A stretch of DNA of 64,000 nt from Paraspadella gotoi (Eukaryota > Animalia > Chaetognatha), in assembly GCA_051294375.1 (NCBI GenBank), contig CM119266.1, positions 17,788,087-17,852,086 on the forward strand, in the 5' to 3' direction. This document shows, piece by piece, positions 1-64,000 of this stretch. The position numbers were made by a program, and so were the translations under genes. Numbering within the stretch: position 1 is the first letter of the stretch; each line of letters begins with the position of its first letter. The notes beneath the pieces were generated by a model. The model did no database searches, was not told the origin of the DNA, and saw only the letters and a program-made list of their open reading frames with translations.

Positions 1-668
1 ATTTGGTCGACGCCGACGCCACCGTCTTCGCCCTCGATGTCAACGAAGAAGGCCTGAATTTCTTGAAGGCGTCTCGCCCCGACGCCGACCTCACCGTCAT
101 CTACCAGGATATCACCGACTGGTCAGGCGTCGCCGAATCTCTTGTTGACATTCCTTCGCCCAACGGTCTCGTCAACTGCGCAGGCGTCGGCGGCGTCGTC
201 TCCAGTTTTCTCGACTACAAAGAGGAAGAGATCGACGCGACATTAAACGTAAACTTCAAAGGCGCCGTCCGCGTGACACAATGCGTCGTCAAGAAGATGA
301 TGGAAGGCGGAATCTCCGACGCCTCCATTGTCAACATCTCTTCGACGACCTCGACCCAGACGCCTCCCGCGGTCATGGCCTACGCGGCCTCCAAGGCTGC
401 GCTCAACGCTTTTACCCGATGTTTGGCCAAAGAGTTGGGACCCAAAGGGATTCGGGTCAACTCTATCAATTCCCACGTCTCCGTCGAGACGCCGCTGGGC
501 GCCTACGCGGTCAGGAAGGGGCTCTTTCCCGCCGATCCGGCGACAATTCCCATGCAACGCTTCGTGGAATTGCGTGATGTCGTCGATACAGTTCAGTTCT
601 TGCTCAGCGATAAATCTTCTCACATCAATGGTGTCATTCTGCCGTTGGACGGCGGGGCCTCTTGCTAG
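1..668 (+). CDS. Short-chain dehydrogenase/reductase, L-xylulose reductase (DCXR)-like; 5'-truncated by window, intronless in visible part
   Basis: ORF 3..668 with LVNCAG, NIS(S), YAASK catalytic motif, ELGPKGIRVNSI and C-terminal GVILPLDGG; paralogous to 7275-8012 and 8363-9781. Confidence 0.9.
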   Translation, partial: LVDADATVFALDVNEEGLNFLKASRPDADLTVIYQDITDWSGVAESLVDIPSPNGLVNCAGVGGVVSSFLDYKEEEIDATLNVNFKGAVRVTQCVVKKMMEGGISDASIVNISSTTSTQTPPAVMAYAASKAALNAFTRCLAKELGPKGIRVNSINSHVSVETPLGAYAVRKGLFPADPATIPMQRFVELRDVVDTVQFLLSDKSSHINGVILPLDGGASC

Positions 669-1460
669 AGCGACAATGGGTATTTGGATTAGATAAAATA
701 CGTGAGGTTTTTTGTGAAACTTTATTTGCGAAATTTTTTTTAAATTTATGGATAAGTTAAAATACCTGATTTTTTGGGGAAATTATACACTTATTAGTCG
801 GTCCTTTGATCCTCATTTCACAGTCCGCACTGTTTAAAGCGGAGACGGTTTATTAGATTCTAATTTGACGATCAGATGTCTTCTCGTCCTTCTCTTGCTC
901 AATTTATTGGAATGCATACTGCGATTGGGACAGATTCGCATTTGGATTTTTTTTTCCCTGGAAAGATTAGCAGAGGTGTGACAATGTTTTCGCCTCCCGC
1001 CGGTTTTTCAAACTTTTTCATGTCTCTGTCTCCGTCTCGCTCAGCCAATTTCACTTTCTGCCTTTTGTTTCGCTCTTTTAACTTTTTAGACCCCAAGTGT
1101 GCTTATTTGAACGGCTCAAGATAGAAGTTTCAACGAAATATTTTGAAAATTTTAAAATTATTGTCTTTTCCTATGGCTTCTTCTTTGTTCTTCGAAGTAT
1201 CTCAATCTTCAACTCCTATAACCTTGTCTTCTTTTTATTAAGGTCTTTGTTTGTTATACATCATAACATTTTGGGAGCAACGATCTAAGTCTTTTCCGAC
1301 AATCCCGTCTTGGAGGTTTCGTCGTCCTCTCGGCTTTTTAGTTTTCATCTTTGCTCATCCTTGAAAACCTGATGAGTGCAAAACTCTTTCCTTTCCCGTT
1401 TTCGCGATCGCCGAGTCGATCGTAAAATATGGTGGACTAAAATCCACCAACCGTTCATCA

Positions 1461-1650
1461 GTGGCCATTGGTGCCGGAGGCAAGTCATTCGCCTCCCAAC
1501 CCAAAGGTCCGGGGTTCTAGCCCGGTGGCCGCCTAGCAGTTAAGAGGGACGGGGCGCTTAACCCGCCTGTAACATGGTGTTAAAGCCTGATCCGAAGCTC
1601 AGGGACTGCTTTATATTGAACGGTTCTGTCACTAACTCATAACAATCATT
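1461..1650 (+). mobile_element. tRNA-derived (Gly-CCC-like) SINE head or tRNA pseudogene with unrelated tail
   Basis: 1461-1532 folds as a cloverleaf: GTGGCCA/TGGCCGC acceptor stem, CT-CCC-AA loop, AGGTC variable region, CCGGG-GTTCTAG-CCCGG T-arm; anticodon and D stems mismatched; no T-run terminator directly after. Confidence 0.55.
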
Positions 1651-2082
1651 ACTGTCTCTTCAAAAACAACTTTTTGGTGATTGAAATTTTTTTGGCACGC
1701 GTGTTATGGTTTTAAAATAAAATCAGTAAAAAATTCTAACCTTCTCTTATACCGTTGTTTTTAAACAAAAAACTTTGCATCTAAAATTTACCAACTACTA
1801 CGAAAAAAGAAATTACACTATAACCTTAGAGAATATTTATTATTCTTATGGTTTCTGGTTTATATCCTCCACGATGTATTTTTCATATATTTTTACACTT
1901 TTACAGGTTAAAATTTTCTGCTGCTTGCCTGAGGAATAAAATTGAATAACAATTATTGATAATGATTATAATGAATCCGAATACTAGATAATTCGGGAGA
2001 AGAAACTCGAAAGACTTTTGAAAAATATAGAGAAGCGTCTCGCTTTCACTTTCTTTCTCCCCAGATTTTGACTAATTCTAAA

Positions 2083-5000
2083 ATGGGACGATATACGGGA
2101 AAATCATGCAGACTCACATTTATGCTTTGCTTAACTACGACCTATTTTTTGGTGGAAATCGTCGTGGGTTACATGACAAATTCCATGGCTTTAGTTGCAG
2201 ACTCTTTTCACATGCTTTCCGATGTTTTGGCGCTAATAATTGGACTATTTTCAGGTAATACTATTTTCCAAGCCGTATCAGTTTGGGTTTGATATTTGAT
2301 ATAGTTATGTACTGGGGCGGTACACAAATGTATATAAATGTACATAAATCTATATATGTTTATAAATATTATATCTTTAGTTCGAATTTCAAAAAAGGCG
2401 ACGAGCAAGAATACATTCGGTTGGGCACGAGCTGAAGTTCTCGGCGCGCTCGTCAACGCTGTATTTTTACTCGCGCTTTGTTTTTCTATTTTCGTTGAAG
2501 CTCTCAAACGGATTGTTAATCCAGGTATGCCATGGGTCTATTTGTGGTGCGGCGTAATAAACTCGAGATAATTTGGTTTATTTGTAGTATTTCTTTTCTG
2601 GCAGAACGAATTGAAAAAGAAGAACTTCTAGTGTCGGTTGGGGCTGTTGGTCTTGTTATTAATCTGGTTGGATTAATTATTTTAGGTATTTTTTACGTCA
2701 TTTAAATTAATTTTTCATATAAATTGTATTCAATTTTTATTTTTATTGGTCTAGGTTCTCATGGCCACTCGCATGGTGGTCATGGGCACTCCCACGGTGG
2801 TCACGGCCATTCGCACAATGGTCACAATCACTCCCATGTTGATGCCCATGAAAAAGAAAAAGGTTAGAGTTAAAAATAATTAATTTAAATGTATTTCGTA
2901 GCTATATATAATGTTTAAAAAATATTTGTTTTCAGTCCCATTTTTAAATAAATTTCAAGTATTTTGATGTCTTCTTTGCAGTTTTCTTTGTATAACATTG
3001 TTTCTCTAGCGATTTATATTTTTCTACTTCTTAGTCTCCAATTTTTGACAGTTGATTTTTTATCAAGCATTACTTTAAATTCTTGATATCTAACGCAACC
3101 TTCTTATTTGATATTGTTTATTAAAATAGTAATATTGTTATCTCAGCAAATAAAGGAGTCGAATCGTTAAACTCGATGTCCGCCGACCACGCGCCGTCGG
3201 AACAGTTGATGCGCAAGAATTCCGTAGAGGTTTGAAATTTTTCTTCCATCTGCTCCTATTTTCGCCAACTGCAAATTTAAATCACGTGACAGGCCATCAT
3301 AAATGACAATCACGTGTCTGTTAGCAACGTCGTCGCCGAATCGGGAACCACCTCCTCTTCATCTTCCTCCTCTCCCAAGAAACACTCCCCGGCGCAATTG
3401 AATATGAAGGTGTAAATAGGGGCATGCTATTGAAGCACCAAGCTGGGCAACGCAGAATCCTATTCTTATCGTGCGTTGCAAGTTCAATCTCAATTCTTAG
3501 GGAAGCATGACGGTGCTAGTATAGCCGTCCAATGAGGTTACTGAGGCTCTAATGTTATTGATGCCAACCGATGAGTTGCTCTGCGCGATTGACCACTTAA
3601 TAATCTATTATTACTTTTTCAGGGCGTTTTTTTACATGTCATGGGAGACGCACTGGGTTCTGTAATCGTTATTATTTCCGCTACCATCATGTGGCAAATA
3701 CCCTGTGATCATAATCCCTGCGTTAAACTAGAAGGTTTATTTTATTTCTAGCGATTTTACGATTTTACCTCATTTACGATTCGCTAAGTTTGCTTCTAAT
3801 AATTTGCAGGGAAACCAGTGTGCGAGGAGAAAAAACATTTGTGCTGGACGTTGTATGTCGATCCATTCATGTCCATGTTGCTCGTTGGTAAGCCTCGGGC
3901 GGCTTCGGAATTTTGTACATCGGATGGAGTATTTTAAGCTTTACAGCAGAGACAGGGATGAGATAAGACGGGAAGAAGACAGAACGATGACAAGATGAAG
4001 ACAGGACAAGGATAAAGACAGTATAAAGACAGGAATTGAGGGTGCAGTAGTGAAGCCGCAGTATCTTCCCGGAGCAAAACTAGCATAAAATGCTCAATAT
4101 AGTTTTTTTCATAATATTGGGTTAATTTTTTTGTCAGCCATCATCCTCACCACGACATTTCCTCTGCTAAAAGAGTCTGCGTTGATTTTGCTTCAAACGG
4201 TTCCAACCCACATCCAAGTCGACAAAGTCAAGAAACAGTTGATCGACAAAATAGCCGGTTTTTGTCGCTAAGCAACGAATTGAATACCCCTACTATGCTA
4301 TAATTGTTTGTCTCTCTCGATGATTAGGGGTGTCGGCGGTACACGAGTTTCACGTATGGCAGCTCACGGGCAACAGGATTATCGCCTCCGCTCATATTCA
4401 GTGCAAAAATTTGAACGAATATCACAGAGTCGCGGAAGACGTGAAAGAGTTCTTTCACAACGAAGGTTTGTTCGCTTTAGCCACCCAAACTCACCCCCAC
4501 CTCGATCTTGGAAGTTAGAGGTTTTCTGAGAATCATCCGCGAGCGAATGTGGCCCACGCCAGCCAGAGCGGAGTTGCATTGGGATCATCGAATTACATCA
4601 TCAAACTTGCCTTAAATTTTAGGTATTCATTCGACAACGATTCAACCCGAGTTTCTCGAGAGACATTCGGACATCCGGAGTCGCGACTGTATCTTGGAAT
4701 GTGTGCCCGAGCAGTGCGGACCCTCGACTTGTTGCGGCAATGAGAAGCAACAAAAAGGTGTGAAATTGTCCAATGTCGCGCTTTTCTTGATCATTAAATT
4801 GTTTTATTATTATAAAATAAACTTTAGAGAGAAAACGAAAATTTGTTATAACAACAAGTGAATTTATTAATTCGGACATGTTTCGACTCTTATGTTTATC
4901 AGAATGAAGATAATGAAGACTCGCAAAGAGTCGAAACATGAATTAATAAATTCACTTGTTGTTATAACGAAATTTTCGTTTTCTCTCTAAACTCTTATAA

Positions 5001-6325
5001 ACAACAAAGAAAAAAGTTCGAATACAACGTCTAAAAATATTATTGACGCGTCAGTTGTAATTTGATAATATTTATATTGACGAAATGTTGCGCTTGACTC
5101 TGTAATGATTTTGATAGTTGGTTACGAATGCCCTGTGGACTCATTAGTTTGACATCAATTGTATTCTTAAAAGGTAAAAAAAATACTGTTTTTTCTGCAT
5201 TTAATTTATGATCTGGGGAGGAATAAAGACATATTTGGATAAATTTACTGAAAATATCCAGTGGGCAAAAAAAAATCTTTATTAGATTTCTCACTCGGAA
5301 CCCTGTTTACCCACATGACGTGATGAATTGACGAATGACGATGACGTGACGAATTACAACAAGTTTGTCCAACAGACGTAGCCAATGAGAAATTTCAGTT
5401 CTTTAATTTTAGTAATTGGTGAAAGTATTAATATTTTTTTTTGTAAATCTTTTGATTTCGAAGTTGATTAGAAGAAATTAATCTTCTGTATATGTAGCGG
5501 GCATTTCAAAGTTCATCCCACCTATAGTCATTGGACAATGGACAGCGTACCTTAAGTTATGATCTGGTGGCTCATTGAGTAAAGCTAATGCCAAGCCAAT
5601 GCCCGATAAAGGTAGCGGTGTCGGAGCGAAACTCGTGTCTTGTCATTTTTACAGAAATCAACTCAAGCGATCTTCTTCCTACCTCTTTAATATTTATATT
5701 AATGTTGGACTCAAATTAGAAAAAATACTGCTCATCATTAATTTCAATTTTGATTGGTTTGATTCTTCCCTCTCAATGTAAATGCTTTTAATTACATTTT
5801 CGGTTAGAAGTCAATTGAAATGATCCTTAAATATCCACAACCTTTGACATTTTCATAAGCTGCAAGTCTGTACGATGCAAAAATTTTTTTTCATCATTTC
5901 GCCAAAAAAATTAACAGGGAAAATTATGTACACTTTTTTATTTTCCAGAATTGTAGCCATTTTTTTAATAATAACTATAAGGGCTTTTATAAAGTGCTTT
6001 TGAAAAGCTATAATAAAAAATGTTTCTGAGGGATAACTGAAATACATGATAATTAACTCTTGTAATAATTTTACTTCTTTATATACCAATGTAATCATTA
6101 AAATGTCTCAAAATTGACTAGGACTAACATTCAGAAATTGCTCTACTTTGCATTGTATAATTTACCAAAAACATTTTTAAGCATCAACTATTACTTTTAA
6201 CACTAAATATTTAAGTAATAGTTTTTATCCTTTTAGGTGCGGTTGCTCGGGTTCGACATCGAGGTCCAAGTCAAGAGCATTCTGAGAGCGTTGAAGTTGT
6301 TACTGTCTCTTCAGTCATAATGTAG
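2083..6325 (+). CDS. SLC30A1: Cation diffusion facilitator zinc exporter, ZnT1/SLC30A1-like (multi-exon)
   Basis: Exons encode LVADSFHMLSD, NTFGWARAEVLGALVN, His-rich loop (GHSHGG)n at 2756-2860, NMKGVFLHVMGDALGS, VHEFHVWQL, FHNEGIHSTTIQPEF; GT-AG introns; last exon 6237-6325 inferred from frame only. Confidence 0.9.
4823..4991. repeat. Hairpin (foldback/MITE-like) element in ZnT intron
   Basis: ~65-bp near-perfect inverted arms TTTAGAGAGAAAACGAAAATTT...CATGTTTCGACTCTT / AAGAGTCGAAACATG...TTTTCGTTTTCTCTCTAAA. Confidence 0.75.
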
Positions 6326-7274
6326 TTATATCTGTTTAGGTATAATTTATTACCAGGTTATGGTTTGATTTTCGAGACGTAATTTTGCTATGAATTTCTT
6401 CTCAAGAATCATTCTTTTAAAAATCAATGTGCTTTTGATATATAAGATATATTTTCACGTCTAAACAAAGTTGGGCGATTTTATATTTTTGAGCCCTTTG
6501 TGTTATTTGTTGAGTTTAAAAATCAGAATCATTCAGTTTTATACATCTTCTGAATATGTTTTGTACTGTGTTCCTGCCGGCATTTTTGCTCAAAATTTAA
6601 AAAAACTATTTTTTTTCTAAAATTGAATCACGTTTATTTTTATGAGCGAAACAAAAAGAAAAAACCCGTTATCAAAACTCGTTGCTCGAGTGTTTTATAT
6701 TTCATTGTTTGTGAAAATCGTTTATTTATGAAATTGTTACTTTCCAAATTCCTCACAAAATTAGTTAGTTTTTATTTTTATATTTTAAACGGTACATTAA
6801 AATGAGATAGAAATGGTTTTAAAATAATAGAGAGATAGATTTTCAAAACGTAATTAAAAGCCTTTCCATCTAATTTCTTCCCCGCAATCGTAACTAATTG
6901 CGCGCGCGGATTTGGTTAGGAAATGAAAAGTATCGCTTAACACAAATCAATTTTTTTATTTTTTTTCTTTATAGCGGCTGCTTTAAAAAAGCACAATTTT
7001 TGATTCCTATTGATGGTTAAATATATTGAAATAGTCTTAATAAGATTTCTTTTGTTATGGGTACGATCAATTGTACTCAAATTTGTTGAGATAAGTGCCA
7101 GTTTGTTAGGCCTTGACCTTGAAACTTTTACTCTGTTACGTTTAAATTTGTTTCAGATTAAAACAATTCACCGATAACTGGCCTGCTCAAACTAAAAATT
7201 TACAAGAGACCCTTCTAGTCTTCACTTTGGTAATCTTTTAATTTTGCATCATCAAAATCCCCACGGCTCACAGG

Positions 7275-8012
7275 ATGTCCTTTGCCGGCCGAACTTACCT
7301 CATCACCGGCGCCGCCTCTGGCTTCGGTCGCGCCGTCGCCGCCCACCTGCGCGACGCAGGCGCCATCGTCTTCGCTTTGGACAAAGACGCCGTGGGGCTG
7401 AAGCAGTTGGAGGCGGAACGACTGGACGCCAATCTGACGACCATCCCGCAAGACGTTACGGACTGGGCCGGCGTCGCTGAATCTCTACGCCATCTTCCAG
7501 CGCCGCAGGGGCTCCTCAACTGCGCCGGATTCGGGCTCATGCGTCAAAATTTTCTCGATTACACGGAGAGCGACATAGACGACGTTCTCAGCGTCAACTT
7601 CAAAGGCGCCGTCCGCGTCTCTCAATGCGTCGCGGAGAAGATGATCCGAGCGAAAATCTCCGACGCTTCCATCGTAAACGTCTCTTCTTTGGCCTCATTG
7701 CAGACGACGAAAGCTATCATGGCTTACGCGGCGTCTAAGGCCGCGATGGACGCCTTGACCAAGTGTTTGGCCAAAGAGTTGGGACCCAAAGGGATTCGCG
7801 TCAACTCGATCAATCCCTTTGTATGTCCGGACACGCCGATGGGTCGGTATGCAATGGAGGGGGCGGCCGTTGCGGTCAAGCCCAGCGTGGCTCCGTTGAA
7901 CAGGTTCGTCCGGCTGCAGGACTTTGTCGACACTGCCGCTTTTTTGCTTGGGGAGAGATCGTCTTATCTCAATGGGGTCATTCTTCCTTTGGACGGTGGA
8001 GTTTCTGCCTGA
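7275..8012 (+). CDS. Short-chain dehydrogenase/reductase, DCXR-like, intronless, 245 aa
   Basis: Complete ORF with TGAASGFG, LLNCAG, NVSS, YAASK, GVILPLDGG. Confidence 0.92.
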   Translation: MSFAGRTYLITGAASGFGRAVAAHLRDAGAIVFALDKDAVGLKQLEAERLDANLTTIPQDVTDWAGVAESLRHLPAPQGLLNCAGFGLMRQNFLDYTESDIDDVLSVNFKGAVRVSQCVAEKMIRAKISDASIVNVSSLASLQTTKAIMAYAASKAAMDALTKCLAKELGPKGIRVNSINPFVCPDTPMGRYAMEGAAVAVKPSVAPLNRFVRLQDFVDTAAFLLGERSSYLNGVILPLDGGVSA

Positions 8013-8362
8013 AGGAGGAATGTATTGACTTTCGTCAAAATTTTTCTTAGTTTGCTCAAATCTTAATTAAAAAAACCAATCATGTTTTCGTGATAATATT
8101 ATTTTTTTATCTGATCTATTCACTTTTTCAATGGCTGATTCTGCTCAAAAAAACTGCCTACTTAATCAGTAGTCATGGTTGTTATTCTGATATTGTTTTA
8201 ACTCAAATTACTCTATTTTATGACGTTTCTTTGATTTATACATTATATCAAATCGAGTGTTCTTTCGCTTTTGAAAAAATATATTTTCTTTACACTGACG
8301 TATTTATGTTATCGCCAGGCGTACTTTCAAGTGCGTCCGAGGTTTGACTTTTTCCCGCCAAA

Positions 8363-9781
8363 ATGTCTTTCGCCGACCGCAACATCTTGATTACCGGTGC
8401 AGCATCCGGCTTCGGTCGCGCCGTCGCAGCGGAGCTTCTGCGGAGCGGTGCCCACGTGTTTGCCCTCGACCGCAGCGCCGAGGGTCTCAAGTCGTTGACC
8501 ACGGAATCCGCCGCGGACGAGAAGATGCTGAAGACGATCTGCGCGGACATCTCCGATTGGGCGGGCGTGGAGAAGGCGTTGGCCGATCTGCCCGCCATGG
8601 ACGGCCTTGTCAACTCGGCGGGAATCGGAAGGAATTTTAACGATCTCACGCCAACCAGGTTTTTTTATTGTTGGCGTCGAGTTCATGGCTAACTTAATAA
8701 CTTTAACGTTTAACTTGTTTATTTTGTCTTTCCCAAGTTGATCTTTTGGGTTAAAGCAACCGTGCGATTGCCTGTGATGTCGGGCTGGGGCATTTCCTTA
8801 ACTGGGAAGGCGACTGCGAACCCTTAATGAGTTTCTTCTGTCAATGACCTGTTTAAATCGGCTCGGTCACAAGAGGCCGCGAACGGGGATACCCAGGGTT
8901 CGAACCCTGGACGCTGGATTTCTGTAATTTATTGTCCAAAGTCTATTTTCTAGATTGCCATTTGTCCATTTCCTCCGCCCCCCCAACCAAGTTTTCTGGA
9001 AATGGACGAGAGCGAGTTCGACGTGATGTACGCCGTCAACTTTAAAGGTTCCGTCCGTGTTACCCAGTGCGTCGTCAAAAAGATGTTGAACGCACAAGTC
9101 GAGGCGGCGTCGATCGTCAACGTTTCGTCTTTGTCTTCGTTGAAAGCGTGGAACGATCTATTACCTTATTCGGCGGCCAAGGCGGCGCTGGACAATTTCA
9201 CCAGGTTCTAGGGGATATTGGATGGAATCAGGATTCAGGAATGAATGAATGCAAGTTTTGGTATGGATTCGGGTCAGACTTCTAAAAGTTTGTGTCCTTT
9301 TCACTATTTCTTCCACGCTCTTACACCCTCTTTATCGAAATTTGTTAAATTTTGTGCGCCAGAGAGAGAATAGAATGCGCTTGCCTTCAATTCTCCTTTT
9401 TTTTGCGCTTATTCAAACAATATTCTGAGCTTTATCCCGCATATGTAAAAGGATTTAAAAAATTTAAGATTTGGACTTTTTGAGAAAAAAGTTTTTTTAA
9501 GTATCTTTAGATTTATGATTCCAAGGTGCCTCGCCCGCGAGTTAGGTCCCAATGGGATCCGAGTCAACGCCGTAAATCCCCACACCTGCGCAGAGACGGC
9601 CATGGGTCGACCCTTCTACGATTGGATGGGCGAGCGGAGGGAGAAGGTCTTGGAGGGAACACCCATGGGGAGATTCCTCAAGGCAGAAGAGCTCGTCGAA
9701 GTTATCCTCTTTCTTTTGAGCGGAAAATCTTCTTTCCTCAACGGTCTGGTCCTGCCAGTTGACGGAGGCGTCATGGCTTGA
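8363..9781 (+). CDS. Short-chain dehydrogenase/reductase, DCXR-like, 3 exons (8363-8658, 8992-9204, 9526-9781)
   Basis: TGAASGFG, LVNSAG, NVSS, YSAAK, GLVLPVDGG; two phase-2 introns with AAG acceptors restore colinearity with the paralogues. Confidence 0.9.
8752..8925 (-). mobile_element. Diverged fragment related to the twister-bearing LTR family
   Basis: Minus strand reads TTGT-GACCG-N8-TAA-ACAG-GT-CATTGAC..AGGGT.. and ends AATGCCCC..CATCACAGGCAATCGCACGGTTGCTTTA, matching the 3' half of the LTRs at 43289/43776. Confidence 0.6.
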
Positions 9782-9983
9782 TGATCCGTATTGCTGAATA
9801 TCACTCTTTATTACAAGTTACAACCAATTTTCATTAAAGGTTGCCTGATTAAGTTTTAACTTTTTTTTTAAGCTTCAATCGTTTTATAATATTTCTTTAT
9901 TTATAATTGTATATTCTCTAAAAATTTTTACAATTTTGCAGTTGTCTTTTTTAAAATTTGTGAAAAACGAAATAACCAAAACG

Positions 9984-11726
9984 ATGTACTCGACAAGTTC
10001 GCAGGCGCGAAACTGGATTTTCGATTCTCAAGAAGACATCGACGCTTCACGCGAAGACGCAAACCAACGTTTCGTAGAAGAGAACATCGGCCACGGCGAC
10101 GAAGACGACGAAGATGACGACACCGCGGGAGGACGACGGCGCCTGGATTTCCTCGACGTTAAGGACGAGCGGCAGTTGGTGCAGCATTACGAGTTCGTCC
10201 TAAAGGAATTCTGCGGGAAATTCTCTCCCTCGATGCCGAGATACGTCGTCGGGACAACCATGGCCTACATGAAGGTAATATTTTTTGAAGGATAACTTTC
10301 ATATGTATCGAAGTTTTAAATTAACAGAATCTTGACTTAACGACAATATGCAAATAAAATTTCTTGAAATTGTCGCGAATCCTAAATTTGTATGCATATA
10401 AAAGAATAGTTATTGATCAAATGCAGCTCGCCCCTTTATGGTGGACAGCTAGGTACCTGCTTACCGACCGTCAGTTCCGGGTTCAATCCTCTGATAGTCA
10501 AACTGGTCACTGCAGGTACAAAGCCCTGAGCGCCAGCTATCGGGAGATGCCTAAAAACCAGGACACGGCCCACCGCTTGCCATATCTCATACACTTGAGT
10601 CTGCTGCAGTGTAAGGCGAAGACGAAAGTTTTTCCCAATAAGCAGTTGTAAAACCTTAACATTAAAAATATGCTACTATAGTATGTTATGATATTGTGGA
10701 TAAGGCGCTAGGTGGGCTGAAGACCACTATCCGTAACTTGGAAACCAGGATTAGGGTTTTTCCCGGTATCTAGGGGTCATGAGGTGATGGCTTTACTCAA
10801 TGAGCCACCGGGTCACGACTGAAGATGTCTTGCTTATAGGCGGGGTGAAATTAGGAAATGGCCGAATACAATATGATAGTAGTGATATCATCGCCATCTT
10901 ACTGCAGCGTTTCTACGTTGAAAATTCTACGATGGATTATCACCCACGCGACGTGATGCTCACTTCTCTCTATCTCGCCTGTAAAGTGGAAGAGTTCAAC
11001 GTCTCAATCGCGCAGTTCGTCGGAAACCTCAAGGTCTGCCAAACGATCCCCGGGTACTTCTAAGTTTATAAAGACATTAACTTAACAAGTTGATTATCTA
11101 ATCTTCATTTGAAGGGCGACCGAAACAAAGCTGCCGACCTCGTCCTTTCCTACGAACTGATGGTAATGGAGAAGCTCCACTTCCACCTCGCCGTCCACAA
11201 CCCCTACCGCCCTCTTGAGGGATTCCTCATCGATCTCAAGACTCGCCTCCCGCGGCTTTCCATTCTCTCTGACCCTCAACAACAGCAGCGTCAGAATCCA
11301 TTTTACGCGGAGCCGCAACAGCCGCAACACCACGTGCCGGAAGCGCTTCGCCGCGGCGCCGACGCCTTCGTCGACAAAAGTCTCAACTCTGACGCGATGT
11401 TGCTCTTTCCGCCGGCGCACATCGCTTTGGCGGGGCTGGCCCACGCCGCCGCGGATATCAAGGCAGATTTGGGTGGGTGCTTTTTAAGGGCTGTGGTGGG
11501 GGCCATGGGCTTGGTGCGTGGTGGTGTAGCAGATTAATTTGTTAATTATCTGAAGTGAGATTGAGTTCCTCAATCTCATTTGCATATTGTCGTATTCTGA
11601 TAAGCTTTGATGTATCCACTGAACCTATATTAACCGATGTCATGTATAATCACGGTAACCATTTCATACAGAGATATTCCTCTGTTAGAGTGGTGGTGAT
11701 GGGAGAGGGTGGAGTAAAACGGCGAC

Positions 11727-11786
<60 letters not shown>

Positions 11787-12784
11787 CTTTCGGAACCGGT
11801 TTTGCGAGTCTTTCTTCCGTCTATTTTGACGTAATGGGAAGGACGCTTTGGGTGTCGATTGTTAAAGCAGCGGAGTTGTTGTTGGCCTAGAATGCCGAAG
11901 TCACTTAATTCTCAAGACGCGGTTTTTGAAGTCGTAAAAAAAAATGGGGGAACCCGTTTGAATCACTTTAACTGAAAGTTCCTAGTCATTAAATAAGTGC
12001 TTCATCATGTACATAGGACTGCTCGGATGACCGAATATAAATAATCAGCTTCTATAACTTTTCGATAAAATTGTGACAAAATTCGGTTATTAGCTTCGCT
12101 AAAGCTTAAGAATTTAAATTTATCTCAATACATTGTCTCTATTTAAATTACTTTTTATTTATATTCGTCCTCAGACCCTTACTTTGCCCTCCTCGCGGAT
12201 GACTCGGAAGACCGACTATTGATGCTGAAGAGCAGCGTCGCCCGCATCCGCAGTCTCGTCAAGAAGGCAGGCAACCTCAACCGGGCCAACGTGAAGCGCA
12301 TCGAGGAGAGACTGGAGAAATGCCGCAACCAGTCCAAGAACCCCGCCAGCGATGATTGGAAAAGGAAGATTCAGGTGAAGAACAGCTTAGAAAAGACTTG
12401 CCTTATTGGCATTGATGACTGAAAGTAAAATTCGTTGAGGCTACTAGTCCACTTAGTCCACCCTTTAGAGATAGGAATAAAAGGTTTCAATCGCGACTGA
12501 AAAAAATTTCGGGTAATATATCAAATGTCGGAGCAAGTTTAAAACCATGCCAACGAAGACTTATAAAGTGTCACAAATGAGTCACAACCATTCAAAAGAA
12601 TTTGTGGGCATCATGTTAACGTTTTATTCTTATTTATTTAATATTGAATGAATCTATTTTATCGTTTGAATTCTTTTCTCAGGAGACGGAGGAAGAAGAG
12701 ACAACGAAAACCTTCAAGAGACGAAAGACTCTCGAGCCGAAGCGCGACTCTGCCAGCGAAGGCATCAAACCTCTTCCACCTTAA
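9984..12784 (+). CDS. CCNH: Cyclin H (5 exons)
   Basis: [13 protein letters not shown] start, [68 protein letters not shown]; stop TAA 12782-12784. Confidence 0.95.
10435..10600 (+). mobile_element. Possible decayed tRNA-derived SINE in cyclin H intron 1
   Basis: A-box-like TGGTGGACAGCTAGG and B-box GGTTCAATCC at ~10480 within a GC-richer intronic block. Confidence 0.35.
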
Positions 12785-12889
12785 ACTCGCGTCTTTTGTT
12801 TTTTGTTCGTGTTTCCCCATTTCTTAAATTCTTTACATCTCGTTTCTTGTTATACAATTGTTTCAGTTTTTAGTTCCTGACTTTCGACG

Positions 12890-14049
12890 ATGCTGTTCAT
12901 GGACGCGGTGGCGTCGAGCGCCTTGTACTCTCTCTTGCTCGTTTACTTCGCGGAATTCTGGGAATTGACCGCGCTGTGGAACCGGACGTCGGCGCCGTCG
13001 GTGCAGCATCTCACGCTACTCTTCCATCTCATCCACAATTCGCTGAATCTCTTCCACGCGTTCGTCTCCGAAAATTGGTCCGTCTATTTGATTCATTTCG
13101 TCGGCGTAGTTCTTAGATTCGCCTTCGTCGTCACTTACCTCCGATTCTCCATATATCGCTCGCGCTACGCTTTTCAACTCGTATGGTAAATTGATACTTA
13201 ACTCTGGAGAGAAATGTGCTTGTTAGTTGTTTCCGTTCTACATAATCTCTCTCGTTTCCTTATCTCATCCCCGTTTTTTCTCTTCCTCTCTTCGCGAAAT
13301 GTGGGATTTAATAAGCATTCGTCGAAATTCATCGCCGAACTTTGTTTATGAATTTTGATTTTTTTTTCAAAGCGTGATCATCTTCCTCCTCGCCTTTTGT
13401 TTTTACGCCAATTCTCTGGAGAACGACGTCTCCAAAGCGACGCTGTGGACGGCGTCGCTGACGGCGGCAGGCGTCGCGTTCGCCTCTTATCCGACGCTGA
13501 CCGTGTGGCGCTCCTTCAGAACTGGCGCCGTTGAAGCCGTCTCAATCTGGATGACGGCGTCGGTGCTCTTATCCGCGTCGGCCACCTTCCTCTATGGCTT
13601 TTTGGTCAAGTAATAGAATCGGATAAATAATGATTGTCTAATATCGATTTAATAACTTATAAATCAGCTTATTAATTTATATATTTATTAAACAACCGTC
13701 GTTGGGACAGAAAAGATCATAACTGGAGCAATCTTCATTTATTATTATCATTATTATTATTTAATATTATTAATGATTATTTATTATTATTATTATTTTA
13801 TTAATTATATATGTAAATTATAATACCTTCCTCAGGGACAACGCCATGCAGATTGCCTTCATGCCCTGCCTCGCTCTATGTTTGATCGCCATGGGTCACG
13901 TGTGGCGAATGGAAAAAAAGAGAATAGATCAAATCAAGAAAATCTTAGAGGAGAACAAGAGAGAGAACGTGGTTAACGAGACGGAAAAAGAGGAGACCGT
14001 GGAGGAGAACGAGGCAAACAATGAGGAGCAAAGCAGTAAAACTAAATGA
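12890..14049 (+). CDS. Divergent SWEET/MtN3 (PQ-loop superfamily)-like 7-TM transporter, 3 exons
   Basis: About seven hydrophobic segments in a 3+1+3 layout; motif ASYPTLTVWRSFRTGAVEAVS resembles SWEET ASPL..V.R.KS.E; LYGFLVKD; charged C-tail. Confidence 0.65.
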
Positions 14050-14539
14050 ATCTATTTTTTATATGTATTAATTCGTTCGTTTATTAGATTATTTATTATT
14101 TATTGTCATTTCATTCATTTCTGATGATTATTAGTTTTTGGTGTGGATTTACGTCTTTACTTTGTTAGAAAATGTGTTTTTTCGTTATTTTAAATAATTT
14201 ATTCGTTGACAATTTATTTTACAGTAATAGAAAAACAGAACACTTATGCCATGATTACGTAGTTGATAGAAAGAAATCATGGATTTCCCTCGCACTACAA
14301 ATCCCTCAAAATTCCTTTGTGATTATTTCTTTTCAACACCGAAAAAATTACTTATTTTTGCGTTTAATTCGCGTTACCCGCTTCTCACAACGAAAAACGA
14401 CCAAGAAAACAAAAGCATTTTTTAAAACATTAGAAAGTAAACAAAAACGCGATCTGACCAAAAGTTTGACAACTCTGCTCCGAGAGGGCGCGGACATTTT
14501 GAAACGAGACGACCACCGACAAAGGGCGCGGAGGCGGTA

Positions 14540-17226
14540 ATGTCATCGACGCCTCCCGTCTCTGCTTATTTCACGTTAGAAAACGAATCAGGCGCGGACA
14601 ACAACGACGAATTGATTAATCCTGAAGTCAAGTTTGCCAACGTCAAGTTTAATGGCATCGAGAAGACGATGAACGGCGCGAGGAGAGAATACGATAGGTT
14701 GGTGCTGATGAATCTTGTCAGTTTGATTAAAAATTAGCGAAATGATAAGAGGCCAAGAGAGATAGATAAAATAATTATGAATATCTAGTGGTTGGTTAAT
14801 ATTTAAATACAAATAGCATTGAAAGGGTTAAGGGCACGTAAAGATAACACGTCAAGAAAGCTTATAAAGATGAACGAATCGAAATGATTAGTTCTTTTCC
14901 TCAACATTGCAGAATCCAAGGCCGAAATATTCCCACAATGAATTCACGTCAATCCCCCGCCGGCGCCGGCGCCAGCGTTAACGCCACGGGAAAAACTGGC
15001 GGACGACAACAATCACCTTCTCCGTCGATGAGTCGACGGTTTGTCCCATTTGTCAAGTTTTATATGAAATATATTAAGTTTTATATTAAACTACCCCGTG
15101 AGCCAAAACGGATGGCACAGAGTAAAAATTTATTACACCGAAACTACTTAATAAAAGTTAACTTATTATATGTCATTTGATATAAAAGTCTTTGACATTT
15201 TTAAAAAGCATCATATTTATGCAAAACTGCTCATAATGTTTTCCTTTTGTAAGAGGCAAAAATTTAATTCCTAAAATTCATTAGGATTGAGAAAAAAACG
15301 TTGCCAGTAATCTGCTGCATATTTGCTACTACAATCTGATTCAGCGCAGTTAACGACTTGGGGTTTTGCCAACACCTCCAATTAATGTTACCCCAGTACC
15401 AAAAATGAAATAAAGATGTCTAGGCTTAATGAGAGCTAGTGAAAAGGTGAGTTATGCAGAATTTGTTGTTGAGAAGGTTGTTCCATTTGTTGTGAATCAT
15501 CTTGGTGTACCATCCTGCCACAACCATCTTTTTAGTGTAAAGGTGGTTCGTTCAGCCTCTGGTCAGCCTTCTTCCTCCAACTTCTGCACTTAGGAGCCTC
15601 CGGTTATCCTGGGTGAACCTTTCCACACACTGGTGGATTTTCGAAATCTGAGATTTTTTTTCACCAAACGAGATTCCTTGGATTTGTTGAAACAGAATGC
15701 ATAAATTGCCTGATAGTAGGCGGCAAAAACCTTTTTTCTTAGACCTTAGTGCTTCTGGTTCCCATTAATGTATATGTTTAACTTCTGATATAATTTTCCT
15801 CCCATCTTGGATGCTGAATGGCATGTAATCGCCACGTGAAATTTTTGGTGAAAGATTCAAACTGACGATTTTGAGATTTCAATATGCTTCATAAAATTAC
15901 AATTTCACATATTAAACAGTAGGTTAGTAAATTGAAATTGATACACATAAAACGTCAATGACTTTTCTACCTAATAAAACAATCAGGGTGAATATACCTT
16001 AATACATAAAAGAATGGCAGCGATTTTATTAGTGCCATCCGTTCTGGCTCACGGGTTATCAATGTCCTACCAACATCTCCAACTTCTCCAGATCCGGCGA
16101 AGACTTCGAGACGGACGAGAATATTCATCTCATGAAGTCTACCTCCCGCGGAAACCTCAACCTTAATAGCGACACGGCGGCGAGGCGGACTCGCAGCGGC
16201 AGCAGCAGCAAGAAGCCGGGATGCTGCGGAAACTGTTGCAACCGGAATACGCCTATTCCCCGCACCGTGGCCCTAGGTTGGGATTCAAGACGTTTGTCAT
16301 GAAACCTCTATTTCATGTCTTCATCCCTTTTGTCCCCTCTTTCTCAGGAAAACCCCTGTTCGGCCGAAAACCCCTTCGATATTGCTCTAACCGCATCAAC
16401 AATCAAAAGTACAACATCTTCACCTTCTTGCCGATCTGCCTCTTCGATCAGTTCAAGTTTTTCCTCAATCTTTTCTTTCTCGTCTGTTCCATCTCTCAGT
16501 TCGTCCCTCAGTTCAAGGTTTGACGTCTCTCCGGTTTGTCCGATTGTCCACTGTCCAGATGTTCCGCTGTCCACTATTCTTTTAGTCTTGACCACTCTCT
16601 TTTCCCAGGTGGGCCTGATCTGGACCTACTGGGCTCCGTTGGGATTCGTCTTGGCGATCACCCTCATCCGCGAGGCCTACGACGACATCCAGCGCTGGCG
16701 ACGCGATCGGGAGATCAACTCGACGCTCTTCTTTAAGCACACCGTCAACGGCCTCGTCACCGTCAAGGCCTCCAACATCAAGGTAACCTTTTTTCTCGTA
16801 ACGCTTTTGCGCATAAGTGGCGTAGTCGTCGTCATCCCAACTTATCGATCGCCTTTTTCATGATTAAATTTGGGTGTATGAAGCTGAAAATTTATATACA
16901 GCTTCTCATCATTGAGGTCTTTTAAATTGGGTGAGGATAGTTATTAAATATGTTTTGTTTACGTTTTATCAAAAAAAAAAAAACAAATTTCCTCTTTTAT
17001 TTTTATGTCTCCTTCTTTCTCTCTTTTTTTTATATGTAGCTCTTTCTCTCTTTTCCACAGGCTGATTCATCTGGAAAAAAAAAAGTCTGCAGCTGGCTCT
17101 GCAGCTGGCTCTGCAGCTGGCTCTTTCTTTTTCTCTTTTCTCCTGCTGCTTCTACCTTTTGATTTCTTTCTTTTTTTCTGGCTCTCTCTGCTGCTGCCGC
17201 TGCTGATTCGTCTGAAAACGATTTGG

Positions 17227-17281
<55 letters not shown>

Positions 17282-20200
17282 GTTTTTATTAAAAAAAATT
17301 TGAATTAAGATTGAACTCGTTATATTAGGCATCGCATTCGTGCATGTTATCATTTTGCTATCGCAAATTATATTTCGTTAAAAATTGACGAAAGTTCTTT
17401 TTTTTTTAACCAGTTTTTTCTTCTCCTCCCTTCCGTCGTCCCCCTTTTCAAAACTCCTAATCAGGTGGGCGACATCATCACTGTGGAAAAAGACCAGCGC
17501 GTCCCCGCCGACATGGTGTTGCTCCGCACGACGGAGAAGTCCGGGTCCTGCTTCATCCGTACGGATCAATTGGACGGAGAGACGGACTGGAAGTTGCGGG
17601 TGGCCGTTCCCGCGACGCAGAGTCTCCCCTCGGACCAATCCCTTTGCGAGATCTCCGCTCAGGTCGGTCGGTCGGTCGGGCAGGCTGGACGGACAAACTG
17701 CGGTAGAATTGTATGGAACAGCTGTTTCTTGCATGGCACTGCTGTCGAACTTTGTAGAAATGCTGTAGTAGTATTGTGATTTCGATGTCCGTTTTTGGAA
17801 CCTATTTTTCTATTATTTAAATGTTTGCTGTTTATTTAAAATTATAATTAGATGAATTATAAGTTTACTTCCATCAAAATCCAGATCTACGCGGAAAAAC
17901 CCCAAAAGGACATATACAACTTTATTGGGACTTACTCGCGCACCGACGGCGTGGACCAACACGAGAGTCTCAGCGTCGAGAACATGTTGTGGTCCAACAC
18001 CGTCGTCGCTTCCGGTGAGGGGGTGGCGTTCAAACACTAAGTATTAAATCACGATATTTTAACTAAAATTATGATTGTTGAATTCCAGACGAATTTGGCT
18101 TTATTCCTTTTATGACTCTTTCCCTACTTTTTGACCATGTAAACCTCGCTTGTTCTCCCAAAAATGTAGGCGTGGCCATCGGCGCGGTTATCTACACCGG
18201 GAGCGAAACGCGCGCGGTTATGAACACGAGTCAACCGCGATCCAAATATGGGAAACTCGACGAGGAGGTCAATACCCTCACCAAGATTCTCTTCGTCGCT
18301 GTCGTCATTCTCTCTTTCGCCATGGTGGCGCTCAAAGGTGTGCGAATACGAGAGAGAGAGAGACAGAGAGAGTAAGCGAGAGAGAGAGAGACACACACAC
18401 AAACAAGCTAACATCTTCTCACCCCAGGCTTTAACGGTCCCTGGTACATCTATTTGGTCCGCTATATTCTCCTCTTCTCCTACATCATCCCCATCTCGCT
18501 CCGTGTCAACCTCGACGTGGCCAAACTCGTCTACGCTTGGTTCATACACAACGACCGGGAAATTCCCGGCACTGTCGTTCGGTCCTCGACTTTGCCTGAA
18601 GAGTTGGGCCGGATACAGTACCTCCTGTCGGATAAGACCGGTGAGGATTTGAAAATGAACTGTTTGTGAGTGAATGGAAACGTGAACCTCTACTTTTTTC
18701 ATAGGAACGCTCACCCAAAACGTGATGATCTTCAAACGCCTTCATCTCGGGACCGTCTCCTACACTAACGACACCATGGACGAAATCCAGAGCCACTTGA
18801 AGAGCATCTTTCAGTCTTCGGAGACTTCAGTAATTATGTTTCATATTTTTATTAACAATTAAAATTATTGATACTAATTTGTGGAAGTTTGCCTTCTAAA
18901 TACACTTGACTACGTTTATAAAATATACGTACATTGTGGCGGTATATTCACACCATCTCAAATCCACCATCGTTCAGCCAATCCCATTGGCTCAGAGGGG
19001 GAACGCACCATCCCAGGCGTTGCGTTCCATCCAGTCCTAACGACTTCCCTCTGCGTTGGCAAAACGAGTCCGTCCTAGGGTAACCGCGCCAGTGACTGGA
19101 GGCGTCACTGAGGGTCGGTAGCCCATAAAGCCAACAGTGAGATCCCCCATCCCAATGGGCATCACAGGCTGTTGCTATAACAAATATATATTTTAAGAAA
19201 TTGTGGATGCGTGCGACGTAAATAAATAATTTTAAAAATTATTTCCTCAGCTTGTGACCCCGCAAACGTCGATCAGCGGCAGCCTGTCCCACCCCGACAC
19301 ACCGGCGAAACGCGGGACGCAGGGACCCAAAATGAGACGGACGGTGGTGACGCGCGTCTTGGACGCCGTCAAGGCCATCGCCGTCTGCCATAACGTCACC
19401 CCTGTCTTTGAGGAATCCGTTGCCAAGGTTTAGAGAGAGAGGGAAGACAGATAAAGACAGAGATAAAGACAGAGAGAAACAGACAGACAGAGAGACAGTC
19501 ATTAACTCTACTCCATCTCCCCCAGTCGACCGACTCTGACTCGGAACCGGCGTCGATCGCGGCCAAAGTGACCTACCAAGCGTCGTCCCCGGACGAGGTG
19601 GCGCTGGTGGAATGGTGCGAGGCCGTGGGTCTCGCTCTCGTTAAACGGGACCGGACGTCGATGACGCTTAGGACGCCGGTCGGGTCCTCGCTTCACTACC
19701 AAATTCTACAGGTGATACACAATGTGACATTTGAAAACAAATTAGTTCGGATTAAATTTTTTTTTTAATGAGTTGAATTGAATCGGATTGAAAATTCGAA
19801 CTTTGGTTAGATATCATTACGTTTAATTTAGCGGATTAATACGTTATGAATTTCTTTTTAGAGCTCTTTGAAGAATAAATATTTATTGATAAAAGAAATC
19901 TCACTTTTGGAAATCGAATTTCACTTATGGAAAGAAATCTCGCCCTTTCGATACTAAGCAACCGTAAAATGCAAATGAGATTTTAATTTTGTTTATTATG
20001 GATTTTTTCAGATTTTTCCCTTTAAGAGCGAAACGAAGCGAATGGGCATCATCGTCCGCGAGGAAGAGACGGGAGAGATCACCTTCTACGAGAAGGGGGC
20101 AGATGTGGTTATGATGTCCATCGTGCAGTACAACGATTGGCTGGAGGAAGAAACGGGCAATATGGCCAGAGAGGGACTTCGGACGTTGGTGGTCGGAAAG

Positions 20201-21757
20201 AAGGTCCTCACCGAGGAGCAGTATCAGGTGAGGATGAGGGATCGATGTACGGGCATGACGTTCAATCTAACATCCTCACTCGGTGTCCAGGACTTCGAGA
20301 ACGCCTACCGCCAAGCCAAGCTGGCCACTCAGGACCGCAACATGCGGGTGGCGGCGGTGGTGGAGAGTCTGGAGCGCGACCTCGAGCTCCTCTGCCTCAC
20401 GGGCGTCGAGGACAAGTTGCAGGATCTGGTCCGTCCTACCCTCGAACTGCTCAGGAACGCCGGCATCAGGATTTGGATGCTCACGGGTGAATCAAAGGAA
20501 TCGCGCAAAATTGCGATGGAAAAATGTGCAATGTATTAAATCTCTTTTGCAGGTGACAAAATGGAGACGGCGACCTGCATCGCCAAGAGTTCGCGCCTCG
20601 TGTCGCGGACGCAGGAGATACACCAGTTCAAAGCCGTAGTCAACAGGACGGAGGCGCATAACGAGCTCAATGCCTTCAGGAGGAAGAACGACTGCGCCCT
20701 CGTCGTCCAAGGGGAGACGATGGAGACGGTGTTAAAGGTGTGGACGTTGATGTTGATAGGGCAGATGGTGATGGTTCGATGTGGTTTTGGTGTTTTGAAG
20801 GCGGAAGTTGTTTTTCGGCTTGTATGCAAAGTTTTTTGTGGACGAACAGGCAATTGTAACAGATAAATTCTTAGAATAATACTAAATGAGATTGAAATTT
20901 CATCAATCTCATTTGCATATAGTAGTAAATCATTTTAAGTCCAATTGATTTTTGTACTTGATTTTTGGATTTGATCTTGATTTTCATCTTGATCTTGTTC
21001 TTGATCTTGTTCTTGATCTTGATCTTGATCTTAATCTTGTCCTTCTTTCTCATTCTCACTCTCTCACTCTTTCTATCTCCATACTACATTTCCTTTTCCT
21101 CAAGTACTACGAGAGCGAGTTCATGGAGCTGACCATCCTCTGCCCCGCGGTCATCATCTGCCGGTGTTCACCGACACAGAAGGCGGACGTCGTCCGTCTG
21201 CTGAGAGAATACGCCAAGAAGCGCACGTGCGCGATCGGCGACGGAGGCAACGACGTCTCAATGATTCAGGTGGGGGCGCTTTGGAAATTAAGCAAGCGCT
21301 TGATCGGGGATAATCGGTATGAGGTGAGCTCTCTACAATAAATACCGCTCATCATATTTATCCCNNNNNNNNNNGGCGGCCGACGTCGGGATCGGGATCG
21401 TCGGTAAGGAAGGGAAACAGGCCTCCCTCGCCGCCGACTTTTCCATCAACACCTTTTCCTACATGGGCCGACTCTTGATGTGGCACGGGCGGAACTCTTA
21501 TAGAAGGTTTCAGCTCTTGGGACTCAAGATTTCCTTTATCTGTGGTCCGAAATATCAACGAATTAATCCAGCAAATAAATCGGTCAATTAAATCAATCCT
21601 CGATTTCCCAGGTCCGCCAACCTGTCCCAATTCATCATGCATCGCGGACTTCTCGTCAGCACGATGCAGGCCATTTTTTCCTCCATCTTCTACTTCTCCG
21701 CTGTTCCTTTGTTTCAGGCGAGTGCCAGAGGATTTCTGCATTTAAATTACAATGCAC

Positions 21758-21800
<43 letters not shown>

Positions 21801-23359
21801 CGAAATAACAATTTTTTAGTTTTTCACAACGAATTTTTATTTGTATAGTAGCATCGTTCATCATCAGTACTTTCACTTAATTACAAAATTTGGTAGTTCA
21901 AAGTTGGTATTGAGAGAGAGAGAGAGAGAGTGAGAGAGAGATTATTATTATTTCATTATTATTTTAATACCCTTTAACGTATTATTTACATTCTTCCACA
22001 GTCTTTTCTGATGGTCGGCTATGCCACCATCTACACCCAACTACCAGTATTCAGTCTTGTTCTTGATAAAGACGTCACGCCCAAGATTGCCATGGACTTC
22101 CCCGAGCTGTACAAGGAACTTACCAAAGGTAAGTTGGTCGGATGGAGCAGCCGCTGTGTGGCCTTTAAATGGAAACCTTACCTCTTTTTCTCCTCACATA
22201 TTAGGGCGGATGCTGACGTTAAAGACTTTCTTCATCTGGGTCATAGTGTCCGTCTTTCAAGGCGCTATCATTATGTATGGAGCTTTGCTTCTTTTTGAAA
22301 AGGATTTGATTCATATCGTCTCCATAACTTTCACAGGTCAGGGAAGATTCATCCCGCTTAATCGAGCGAGAAGTCTTCATAATTAATCTCTCTCTCTCTC
22401 ACACAGCCTTGCTTATCACGGAATATTTAATGATAGCGCTGACCATCGAGACTTGGCACTACCTCATGGTCGTCGCCGAGTTTCTTTCTCTCGCCGTCTA
22501 CATCGCGTCGATTGCTATCCTCGACACGTGAGTAATTCTCTGAATGATTGATTGATTTATTATTAGTTTTTATTTTATTTAATGAATTAATCTTTAAGTT
22601 GATATTTTCTTTTGTCAAAGCATGCTGGTTTTGTTTTATTTACGTATTTATTTAACTAATTCGTAAAATTATTTTGGTTTCAAGGGGGGTTTTGGGCTAC
22701 GGGTTAGTATTGCAATTGGACTCTCTGTCCTTCGTATTCCATAGATAGCTTTCAACTAGTTATCTGTTAACACACTTTGGTCAATGGTGGCCCAAAAGAT
22801 CTGGTACAAAAGCTCAGAAAGACTCAATTGAAACATTTAAACAAAGATAAAGAAAAATCTTTGTAGTACTGAGCTAAGATTTTATGAATTCGTCCGGTGT
22901 CTGATTCAACGAGGCGAGATTTATTTATGATCACCTTTGCACTAATCGCGATTTTGCACAATCATCTCTTCAGTTAGTCGCTAATCACTTAACTTCTAAT
23001 GTTAAAATAATGAGTGAATAAAGTAAACTAATGACACTTAAATGGAACGAGAAAGATGGTGAATAGAAAATCTTGGAAATCTGTACTTTCGGACATTCGG
23101 TTATTTTCGCGATGAGTAATTTTTCTAATTTTTATTTTCCACCCCATGTCCACCCTTATTCACTCTCTTCCCCTTTCTACCTTTCCCGCTCTTTCCCTTT
23201 TCCTCCGTCTTCAGCTATTTCGACGGCGCGTTCCTGATGTCGCCGGAATTCCTCTGGAAGACAGTGGCGATTACGCTACTCTCCTGCGTCCCGCTGGTGT
23301 TGCTCAAACTCATCCGGCGGAAACTCGCGCCGCCCGTTTTCACGAAGCTGCAGCCGTGA
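14540..23359 (+). CDS. ATP9B: P4-ATPase phospholipid flippase ATP9 (about 20 exons)
   Basis: [97 protein letters not shown]; 10-N gap at 21365-21374 lies at an acceptor. Confidence 0.95.
15094..16056 (-). mobile_element. Decayed Tc1/mariner-superfamily DNA transposon
   Basis: ~24-bp TIRs CCCGTGAGCCAAAACGGATGGCAC / GTGCCATCCGTTCTGGCTCACGGG, flanking TA; minus-strand remnants MPFSIQ.., WQDGTP. Confidence 0.75.
16798..17366 (+). mobile_element. Partial copy of HINE/DINE-like interspersed repeat (shared with 57855-58981)
   Basis: Shares GTAACGCTTTTGCGCATAAGTGGCG, (GTC)n, GGGTGTATGAAGCTGAAAATTTATATACAGCTTC, CTGCAGCTGGCT repeats, (CT)n and TTAGGCATCGCAT blocks with the GNL1 intron copy. Confidence 0.75.
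18935..19179 (+). mobile_element. Solo LTR of twister-bearing retroelement
   Basis: TGTGGCGG...GTTGCTATA, colinear with LTRs at 43289/43776; flanks ACAT/ACAA (3/4 TSD match); twister-like core 19055-19135. Confidence 0.8.
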
Positions 23360-25250
23360 AAAATGAAAAACGAAAAGGAGGGGGCGATGATGCAAACGCG
23401 AAACTACAGCGCGAACCCGTGGATCTTATTTCGAGTGTTATACGCTCGAAATTGATTCTGCCATGAAATTTTTTTTTTTCAATTCACGCAACGATCTAGT
23501 CTCATTTTTGGAGGAAAAAAAATTTGCATCTTTGATTAATTAATTAATTCTTGGATTAATATTTCGATCGCATTCTCTCCGACGCGATGGTTTTCTTTTT
23601 TTTCGCTGGCTTATTTAATTCGGGCCTCGTCATTTCTCGGTGGTTGATTTCTAATCGTGAAGAAAATGAACATTTTTGCAAAAAAGCTAGCTTTATTTTC
23701 CATGCGTTTTTTTTTCTCGTAATTTCCCTGTTATCTTTTTTAGAAGATGAATGATAATTATAATAGTTCGCTAGTGAACTTGCCTTATGTTATAAAATTA
23801 AAGTTGTCATGTCGGTCATGTCTCTTTATAAAAATACTTGAATTCTGAGCGAACAGACGATCGGGGAAATAGAGTAATTTATTTGATGATCTCTTGCTAA
23901 ACAAAAATGCCGGAACACAAAAGAGAAAATATTTTTTTCGAATGATTATGATTATCAATATCGCTTCAATATCATGTTCGACACCACCGGAAATCTTTCT
24001 TCCCCCAAATCCCCTTCCTTGATCCTATCTTAACTTATCCCCAAGGCATCCTGGGTCTTCTTTCATCCGCGAGTGATGGTTGTGATGTTTTTTTGTATAT
24101 TTTTTCTCTCCCGCCCTAGGGTTTTGTATTGTTATTTTCTCCCTCTTGATTTTTTTAACGTCTCTAGAGAGGGATTAGAAAAGGGAACCTTTTGTTATAT
24201 GTAAGTTCGCGGTGACAGTCGCTATAAATAATATAAATATCATTTTATTCTGTCTTCGCGCGCCTGGACGCTCGATTTCTTTCTCGCTCAGCCTCTTCGC
24301 TAAATAATGACTCTATGAACGAGCGAGGATTTGGTGTATGTATATATATATACATATACACACATGCACTCACATATTTTTTTGCCGTTTGGACGGGGTA
24401 AATAATAATTAACAAAAATGTATATTACACTTTATAAAAATGGGGACTGCACCATCAAAATCCCATTACCTTTTTACCATATTCGTGATCGCGACAAGAA
24501 ACGGATAATAGATTCGAGATAATTTGAAATTAACGAAAACTTAAAAAAATTATAATTTCCGTTTTTCTCGTTGAATAAAGTAGCTTTTTGTTTTCGGATT
24601 ATTAACTTTCGTATTTTAAGGAGAAGTGACAAAAAAACTAATAATAAAAAAAATTGCTGAAAAGAAGAAATTGTTGGGGTTTCTTTACGGAGACGACGAT
24701 CTAGACGACGACGATAATGGGCGTGGCCTCGTCCGTCTCGTTGCCGTGAATTTGGACGCTCGGTTAAACCGAAGCGAAAGGTTGACGTTAAAAGTGGACC
24801 TATAAAAAGTTTAACGGATAAAGACAAAAACGTTTGAGCCAAAAACTGCTTGCGAATGAGAGAGAAAAACCATAAGTGAAACCCGAAAATTTTTAGTCAT
24901 AAACTGATAAAGCGAAACCAGAAAATTCCATTTAATCATCGAGGTCGAAAAGCGTAAACCAAAAAAAAATAAAAAAATAAAAGACAAAAAAACAAAACCT
25001 ACAGCCGATTCCTTCGTCGAAGAAACTCGTCGTAAAACCAATTTTACTACATATACTGTATATACTTTTTTATTCGAAACAAAATAGAACTAAAGGAACC
25101 GAAAGCAACGAAAATTAGAATTCCAGCGACTAGACTTAGATTTTTTTGTAACACGATAACTAGTAAGACAAAACGCGAAAAGTCATTCCCTTTCCCTCGA
25201 TCAAAAAGTTCACGACCTTTATAAAATAAATAAAGAAAAGCCGAAAAAAA

Positions 25251-26801
25251 ATGGCGAAGACCTATGACTTCCTTTTCAAGTTGTTGCTGATCGGAGATTC
25301 TGGAGTTGGAAAGACGTGCGTCTTGTTTAGGTGAAAATTTGAAAGATTTATCTCGGGCCTTGGGGGGGCATCTTATGGGTGACTTGGGAGGAGTTAAATA
25401 AAGTGAGTAGAATTCTCAATGAGGATCACGAGGGACTTAGGTTAAATGGAGGATGATAAGAAATTTAATCAGACATCGGAGATACCCTGACATACATACA
25501 GGAATTTCTTTAATTAGCGCTGTGAGTGAGTGAGTTTCTTTCTTGGAAACCTGAAGGACTGCTTGCTGAATTTTTTGTAATGCGAGTTTAGAGACTGCAT
25601 CTCATTTGGAATAAATAAACAATTACTCGGCTTCTAAACTTTCAGTTGCCAAAAAAAAAAACCCAAAATATATTTTAAAGATCCTTGAAATCATCTCTTC
25701 TAAGGATTCTGTGTTTGTTTCCACTAAGTCTGACCACCATATTTTCTTCCTCCAACCCCCCCCCCAAAAAAAAGGTTTGCCGAAGATGCCTTCAACTCGA
25801 CGTTCATCTCCACCATCGGCATTGACTTCAAGATTCGCACCATTGAAATGGACGGAAAGAAGATCAAGCTCCAAATATGGGACACGGCCGGACAGGAGCG
25901 ATTCCGAACCATCACCACCGCCTATTATCGGGGAGCCATGGGCATCATGCTGGTCTACGACATCACCAACGAGAAGTCATTCGATAATATTAAGGTGATG
26001 AGAAAGAGATTGACCACGTTGTCAAAGAACGGTCAAGCGGTCAACTTTAGTCACTTCCGGTTCAATTGATTTCTTGACGCGCTTCTTCATTGTTGTTTCG
26101 ACTCCCAATTCCACGTCATCGGCATCGTCAGAGGCAGCGCGCTTTTTTCCCCTGGTGGATAAAGAAATCTACACGAAAGTGAAAATTTGTTAAACACGAA
26201 TAAAAAATAAAAGAGCGACTCTGATGTGAACAAGAAAATCAGGAATTTTTTAAAAATAATTTTTTATCGGAAATTAAAATTTTCATTCCACATCAGAATT
26301 GGATTCGCAACATCGAGGAACACGCTACATCGGACGTGGAGAAGATGGTGCTGGGAAACAAGTGCGACATGAACGACCGACGCCAAGTCTCTAAAGAGCG
26401 GGGAGAACAGCTCGCCATCGAATACGGCATCAAATTTATGGAGACCAGCGCTAAAGTGAGTTTGGGCAGTACTTAAATCTCATTTGCATATTTCATTAGT
26501 TTTGTTTATTTTTCGATACGATTTTTTTTTTGGGGGGGGTTCCTTTTGATAAGGTTCAATAATTGTACTTTAATTGTAGACAAATCGGTCACCACTGATC
26601 TTCGCCGCCCAATTTTCAAATTCATTGCAGGCGTCGATCAACGTGGAAGAGGCCTTCATGACCCTCGCCAGAGACATTAAAGCCAAGATGGACCGAAAGT
26701 TGGAAGGCGGAGGCGGTGCCGCCGGCGGGCGTGGTCAGGGTCATCAGCTCAAGAAGGGCGGCGAAGCGGGGAAAAGCTTTTGGAGATGTGCCATTTTGTA
26801 G
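25251..26801 (+). CDS. RAB8A: Rab8 small GTPase (4 exons)
   Basis: [55 protein letters not shown]-terminal CAIL CaaX. Confidence 0.95.
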
Positions 26802-27604
26802 TTGTTTTTTCCGTTCGTATTTTTTTTAATTTTTTTTTTTAAAGGAGCGAGGGTTTTATTTTTTTTATCTTCGTTTTGAGTGTGTTTTGTTTCAAATCAC
26901 GTACACCTTTAGTAGTTTTTTCTCTTTAGAATTTTTAAACAAATTTGTTATATTTTTATTTACAACGAAGTCATTTGTTGATAAAAAAAAACGAATTTCC
27001 ACTTTCGCACATTTTTGCTAACAAAGCGCGTTTTTTTAAAAAAAAAGTAGTTGACTCGTACTCGGTCTGCCCCTTTCTCTCTTTCCCTTCGGAAGTCCCT
27101 CATCCTCTCAGAACAAAAAGTGAATTAACAAATTCTTATTAAATTTGTCTTTGTACAGATTTAATATGGAAATAACTGTGGACAAAAACTTTTCCTCCTG
27201 CTCTGTTTCTTTTAATAAGGTCGTTTAATTTATGGTGTAATGAGTAATAAAAAAATTAGCATTCAGCCATTCTTAATTAGTTTCATTCTCCCTTTTTTCA
27301 TTTCTCTCTCGATTCTTTCCCCATTCTCCATTCTTTTTAAAGCTACTAGGTCCAACCGCAAAGTAGAAAGTAATTATCGATTTCCGGCCCAAAATATTAT
27401 TATAAATCATATTGCATTTTTAGAAATGTGAAAATAAAATGAGAAAAAAATCGAGAAAAAACGAAACAAAAAAAATGAGGAGATTGATTGATTAAATGAT
27501 CGGAGAAGCTTAAAAAAAGGAAAAAACAAAACCTGACCTTTGGCCTACGCCCCTGACCGACGTCTCTCTTCTTAAGTTAATCCCCTCGCGTCGACGAGAC
27601 CGCC

Positions 27605-29114
27605 ATGTCGGGTCGCGGAAGCCACGGCGGCGGCCGGACTAAACGCTCCAAGCCCGACGAAGGGTCTTGGGACTGCACGGTCTGCACTTTCCACAACGCG
27701 CCCGACGCCTTCAAGTGCCTCATGTGCGACACCCGGAAAGGGACGTCCACGCGGAAGCCGAAGCTCAACTCGCACCTGGAGGAGCAAGTGGAGCAGGTGC
27801 CGCTGAGGGGGTGTTGTTAGGGTTAAAAGGGTTTAGGGTTAGATTAATTAGGTAATATTTTTTTAAAAATAAGTATTTTTAAGTGATTTTTCAAAAGCCG
27901 CCAAAACCGCGGTCGGCGAAAGTAAAATTTAGCCGATTTTTCTTTGTTCGTGGGTCAAATTCCTTAGGTCGTCCGCCAATTCAGTCATCAGGCGAAAAAG
28001 CCACGCCTCTCCTCCACCGCCTCCTTCCGCGACGCACCCTCCCCACCCTCACCCGCCTCGCCCTTCGATCCGACCTTCGAAGACCGCCCCTTCTTGGCCG
28101 GAAAGGGCAAAGGGGTCGGAAAGGGCAAAGGCCGAGGTGGGGCCGGCGCTGGACAGGTCAAGAGGTTGCCCGTTCCAGTTGTGGAGGACGACGAGGAGGA
28201 AGACGACGATGAGGACGAGGAGGAAGAGGAGGAGGAGGAGGAAGAGATGAGGAGGGAGGAGGAGAAGAGGAAGAGAGCGACGGCGGCGGCGGCGAAAGCG
28301 AAGGCGAAAACGACGGAGAAAAAGACGACGACGACAACGACGACGACGAAGAAGACAAACAAAACGGACGTCGAAAAGTCGGTGAAAAACGAGGAGACCG
28401 ACAAAAAGGCGGGGCTCAAGACCGACGAGCAGACAGACGAAAGGGCGAAGGGTCGATTGGCGGCCGAAGCGAGAGAAACGAGGAAAGAAGAGGCGAAGGA
28501 GGAAAAGGAGGAAGGGAAGGAGGAGAGGAAGGGGAAGAAAGGAGGAGAGGAGACGGAGAGGAAGAGGAGAGCTACGAGGTAAATTACATTTTTTCCTTAT
28601 TGGTTTTACTGTCTTTTCTCTGTCTGTCTGTCGGTCTGTCAACATTTCATTTAAGAAGGTAAGCTAAGATATAGATAAGTCTTACGTAAAAAGGTTTCGT
28701 CTAAATTACGAAAGGAAGAATGATAGAAGCGGCCCACGCGACTGGTTTATCAACGCTGGCTACAACGTCCTTGATTATTTAACTTTTCACGTGAATTTTT
28801 TTTTTTCTCTCTCCTTTTTCTCTTTTTTTGTCTCCAGATTAAAAAACGTTGATCGCAGCACGGCGCAACAGATGGCGGTGACGGTGAACAACATCACCGT
28901 CATCATCACAGACTTTAAACCCAAATCCGGGACAGCCACAGCGGGAACCACAAAAAGCGGTGCCGCCGAAGCCAAGATTAAACTCGAACAAAAGATTCAG
29001 ATCGACGTCGCGGCGTCGGACGGGGGCGGCGCCGTCACCACTGCCGCGAATCAGCAGCCTCACGGAAAGAAAATAAAGACTGAGAAAAAATCAGACCTAA
29101 ATGGTGTTCCTTGA
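27605..29114 (+). CDS. YAF2: YAF2/RYBP Polycomb (ncPRC1) subunit, 3 exons, with long low-complexity middle exon
   Basis: RanBP2-type finger [34 protein letters not shown] and C-terminal [30 protein letters not shown]. Confidence 0.92.
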
Positions 29115-30099
29115 CGACAGTCACCCACCCCCCCCCATCTTACCTCCCGATTCTTCGCCTCTTCAATCCCCGCCGCCTGCCCCGGCCCGTTCATTTGCCA
29201 ATTTCTTTATTTCTCCCTTTTAGCTCAATAATATTTCTATACATAATACATTTCTTCCTCTTTCCCCTTCCTCTACTTAGTTCATCGAGCCACTCTTTCG
29301 AGTAAAATCCCATCCGTTTCTCGAACAAAAACAACAAAAACATCAAACAACCAACTACAGCCTCGATCACGGCGTGAAATTCTTTCTTACTTAAAAGTAT
29401 TATTAATCATATCTCCATTGATTTATGCTTTGACTTCCGTATTTTTTTGAATCTGGGAAAAAGAAACCGCCTTGGTTTCGTTACCTTTATATTTATGAAA
29501 TTGTTACATAACCATATAAAAATTGTGCCCGTATAATTAAATAGTTCACGATGGGAAATACTTAGTCTCCTTTTAGTCGGTAATTGCTTTGATCTTGCGT
29601 ATGGTATGTTTTTGAAATTTTATACAATTGTTTTAATGCGATTTAATTTCAAATGAATATAAAAAGAGCGGTAGACCCTCAATCAAAACTCTATGCTATA
29701 AATTAATTAAATCATCATTTTGCTGTCAGAAAAAAACCTACCCCACTTATCTAATTTTGAATGTCTAGTTTCCATGACGTTAAAATTTTAGTTCGGGTTT
29801 TTTTTTTACAACTTGGATTTAAATTAAATCTTTTTTCATCTACAGTGATTACATCCCAACTCATTATCCGTGTTTCATCTCTTTTCGTTAATTTATACAT
29901 CGTCCTTGATCCTTCGTATTTTTTTTTAACAGCGTGTCATTCGCCCTACTACAATTAGTCCAATTGCTTTCCCCTCCTCCCTTCCATTCTCATTTATTAC
30001 AAATAAACTATTTCTTCCATTTTTATTCTTTCCAGCTTCGCTTAAAAAAAAGAGCTTATTTATTACCAATTTTGTCAACCTAAGGACATAGTACGATAA

Positions 30100-33000
30100 A
30101 TGATGGCGGCGGCAGCGCTTCCGGCTGATCTGCAAAAACTGGTCCACGACGCCAAGATCCTTGTTGTCGGCGCCGGAGGAATCGGCTGCGAACTTCTCAA
30201 GAACCTCGTCCTCACGGGATTCACGGATTTGGAGGTGATTTGTGGGCGAACGAGGAGTTGATGTGGTCATTTTGTGTGCGAACCAGGCGTTGTTGCGGTC
30301 ATTTTTTGATCGTCATCTTTCTCATCTTCCCTCTCCAACTCCATCAGGTGCTCGACCTGGACACCATTGACGTCTCCAATCTCAATCGCCAGTTCCTCTT
30401 TCAAAAAGAGCACGTGGGAAAGTCCAAGGCCGAAGTGGCTCGTCAGAGCGCGCTCGCCTTTAACCCCGCAGCTCGCATCGTCGCCCACCATGATAACGTT
30501 ATGAGCGCCGAATACGGGTTAGAAAATATTTTACATTTATTTTTTTAACTTCATAACATGCACCGAAAGTATTATTATGAATAAATTTAATTTTATAATG
30601 GAGAAGACAGTGAATTTAAATTAAATTAAATTTATTCATAATAATTAATAGATTTTATATTACTTTAATTAGCATATTGTAGGGAATGTATTTAAAATAG
30701 CCTTCTTTTTTAGCATTTTCGTGTAAATATTTTTTCTTATCTTGTCATCTAATGTTTTTTATTATTATCCGTGATCTTTATTCTTTGTACATTTTCCTTT
30801 TAATTTTTCAATCTGCCTTAACCTCTAAATAAGTCATTACATTGATTCTATGAGTAAGGGATTTAAAGATATTCCATTAATGTTGTAATAAATGGAGACA
30901 TTCTTTAACGAAATATTGAGGGCCCAAGTGCCAGGCAACCCGGTTGTTGCTATAAGTAGTTAGCCTTAATCTCGAACACGCAACTGCTGGGCTCAGTGCG
31001 CCCGTATGCCACTGTCCAAGTTTGACGCCCCGCATGATCCCATGCCTATGCCCTACAACCAATCAACCGCCTCCAGAGTATGCATCCCACGCTTATGCCC
31101 TACAACTCAGTCACTATAGTGACAGTCTCGTCAGACACCTCTCAGGCCGAGATAACCTGTCTTGGGGATGCTTTGGCAGTATATTCACACCGTCTCCCCT
31201 CCGACTTCATTCAGCCTATTGGCTCAGAGGCGGGGAACACATCATCCCAACCATGCGTTCCATCCACATTTCCACAGTCCTTATTACTTCAAACAAGCGC
31301 ACAAGCCAGACCGACCATGAGTAACCGCGCCAGTGGCATGCAGCGCCACTGAGGGTCAGACACCCAACAGGTGAGATGCCCTACCCAGCTGGGCATCACA
31401 GGCAACATGGCAACCCGGTTGTAGCTATACAAATATATATATATGTATACATGTATAATTGTATATACAGAAGGCTTCATATTATAAAATGTGGTACCCC
31501 TTTTTTGTGACCAGAACACGTTCCAAGCAAATTACTGGACCAAATTTATTTAAATTTGGAATGAACGATCCCTATGTGAATACAAATAGAAATATCGAGG
31601 TGAATTTCAATAATTGACCCCTGAGCCGAGATATGGGCCCTCTGGGGGGTCACCCATTGGGGCAAAAAATGGTCAAAAAATTTCAAATATTTTTGTTTTC
31701 AACAGTTGCACAGACGTTTACTCTTCCACAACAAACCTATTTATTACCTCAAAAATGTTAGTTTACCTTAATTTTCATCCTCATGAACATCAGCTGTTCA
31801 AGTCAGATTTTGAATAATTTTGGAAATTTGGAAGTAAAACGATGAACCATGCATCTTCAAACAATGCTTAATTATTGAAAATTTATCAATTTTAGTTCTA
31901 AAATTTTTTTTTTCATGTTTAAGACGTCAATGCACCTGATGATACTAAAAAATATTAAAATATTTTTTAAAAAAAATTTTTTTAGCCCCCCAGGGGTCCA
32001 GTCCCAGGACCCTGTATATATTGTCGGGGGTTGAATATCAAAATTCGCCTCGATAGTTCCATTTATATCGTCATTAGGACTGTATATATAAAATTTCATA
32101 AAATTCGATCGAGTACTTTGGTGGGAACAGATTCTGGTCACAAAAAATGGGTACCACATTTTATAATATGAAGCCTTCTGTATATGCATATAAATATTTC
32201 TTTTTCTCTCGCCTCAGCGTGGACTACTTCCGGTCTTTCACGATGGTCATGAACGCCCTTGACAACCGCGCCGCGCGGAACCACGTCAACCGGATGTGTT
32301 TGGCCGCGGACCGACCGCTGCTGGAGAGCGGGACGGCCGGCTACTTGGGTCAAGTCACCCTCATCAAGAAGGGGGCGACCGAGTGCTACGAGTGCGTCCC
32401 CAAGCCGAGACAGAAAACTTTCCCCGGCTGCACCATCCGCAACACCCCGTCCGAACCCATTCACTGCATCGTCTGGGCCAAACATCTCTTTAACCAACTC
32501 TTCGGCGAGGAGGATCCCGACCAGGATGTCTCGCCCGACACGGAGGATCCAGAACTTGCCGGCCAGGCGGGTGAGAGAGAATTTTGTATTGTGAATTGTG
32601 AATTGAAAGAATTAATTAAAAAGAAAATAATATTCATATTCATTACATGTTGCATCTTCATCTTCCTCAAATTTCCCCCGCCTCCCCTGCCTTTCGCTCA
32701 GGAGAAAGCGCCAACTCCAAGGAAACCTTGGAGCGAAAGTCGACTCGCCACTGGGCAAGCGAAGTCGACTACGACCCTCGACGTCTCGTCGCCAAATTCT
32801 TCGCCGAAGACGTCAAGTATCTCCTCTCGATGGAGAATCTCTGGAAGAAGCGGAAGCCGCCCACTCCGCTCGACACAGATGTGAGTGGTGTTAAACCAAT
32901 GTTTTCTGTCACGATAATCGACTAAAATTGGTATGCTTTTTCAAGTTTTGTTATTTAAAAGATTGATTTATACATGATTTTATCAATGCTTAATTTCTTC

Positions 33001-35413
33001 CTCCCCCGGGCCCCACCGTCCTTCCAGACAATCTCTACCGGCCTCTCTTCGCCGCCTCCTGCGCCCGGCATTTCCCGCGACCAAACGACTTGGTCCCTTC
33101 ACCAAAATCTTCGCGTCTTCGCTCAGAGCGTCGATACGTTGAAGGCGGATTTGGCGGCGCGGGGCGGCGGTGGCGGCGACATGCTTGTCTGGGACAAAGA
33201 CGACGCCGCCGCGATGGATTTCGTTTGCGCCGCGGCCAACATTCGCTCCTTCATCTTCTCCATCGCCACCAATTCCAGATTCCAGGTGAAATAGGAACGT
33301 TCGGTTTTTGAATTGGTTAGATAAAGGGGTTGTTTTCTTTTAAAAAAAATTTTTAATTTGATCTAATTTTTATTTTAAAACTATTAGTTAATGATTAGTT
33401 AATGAGGGTAACATATAATCATATATTTTTGTTGAAAAGAGCGTAACAGTTGAAATAAGCATCTTCAAAATAAGTTTGGCATTAAGGATATCTCTAAAGC
33501 TGGTAACTTTTTTTTATTGGTTTCAAAAAAATTTGTTTTGCCCAGATAAAATCCATGGCTGGTAACATCATCCCCGCCATCGCCACTACTAACGCCATCA
33601 TCGCCGGCCTCATTGTCATGCAAGGCATTCTCGTGCTTCAGGGATACGCAGACAAATGCCGCACAATCTATCTCAACAGGTGTGGATCCCTCTCTGGTCC
33701 TCATCTCTGTTAGGCGGGAAAAGCATAAACTCTTTGGTTGGTTCCGATAAGGCTAATAAAAAATAAACTTAAGTATTAATAAATATTGATAAATGTCCCA
33801 AAATCTTTAATCAACTATTATCATCAAATACCGTACGAATGAGTAAATTTACAATTAAGACCATGAAATGACCCAGGTATCAAGTTCATCATGACTCAAT
33901 GCCAACACGACTATATGCAAATGAGATAGTCGAACTCAATCTCATTTTACATTGAATCAAAAGTACTTCCCTAACTTTTTCTACTCTTCCCGATTTTAAA
34001 AATAGACAACCCAATCACCGGAAACGGCTCCTCGTCCCCTCCGAACTGGAACGACCCAACCCCAAGTGTTACGTTTGCTCGTCCAAACCGGAAGTGAACA
34101 TCCGGGTCAACTTGGTGCGGATGACGGTGGGAGCGTTCGAGGATAAAGTGTTGAAGGCGAGATTCGGGATGGTGGCACCTGACGCGGAGATTGACGACGG
34201 AAAGGGAACCATCCTCATATCGAGCGAAGAGGGTGAGTTCTTGGAAAGGGGGTTTTGAAAATTGGCGGGAACTGAGTTGGTTTCTCATGGCTTTTTTCTC
34301 TATTTTGGTCAACCCGCTCTTCCTCTACTTATACATTTGCCAGGCGAGACCGAGGCCAACCGGCCCAAGCCTCTTTCTGCCTTCGTCTCTTCCAAGGGAG
34401 TCTGTTTCAAGTGCGACGACTTCCTTCAGAACTACTCTCTCAATGTCTGGGTCCACCACAGCGACGAAGAGGCCCTCGACGCCGACGGAGAGTTTCAATT
34501 GGTCGGCGACGTCAACGAGGACGACCTCAAGGCGAAGGAGGTTGGAGGATTTAGACGGCAAAGCGACGATAATGACCTTGCGTTAAACACTGTCTTTATG
34601 ATCGTTTTCGCGTATTCCATCATCAAAGCGAATTGCAATATGTAAATTTTTTTTTTTTTTGTGTTAGGACAAATCCAATGGAACAAACGGAACCGAAGGT
34701 GTGAACGGATCCGATGGAAAACAAGATCCTGAAAAGGAAAACGGAAATCACGTCGATGACGAGGACGATTTGGTGATGATGGACGCCGATGACTCTGCGG
34801 CCCCCGCCTCACCTAGGTAAGGAGACTCGATACCAGTGCTGCCGCTTTTGAATCTTGAAGCTGATTTTAGGCTTAATGCTGCGACAGTCAATGCGGAGGC
34901 GGTATTGATGCCGATTTATGTGCTGAGATCCAGAACGGTTTTTCGCGGTTTGTGCGATCGTTTTTTGCGCCCTTGTCGCAGAGTAATTTGTGATTAATTT
35001 CAAATGAGATTTGAATCCTTCAATCTAATTTACATATTGTTTGTCGGATTCTTCTCGAGTCGTTCATCCGATTCTGGTCTGATTCTTAATTCTTCTGGGA
35101 TGTAGCAGTGTACATAGATTATTTCTCTTGTTATATTTGATGAAGCGCTGGAGCAGGTGCCTGTTGATTCTTCGTTGACTTGCTTATTATCACTTTTTTC
35201 TATCCCCCTTTTTTGCACGTGTTTATCAAATTTACGCATCTGTTTGGATATCGTCGTTTTCTATTTTTTTTTTCCAACAGGGGGAAAAAGCGCGCTGCCT
35301 CCGCGGACGATGAGGCTGACGCGGAGTCGGGAGTCGAGACAACATTAAAGAAACGCGTCAAGAAATCAATTGAACCGGAAGTGGATGAAGATGACGGCGT
35401 TATCGTCCTTTGA
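30100..35413 (+). CDS. UBA2: SUMO-activating enzyme subunit 2
   Basis: [45 protein letters not shown], catalytic [40 protein letters not shown]. Confidence 0.96.
30934..31429 (+). mobile_element. Partial twister-LTR element: tail of 5' LTR + internal region + 3' LTR (~31172-31429)
   Basis: Direct repeat GGCAACCCGGTTGT(T/A)GCTATA at 30934 and 31409; internal part alignable with 43543-43775; twister-like core ~31305-31370. Confidence 0.75.
31468..32180. mobile_element. MITE with long TIRs, TA-flanked
   Basis: CAGAAGGCTTCATATTATAAAATGTGGTACCC..TTTTTGTGACCAGAA mirrored at ~32130-32180; no ORF. Confidence 0.8.
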
Positions 35414-35945
35414 CCGCGTGGTGGATCTCTCTTTCTGTCTTTCTCTCTCTCTTTGTATGATTGTTATTATTACTCATTAAATTTCGTGAAAAAACTTCAG
35501 TTGGATATAAATTAAAACTGCGTTATTCATTCCATCGATTGAAGTTAGTATTTTCATTTGACAATACAAGATAAATTAGAATGGTGTAGACGAACTTTAC
35601 TTTTTTCGCCCTTTGTTAAAACCTTTTTTTCAAGGTATGTGTTTTTGGTGTTCCAATTTGTTATGACACGGTTTACTACGATTTCTCAAAACGTGTGGGG
35701 GACAGTCGTTGGCTTTGAATCTCTCCCATCTTTACATTTGGGAAAGGTTATTCAACATTTCATTCGCCCAGTTTTTAAAAATCATTTTGTAAAAATATGA
35801 ACTGAACACACTCATTACTTCTCATTTCATTCGTCAGATTTCGCTTCCATCTCAAACTGCAGAAAATTTTAGCGCCAGTTAAAGTTACGTACTTATCGAA
35901 ATTCACCTTACCTCACCCGCTCGTTTTTCAACTTTCGCTGCAACC

Positions 35946-36430
35946 ATGGAAGAGATAAAAAGCCTCGACTTCCACATTTCCTTTTTAGCCTCTATTTTAA
36001 ACGATGACCACAACGACTTTGACGTTACGCTGCGCGGATTTGACGGCGCCACCTTCTACGCCCGTTCCATCGTCCTAAAGAGATAGTTTTCTACCAATTC
36101 TCAGGTGCTGTCCTGAACGTCTTCGTAGAATTCGTCTACAGAGGGCGTGAATTGTCGCGGAAGAACCTACTCTTGCCGACCATCGAAGCCGGCGTCTTTT
36201 TTTTTAGACAAAAGATCTTGTCTAACTTTCTTAAGTAAAAGTCTGTCAGCCACATAGTGAAAGTCATCGACGCCTTCGAACTCGGTTGTCTGCTTATCAC
36301 TTTCCGCCTAGGCGATGGAGTCTCCACAAATTTGGAGTACTCTCCAAGTTGACTAGAGACTTCTCCGACAACAGCCTCGAGTTTTTTTGTCAATCGCAAG
36401 GGACACGTTTACAAAACGGATTCCTCTAAA
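35946..36430 (+). pseudogene. BTB/POZ-domain pseudogene
   Basis: Fragments DFDVTLRGFDGATFYARSIVLK and FSGAVLNVFVEFVYRG typical of BTB domains, interrupted by stops/frameshifts. Confidence 0.55.
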
Positions 36431-36893
36431 TTGATATAATTTGTGGGTTCAAATAAAAGATGTTGGTTAAACAATAAACATTTAACAACCTTTTGGAACC
36501 CGTTCTAAGGATGCAATTTCCAATATATTTCTGTTCTTCCCCGCATAACACCAGCGCCGCCGCCTATTGCTCATATTTAGGAAAACTCTATTTTGTCGAT
36601 ATGGTTAGCGACAATTCGACGAAAGACGAAAATGGATTTTCGAATATTTAGTTTTTTAAGGGTCAAGCTAAGGAACGGCTCTTTTTGTCTTGAAAAGCCC
36701 CTCTGTGTCACTTTTGAATTTGGGAATTTTTGTGATCAGACTTAAATAAAAAGCTATTCACCAAAAGCTTTCTAATATTTTTTTCTCTTAAGATTATTTT
36801 TACAAATAAAACGAATTGGGTTTTTGCAACGATCGCTTCCATCTCATTCGACGCCGCCTCACACTAGACAAACTTTCCAACATTCTATCCGCG

Positions 36894-39800
36894 ATGGTCA
36901 ACGACGGGACGACGCGCATGCGTACTCCCGGCGCCCAAAGACGCCGTCGCGCGGCACCGGAGGTCCGCGACCCTGTTGAGGTGATGTGCCGGTTGCGTCC
37001 GTTGCCTTCGGGTCAGGAAGAGTCCTGCGTCACGGTCGTGGGCGAAACGACGCTGCGTCTCTCGCCGCCCGAACAGTCCAGAGCTTATAACAACAGGTGG
37101 GGGCGCGTGTGTTGGTGGTAATCATAATGGGGAAGTTGAAGGCGAAGAGGGGGTTGGGTTGCTTGAGTACTTGAGGGGCTGGAGCTCGTTTCTAAAGTTG
37201 ATTAGTAAATTAATAATACTGTGCAGATTATAGTAACATTTCCTAATAAAGACTTTGCGCCTATGGCAAGAGGTAGATCGCCTTTGTTACCCGAGACTTC
37301 TTGTTTTAACCCGACGAAGCGGATGTACAGTTACGGGAAATTAAGACGAGAGCAGCGTTTCGGCTGTTTTTTTTTCGAAAACACATCTGGCACAATATAA
37401 CCTCATAATTATCCTTTTTTTCTCTTTTACCTCAGCAAAGACATCGAGTACACCTTCGCCCACGTGATCGACGAATCCGTGACCCAGAGCGCCCTCTTCC
37501 GTCAAGTTGGTCTTCCTCTCGTGGACGACCTTGTCCGCGGCCGCAACGGCCTCCTCTTTACATACGGCATCACCGGGTCCGGCAAGACCTACACTATGAC
37601 TGGCTCTCCCCGTGACGGCGGGATGTTACCCCGATGCCTCGACGCTCTCTTCAACTCGGTCGGGGAGTTCCAGGCCAAGAAGTACGTCTTCAAGCCGGAC
37701 AAGGCCAACGGCTTCGACGTGCAGAGCGAGGTTGGGAGAGGGAGTGGGGAGGGAAAGGGTTGGATTTTGGGGTCGGCTTCAAGGACAATTGGCCAGTGTT
37801 TGTCTGGAAGAAGGAGAGACAGTTTCCATCAATTTAGCTTTTTTCCACTACGAACATGTCCATTGGACACTCGACAGACGGTTTTGATAGTGCATTGAAG
37901 GTACTTTGTCAAGCATTTTGCAGGATGCAGCTGACTCGTCTCTTATTTTATTCAAACGAAAAATTATCATATTCGTTCCCGTCTTCGGCATATAATCTAT
38001 GTAATCTTAATAAATTTTTATTTCTATAATATGCAAATGAACCCAAAACTGCCTTCTTTCTCTTTACTCAGGTGGACGCGATGCTGGAGCGGCAGCAGCG
38101 TGAGATCATGCCGCAGCAGCCGTTCGCTTCGCGTACGCCGCGGCGGGAGGCGGAGTCGATCGATCGTGTCGCGGATCCGTCTAAGATCGAGGATGTCGAC
38201 GAAGACAGCGCCTTCGCTGTAAGAGTGGGGGAATGTTGGATGGGTCAACGAATGGAAACAAAAAGGGAGTAGAAAACTTTTCAAATGTATATATTAAAGC
38301 AATGAGAATTGAGTGGTGCAATTCGGTACTTAAAATAATTCTTAATTTGTAATAATTTTTTTTAAGAATCAGAAACAAGCGCCAATGTTTAAATATTGAC
38401 GACCATACCAGGTTTTCGTCAGCTACTGCGAGATCTACAACAACTACGTCTACGATCTCCTCGAGGATCCGACGCTGGACACCCTCGGCCGCCCCAAGGC
38501 ACCACAGAGCAGGAAGCTGAGGGAGGACGCAGCCAAGGTGCGGATGGTGGGGGCGGGCGTGTGACCGAAATATCTGATTGCGGCTAAAACTAAACTATTG
38601 ATCATTTCGGTGTGAAAAGGGCCCGAATGTATAATTTTAGATGGTAACAATCCTTAACTCTCTCCTTCCTCTCTCTCCTTCCTCTCTCTCCGTCAGGTGA
38701 TGTACGTCGAAAACCTGACGGAAACAGAAGTGAAATCGACGGAGGAGGCTTACGAGGCGCTGATGAAGGGCGACCGCAATCGACGCCGAGCTCAGACCGT
38801 CCTCAACCACGAATCATCCCGGTCTCACTCTGTCTTCAACGTGCGACTCGTTCAAGGGCCGCTCGATCCCGCGGGAGAGGATGTTCTGCTGGATAAGAAT
38901 CAGGTTTGAAGGTTTATAGGTGGATGATAAATGATGATGATGAGGATGATTAATTTTATTATTTTCCAAACTTCCTTCATACTTCTATTCAAAACATCCT
39001 CGATTTCGTTCAACCTCTCTTTTCTTACCAGGTGGCCGTGTCCCAATTGTCCCTAGTGGATCTGGCCGGCAGCGAGCGTCAAGACCGGACCAAAGCGGCG
39101 GGAGATCGACTCAAGGAAGCCGGACAGATCAACAACTCTTTAATGACTCTCCGGGCTTGCATGGAGACTTTGAGAGAGAATCAACAGTCGGGCGCCGGCA
39201 AGATGGTCCGTTTATAGAAGAAAGGGTTTTTTAATTAGGATTTTTTCAATTTCTTGATATGATTGCAAAATTATGAACGCTAGAGAATTGTAAACGTGAA
39301 TAATTATAATTAAGAAGATTTGTGAATAGGATTTGTGAATGAAAAGATTTGTAAATAAGAAGACCATGTCTTAATTCCTTTCTTTTCACCTCGTTTCCTA
39401 TTCCCCTTCCCAGGTTCCCTACCGCGACTCCCGCATCACTCATCTCTTCAAGAACTTTTTCGAAGGCGAAGGAAAAGTGAAGATGATCGTCTGCGTGAAT
39501 CCGATGGCCGGAGATTACGACGAGACGCTGCACGTCATGAAGTTCGCCGAGATGACTCAGGTGGCGGAGGGATATTGAGTTCATTAATCTCATTTGCATA
39601 TTGTACCATGATGGAAAAAAAATTGTCGCTGTTTGGAAAAGTCGATTAATTTTATTATCAAATATATTTTTTGGTTGGTAAATAGGTTTTAATATAATAT
39701 GACCTTTAAACTGAATAAAAATATTATTTTTTAATAGTATAAAATTTTTTAATGTATACAAATACTTCCAAAAAAGGTTGTTTCCAACTGTTTTTACTTC

Positions 39801-42800
39801 TTTTTGATCAAGAGGATAATTCATATTATTGTTAATATTATATCTCTGATATGATATTTTTTATCAGATTTGGGGTTAAAAATTGTTTTTGGCAAGCAGT
39901 AAACCAGGTTTGAATTATTGTTGCATAACGTAATGATGCATTAGTTTTATTATTAATAGAGGTAAATAAAATTGATAATTTTGTTCATAAAAAGGTTACC
40001 CAAAGCCTTATAACTTTTATTTATATTTTATAATATAAAAATTATATTTTGCAGTATTTACAATATTAATAAAATTTTAATATTATTATTTTTTTAATAT
40101 ATAAATTAAGATTCATTTCTGAATCTATTTTATTGGAGATGATACAATAATTATTAAATATGAGACTGAGAAAAGGTAAGAATTTTTAATAGTAACGGTT
40201 TTAAAATTTAAATTAACAAAAAGACAAATTTGATTTTTAATAATAATATATTTTACAAACGGACATGTTTTGACTTGTCCAATTTTTAATGTCATTAAAC
40301 TCGTTATTAAAATTTTAAAAATTGTTTTTCTTAAACTTATAAATATAATTAAAAAAAGTTTATATGAAATTGGTACAACCAATATAAAAATTATCCATTC
40401 ATTTAATAAATAAGCTATCTTGTCCCTGACTTTGGACAGGCTTTAGTGGTTTAAGGCCTCCATCACACTTACAAGATAATAACATAGCAGGTTTCTGCAA
40501 GCTTTCAATCAAGACTCTCTCACAGTCTTATTTATTCACTCCCAGTGAACCTGGCTTTCCTATCAATGAAGTGGTATAATATTTCAAAGAATGTTTCAAT
40601 TGTATGAAAAGACCACTCCCTTAAGTATTAGATCGGGGAATTCTTATATTAAAATATTAAAAATTAGCTAGAAAGTAACCGCGACAGTTTTATTTTTCCT
40701 TCATAGTAGTTATCAGTTTGCCCGTTATGCTGGGAGTCCCCCCGTCTTCTGCCCCATTGCGCTACTACTTAATCTAGCAGGAAGCTGACATCAGTTTACT
40801 GCGTCATCCACTTTGCAAGACGGCAAGTCCAAAAGGCTTGTTTCCCAGTTCATAGCCACCGCAAGTTTGGTTTTGTGGCTTCGTTCTGGACTCTTAGCCC
40901 TCTGATAAAAGTTTATCTGAAAATGGTGACATACATGACATAACTTACTATGTGACATCCTGTTTAGTAAAGTGTTTATTGTCGTCGTTAAAAATCCATT
41001 TGTGGACGGGTAGGAAGCTTATGTTTTACATTGTGGCTTATTAATATTTATAAATTAGTAAAAAAGCGAACTCTGTCAAAGCAGAAAAGAAACAAAAAGT
41101 AAAAAAGCAACGACAATATCTTTATATTAGTAAATTAATCAATGGTTATAAAATTGCTTTTTCCTTTTAATATGTAGGTTTTTTGTACATCCCTGTGCAA
41201 AGAAACGTACCACTTTATAATTTTAAATTCCAGATTCTTTAAAAAGATATTTTTAAAAATTATATGTCCAAAGTCATGGGCAAGATAGCTTATTTATTAA
41301 ATGAATGGATAATTTTCATATTGGTTGTACCAATTTCATAAAAAATAATTTTAAAAAAATCAATGTTTAAATTTTATTATAATTATTCAACTGGTTTAAT
41401 AGATATGAATTTTTAAAAAGTCTAAAATAAAGAAGCACGTTTTTTTTTTTCACAGGAGTGTAGTTTTTCTTTATCATTTTATTTATCATCCATCCATCCT
41501 CTCTCAACAGGAAGTAAAGACCGCCCGAGCCGCCGTCTCCAAGTTGAACCAGTTGAAGCTGACGCCGGGACGCCGCCGCGCCGCCGTCGCCTGCAAGCGG
41601 GCGTTGGAGGAATGTGCGGCTGGCGAGAGCGGGGGATCGTTAACCGACGACGAGGCGAGTCTCGGGAGCGATTCTCGTTTGTTTTTTTTAAACTTTTTTC
41701 ATTTCCCTTTTCCGGGGATCTCTCTCCCTCCCTCCCTTTCTTTTTTGGTTTCTGTCTCTATCATGTTTTCCTCTCTTTTTTCTAGACTCCTCCCTCTCCC
41801 CTCGTCTACGATCTCGGCCCTCCCCTTCCCGTCGTCGCTTTCGACGATCCTGCCGACGAGGCTTTCTTCCCCAATCTCATTGACTACTTTCAAGCGAAGC
41901 TGCAGCGCCGCGCCGCTCTGCGGACCGACCTGCAACGCCGCTATGACGTTTTTCGCTCGCAGCTGGTCGAAATCGAACAAGAGAACACGGCGCTGAGGAC
42001 TCAGGTGGTTTTTTGTGAGTGTGAATTTTGTGTTTCGCGCGTGTGCGTTTTGGTTTTTAAAATTGTGGGTAAGGGTGGCCGCACTCAATGTGGTGAGTCA
42101 AAAATTTAGAGCGAGTACATGCTCAAACGAAAATTTAAACATTTTTAAGTATACTTTCAATAGACAAAAAATTTATTAGATACCCTAGTAATTATTTTTT
42201 TAATATTTATCTATAGATAAATAGAAAGGCAAAACATTTTGAGGGGAAATTTAAAATTTTTAGACAAGATTCAGATATCTCATAAAAAGTTGTCTGTACT
42301 TATAATTCTTTTTAAGTATTTTTATGATTACTTTTATTATTACTTATCATAAAAATATTTAAAAAGAATTATAATTTGTACAGACAACTTTTTATGAGAT
42401 ATCTGAATCTGGTCTAAAAATTTAAAATTTCCCCTCAAAATGTTTTGCCTTTCCTATCTATAGATAAATATTAAAAAAATAATTACTAGGGTATATAATA
42501 CATTTTTTGTCCATTGAAAGTATACTTAAAAATGTATAAATTTTCGTTTGAGCATGTTCTCGCTCTAAATTATTGACTCACAACATTGAGTGCGGCCACC
42601 CTTACCCACAATTTTAAAAATCAAAAATAAGAAAAACCATATAAATCGTTATCATCATAATCATCATTTTTCAATGATTTTATCAGTTTTTTAAGATTTT
42701 TACTGAGAAAACGTAAAAAATTTTAAATGATGTAATTATATTTCTTGATTTACTTTTTATGCTCTAACAGAATCCATCAAAAAATTTTAAGATTTCAAAA

Positions 42801-45800
42801 AAAAAACATTTTCTTTATATAGTAAGATAATAATTTTAATTAGGCTAGTACCCTCAGAAAAAAGCAATTTTGAAAAAAAATATTTTAATACTATAATCTA
42901 TGCTCATGATAGATTAGCATTAGCATTTAAATTTAATCGGCTATGGCTATTGTGGGGTAAAGTTTTAATTTAACATTAGTACTATAAGTATGAGGGTTTT
43001 AAGCCTAGATAATTTCCCTCAGGTGACGGAGTTGCAAGCGGCTGTACAGGCCAGGGATAAGGAAGTTTCCAGGTGAGTCCGTAAATCAAAGATTTCGACA
43101 TGATATTCATTCAATAAATGAGGTCTCTTAACTTGTGACTTCAAACGGCTTTGATGGGTTAAATATTACAATAATTCTTCTTAATCGTTAACATTGTCTG
43201 TCTAAGACCATGGAAAAACCGAAAAACAAAACTAAAGTGAAACTCTGAAAAGAAACTATAACGTTTGACGTTCATTCAATACTGCAGTTGTGGCGGTATA
43301 TTCACACCCTCACATCCATCATCGTTCAGCCAATCCCATTTGCTCAGAGGGGGAACGCACGATGCCAGGCGTTGCGTTCCATCCGTAGTCCTAACGACTT
43401 CCTTCTGCGTTTGCAAAGCCAGACCATCTTAGGATAACCACGCCAGTGACAGGAGGCGTCACTGAGGGTAGGAAGCCCCCTAAAGCAAACAGTTAGATGC
43501 CCCATCCCAATGGGCATCACAGGCAATCCGGCTGTTGCCATAAGTGGTGAGCCCTACTATCGAGCACGCAACCTTCTCAGGGTATGCTACGACAAACGCC
43601 TATACACTGCCAACTTCGTATACGCTACAAACGCCTATGCTCCGGGGGTGTGCTACGACAAATGCCTAATTGCCTATGCCCCCATAACTCTCTCTTTCTC
43701 TCCCACTATGGTAACAGTCTTATCAGACACCTTTCAGGCCTGGAGAACCTGAGTGATGTCTTGGCCTAGGGATCCTGTGGCGGTATATTCACAACGCCTT
43801 ACATTCATCATCGTTCAGCCAATGCCATTGGCTCTCTGGGAGAACGCACCATCCCAGGCGTTGCGTTCCATCCACAGTCCTAACAACTTCCCTCTGCATT
43901 GGCAAAGCGAGACTGTCCTTGGGTAACCGCGCCAGTGCAGGAGGCATCACTGAGGGTCGGAAGCACCCAAAAGCCAACAGTGAGATGCCCCTTCCCATTG
44001 GGCATCACAGGCAACTCGGCTGTTGCCATACAGTTTGTAAATGTGATTGAGCGATTCAAACAGATTTAAGACCATACAACATAATTATCTCTTACCGGAT
44101 GTCAATAGTCAATGCATATAATTTTATTTCTAAGATCTACTGTTCGAAAAATTTAGTTCTCAAAAGAATAGTCGCCTTCTTTAATGATTGAAATACAGAT
44201 CTACTCAAAAAAAAGTTTAAACTTTGAACCCCCTACTATCTCGCTTGTTTGTCGTCCTATTAATTAAATCTTGGTTTCATATGAAAGTCAAGACAAATAT
44301 CTTTCATTCGAGGATCAAAATTTTGTCGTACAATTTTTTTTTTTTGCGCAAAAATGTCTTATCCTTCTTTGTTTTATGTTTCTTTGTTTTGTTACCATGG
44401 AAACTTCAAAACAGCTAAACCCCAAAAAGAAAGCTTTGGAAGGCGGGTTTGTCAAGATATAGGATCGCCAAACAGCTTCATTTCTCTCCTAAAGCCATCT
44501 GCAGAGTTGTCAACAAATTTGAAGCAACTGGAAACCTTGGATGAGCTGTTGGAAGTAAGCGGCCTTGCATGTCCATGAAGAGCAAGGACGATGACCTGGA
44601 AAGTCTTGCAATTCAAGACCATAAGACTTCTGCAAGCCAGTTGAGAAAAAAATGGAGAGAAGAAGAATTGTTGCCAGTCATTTAACAGTGAATGGGCGAC
44701 TTTTCATGAAAAATAGAGCCCCTGGATACAAAGCCAAAGCCCCCAAAAAATTTCATGAGGAAAACGGGATGGAGGTGCTCGAAGGTTAGCCCGGAAACTC
44801 ACCTGACTGCAACATCATCGAAAATGTTTGGTCAAGGATGAAAAGGGACATTTTGCAGTACAATGCAATGACAGTCGCCAAAATCAAGAAAATTTTAAAA
44901 CACATTTGGGGGAGCTGAACCCTCCACAGCCTCTACGACTCTCTCCCTTGTCTCATGGAAACGGTGCTGGAAGCAAAAAGTGGTCCGACAATGTATTAAC
45001 TGAGTCCTAAAAAGTATTATTTTCCTTCAAATAATGAAATAAAATGCTTTTATCATAACTATTAAACTTTTTTTTGAGCAGATCTGTATTTTAATCAATA
45101 ACTTTAACCTTGTTTTGTCTATAGTGGTAGTTTTTATGCAATCTTTAACTTTTTTTTATCTTTAGTATTAGCTTTGTTTGATGCTCATATATCTACTGAA
45201 TCAACCTTGTTAAATTCGAAATAAAAAGCATATTAAGCAGGACCTTTCAATCAAGATTCTTTTACAGTTAACTATGTTAGCAACTTTTTTATTTCAACGT
45301 CTCTCTATTTCTCCTTCAGATTGAAGCGACGCCTCCAACATGCGGAGGCGTCGTCGACGGCGTTGAAGAAAACCCACGCGGAGGCGGTCTTGGCCAAGAA
45401 GGACCTCGAGTCTGAACTCGAGACTAAGGCCGCCAAGATACGCCAGGAAAGGGACGCCCGTCGCCGTCTTCAGGAGGAGATGGCGTCAAAGATGGCGCTA
45501 TGGGAGAAGCACATGAGCTCCAAGCACGCGCAGGAGATGCGGAAGCAGGCGACCAAGCACGAGGCCGAGAAGCGCGCTCAGGGCCAACGATTATTGGCAC
45601 TGAAGGAAATCATCAATCTGGAGAATCCACAAGCGCTGCTATTCGAAGCTGATTCGGGCGGCTCAGGCGCGGCCACTGCGGCGGCGTCGTCCTGCGGCGC
45701 TGCAGTTAACGACGCTGGCGCAGCTTCGTCTTCGTCTCACGTGAAGAATCTCGTCTCGTCTTTCGAACCTCGCGTCGTCGTCTCTTCTTCTTCCTCCGAA

Positions 45801-46613
45801 TCTCTTCCTTCTTCTTCTTCCTCCAACACTCATCCTAAACGCCTTGTCAGCGGCGCCTCAGCCTCCGCTCGTTCCCGCGTTGCCGCCGCTTCCGCCGGCC
45901 GCGCTACTTCCTCCACCTCTTCCGTCGCTCGTTCCCGCGTCGCCGCCAGCCAGCGCTCCAAATCTCCGCCGCCCTCTACAGTCGTAGGCGCTGGGGAAGC
46001 CTCCCGTTCGGCGTTGCCCGTCGGTGGCCCGTCCCGGCGCCGCAGCCGCAGTCAGGGAAACAACGTGTGGCTGGATCATCGTCCAGCGCCGCCGCCGGAA
46101 GTGGCCGACGCCGGAGCCGCCACCGACTCTATCCTGAGACCGAAGATTCCGTCGGGAGAGAAACGCGTTAGTAGAAAGTCGTTGACGAGGATCGAAGCGA
46201 AGGACGCGGAGAAGGCGACGAAGTACGTGTTGACGACGCAGAGGGTGGATTCGGAAGGAGAGGTGGAGACGCAGGTGAGGTGGTGGAGGGTTGGAAATTA
46301 TTATGATTACAGCGAGATGCGAACGAGATTCAGCGACTTAAATTTTTTTTCTCCCTTCGCTATTTCTTTAACCCATCTCCAGGTCTACAAGGGCGACGTG
46401 TTCCCGACTCGTGGCGGCGGATCCGAAGTTAAGATGACGGAACTGGAAATTCACCGACAGCGCCGCTTCTCGCCCGGTGCCAAGAGGTCTTACTCTGCGT
46501 CGCGGGAACCCGAAGACGACGCCGTCGACGAAGTAGAGTCGCGCTGCAACATCGCCATCGAAGGCCACGCCCACAACGGAGGAGGTGGTGCCACCAAGTC
46601 GAGGAAGAATTGA
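36894..46613 (+). CDS. KIF23: Kinesin-6 KIF23/MKLP1/pavarotti (centralspindlin)
   Basis: [23 protein letters not shown], kinesin-6 loop-6 insert, [25 protein letters not shown], coiled coil, RRSRS motif, [25 protein letters not shown] Arf6-binding tail. Confidence 0.95.
40363..41340. mobile_element. Non-autonomous TIR element (~76-bp TIRs)
   Basis: TATGAAATTGGTACAACCAATAT...GACTTTGGACA mirrored at 41265-41340; same terminus recurs at ~62592-62614. Confidence 0.8.
42048..42626. repeat. ~580-bp near-perfect palindrome (foldback element)
   Basis: Arms of ~280 bp (TAAGGGTGGCCGCACTCAATG... / ...CATTGAGTGCGGCCACCCTTA) with centre near 42338. Confidence 0.9.
43409..43490 (+). ncRNA. Twister ribozyme-like motif (P5-type permutation), degenerate copy in 5' LTR
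   Basis: GTTTGC(P5)-AAA-GCCA-GACCA-TCTTAGGA-TAA-CCAC-GC-CAGTGAC/GTCACTG(P3)-AGGG-TAGGAAGC-CCC-..-GCAAAC(P5'). Confidence 0.6.
43898..43978 (+). ncRNA. Twister ribozyme-like motif (P5-type permutation) in 3' LTR; predicted cleavage U43924^A43925
   Basis: ATTGGC-AAA-GCGA-GA-CTG-TCCTTGGG-TAA-CCGC-GC-P3-AGGG-TCGG-AA-GC-ACCC-AAAA-GCCAAC; T1 (CGG/CTG) and T2 (GC/GC) pseudoknot pairs present. Confidence 0.7.
44196..45086 (+). mobile_element. Decayed, internally deleted Tc1-like transposon
   Basis: TA-flanked TIRs CAGATCT(A/G)CTCAAAAAAAAGTTTAA; remnant [14 protein letters not shown] (Tc1 WPxNSPDLNPIENxW motif) at ~44790-44835. Confidence 0.85.
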
Positions 46614-47426
46614 TAAAATGAGATCGGGTTAGCGTCTCTCCTCGTTCCGTCTTTAGCAAAGATGCGAATCGTCAAAACTGTTATTCTAAAAATGTTATTC
46701 TTGGGCCCAAAAAAGATTTGAAGGTATGATGAGCTGTAATTTTTATAGGATGGCTCACTAATGTTTTACTAAACGAGCCACAAATGAGAGATGTTGACAG
46801 TTCCAGTGATTCTTCAAAAATTTGAGTCCAACAGGTATTCCACTTTTCCAGTGCCTTATTAACTATATTACTACTCGTTCACTACTCGTTTTTTTTTTGA
46901 AACCCGTTTTTCTCAGGTCGATTGATTACTTAAGCCATTTGTGCCATTAGTAATAGTATTACTTTTTTTTCGTTTATTATTTTTATTTTATTCTTGCCTT
47001 AGTGAGATTCCTATCCGTACAATCCGTCCCTCTTTATGCGCGATCCGTATTTTGGGAGTCGCTTTTTTTATCCGAGTCTTTCGACGTAAACCCTAACCAC
47101 CAAAACTTATAATAATTGTAATAACCTTTTCTCGCTATGCTCAAAATTTTGGACTCTTCCGACAAATTTGTTATACTTAAAAAGTTACATATTAGCTTAA
47201 CTTTTATATTTTTTTATATATCGTACGATTTCTCCACCGAAACTAATAATAAAGCATAAAGTTATGTAATTGTTACCCTATTTGTTTCCTATTTTACTAG
47301 GTGCACTTTTTGAGATTTCTCGATCCGTTATTGAAAGTATCTCAAAATGAATAAACCATTAAAGGAATCGTCGTTAAACATCTTATAAATATAATATGTA
47401 AAGATAGTAATAAGACTCTCTGCCCA

Positions 47427-48906
47427 ATGAAACTGGATCTAGCGCCATCTTCCCCGACGAGAGACGCGATGACGTCGACGCGAATCGGGCGCCGGGTTCA
47501 AGCGGAAACGCACCGCGGCATCGTCCGATTCGACGGCGTCGTCGCCGGAACCAAGGGGTTGTGGCTCGGCGTGGATTGGGATGACGCCGCCAGAGGGAAG
47601 CACGACGGGTCGCACGAAGGCGTCTCCTATTTCGTCGCCTCCTCGTCCACCAGCGCGTCTTTCGTCAGGGAGACGAAGGTCGACTTTGGAAAACCATTTT
47701 GCCAGTGAGGGAGGAATATTTCACCATTTAAAAAAAATGACTTCACGAAAAAGAAATTAAAATAAAATTATACAAAAACATTTCTCTAATTTTTAATTTC
47801 ATACAGTAAATGAAAAGTTAGTTTGATTAAGAGAATAAGTTTGTTTTGAGGCGACTGTTAGAGAGGTATTCTTGGGGTATTCGAAATAACATATATTGGT
47901 TGTACTGTAGGACTGTATTTTATAGGGTTAGCTTCAAATTCAAGTTTTACTTTTAAAACGCCAACAATACTATATGCAAATGAGTATGACGAACTATTAT
48001 TTGAAACAATTTATTACGTGTAATTAAGAGTTACCGACAATCAACGATTTTCCCGACTTATAAAGGGCTGTCCGCGAACGATACACGACGCGTCTCTCTC
48101 CGGAAGTCGCTGATTCGATGTACGTCAAGGGCGACGGGAACCAGATAACGTCGGTCAAACTCGTCGGCAACGAGGCCATCGCCAACCGACAGTCTCAGAC
48201 CGACAAACTAAAAGAAATTCACGTGGCCGACATGAGGGTCGCCGGGCTAAGAGCGCCGGGAGATGAGGATGTGGAGGGAGAAGGCGAGACGACAGAAAAG
48301 TTTTTTATTATTATTAAATATATATTATATAAGAGATGAATAATATTGTTAATATTATTTATTATCCCCTTTTGTCAGACTCGGCCTCATATCCTCGCCT
48401 TGCCACGACCCTCGGCCTTCAAGCCAACCTCATCTCCTCTTGGGACGACGTCGCCTCCATCGTTCGTCCCATGACTTTTCTTTCTTCTCTTCTCCTCGAT
48501 GACAATCGACTCGCGCCTCCGGAAGACGCCGGACGATTCGGAGACGCCTTCCGCTCGCTCGTCGTTATCTCGCTCAATAGAATGAATTTGGATTGGTGAG
48601 AGAGAGAGAGAGAGAGAGAGAGAAGATCATTGATATTGAATATGAAATAGGAGTAGAGCTTTAGGCCAGTTTTCAAAACTACCTCAAAAAGCTACTTTAT
48701 CAAAAATAGAATTTAGCACGATCCTGTTACTTTAAACAATTATAACTTCTACTACTTTTTGTACTTCAATTTTACTTCAAGCTATTCTATCAAGATTACA
48801 CGGTCATATTACTTCAACTGTTAGTTATACTAAGCTGCTATATCACTTTCAAGTTTACATGATAATGGACTCTTTCTAAATTACAGTGTAAACAAGTGTT
48901 TTTGTT

Positions 48907-48964
<58 letters not shown>

Positions 48965-50783
48965 ATTGGCCGACGTCTTACTTTCTAGTAAACTCATTTT
49001 CCTCCAAGGTCAACTCTCTCCGCTTGCTTCCCGATGTGGCCTTCGTTAGAGGAGTTGATCGCCGCCGACAACTCCATCACCTCCACCACCTCTTCTTCCC
49101 CCCTCCCTCCTCGCCTCCGCCTCCTCAATCTCGACGGCAACGCCCTCCTCCATTGGCGCCACGTCTTCCGTTTGGCGCCGCAACTTCAGGGTCTTCAGAC
49201 TCTCTCCGTCGCAGGCTGTCGTCTCGGCGACTTGGAGGACGCCGATCTGGGAGAAGAGGCGTCGTTTTCCCCGCTCTTTCCCGCCCTCAACCGCCTCTCA
49301 GCTCAGAACAACGTCGTGGCGCGATGGACGACCCTAAGTTTTTTGGCGGTGGCGGCGCCCCGTGTTGAGGATCTCGTCTTCGCGAGGAATCCCGTTCTAC
49401 AGGTGGAGAATAGAGGTTAAGTGAAATTATAAACTATTTAATTAATTATTTATTAAACTAAATCAAGACGGAGAACTTCGAGACGAACCGGCAATTGATT
49501 CTCATGAAGTTTCCTCGACTCCGTCGCCTTGATCACATCGAGATCGACGCCGTCGAGAGACGCGGAGCCGAAATCGATTACTACAAAAGATTTGCCGCCG
49601 ACTTCCTCCGCGCCTCCGACGCCGAGGCTCGGGGCACCTTTCGCCGCGAACATCCCGCCTACGACGGTGAATTATTTTTTTAGTTGTACCTGTAGTACTT
49701 GCTTAGCTAATTTGAGTCGCTTTTCGGTCAGTCTGTCCGAACAAATAACTTATATTTAAAAAGCTTATTACTTTACTATAAAATTAGTTTCAACACTCAA
49801 CAATTAGTGGCAATTATGAATTAATTTCAAAAATTATTATTAAATTCAAGGTCAAAATTGACCATGCTTTATTCCTGTTCATGACCAATTGGCCATACAG
49901 TGGAGATCTGATTATAAAATAAAATAAAGAATAAAATAAAAATAAAATCGTCTGCTGAAAAAAAAAAATTCCAATGCCAGCTCTCTATGTTCAAAGTGCT
50001 GTCGCAAAACTTTACTTTTATACAATTCTATTCGCTATTTCTGATTACAATAAATCGATTCATCTCATTTGTTTTACCATTTTTATCTCGACCACCTCAA
50101 CTACATATCATTTTTAGGGTCATGCCTTATACTTGTCATGTTAAACGATTCCCTTAAACACCCTCAGGCCTCGTCTCGCTCTTCGGGGCCCCTGAACTGC
50201 AGATGGTGGCGGCGGAGGCGAAAGTCTCGGCGCCGAAGACGCTCAAAGCGGCGCTGGTCGAGGTGGAACTCGGCGTTGAAGGCGCCGCGGCCACCAAAGG
50301 CGGTGCCACTCGAGTGAAGAAGAAGATTCCGGCGTCGATGTCGGTGAAGAAGGCGAAGGCGATGGCGGCGAGGATGTTCGGAGGCGGAGTCGATCCTAGG
50401 GGATATGAGGTCAGAATGGACCGACGGATGCACGAGTAGTTAAAGAGAGGCAAGAACTTAGGGAGAGAAGGATGAATGGATGTTGATGGAGCAACAGACG
50501 CATGAATGGAGGAACGGAATGATGAATGGAAAGGATGATAGACTGACGGACAGATAAACGAACGGAAGGGTGGACAGAGGGATGGACGTGAAAACTGAAA
50601 AAGAAGAACAACAGGACCGATCTAACGGAAAGACGGAGAGATTGACTCACCCTTTTTTTGTTTGTTCGTCAGGTGAAAATTGTAAGCGACGATCGAAGTT
50701 TCTTCGTAGACAACGAATTCAAAGAAATCGGATATTACGAGGTCGTCGACGGAGATTTGTTGTTGTTGTCCAAGTTGTCGTAG
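47427..50783 (+). CDS. TBCE: Tubulin-specific chaperone E (start may be 47469)
   Basis: CAP-Gly WLGVDWDDAARGKHDGSHEGVSYF, LRR exons (LLLDDNRL, LNLDGNAL), ERRGAEIDY motif, C-terminal ubiquitin-like region. Confidence 0.92.
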
Positions 50784-51143
50784 TTCCCGCCTTTCTATGT
50801 GATTGGCCTGATCTCTCCCGTTGATTCGCATATTGTGCTCACAGAACGAATAATCGGTAATTTGTGATCGGAATGTCCGATTTTTTTAAAACCAAAGTCA
50901 AAGACGCAAACTTTTTCCATTTTGTGATTAATAAGAGAAATATTTTCTTATTAAACTCAACCAACGAAAAGAAAGAAAAACAACATTTTGTGATTGAAAA
51001 ATAATTGTGACTAGTATATAGTATTAGATATCATCTACAATCGCGTTGGCCTTTTTTGTTTACAATTTTTTTTTTTTTTACACCAAAAACTTTTTTTCAG
51101 AAACTATTTCCCAATGTTTTTTGCGAGACTTTCGAATTTCGTC

Positions 51144-54100
51144 TGTCGAGGAACTAGTAGTCAGCCTGCCTCGCCAGCGTATTCCGTCCTATGACCGTCG
51201 CGCCATTACTGGGGAGACTGCCGTCAACTCCTCTCGTCGCCGGAAGTGGGGCGGGGCGCATCCAGCGCCCTTTGGTGTCGCCGTCGCGGAGTGACGCCGA
51301 GCCTTTGTCGCGAGGGTGTCAGCTCTTGTCACGCCTCCGTCAGTTGTCCACAAGTCATCGAAAGTGCCTGTGGTCGAAGTGTGGGACTCCACAAGTCTAT
51401 TGCCCACGTGACAAGACGTCATGATCTGCTACATGGTGACAAGAGTGACTGAGTGACAACATGTTCATGTCGTAAAAAGGCCGTTTTTGGGACGGGCTGA
51501 AGTCTCTCAGTGACTGGTCTCTCTGTGAACGTGAAGGTAAAGAGCATAGAAAGTAGCACACAGTAGGCTTGAACAGACAAAAAGTAGAAAACGAATCATG
51601 AATGAGTAAAATAACAAGAGATGCAACGGCATTCTCACACCGCCACCTTTTCCCGGTGACAGCAAAGGGAGCCGGAAAACTGCCCCTTGAAGGAAGGAGG
51701 GATGAATTGAGAAAAATGAGGAAAAATGAAAAATAGTAAAAGAAAAATGAGAAATGAGAAAATAGTAAAACTTACGAAAATAAACAAAAATGAGAGAAAA
51801 TGAAAATGTGCAACCTTGTAAACTATTTTTTAAGTAGCCCGTCGAAAACGTCAGTGGAGTCAAACCATATAATTTTTTTTTATAAATAAAACATTAAACA
51901 TTCATTGTACAAAAATACGGGATTGAAATAAAACTGTTCATATCATAAAATAAACATTCTCTATGAAAGTATCAATTATTTCGTACTTAAGTGTCTTAAA
52001 AATAAATCTCGGTTCAATTAAGCAAGAGATCATCAGACGAAAAAAATATTTTAAAACGTTAAAACCGATTAAATTTATCACGACGAACATAAAAAAATCG
52101 TCTAATTTCAAAGAAATAAAACCGGAAAATAAACGTGAACTGTCTAGTTACCAAGACATATTAATCTTTGACTTTCAGAAACGTGATCTTCAGTGACGTA
52201 CACAGATAGAAATTAAAATGTTACTAAATTCAGATACATGATTAACTTAACAGACAAGCACAGCATTAACGAAGGAATGAATTAAAGGGGTTGAGAAAAG
52301 GGAGGAGAATTGACATGTCTCTGGGTCCTTGCGTGTACACATAAGAAAATAAAATAATTTACAGACTTATTAACCGAGTAATTAAAATTATTTTCAACGA
52401 ATCATAATGTAAAAGGAGCGGTTAATCACGTCTCAGGTTAATACTTTATTTGATTTAAACCAAGTGCTTAATTCCAGGCGCGGACGTCGACCTCGCCTCA
52501 AAACGTGAAAAAAGATTCAATTGTGATAAGGCAAAACAATACATTGGAATAAAATTGTTCAAATAAAAAAAATTCAAATCAGTACATGTAATCAATCTTA
52601 GAAAAACGGTTAGCTGAAAAGCAATGTAAGCAACATAACACTAAAACAATGTAAAATGAATTAATCTTGCCAAAGACAATTCTAACCTAGACATAATAAT
52701 TTTTTTTATGTTTACGAAAGCAAAATCTAAAATTTTATTCAAACATTAAACGTGAAACTACTTTAACTTTAAACACGAAAAAAAAGTCAATCTAAACGTA
52801 TTACTGCTCGATAAAAAGGTGGGTCCGTCTTGTAGTTCCCAAGTTGTGTTAAGGCACTTACCGGCGCCCCACCCCTCGTCACACCGGCGGTCTAGGCATG
52901 CTATCACACCCTTCGTCGGCGATCAAGGACCTCCAGGGATGTCAAACTTCTTGCTGGCGGGCAGAACATCGCAGGCTTAGCCTCGGCAGCAACCAAGGTC
53001 ATCAAGGTCACGCTCGTCTCGTAAGAAGTCGTGACATCACGCCTCTCCCGGTGGATATCAAGTCATAGAGTCCACCCGGGGCTCCTTCCCCTTGACCTCG
53101 GTCAACGCAGGTAGGAGTATCTCGGTACTCCAGCTCTACCGCGGAAAAGGGACCGTAGTTTTCATCGTAATCTGCTAGTGACGGTCGTTGTCAAAATAAA
53201 AAATACTAAAATCTCAGGCCTCGCTCGCGCGTGGTCAGCATTCGCAGAAGCTGCCACGTGAAAACCGTCAACGAGGAACACTATCATGTCGTTGCGTTGT
53301 AATATTGTCATACAAAAATCATCGCTAAACGTTGACAGACTAAGAAACTAGAACTTTTTTTTTTTTTTTTTCAAACGTAATGAACTATCGTAAAGAAATG
53401 TATAATAAACCAATAAAAACGTAACACCTCAAATATATAAGTGTAAAATCATGGTTTTCAATTACAACATGAGTACGGGCGAATTACCCATCTCGCTGAA
53501 AACATTGATTCGAATACGTAGTATATCAAACTTAAAAAAACAGAGCAATAAAAACAAATGAGCATCTAAAAACTGACACTACACCCTAAATAAAAAACGT
53601 CGTCTGGTATAAAAGCGAGATGAGTTCTATACGATTGGGTGGTAAAGTCAGCGTGTCTTCATATTTGTCATGTCACCGCGGTCTTCGCTGAATAATTTTC
53701 CGGGCGGGGGGGGGGGAAAGAGATTTGCCGGAGCATCCCCACGGTCGTTTCGTTGGTACATCCTTTTCCACATCAATGAAAGACCCCAAAGCGTAAGACA
53801 CAAGAAGGCCTTTTTACTGTCGAGGACTAGTAGTCGCCTGCTCGCCAGGCGTATCTCGCGTCCGTATGAACCGTCGGCGCCATTACCTGGGGGAGACTGC
53901 CGTTCAACTCCCCTCGTCGCCGGAAGTGGGGCGGCCGCAAATCCACGCGCCCCCTTTGGAATGCGCCCGTCGCCGCAGCTTGACGCCCGAGGACCCTTCC
54001 TGTCGCTCCCGTGAGTGGTGTGCAGGCCTCTTTGTCACCGCCTCCGTCAGTGTGTCCACAATGTCCATCGACAAGTGTTCCTTGTGTCGGTCGTAAGTGT

Positions 54101-56990
54101 GGGACTACCTACAAGTCCTATTGCTCCACGTGACAGAAGACGTATGATCTGCTACAAGTGGTGACAAGACGTCTGACTGAGTGACAACATTTTCTAAGTC
54201 CCCGTTAAACAAGGCGTTTTAGGGAAGGGCTGAAGCTTACTCAGTGATCCTGGTCTCTCTGTGAAAAGCGTGAAGGTAACAGGCATAGAAAGTAGCACGC
54301 ACAGATAGCTTAACGAGACAAAAGAGGACCGAACCCAACGAATCATGGAATCGAGGTAAAAGGTAAACAAGTATGAGCAACGGCAATCTTGCTCAACATC
54401 GCTCCCAAGCTTTTTCCGTGACAGCAAAGGGAGCCGAAAACTGCCTTGAAGGAGGAGGGATGAATTGAGAAAAATGAGGAAACATGAAAATAAGTAAAAA
54501 GAAAAATGAGAAATGAGAAATAGTAAAACTTACGAAAATAAACAAAAATGAGAGAAAAATGAAAATGTGGCACCTTGTAAACTTTATTTTTAAGTAGCCG
54601 TCCGAAAACGTCAGTGACATCAAACCATAATAATTTTTTTATAAATCAAATTAAACATTCATTGCTACAAATACGGGATTGAAACATTAAACTGTTCTAT
54701 ATCATAAAATAAACATTCTCTATGAAAGTATCAATTATTATTCGTACTTGAGTGTCTAAAAATAAATTCGGTTCATTAAGAAAGATAGACCAAAAGAAAT
54801 ATTTTATTAAACGTTGAAAACCGATTAAATTTATCAACGACAACATACAAAAAATCGTCTAATTTTCAAAGACACCAAACCGGAAAAATAAACGTGAACT
54901 GTTACCAAAACATATTAATCTGTGACTTTCAGAAACGTGATCTTCAGTGACGTACACAGATATAAATTAACATGTTACTAAATTCAGATACATGATTAAC
55001 TTAACAAGACAAGCATTAACGAAGGAATGAATTAAAGGGGGTTGAGAAAAGGGGAGGGGAATTGACATGTCTCTGGGTTCCTTGCGTGTAACACATAAAT
55101 TTACAGACTTATTAACGACGTAAAATTAACAAATTCCAAAGCCGGACGTCCGACCAACAGAAAACGTGAAAAAAGATTCAATTGTGATAAGCAAAATTAT
55201 ACATTGGAATAAAATTGTTTCAATAATAAAAAAAATTCAAATCAGTACATGTAATCAATCTTAGAAATAAACGTTAGCTTAAAAGCAATGCAAGCAACAT
55301 AAACCTAAACAATGTTAAAATGAGATTAATCTTGCCAAAGACATTTACCTAGACATAATAATTTTTTTTTTTTACGAAAAGCAAAATCTAAATTTGATTC
55401 AAACGTTAAACGTGAAACTGCTTTAACTTAAACACGAAAAAAAGTCAATCTAAACTAATTACTGCTCATGAAAAAAGGTGGGTCCGTCTTGTCAGTCCCC
55501 AAGTTGTGTTAAGGCACTTACCGGCGCCCCCACCGCTCGTCACCGCGGTCTAGGCATGCTATCACACCCTCGTCGGCGATCAAGGACCTCCAGGGATGTC
55601 AAACTTCTTGCTGCGGGCAGAACATCGCAGGCTCTACCTCGCAGCAACCAAGGTCATGCCGAGGTCACGCTTGTCTCCGTAAGAAGTCGTGACACACGCC
55701 CTCTCGTGGGATATCAATGCATAGAAGTCACCGGGCTCGCCTTCCCTTGACCTCGTCAACGCAGGTAGAGTATCTCGGTACTCCGGCTCTACCGCGGACA
55801 AGGGACGTAGTTTTCGTCAAAATCGTATTACGGTCGTGTCAAAATAAAAAATACTAAAAATCCGGCCTCGTTGGCGCGGTCAGCATTCGCAGAAGCTTGC
55901 CACGTGAAAACCGTCAACGAGGAACACTATCATGTCGTCACGTCATAAATATTGTCATACAAAAAATAAAAATACATAAATGTTGACAGACTAAGAAAAC
56001 TAGAAATTATTTTTAGCAAACGTAATGAACGAGCATTAAAAAAACGTTTCAACCTAAAAAAAAAAAGAAATTATCGTCTTATTAAAACATATGAAACAGG
56101 CGAATTAATAATCATAGCTGAAAGATTGTTTCGATACGTCGCTAAACCAAACATTAAAACTGAGCAATAAAAAAAATACCAATATAAAAAAAATTAATAA
56201 AATCTAGGATAAAAATCGTTGTCGGTATAACAGCATCCGCAGTCCGCAGTCGTGACTGGATCATCTAATGCATCGAAGACAAAGCACCTCCGCGGCTGCA
56301 AAACAGGACCGTCGCAGGAAATTTGCATCGTTGCGCCGGCTTCGCTTAAATAATTTTTCCGCCGGGGGGGTGAAAAGAGATTTGCCGGGCATCCCCACGG
56401 TCGTCGTTGGTACAACTTTTATCCACACGCGTGAAAGACCCCAAAGGACGAAGACACAAGGGCCTTTTTACTGTCGAGGAACTAGTAGTCAGCCTGCCTC
56501 GCCAGGCGTATCTCCGTCCTATGACCCGTCGCGCCATTACTGCGGGAGACTGCCGTCAACTCCCCTCGTCGCCGGAAGTGGGCGCGCCGCATCCAGCGCC
56601 CCTTTTTGGTTCGCCGTCGCGAGTGACGCCGAAGACCCTTTGTCGGCGAGGTGTCAGCCTCTTTGTCACCGCCTCCGTCAGTTGTCCACAAGTCCCATCG
56701 AAAGTGCCTGTGGTCGAAGTGTGGGACTCCACAAGTCTATTGCCCACGTGACAAGACGTCATGATCTGCTACAAGTGGTGACAAGAACGTGACTGAGTGA
56801 CAACATGTCTCATGTCCCCGTAAAAAGGCCGTTTTGGGACGGGCTGAAGTCTCTCAGTGACTGGTCTCTCTGTGAAAACGTGAAGGTAAAGAGCATAGAA
56901 AGTAGCACACAGATAGGCTTGAACAGACAAAAAGTAGAAAACAAATCATGATGAGTAAAATAAACAGATGAGCAACGGCATCTCTCAACA
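51144..56990 (-). mobile_element. Non-autonomous three-LTR retroelement (LTRs 51144-51639, 53818-54398, 56472-56990; two ~2.1-kb internal regions)
   Basis: LTRs begin TGTCGAG and end CTCA(A)CA; single 5-bp TSD TCGTC at 51139-51143 and 56991-56995; minus-strand PPT GGGAAAAGGTGGCGG (51640-51655); ~2.66-kb periodicity; no long ORF. Confidence 0.85.
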
Positions 56991-57079
56991 TCGTCCTTTA
57001 AAGTTTTTCCCCAATCCGCTTTAATTTGACCTTTAGCCTTCCAATTTGGGCCGTGGCCACAACCCTTCCCGTTTCGGCA

Positions 57080-58382
57080 ATGCCTAAAAAACCATTCAGC
57101 GGAAAGCAAAAGAGAGAGCAACTTCGGGCGAAACGTGATCGCGTCGCCAACCGGAAGTCGCGGATCGTCGACGCCGAGGAAGAGAGCGCCCTCGCCGAGG
57201 CGGTGGCAACGCTGATGCGCCGCTGCCGGATCCCGCGACAGCGCCTCTTCCCCCGGTACCGGCGCTGCCCGCCGCTAACAAAGCCGCCGACCCCAACCGC
57301 TACAAACTTCGCTTCGCCGAAGACTCTGAAAAAGATCTCCAACGGCGGCGCCGCTTGGCGCGTCTTCCTCTCTGCCGCCTAAATCCAGAGGCCGACCTCC
57401 AACGACCCGTCGACTCCGACGACGCGGGCAGCCTCGACATGCCCAAGCGGCCTCCCTGGGGCTTCGGCGATTCTCGGGAAGAGTTAGAGCGACGGGAGGC
57501 GAGATACTTTTGTGAGTGGGTGGCGCGGGTTGGCGAGGAGTCGCACGAGTTACTTTGAGTTGAATCTTGAGACGTGGCGTCAATTGTGGCGTGTAATCGA
57601 AATCGCCGACGTCGTCCTCATCGTAGTCGACGCCAGATTTCCTTCGGTTCACTTTCCGCCTTCCGCTCTATCGTCATGTTGTGAAGAAAAGAAGAAGGCA
57701 ATGATCATGGTGGTTAATAAGGTAGGTGATGATGAAGTGGTAAGGTGAGGTATTGTGGTTCCGGGGGGGTCGGTGAGAACTGAGAGAAGTGAACTGAATA
57801 ATGGCTAAGGATGACAATTCTAGTTTGGTTTTTCATGCTCAAAATGGAATTACTTTTTATCGTCGCAATCGCTAAGCGTTTGCGACGATATTGTAACGCT
57901 TTTGCGCATAAGTGGCGTCGTCGTCGTTGTCGTCGTCGTCGTTGTTGTCGGCGTTCCAAATTATAGATCGCCTTTTTTATGATTAAATTTTGGGTGTATG
58001 AAGCTGAAAATTTATATACAGCTTCTCATCATCGATGTGCTTAAAATTGAGTCTGGACAGTTATGAAATATGTTTTATCAAAACAAACAAATTTTCTCTC
58101 TTTTATTTTCATATTTCTTTTTCTCTCTCTTTTCTCTTTAAATTACATGTCTCTCTCCCTCTTTCTTTTCCCTAGTCACTGATTCATAATCATAGGGGAA
58201 AAAAACGAGTCTGCAGCTGGCTCTGCAGGAGGTTATTCTTTTTTCTTCTTTCTCTTGCTGTTTTGCTGCTGCTTTTTGAGTCTGCAGCTGGCTCTGCAGG
58301 GGCTCTTTCTTTTTCTCTCTTTTCTCCTGCCTGCTTCTGCTGCTGCCTTTTGATTTCTTTCTTTTTTTCTGAAAATGATTTG

Positions 58383-58429
<47 letters not shown>

Positions 58430-61400
58430 TTTCTTTATGCACATAATTTGTTTCAAATTCATTAACTCTTTTTAATGTTAATGTTAAGCCGAAACATGTC
58501 CGTTTTTTATTGAAATAAAACCGTTGTTGAAAATTAATTTCAAACTCTTTTAATTATTACACAACGAAAAGAAAGGATTATACCACAATGCATTTTTATT
58601 AAAATAAAAATTGAATTAGGATTGAACTCGTAAAATTAGGCATCGCATCCGTGCATGTTATCATTTTGCTATCGCAACATCGGGTTTTTATTTCGTTCTT
58701 CTCGTCTTCTCTCTTTATTTTAATTTTTCTTTCTTTCCTTTCTATTTTTTCTTTTCTTTCTATTTTTTCTTTTCTTTCTATTTTTTCTTTCCTTTCTATT
58801 CTTTCTTTCCTTTCTATTTTTTCTTTCCTTTTTATTATTTCTTTCCATTTATTTTTTTTTTCCTTTTCTTTCTGTTTATAAATTAATTTTCTTTTCTCAA
58901 ATTTGATTTTTTTTTTTAGTATCAAAATTTGTCGTCAATCCAGATTTTTCTTATGCGATTGCGACGATCCTTACGCTTTTAAGATTTTTTGGTATCGTTT
59001 CATCTTCCTCGTCGGAAATGGCGATTTTTGAAGCATATAAGATGCTATTAAAAATTTATGAAAGTTTTATTTAGCTTATATAATATGAAAATAAAAACCT
59101 ATTAAAATATTTCGGTAAGTTTATTTACAAATTTTACATATTTTATTAACAGCTTGTTAACTATATTTATTAATAATTAAATAATAAATTTTAAAACCGG
59201 ATTTGATTTCCTTGCAAAAAGTTGAACTAAGAAAGTAAAATCCATGTTAACAAATTATTTCATTAAGTTAGTTAAAAATGTTAAAAAGTATGATTTTTAT
59301 TTAATTTTATAATTTTTGGCTTAAAATGATAGTTTTTATAAATTTTGACCAACTTAATGACATAATTTTTAAATGAAAATTATATTTTCTTACATCAACT
59401 TTTTGTAAGAAATGCGAATCTGGGATCAAAATTTTAAAATTATTATTTTTTAACTTTAGCTTAATTTTTTCTCATAAAGCTGAAGAAGCTCTGTCAAGTT
59501 TTGTTTTGATGGAAATTGATTCTGTTTTGACCTTTGAGCCTTACTGTAGTGTTATTGTATTATTGAATTTTTATTATTATTTATTATTATTTTTATTATT
59601 TTTATCCCCTTAGGTCGATCTTGTCCCAGCGCCTCTCGCCGCCGCCTGGATCTCATATTTCCGCTCCGTCTTCCCCTCCCTCCGCGTCGTATGCTTCTCT
59701 TCCTTCCCACTCACACCGGCAGAGGCGCTGTCCGCCCCCGGGACAGCCTCCGGCAAAGGACTCCACCGGAAACGAGCCCGTCGACCCATGAGCGACGCCG
59801 GACCGCGCGGCCTGCTGGAGGCGTGCCGGGATATCGTGGGTGACGCCGTGGATTTGACGCCGTGGGAGAGGAAGTTGGACGAGGAAGATCGCGGGGAAGA
59901 GGAGGAGGAGGAAGAAGAGGAGGAGATTGAAATGGACGACGACGTCCCCGATATCGATGCCGATCTTCCAGAAATAACGCCACCCTTCAAAAACGGCGTC
60001 CTCACCATCGGCTGCTGCGGATTTCCTAATGTCGGCAAGTCTTCGGTGATGAACGCCTTAGTCGGCAAGAAGGTCGTATCCGTGTCGGCCACGCCCGGCC
60101 ACACCAAGCATTTTCAGACCTACTTCTTGGCCGACAACGTCGTCCTATGCGATTGCCCCGGCCTTGTCTTTCCCTCTCGGGTCGAGAGGACCCTGCAGAT
60201 CTTGACCGGGATGTATCCTGTGTCCCAAGTGCGGGAACCGTACACCGCTGTAGGGTGAGGAAGAGGAGTTGGAATGGGGTTGAATCTTTCAATCTCATTT
60301 ACATATTGTAGTATTGAACCCTTTCGTTTGTAAAGTTTGATATAAGTTCTGTTTTTAAATTTTTTGATAGTTATTCATAGTTTTTGGCAATTTTAATGAT
60401 TAACAAGAATTATTGTATTATTTTAATTAATTAATGATAATAACTTAGCCCTTTGTACTAAAATTTAAAAAAATAGAACTCGGTGAGAGTTTTAATCTAA
60501 ATATTCTTCAGCTACTTGGCGGAGCGAATCGACCTTCCCCATATGCTTCGCCTCGATCACCCCGACGAGGACCAGCCACCCGGACGACAAGTTTGGTCCG
60601 CTATGGACGTTTGCGAGGCCTGGGCCGAGCGACGAGGATTCGTCACCAACAGGGGCGCTAGGTAGAAATTTGAGATGAACTAAAGACATGCGGGGAGGAA
60701 GATGTAAGATAAACAGGATCGGTCCATCTAATTTGTTCCGCCGCAGTGAATTTCTACTGTGCAAACAAGACATAACACGAAGTTTTGCGTGGTCACGTGA
60801 CGACACATTGTGTAGTACACAAGTCTGAAACAACTGCACAAGAAGCATTTAGTAATGTCTTACCAGTCTGCCAAGTATTAACTAAAATAACTTTCTTCGC
60901 TCGTGTATTTATAACATACACTGCCTCGGAATTCTGTCTTTTATACTTTATAGTTTTAGGATTTCAGTCACTGAGATTTGAGGTTTTTTCCTGTCTTAAA
61001 AAATGAGCAACTAACTATAGGCGAGTTATGAGCATTTTTAACGCAACTAAAAAGAAAATCTCATCTAAGGAAGGCACATTAAGAATAAAGAAAAAAAAAA
61101 ATCGAAGTATGGCAATTGCCAGGTAGCCAGTAATTTGGATGAGGTATCTCACTGTTGGCTTTGGGGGCTTCCGACCCTCAGTGACGCCTCCTGTCACTGT
61201 TACCCGAGGACGGTCTCGCTTTGCCATCGCAGAGGGAAGTCGTTAGGACTAGATAGAACGCAACACTTGGGATGGTGCGTTCCCCCTCTGAGCCAATGGG
61301 ATAGTCTGAGGAGGTGAGGCGGTGTGAATATACCACCACAAAAGGGCGATTAAAAAAAAATTCCTGGGGAGTCGGCTAGGAAGTGCAGTTGGGAAGAGGA

Positions 61401-61834
61401 AGAACCGGGAGAGAGTTTTTTAAAAAATACAAAACTCCCGACCGAAGCCAAAGGATACAACATTATAAAAATAAAACATCGTTGGCTGGAAGTGGGAGGG
61501 TAATAAAATAGTAAATAATTAAAATTTTTTTTGTGGGTGTTAAAACCAAAGGAACGACGTGTACCGCGCGGCCAACGAACTCCTCCGACTCGCCGTCGAC
61601 GGAAAAATCGTCCTCTGCCTTCGACCACCAGAGTACGATGGGCGAAAGTGGGCGGAGTTGGAGGAGGCGGAGTCGGTGAGGAGGGTCCAGAGCGCGAGGC
61701 GGAGAAAGGGAGAGGAAGAGGAGGAAGAGAAGGAGCTGGAGGAAGAAGACGATAATGATGAGGATGATGATGATAAGGAAGTCGCCACCAGCGGAAACGT
61801 CTTTGCGATTTTGGCAGAAAACGGGGACGAATGA
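57080..61834 (+). CDS. GNL1: Guanine nucleotide-binding protein-like 1 (circularly permuted YlqF/HSR1 GTPase); apparent frameshifts in exon 1
   Basis: MPKKPFSGKQK start, PKRPPW, SYFELNLETWRQLWRVIE, NKVDL, GFPNVGKSS, TPGHTKHFQT, LCDCPGLVFPS, DVYRAAN. Confidence 0.92.
57855..58981 (+). mobile_element. HINE/DINE-like (Helentron-associated type) interspersed repeat
   Basis: T-run ends, subterminal inverted repeat ATCGTCGCAATCGC (57859) / GCGATTGCGACGAT (58955), internal (GTC)n, (CT)n and 18-bp tandem repeat; second copy at 16798-17366. Family assignment is inference. Confidence 0.65.
61108..61340 (-). mobile_element. Solo LTR of twister-bearing retroelement (reverse orientation)
   Basis: Reverse complement aligns with LTRs at 43289/43776; flanks GAAG/AAAG (3/4 TSD match); twister core 61154-61228 with P2/T2 deletion. 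Confidence 0.8.
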
Positions 61835-62054
61835 TTGGAGTCGCTTTTCGAGAAAATAAATCGTATTATTGCAAAAAACTTTTTACTGTCACGAGATTTC
61901 GATGCGAAGGGATTGAATGATTTTATATTTATCCATATTACTCACGATTTCCTTTTTTAACTTTTTCTGTGATATTCTCATCGTTACTATTCCGAATTAA
62001 TCGAAGCTTTTTTTCGTTTTATTCGCGCTTTTTTTTTTTTAGTAATATTTTTAA

Positions 62055-63790
<1,736 letters not shown>

Positions 63791-64000
63791 GTGAGTGGTT
63801 ATCCTAATAAATGGATGTATCTGTCGGTCCATTCCTGGCGAACTTTTCAAAAGTAAACTTATTTCAAACTGAAACATAAAAATCTACGAGATTGTTTGTA
63901 AAAGAGCGAAAGAAGCTTTCTTATGTAAGCGAGCTATTTGGTCCTAAAATAAAAGTTCCTTCCTTATACTTACTCATTGCTACTTTTCTTCACTCACTCA

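Follow-up and report, generated by a model that had tools for sequence, protein, structure and literature searches.

The retrozymes described in the available parts of the literature are either plant LTR elements or animal non-LTR elements, and all of them carry hammerhead ribozymes (PMC4918200, PMC7229834). A short locus in a 64-kb stretch of the Paraspadella gotoi genome raises the question of whether an animal LTR element can be built in the same way on another ribozyme. The original prediction read positions 43289-44030 as such an element, with a twister ribozyme fold in each LTR. The LTR element is real, and the twister pattern present in both of its LTRs is convincing; judged from its sequence, the element would work like a plant LTR retrozyme if cutting occurs. 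It does not reach Rfam's twister thresholds. Below, "the window" denotes the whole 64,000-nucleotide stretch analyzed, and all comparisons with published systems refer to the accessible parts of the cited sources.

Anatomy of the element and its family

The window encodes host genes including kinesin-6/MKLP1, YAF2/RYBP, UBA2, and proteasome genes, the first three of which support the animal host assumed in the original prediction. The UBA2 protein is 92% identical to proteins from JGI and Logan data, and a quick tree of 41 rows gave it no position within a phylum; a search with an SDR returned nothing at 1e-60. The element occupies a kinesin-6 intron in sense orientation, between exons at about 41786-42060 and 45237, and at least two copies of the family are intronic on the sense strand (kinesin-6 intron and UBA2 intron).

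Positions 43289-44030 of the forward strand form a 742-bp non-coding unit in which two direct repeats surround a 233-bp interior (Table 1), and its longest ATG-initiated ORF encodes 80 aa. We regard its identity as an LTR element as almost certain. Sequence comparison confirmed each of the proposed parts: two LTRs of about 255 bp with TG...TA ends, the interior of 233 bp, the CAGT target-site duplication (TSD), and the TGG at 43545. With two LTRs, a length below 1000 bp, and no protein, the element is a TRIM-sized non-autonomous LTR retroelement. Its LTRs are 85.5% identical (K2P distance 0.148), and this copy is old and damaged. A delimitation with TG...CA ends and a 6-bp TSD was rejected; it fits at five of six positions at this copy and at only three of six at the solo LTRs.

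The boundaries were examined in contigs from DNA runs of the same species. After positions 43542 and 43543, at the 3' edge of the 5' LTR, 46 and 64 contigs of run X1 diverge into unrelated flanks, as do 62 + 80 and 62 + 62 contigs in the other two runs, and at the 5' end of the element contigs enter from AT-rich sequence. Thus, the element boundaries are fixed, and the family is very abundant. In the interior, the contigs of many other copies lack about 70 net bases (joints from 43603 to 43688-43693). The predicted U^A sites of the two LTRs, 43435^43436 and 43924^43925, are 489 nt apart; the monomer of 489 nt originally proposed therefore holds as the unit length of this copy, but many other copies are shorter by about 70 net bases, with a unit of about 420 nt. 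The longest purine run preceding the 3' LTR is 5 nt in both this element and the older copy.

Four further LTR-related copies were found in the window: two solo LTRs, an older 5'-truncated element, and a distant fragment. The solo LTRs have 4-bp flanks that match at three of four positions. The LTR of the older element (31172-31429, forward strand; hereafter copy 31174) has about 68-70% identity, and the distant fragment (8855-8753, reverse strand; copy 8855) was found by nhmmer with an E value of 0.0018. The six LTR copies within 64 kb and the summed contig depth suggest a very high-copy family, with "thousands" of members; this depth is 1e5 to 1e6 as opposed to 10-45 for single contigs (X1, X5) and is not a copy number. 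The profile of run X9, a putative RNA run, resembles those of the DNA runs and gives no evidence of expression. Core lesions are present in all six window copies, as had been noted, and at the core positions damaged in this locus 91-99% of the summed contig depth agrees with the other copies in the window.

Table 1. Features of the element, its candidate ribozymes, and related copies in the window
Feature	Position	Strand	Basis or remark
5' TSD, CAGT	43285..43288	+	sequence
5' LTR, 254 bp, TG...TA	43289..43542	+	repeat comparison; contig departures at 3' edge
A-box-like (43340-43350) and B-box-like (43376-43384) motifs	43340..43384	+	3 of 5 LTR copies, homologous place
Twister-pattern RNA of 5' LTR, P5-opened, predicted cut 43435^43436	43409..43490	+	13/13 fixed positions
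Interior, 233 bp, non-coding	43543..43775	+	length-variable within family; internal 23-bp repeat
Primer-binding site, tRNA-Trp complement	43545..43578	+	published tRNA-Trp probes (PMC5737633, PMC8220392)
Polypurine tract position	43763..43775	+	5-purine run only, here and in older copy
3' LTR, 255 bp, TG...TA	43776..44030	+	repeat comparison
Twister-pattern RNA of 3' LTR, P5-opened, predicted cut 43924^43925	43898..43978	+	score 22/23
3' LTR P5	43898-43903/43973-43978	+	
3' LTR P2	43907-43910/43927-43930	+	
3' LTR catalytic-G position	43911	+	
3' LTR T1	43913-43915/43958-43960	+	
3' LTR P1 segment, 8 nt	43916-43923	+	
3' LTR T2	43931-43932/43963-43964	+	
3' LTR P3	43933-43952	+	
3' LTR P4	43954-43956/43966-43968	+	
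3' TSD, CAGT	44031..44034	+	sequence; 4/4 match with 5' flank
Distant LTR-related fragment	8753..8875	-	different, fully paired P2 (4/4); decayed T1/T2
Solo LTR, flanks ACAT/ACAA (3/4 match)	18935..19179	+	fully self-complementary P1 8-mer; window's only Rfam twister match
Older 5'-truncated element (LTR end, PBS, interior, 3' LTR)	30931..31429	+	UBA2 intron, sense strand
Solo LTR, flanks CTTT/CTTC (3/4 match)	61108..61340	-	6-nt deletion in P2/T2

The twister pattern of the LTRs

The original description holds for the motif order, for T1, T2, P3, P4, and P5, for the C.A mismatch in P2, and for the shortness of P1; the order is that of the Rfam twister-P1 consensus line, permuted so as to open in P5. 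Both LTRs have all 13 fixed L1/L4 letters, including the catalytic G and the cut-site A; three of the remaining copies have 11-12 of them, and copy 8855 has fewer than 11. In the 3' LTR, T1 and P4 are completely paired (3/3 each) and P2 is paired at three of four positions, giving a descriptor score of 22 out of 23, and the 5' LTR is damaged, with one of four P2 pairs and two of three T1 pairs. T1 is paired 3/3 in three of the five scored copies, and T2 is intact in three of six. At the P2 pair adjoining the cut, a C.A mismatch is fixed and does not vary in the contigs; the P2 of copy 8855 is paired at all four positions. The twister core had been called established; its order and 13 of 13 fixed positions stand, but membership in the class was overstated, the Rfam evidence being one weak partial match.

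The Rfam scan of the window returned no twister at the gathering level, and none appeared at E values of 10 or below in scans of 43200-44100 and 43895-43985. The twister-P5 model gave no match in any scan, and three of the four window scans were without any twister match. The remaining match is to the core of the solo LTR at 18935. With a limit of E 10, twister-P1 is the only one of 4227 Rfam families to match it, with 12.4 bits and an E value of 3.9 over model positions 11-56 (gathering score 67.2). An RNA permuted in this way matches the twister-P1 model only in part. Complete phage twisters, 13 in about three sequence groups, score 42-54 bits and likewise stay below 67.2. The expectation that Rfam twister models would recognize the copies was thus disappointed, no copy reaching the gathering score. 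No hammerhead was matched by Rfam in the element.

Three other searches bear on the pattern. In dinucleotide shuffles of the window (n = 460, both strands), one site reached a score of 22 and none reached 21 or more with a P3 of at least 5 bp, and 5 of 84,980 LTR shuffles reached 22, all with a descriptor composed after the motif had been seen. Searching viral contigs with the core pattern yielded 34 loci, none of them a P5-type twister; 13 of the 20 scanned loci match twister-P1 at E values of 5.7e-10 to 1.3e-6. A half-molecule model built from seven phage loci placed the four close LTR copies at the top of 10 matches in the 64 kb, with E values of 0.006, 0.007, 0.16, and 0.4; this test and the viral pattern search are partly circular, since the letters are common with the candidate by construction. 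In metagenome contigs, the family-specific pattern was found in no stretch, and a looser pattern was found in nine, none of which resembles the element or combines a paired T1 with a paired P2 in the P5 order.

Compensatory changes in three stems had been cited in favor of the fold. The LTRs of one element are identical at insertion, and the double change in P5 sits in the 5' LTR and has no counterpart in the 3' LTR; it therefore arose after insertion and is no evidence for selected pairing. The changes in P3 and P2 hold: an A-U to G-C swap in P3 of copy 31174 and the different, fully paired P2 of copy 8855. Real covariation comes from these two diverged single copies. A structure count found 81% of cells paired against 37-46% at best when the structure was slid, a figure that is inflated by misaligned P5 columns in the diverged copies and should not be taken as a measure of significance. 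The four close copies show 2 departures in 50 and 6 in 60 within the core, compared with 58 in 868 elsewhere in the LTR; such an absence of extra conservation in the core is what dead copies would be expected to show. Contig variants of at least 1% in 43880-43990 are clustered in P3 and its loop, where lower depth inflates the fractions, with a few at 1-2% in T1, P1, and P2, and the fixed core letters have no variant at 1% in this interval. The sequence evidence taken together makes an active twister in the young members of the family likely.

The P1 segment has an unusual form. Exactly 8 nt separate T1 from the UAA in all six copies. In the solo LTR at 18935, which has the family's common letters, this 8-mer is self-complementary, with +2.7 kcal/mol for a 2-bp hairpin and -11.0 kcal/mol for a self-duplex, and 0.5-1.5% of random 8-mers are equally self-complementary. 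Its central dinucleotide is TA, AT, or CG across three lineages, self-complementary each time; over the whole 8-mer, self-complementarity is 4/8 in copy 31174 and 6/8 in copy 8855. Since a P1 hairpin is unstable and an 8-bp helix can form only between two copies, we suggest that P1 pairs between the two LTRs, in the manner of double hammerheads. In such a shared helix, each core would draw its upstream half from one LTR and its downstream half from the other. That cleavage depends on such a dimer is a tentative proposal, somewhat doubtful on present analysis. Hammerheads of the axolotl retrozyme, with a weak stem and a palindromic tetraloop, offer a parallel in cleaving better as dimers (PMC7229834). 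Model twisters can do without P1 (PMC5408937), and one LTR may therefore cut on its own; twister cleavage without P1 is reported to be inefficient (PMC8501958).

Priming, release, and copying

The primer-binding site (PBS) starts two bases after the 5' LTR and comprises the TGG, a block with 2 mismatches in 13, and then a 13-nt exact match deeper into tRNA-Trp, the identity of the tRNA being taken from probes printed in PMC5737633 and PMC8220392. The older copy retains part of the second block. A tRNA search in 21 viral loci for the identity of the primer returned no tRNA. Gypsy elements of the CsRn1 clade are recognized by a tRNA-Trp PBS together with a 4-bp TSD (PMC2582038), and Gypsy helpers have been linked to those animal TRIMs that make 4-bp duplications (PMC10886601). 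Because the Trp primer and the 4-bp duplication mark this clade, the extended PBS and the TSD suggest CsRn1-clade Gypsy elements as the helper, which supports the Gypsy-type helper originally proposed and narrows it further. Among the 63 of 69 long ORFs of the window that were scanned, none encodes a reverse transcriptase or integrase, and no helper is encoded there.

Upstream of the ribozyme, the LTR has A-box- and B-box-like motifs 36 nt apart, a pair that occurs by chance in 10 of 5000 LTR shuffles. They lack the YGG and GGTTC named for Helenus in the accessible part of PMC10886601, and neither ARAGORN nor Rfam found tRNA-derived sequence in the element. The motifs are a weak indication of a possible Pol III promoter.

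An animal LTR retrozyme that uses a twister is the best reading of the locus, and the element probably works in this way; the circle route, which stems from the copying model of plant LTR retrozymes (PMC4918200, PMC7761336, PMC6765202), is likewise the probable one by analogy. The pathway would start from (i) transcription across both LTRs, perhaps from the Pol III-like boxes, followed by (ii) cleavage at the two predicted sites, releasing a unit-length RNA with a 5'-OH and a cyclic-phosphate end and without terminal redundancy. Lacking such redundancy, the unit would need to be closed before tRNA-Trp-primed reverse transcription could run a full round, and (iii) its ends would be joined to form a circle, probably by the host ligase RtcB, which is reported to act in this way on the hammerhead retrozymes of animals (PMC7229834). 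Subsequently, (iv) tRNA-Trp-primed synthesis would run from the PBS through U5, the junction, and U3 and once round without strand transfer, rebuilding the LTR-interior-LTR order, and (v) a CsRn1-like integrase would insert the copy with a 4-bp duplication. More speculatively, the 8-nt P1 would pair between the LTRs to give two strand-swapped cores efficient only in the two-LTR precursor, and a circle with its single ribozyme would stay stable. The full combination, in which the first animal LTR retrozyme and first twister retrozyme has a strand-swapped twister dimer, Pol III-type transcription, and CsRn1 tRNA-Trp copying, is unlikely to hold in every part.

Several observations count against the retrozyme reading: the core shows no excess conservation among the four close copies and has lesions in all six window copies, the purine run before the 3' LTR is weak, the C.A mismatch is fixed, real covariation comes from two diverged single copies, and a gathering-level match is missing. 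The predicted unit of this copy has a modest fold, with z -1.76 and 56% pairing (metazoan retrozyme RNAs are 70% paired, PMC4918200), and single LTRs are more stably folded than their shuffles (z -2.6 and -2.8).

Among the alternatives, an active twister may merely trim linear RNA, the 5' LTR being cut, some 3' LTRs escaping, and copying proceeding by ordinary strand transfer. Trimming of the 5' end is the reported role of the Perere-3 twister variants (PMC8501958), the weak P1 and the C.A mismatch could result in partial cleavage, and the location of at least two copies in introns on the sense strand would fit release from intronic or read-through transcripts. However, both LTRs are the same at insertion, so the sequence favors neither cut. 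Plant LTR elements of the same layout, moreover, form circles (PMC4918200), and we consider trimming alone unlikely.

Less probable still is a relic: a twister that was taken over from, e.g., a Penelope-like or RTE retroelement and no longer cuts, in a family that spreads as an ordinary TRIM. It would account for the missing twister-P5 match, the fixed P2 mismatch, the 2-bp P1, and the lack of excess core conservation, but the family's common letters keep all fixed positions and both pseudoknots, and the different, fully paired P2 of the distant copy 8855 is hardly expected of a long-dead relic. Tested natural twisters tolerate flaws in P1 and P2 but not pseudoknot or catalytic changes (PMC11662667); the flaws here are confined to these tolerated parts, and the sensitive parts are intact. 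A Penelope-type origin of the insertions themselves was rejected, as a PBS and a 4-bp TSD are present. Chance resemblance inside a hairpin-rich LTR, to which the weak Rfam score of 12.4 bits and several other hairpins in the LTR might point, is highly improbable given the shuffle tests and the retrieval of Rfam-recognized phage twisters by the same pattern.

Relation to known systems

With plant LTR retrozymes (PMC4918200) the element shares the non-coding interior, a ribozyme pattern in both LTRs, the 4-bp TSD, a Gypsy-type PBS, solo LTRs, and the cut-to-cut unit as the proposed circle. It differs in the animal host, the twister pattern in place of a type III hammerhead, and tRNA-Trp in place of tRNA-Met, as well as in size and polypurine tract: the plant unit is 600-1000 nt, whereas here the whole element is 742 bp, the predicted unit 420-490 nt, and the tract weak. 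The element thus has the LTRs, 4-bp TSD, Gypsy-type PBS, and non-coding interior of a plant LTR retrozyme and lacks its hammerhead. Animal non-LTR retrozymes (PMC7229834) have in common with it the animal host and a small ribozyme-bounded unit, and those of amphibians also a weak stem with a palindromic loop and better cutting as dimers, but their hammerheads are of type I, they form tandem arrays that lack LTRs and a PBS, their TSDs are longer, and their helpers are Penelope-like.

Type P5 twisters (RF02684, RF03160; PMC5408937) share the L1/L4 letters and T1, T2, P2, P3, and P4 in the same permutation, with ends in P5, and the present pattern differs from them in its 8-nt self-complementary P1, the C.A at the base of P2, and the presence of both P3 and P5. 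The Perere-3 twister T-variants of Schistosoma mansoni (PMC8501958) are also imperfect-P1 twisters in an animal retroelement; Perere-3, however, is a non-LTR RTE element with one P1-type ribozyme at its 5' end and no circle. Animal TRIMs, including Helenus (PMC10886601), are likewise below 1 kb and Gypsy-dependent, with two LTRs, a PBS, and a 4-bp TSD; Trp primers occur among them, as do possible Pol III boxes in the LTR, but no ribozyme is reported in the accessible part of that source, and none of five motifs of the element matched its supplement. CsRn1-clade Ty3/gypsy elements (PMC2582038) share the tRNA-Trp PBS and 4-bp TSD but are autonomous and coding, and none was found in the 64-kb window.

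The literature searched contained neither an LTR element bearing a twister nor an LTR retrozyme of an animal; Repbase, Dfam, and most subscription journals lie outside it, and the family may be listed there. It may also be among the CHiTA candidates, although that study covers type-P1 forms. As stated in 2020, animal retrozymes are without LTR, PBS, and polypurine tract (PMC7229834). For twisters in retroelements, the accessible text of a 2026 paper cites only Perere-3 (PMC13725137), that of a 2026 preprint on animal retrozymes contains no occurrence of "twister" (bioRxiv 10.64898/2026.07.22.740005), and the available parts of PMC5680766, PMC10085705, and bioRxiv 10.1101/2022.07.19.500677 hold nothing contrary. 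Beyond the original prediction, the new features are the extended tRNA-Trp PBS, the very high copy number, the self-complementary P1, the weak polypurine tract, and the Pol III-box-like motifs.

If the proposed reading is true, twisters in both LTRs of an animal element would break both the plant/animal division and the hammerhead rule, and would show that parasitism of the Gypsy machinery by means of a ribozyme and a circle arose again with another catalyst. Twisters, whose biological roles are barely known, would be given a part in producing circular RNA in a nuclear genome, and their paired form would be a natural architecture of a new kind. With possibly thousands of copies in the family, some of them in introns of essential genes, each of these steps is cheap to test.

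Box-like motifs in the LTR

The A-box-like and B-box-like motifs in the LTR of the non-coding element at 43289-44030, a candidate retrozyme (see table), were also found as a pair at homologous places of other LTR copies in the window (both in 3 of 5 LTR copies), and the B-box-like motif falls within an 8-bp stem. Runs of four T residues are absent across the element. Judged by sequence, these motifs possibly constitute a Pol III promoter like that of the Helenus TRIMs, animal elements with a tRNA-derived promoter in the LTR (PMC10886601).

Intronic copies and neighboring repeats

Two copies, both in sense orientation, occupy an intron of an essential gene: 43289-44030 in kinesin-6/MKLP1 and the older, 5'-truncated 30931-31429 in UBA2. 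Both carry damage; if the ribozyme were active at such sites, the host pre-mRNA would be cut. Immediately 3' of the copy at 43289-44030, inverted repeats of 40 bp (92.5%), ~900 bp apart (44181-45101), possibly delimit a second MITE. An end related to the MITE-like element of the kinesin intron is found at 62341-62476. Long ORFs of the tandem repeat had no Pfam match. The distant LTR fragment 8753-8875 sits within the short-chain dehydrogenase cluster.

Features of the window and of one viral contig
Feature	Position	Details
A-box-like + B-box-like motifs	43340-43384	36 nt apart; upstream of predicted ribozyme
MITE-like element, kinesin intron	40349-41354	terminal inverted repeats 90 bp, 92%
Tandem repeat	51143-56993	units ~2.7 kb, 81-92% identical
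Dispersed repeat	16798-17366, 57893-58677	70-92% identical; simple-repeat-rich
Short-chain dehydrogenase gene copies or fragments	8-473, 7242-8012, 8363-8430, 9034-9088	clustered
Assembly gap	21365-21374	10 N
manA RNA	L026:108-309	viral contig; 162 bits

Viral and metagenome twisters of type P1

Complete type-P1 twisters were observed among loci returned by pattern searches of viral and metagenome contigs: about 22 loci of L001-L034, and L019, L022, and L033; the 13 that were scored reached 42-54 bits, under the Rfam gathering threshold. By appearance, L036 is alike to the complete twisters of other such loci.
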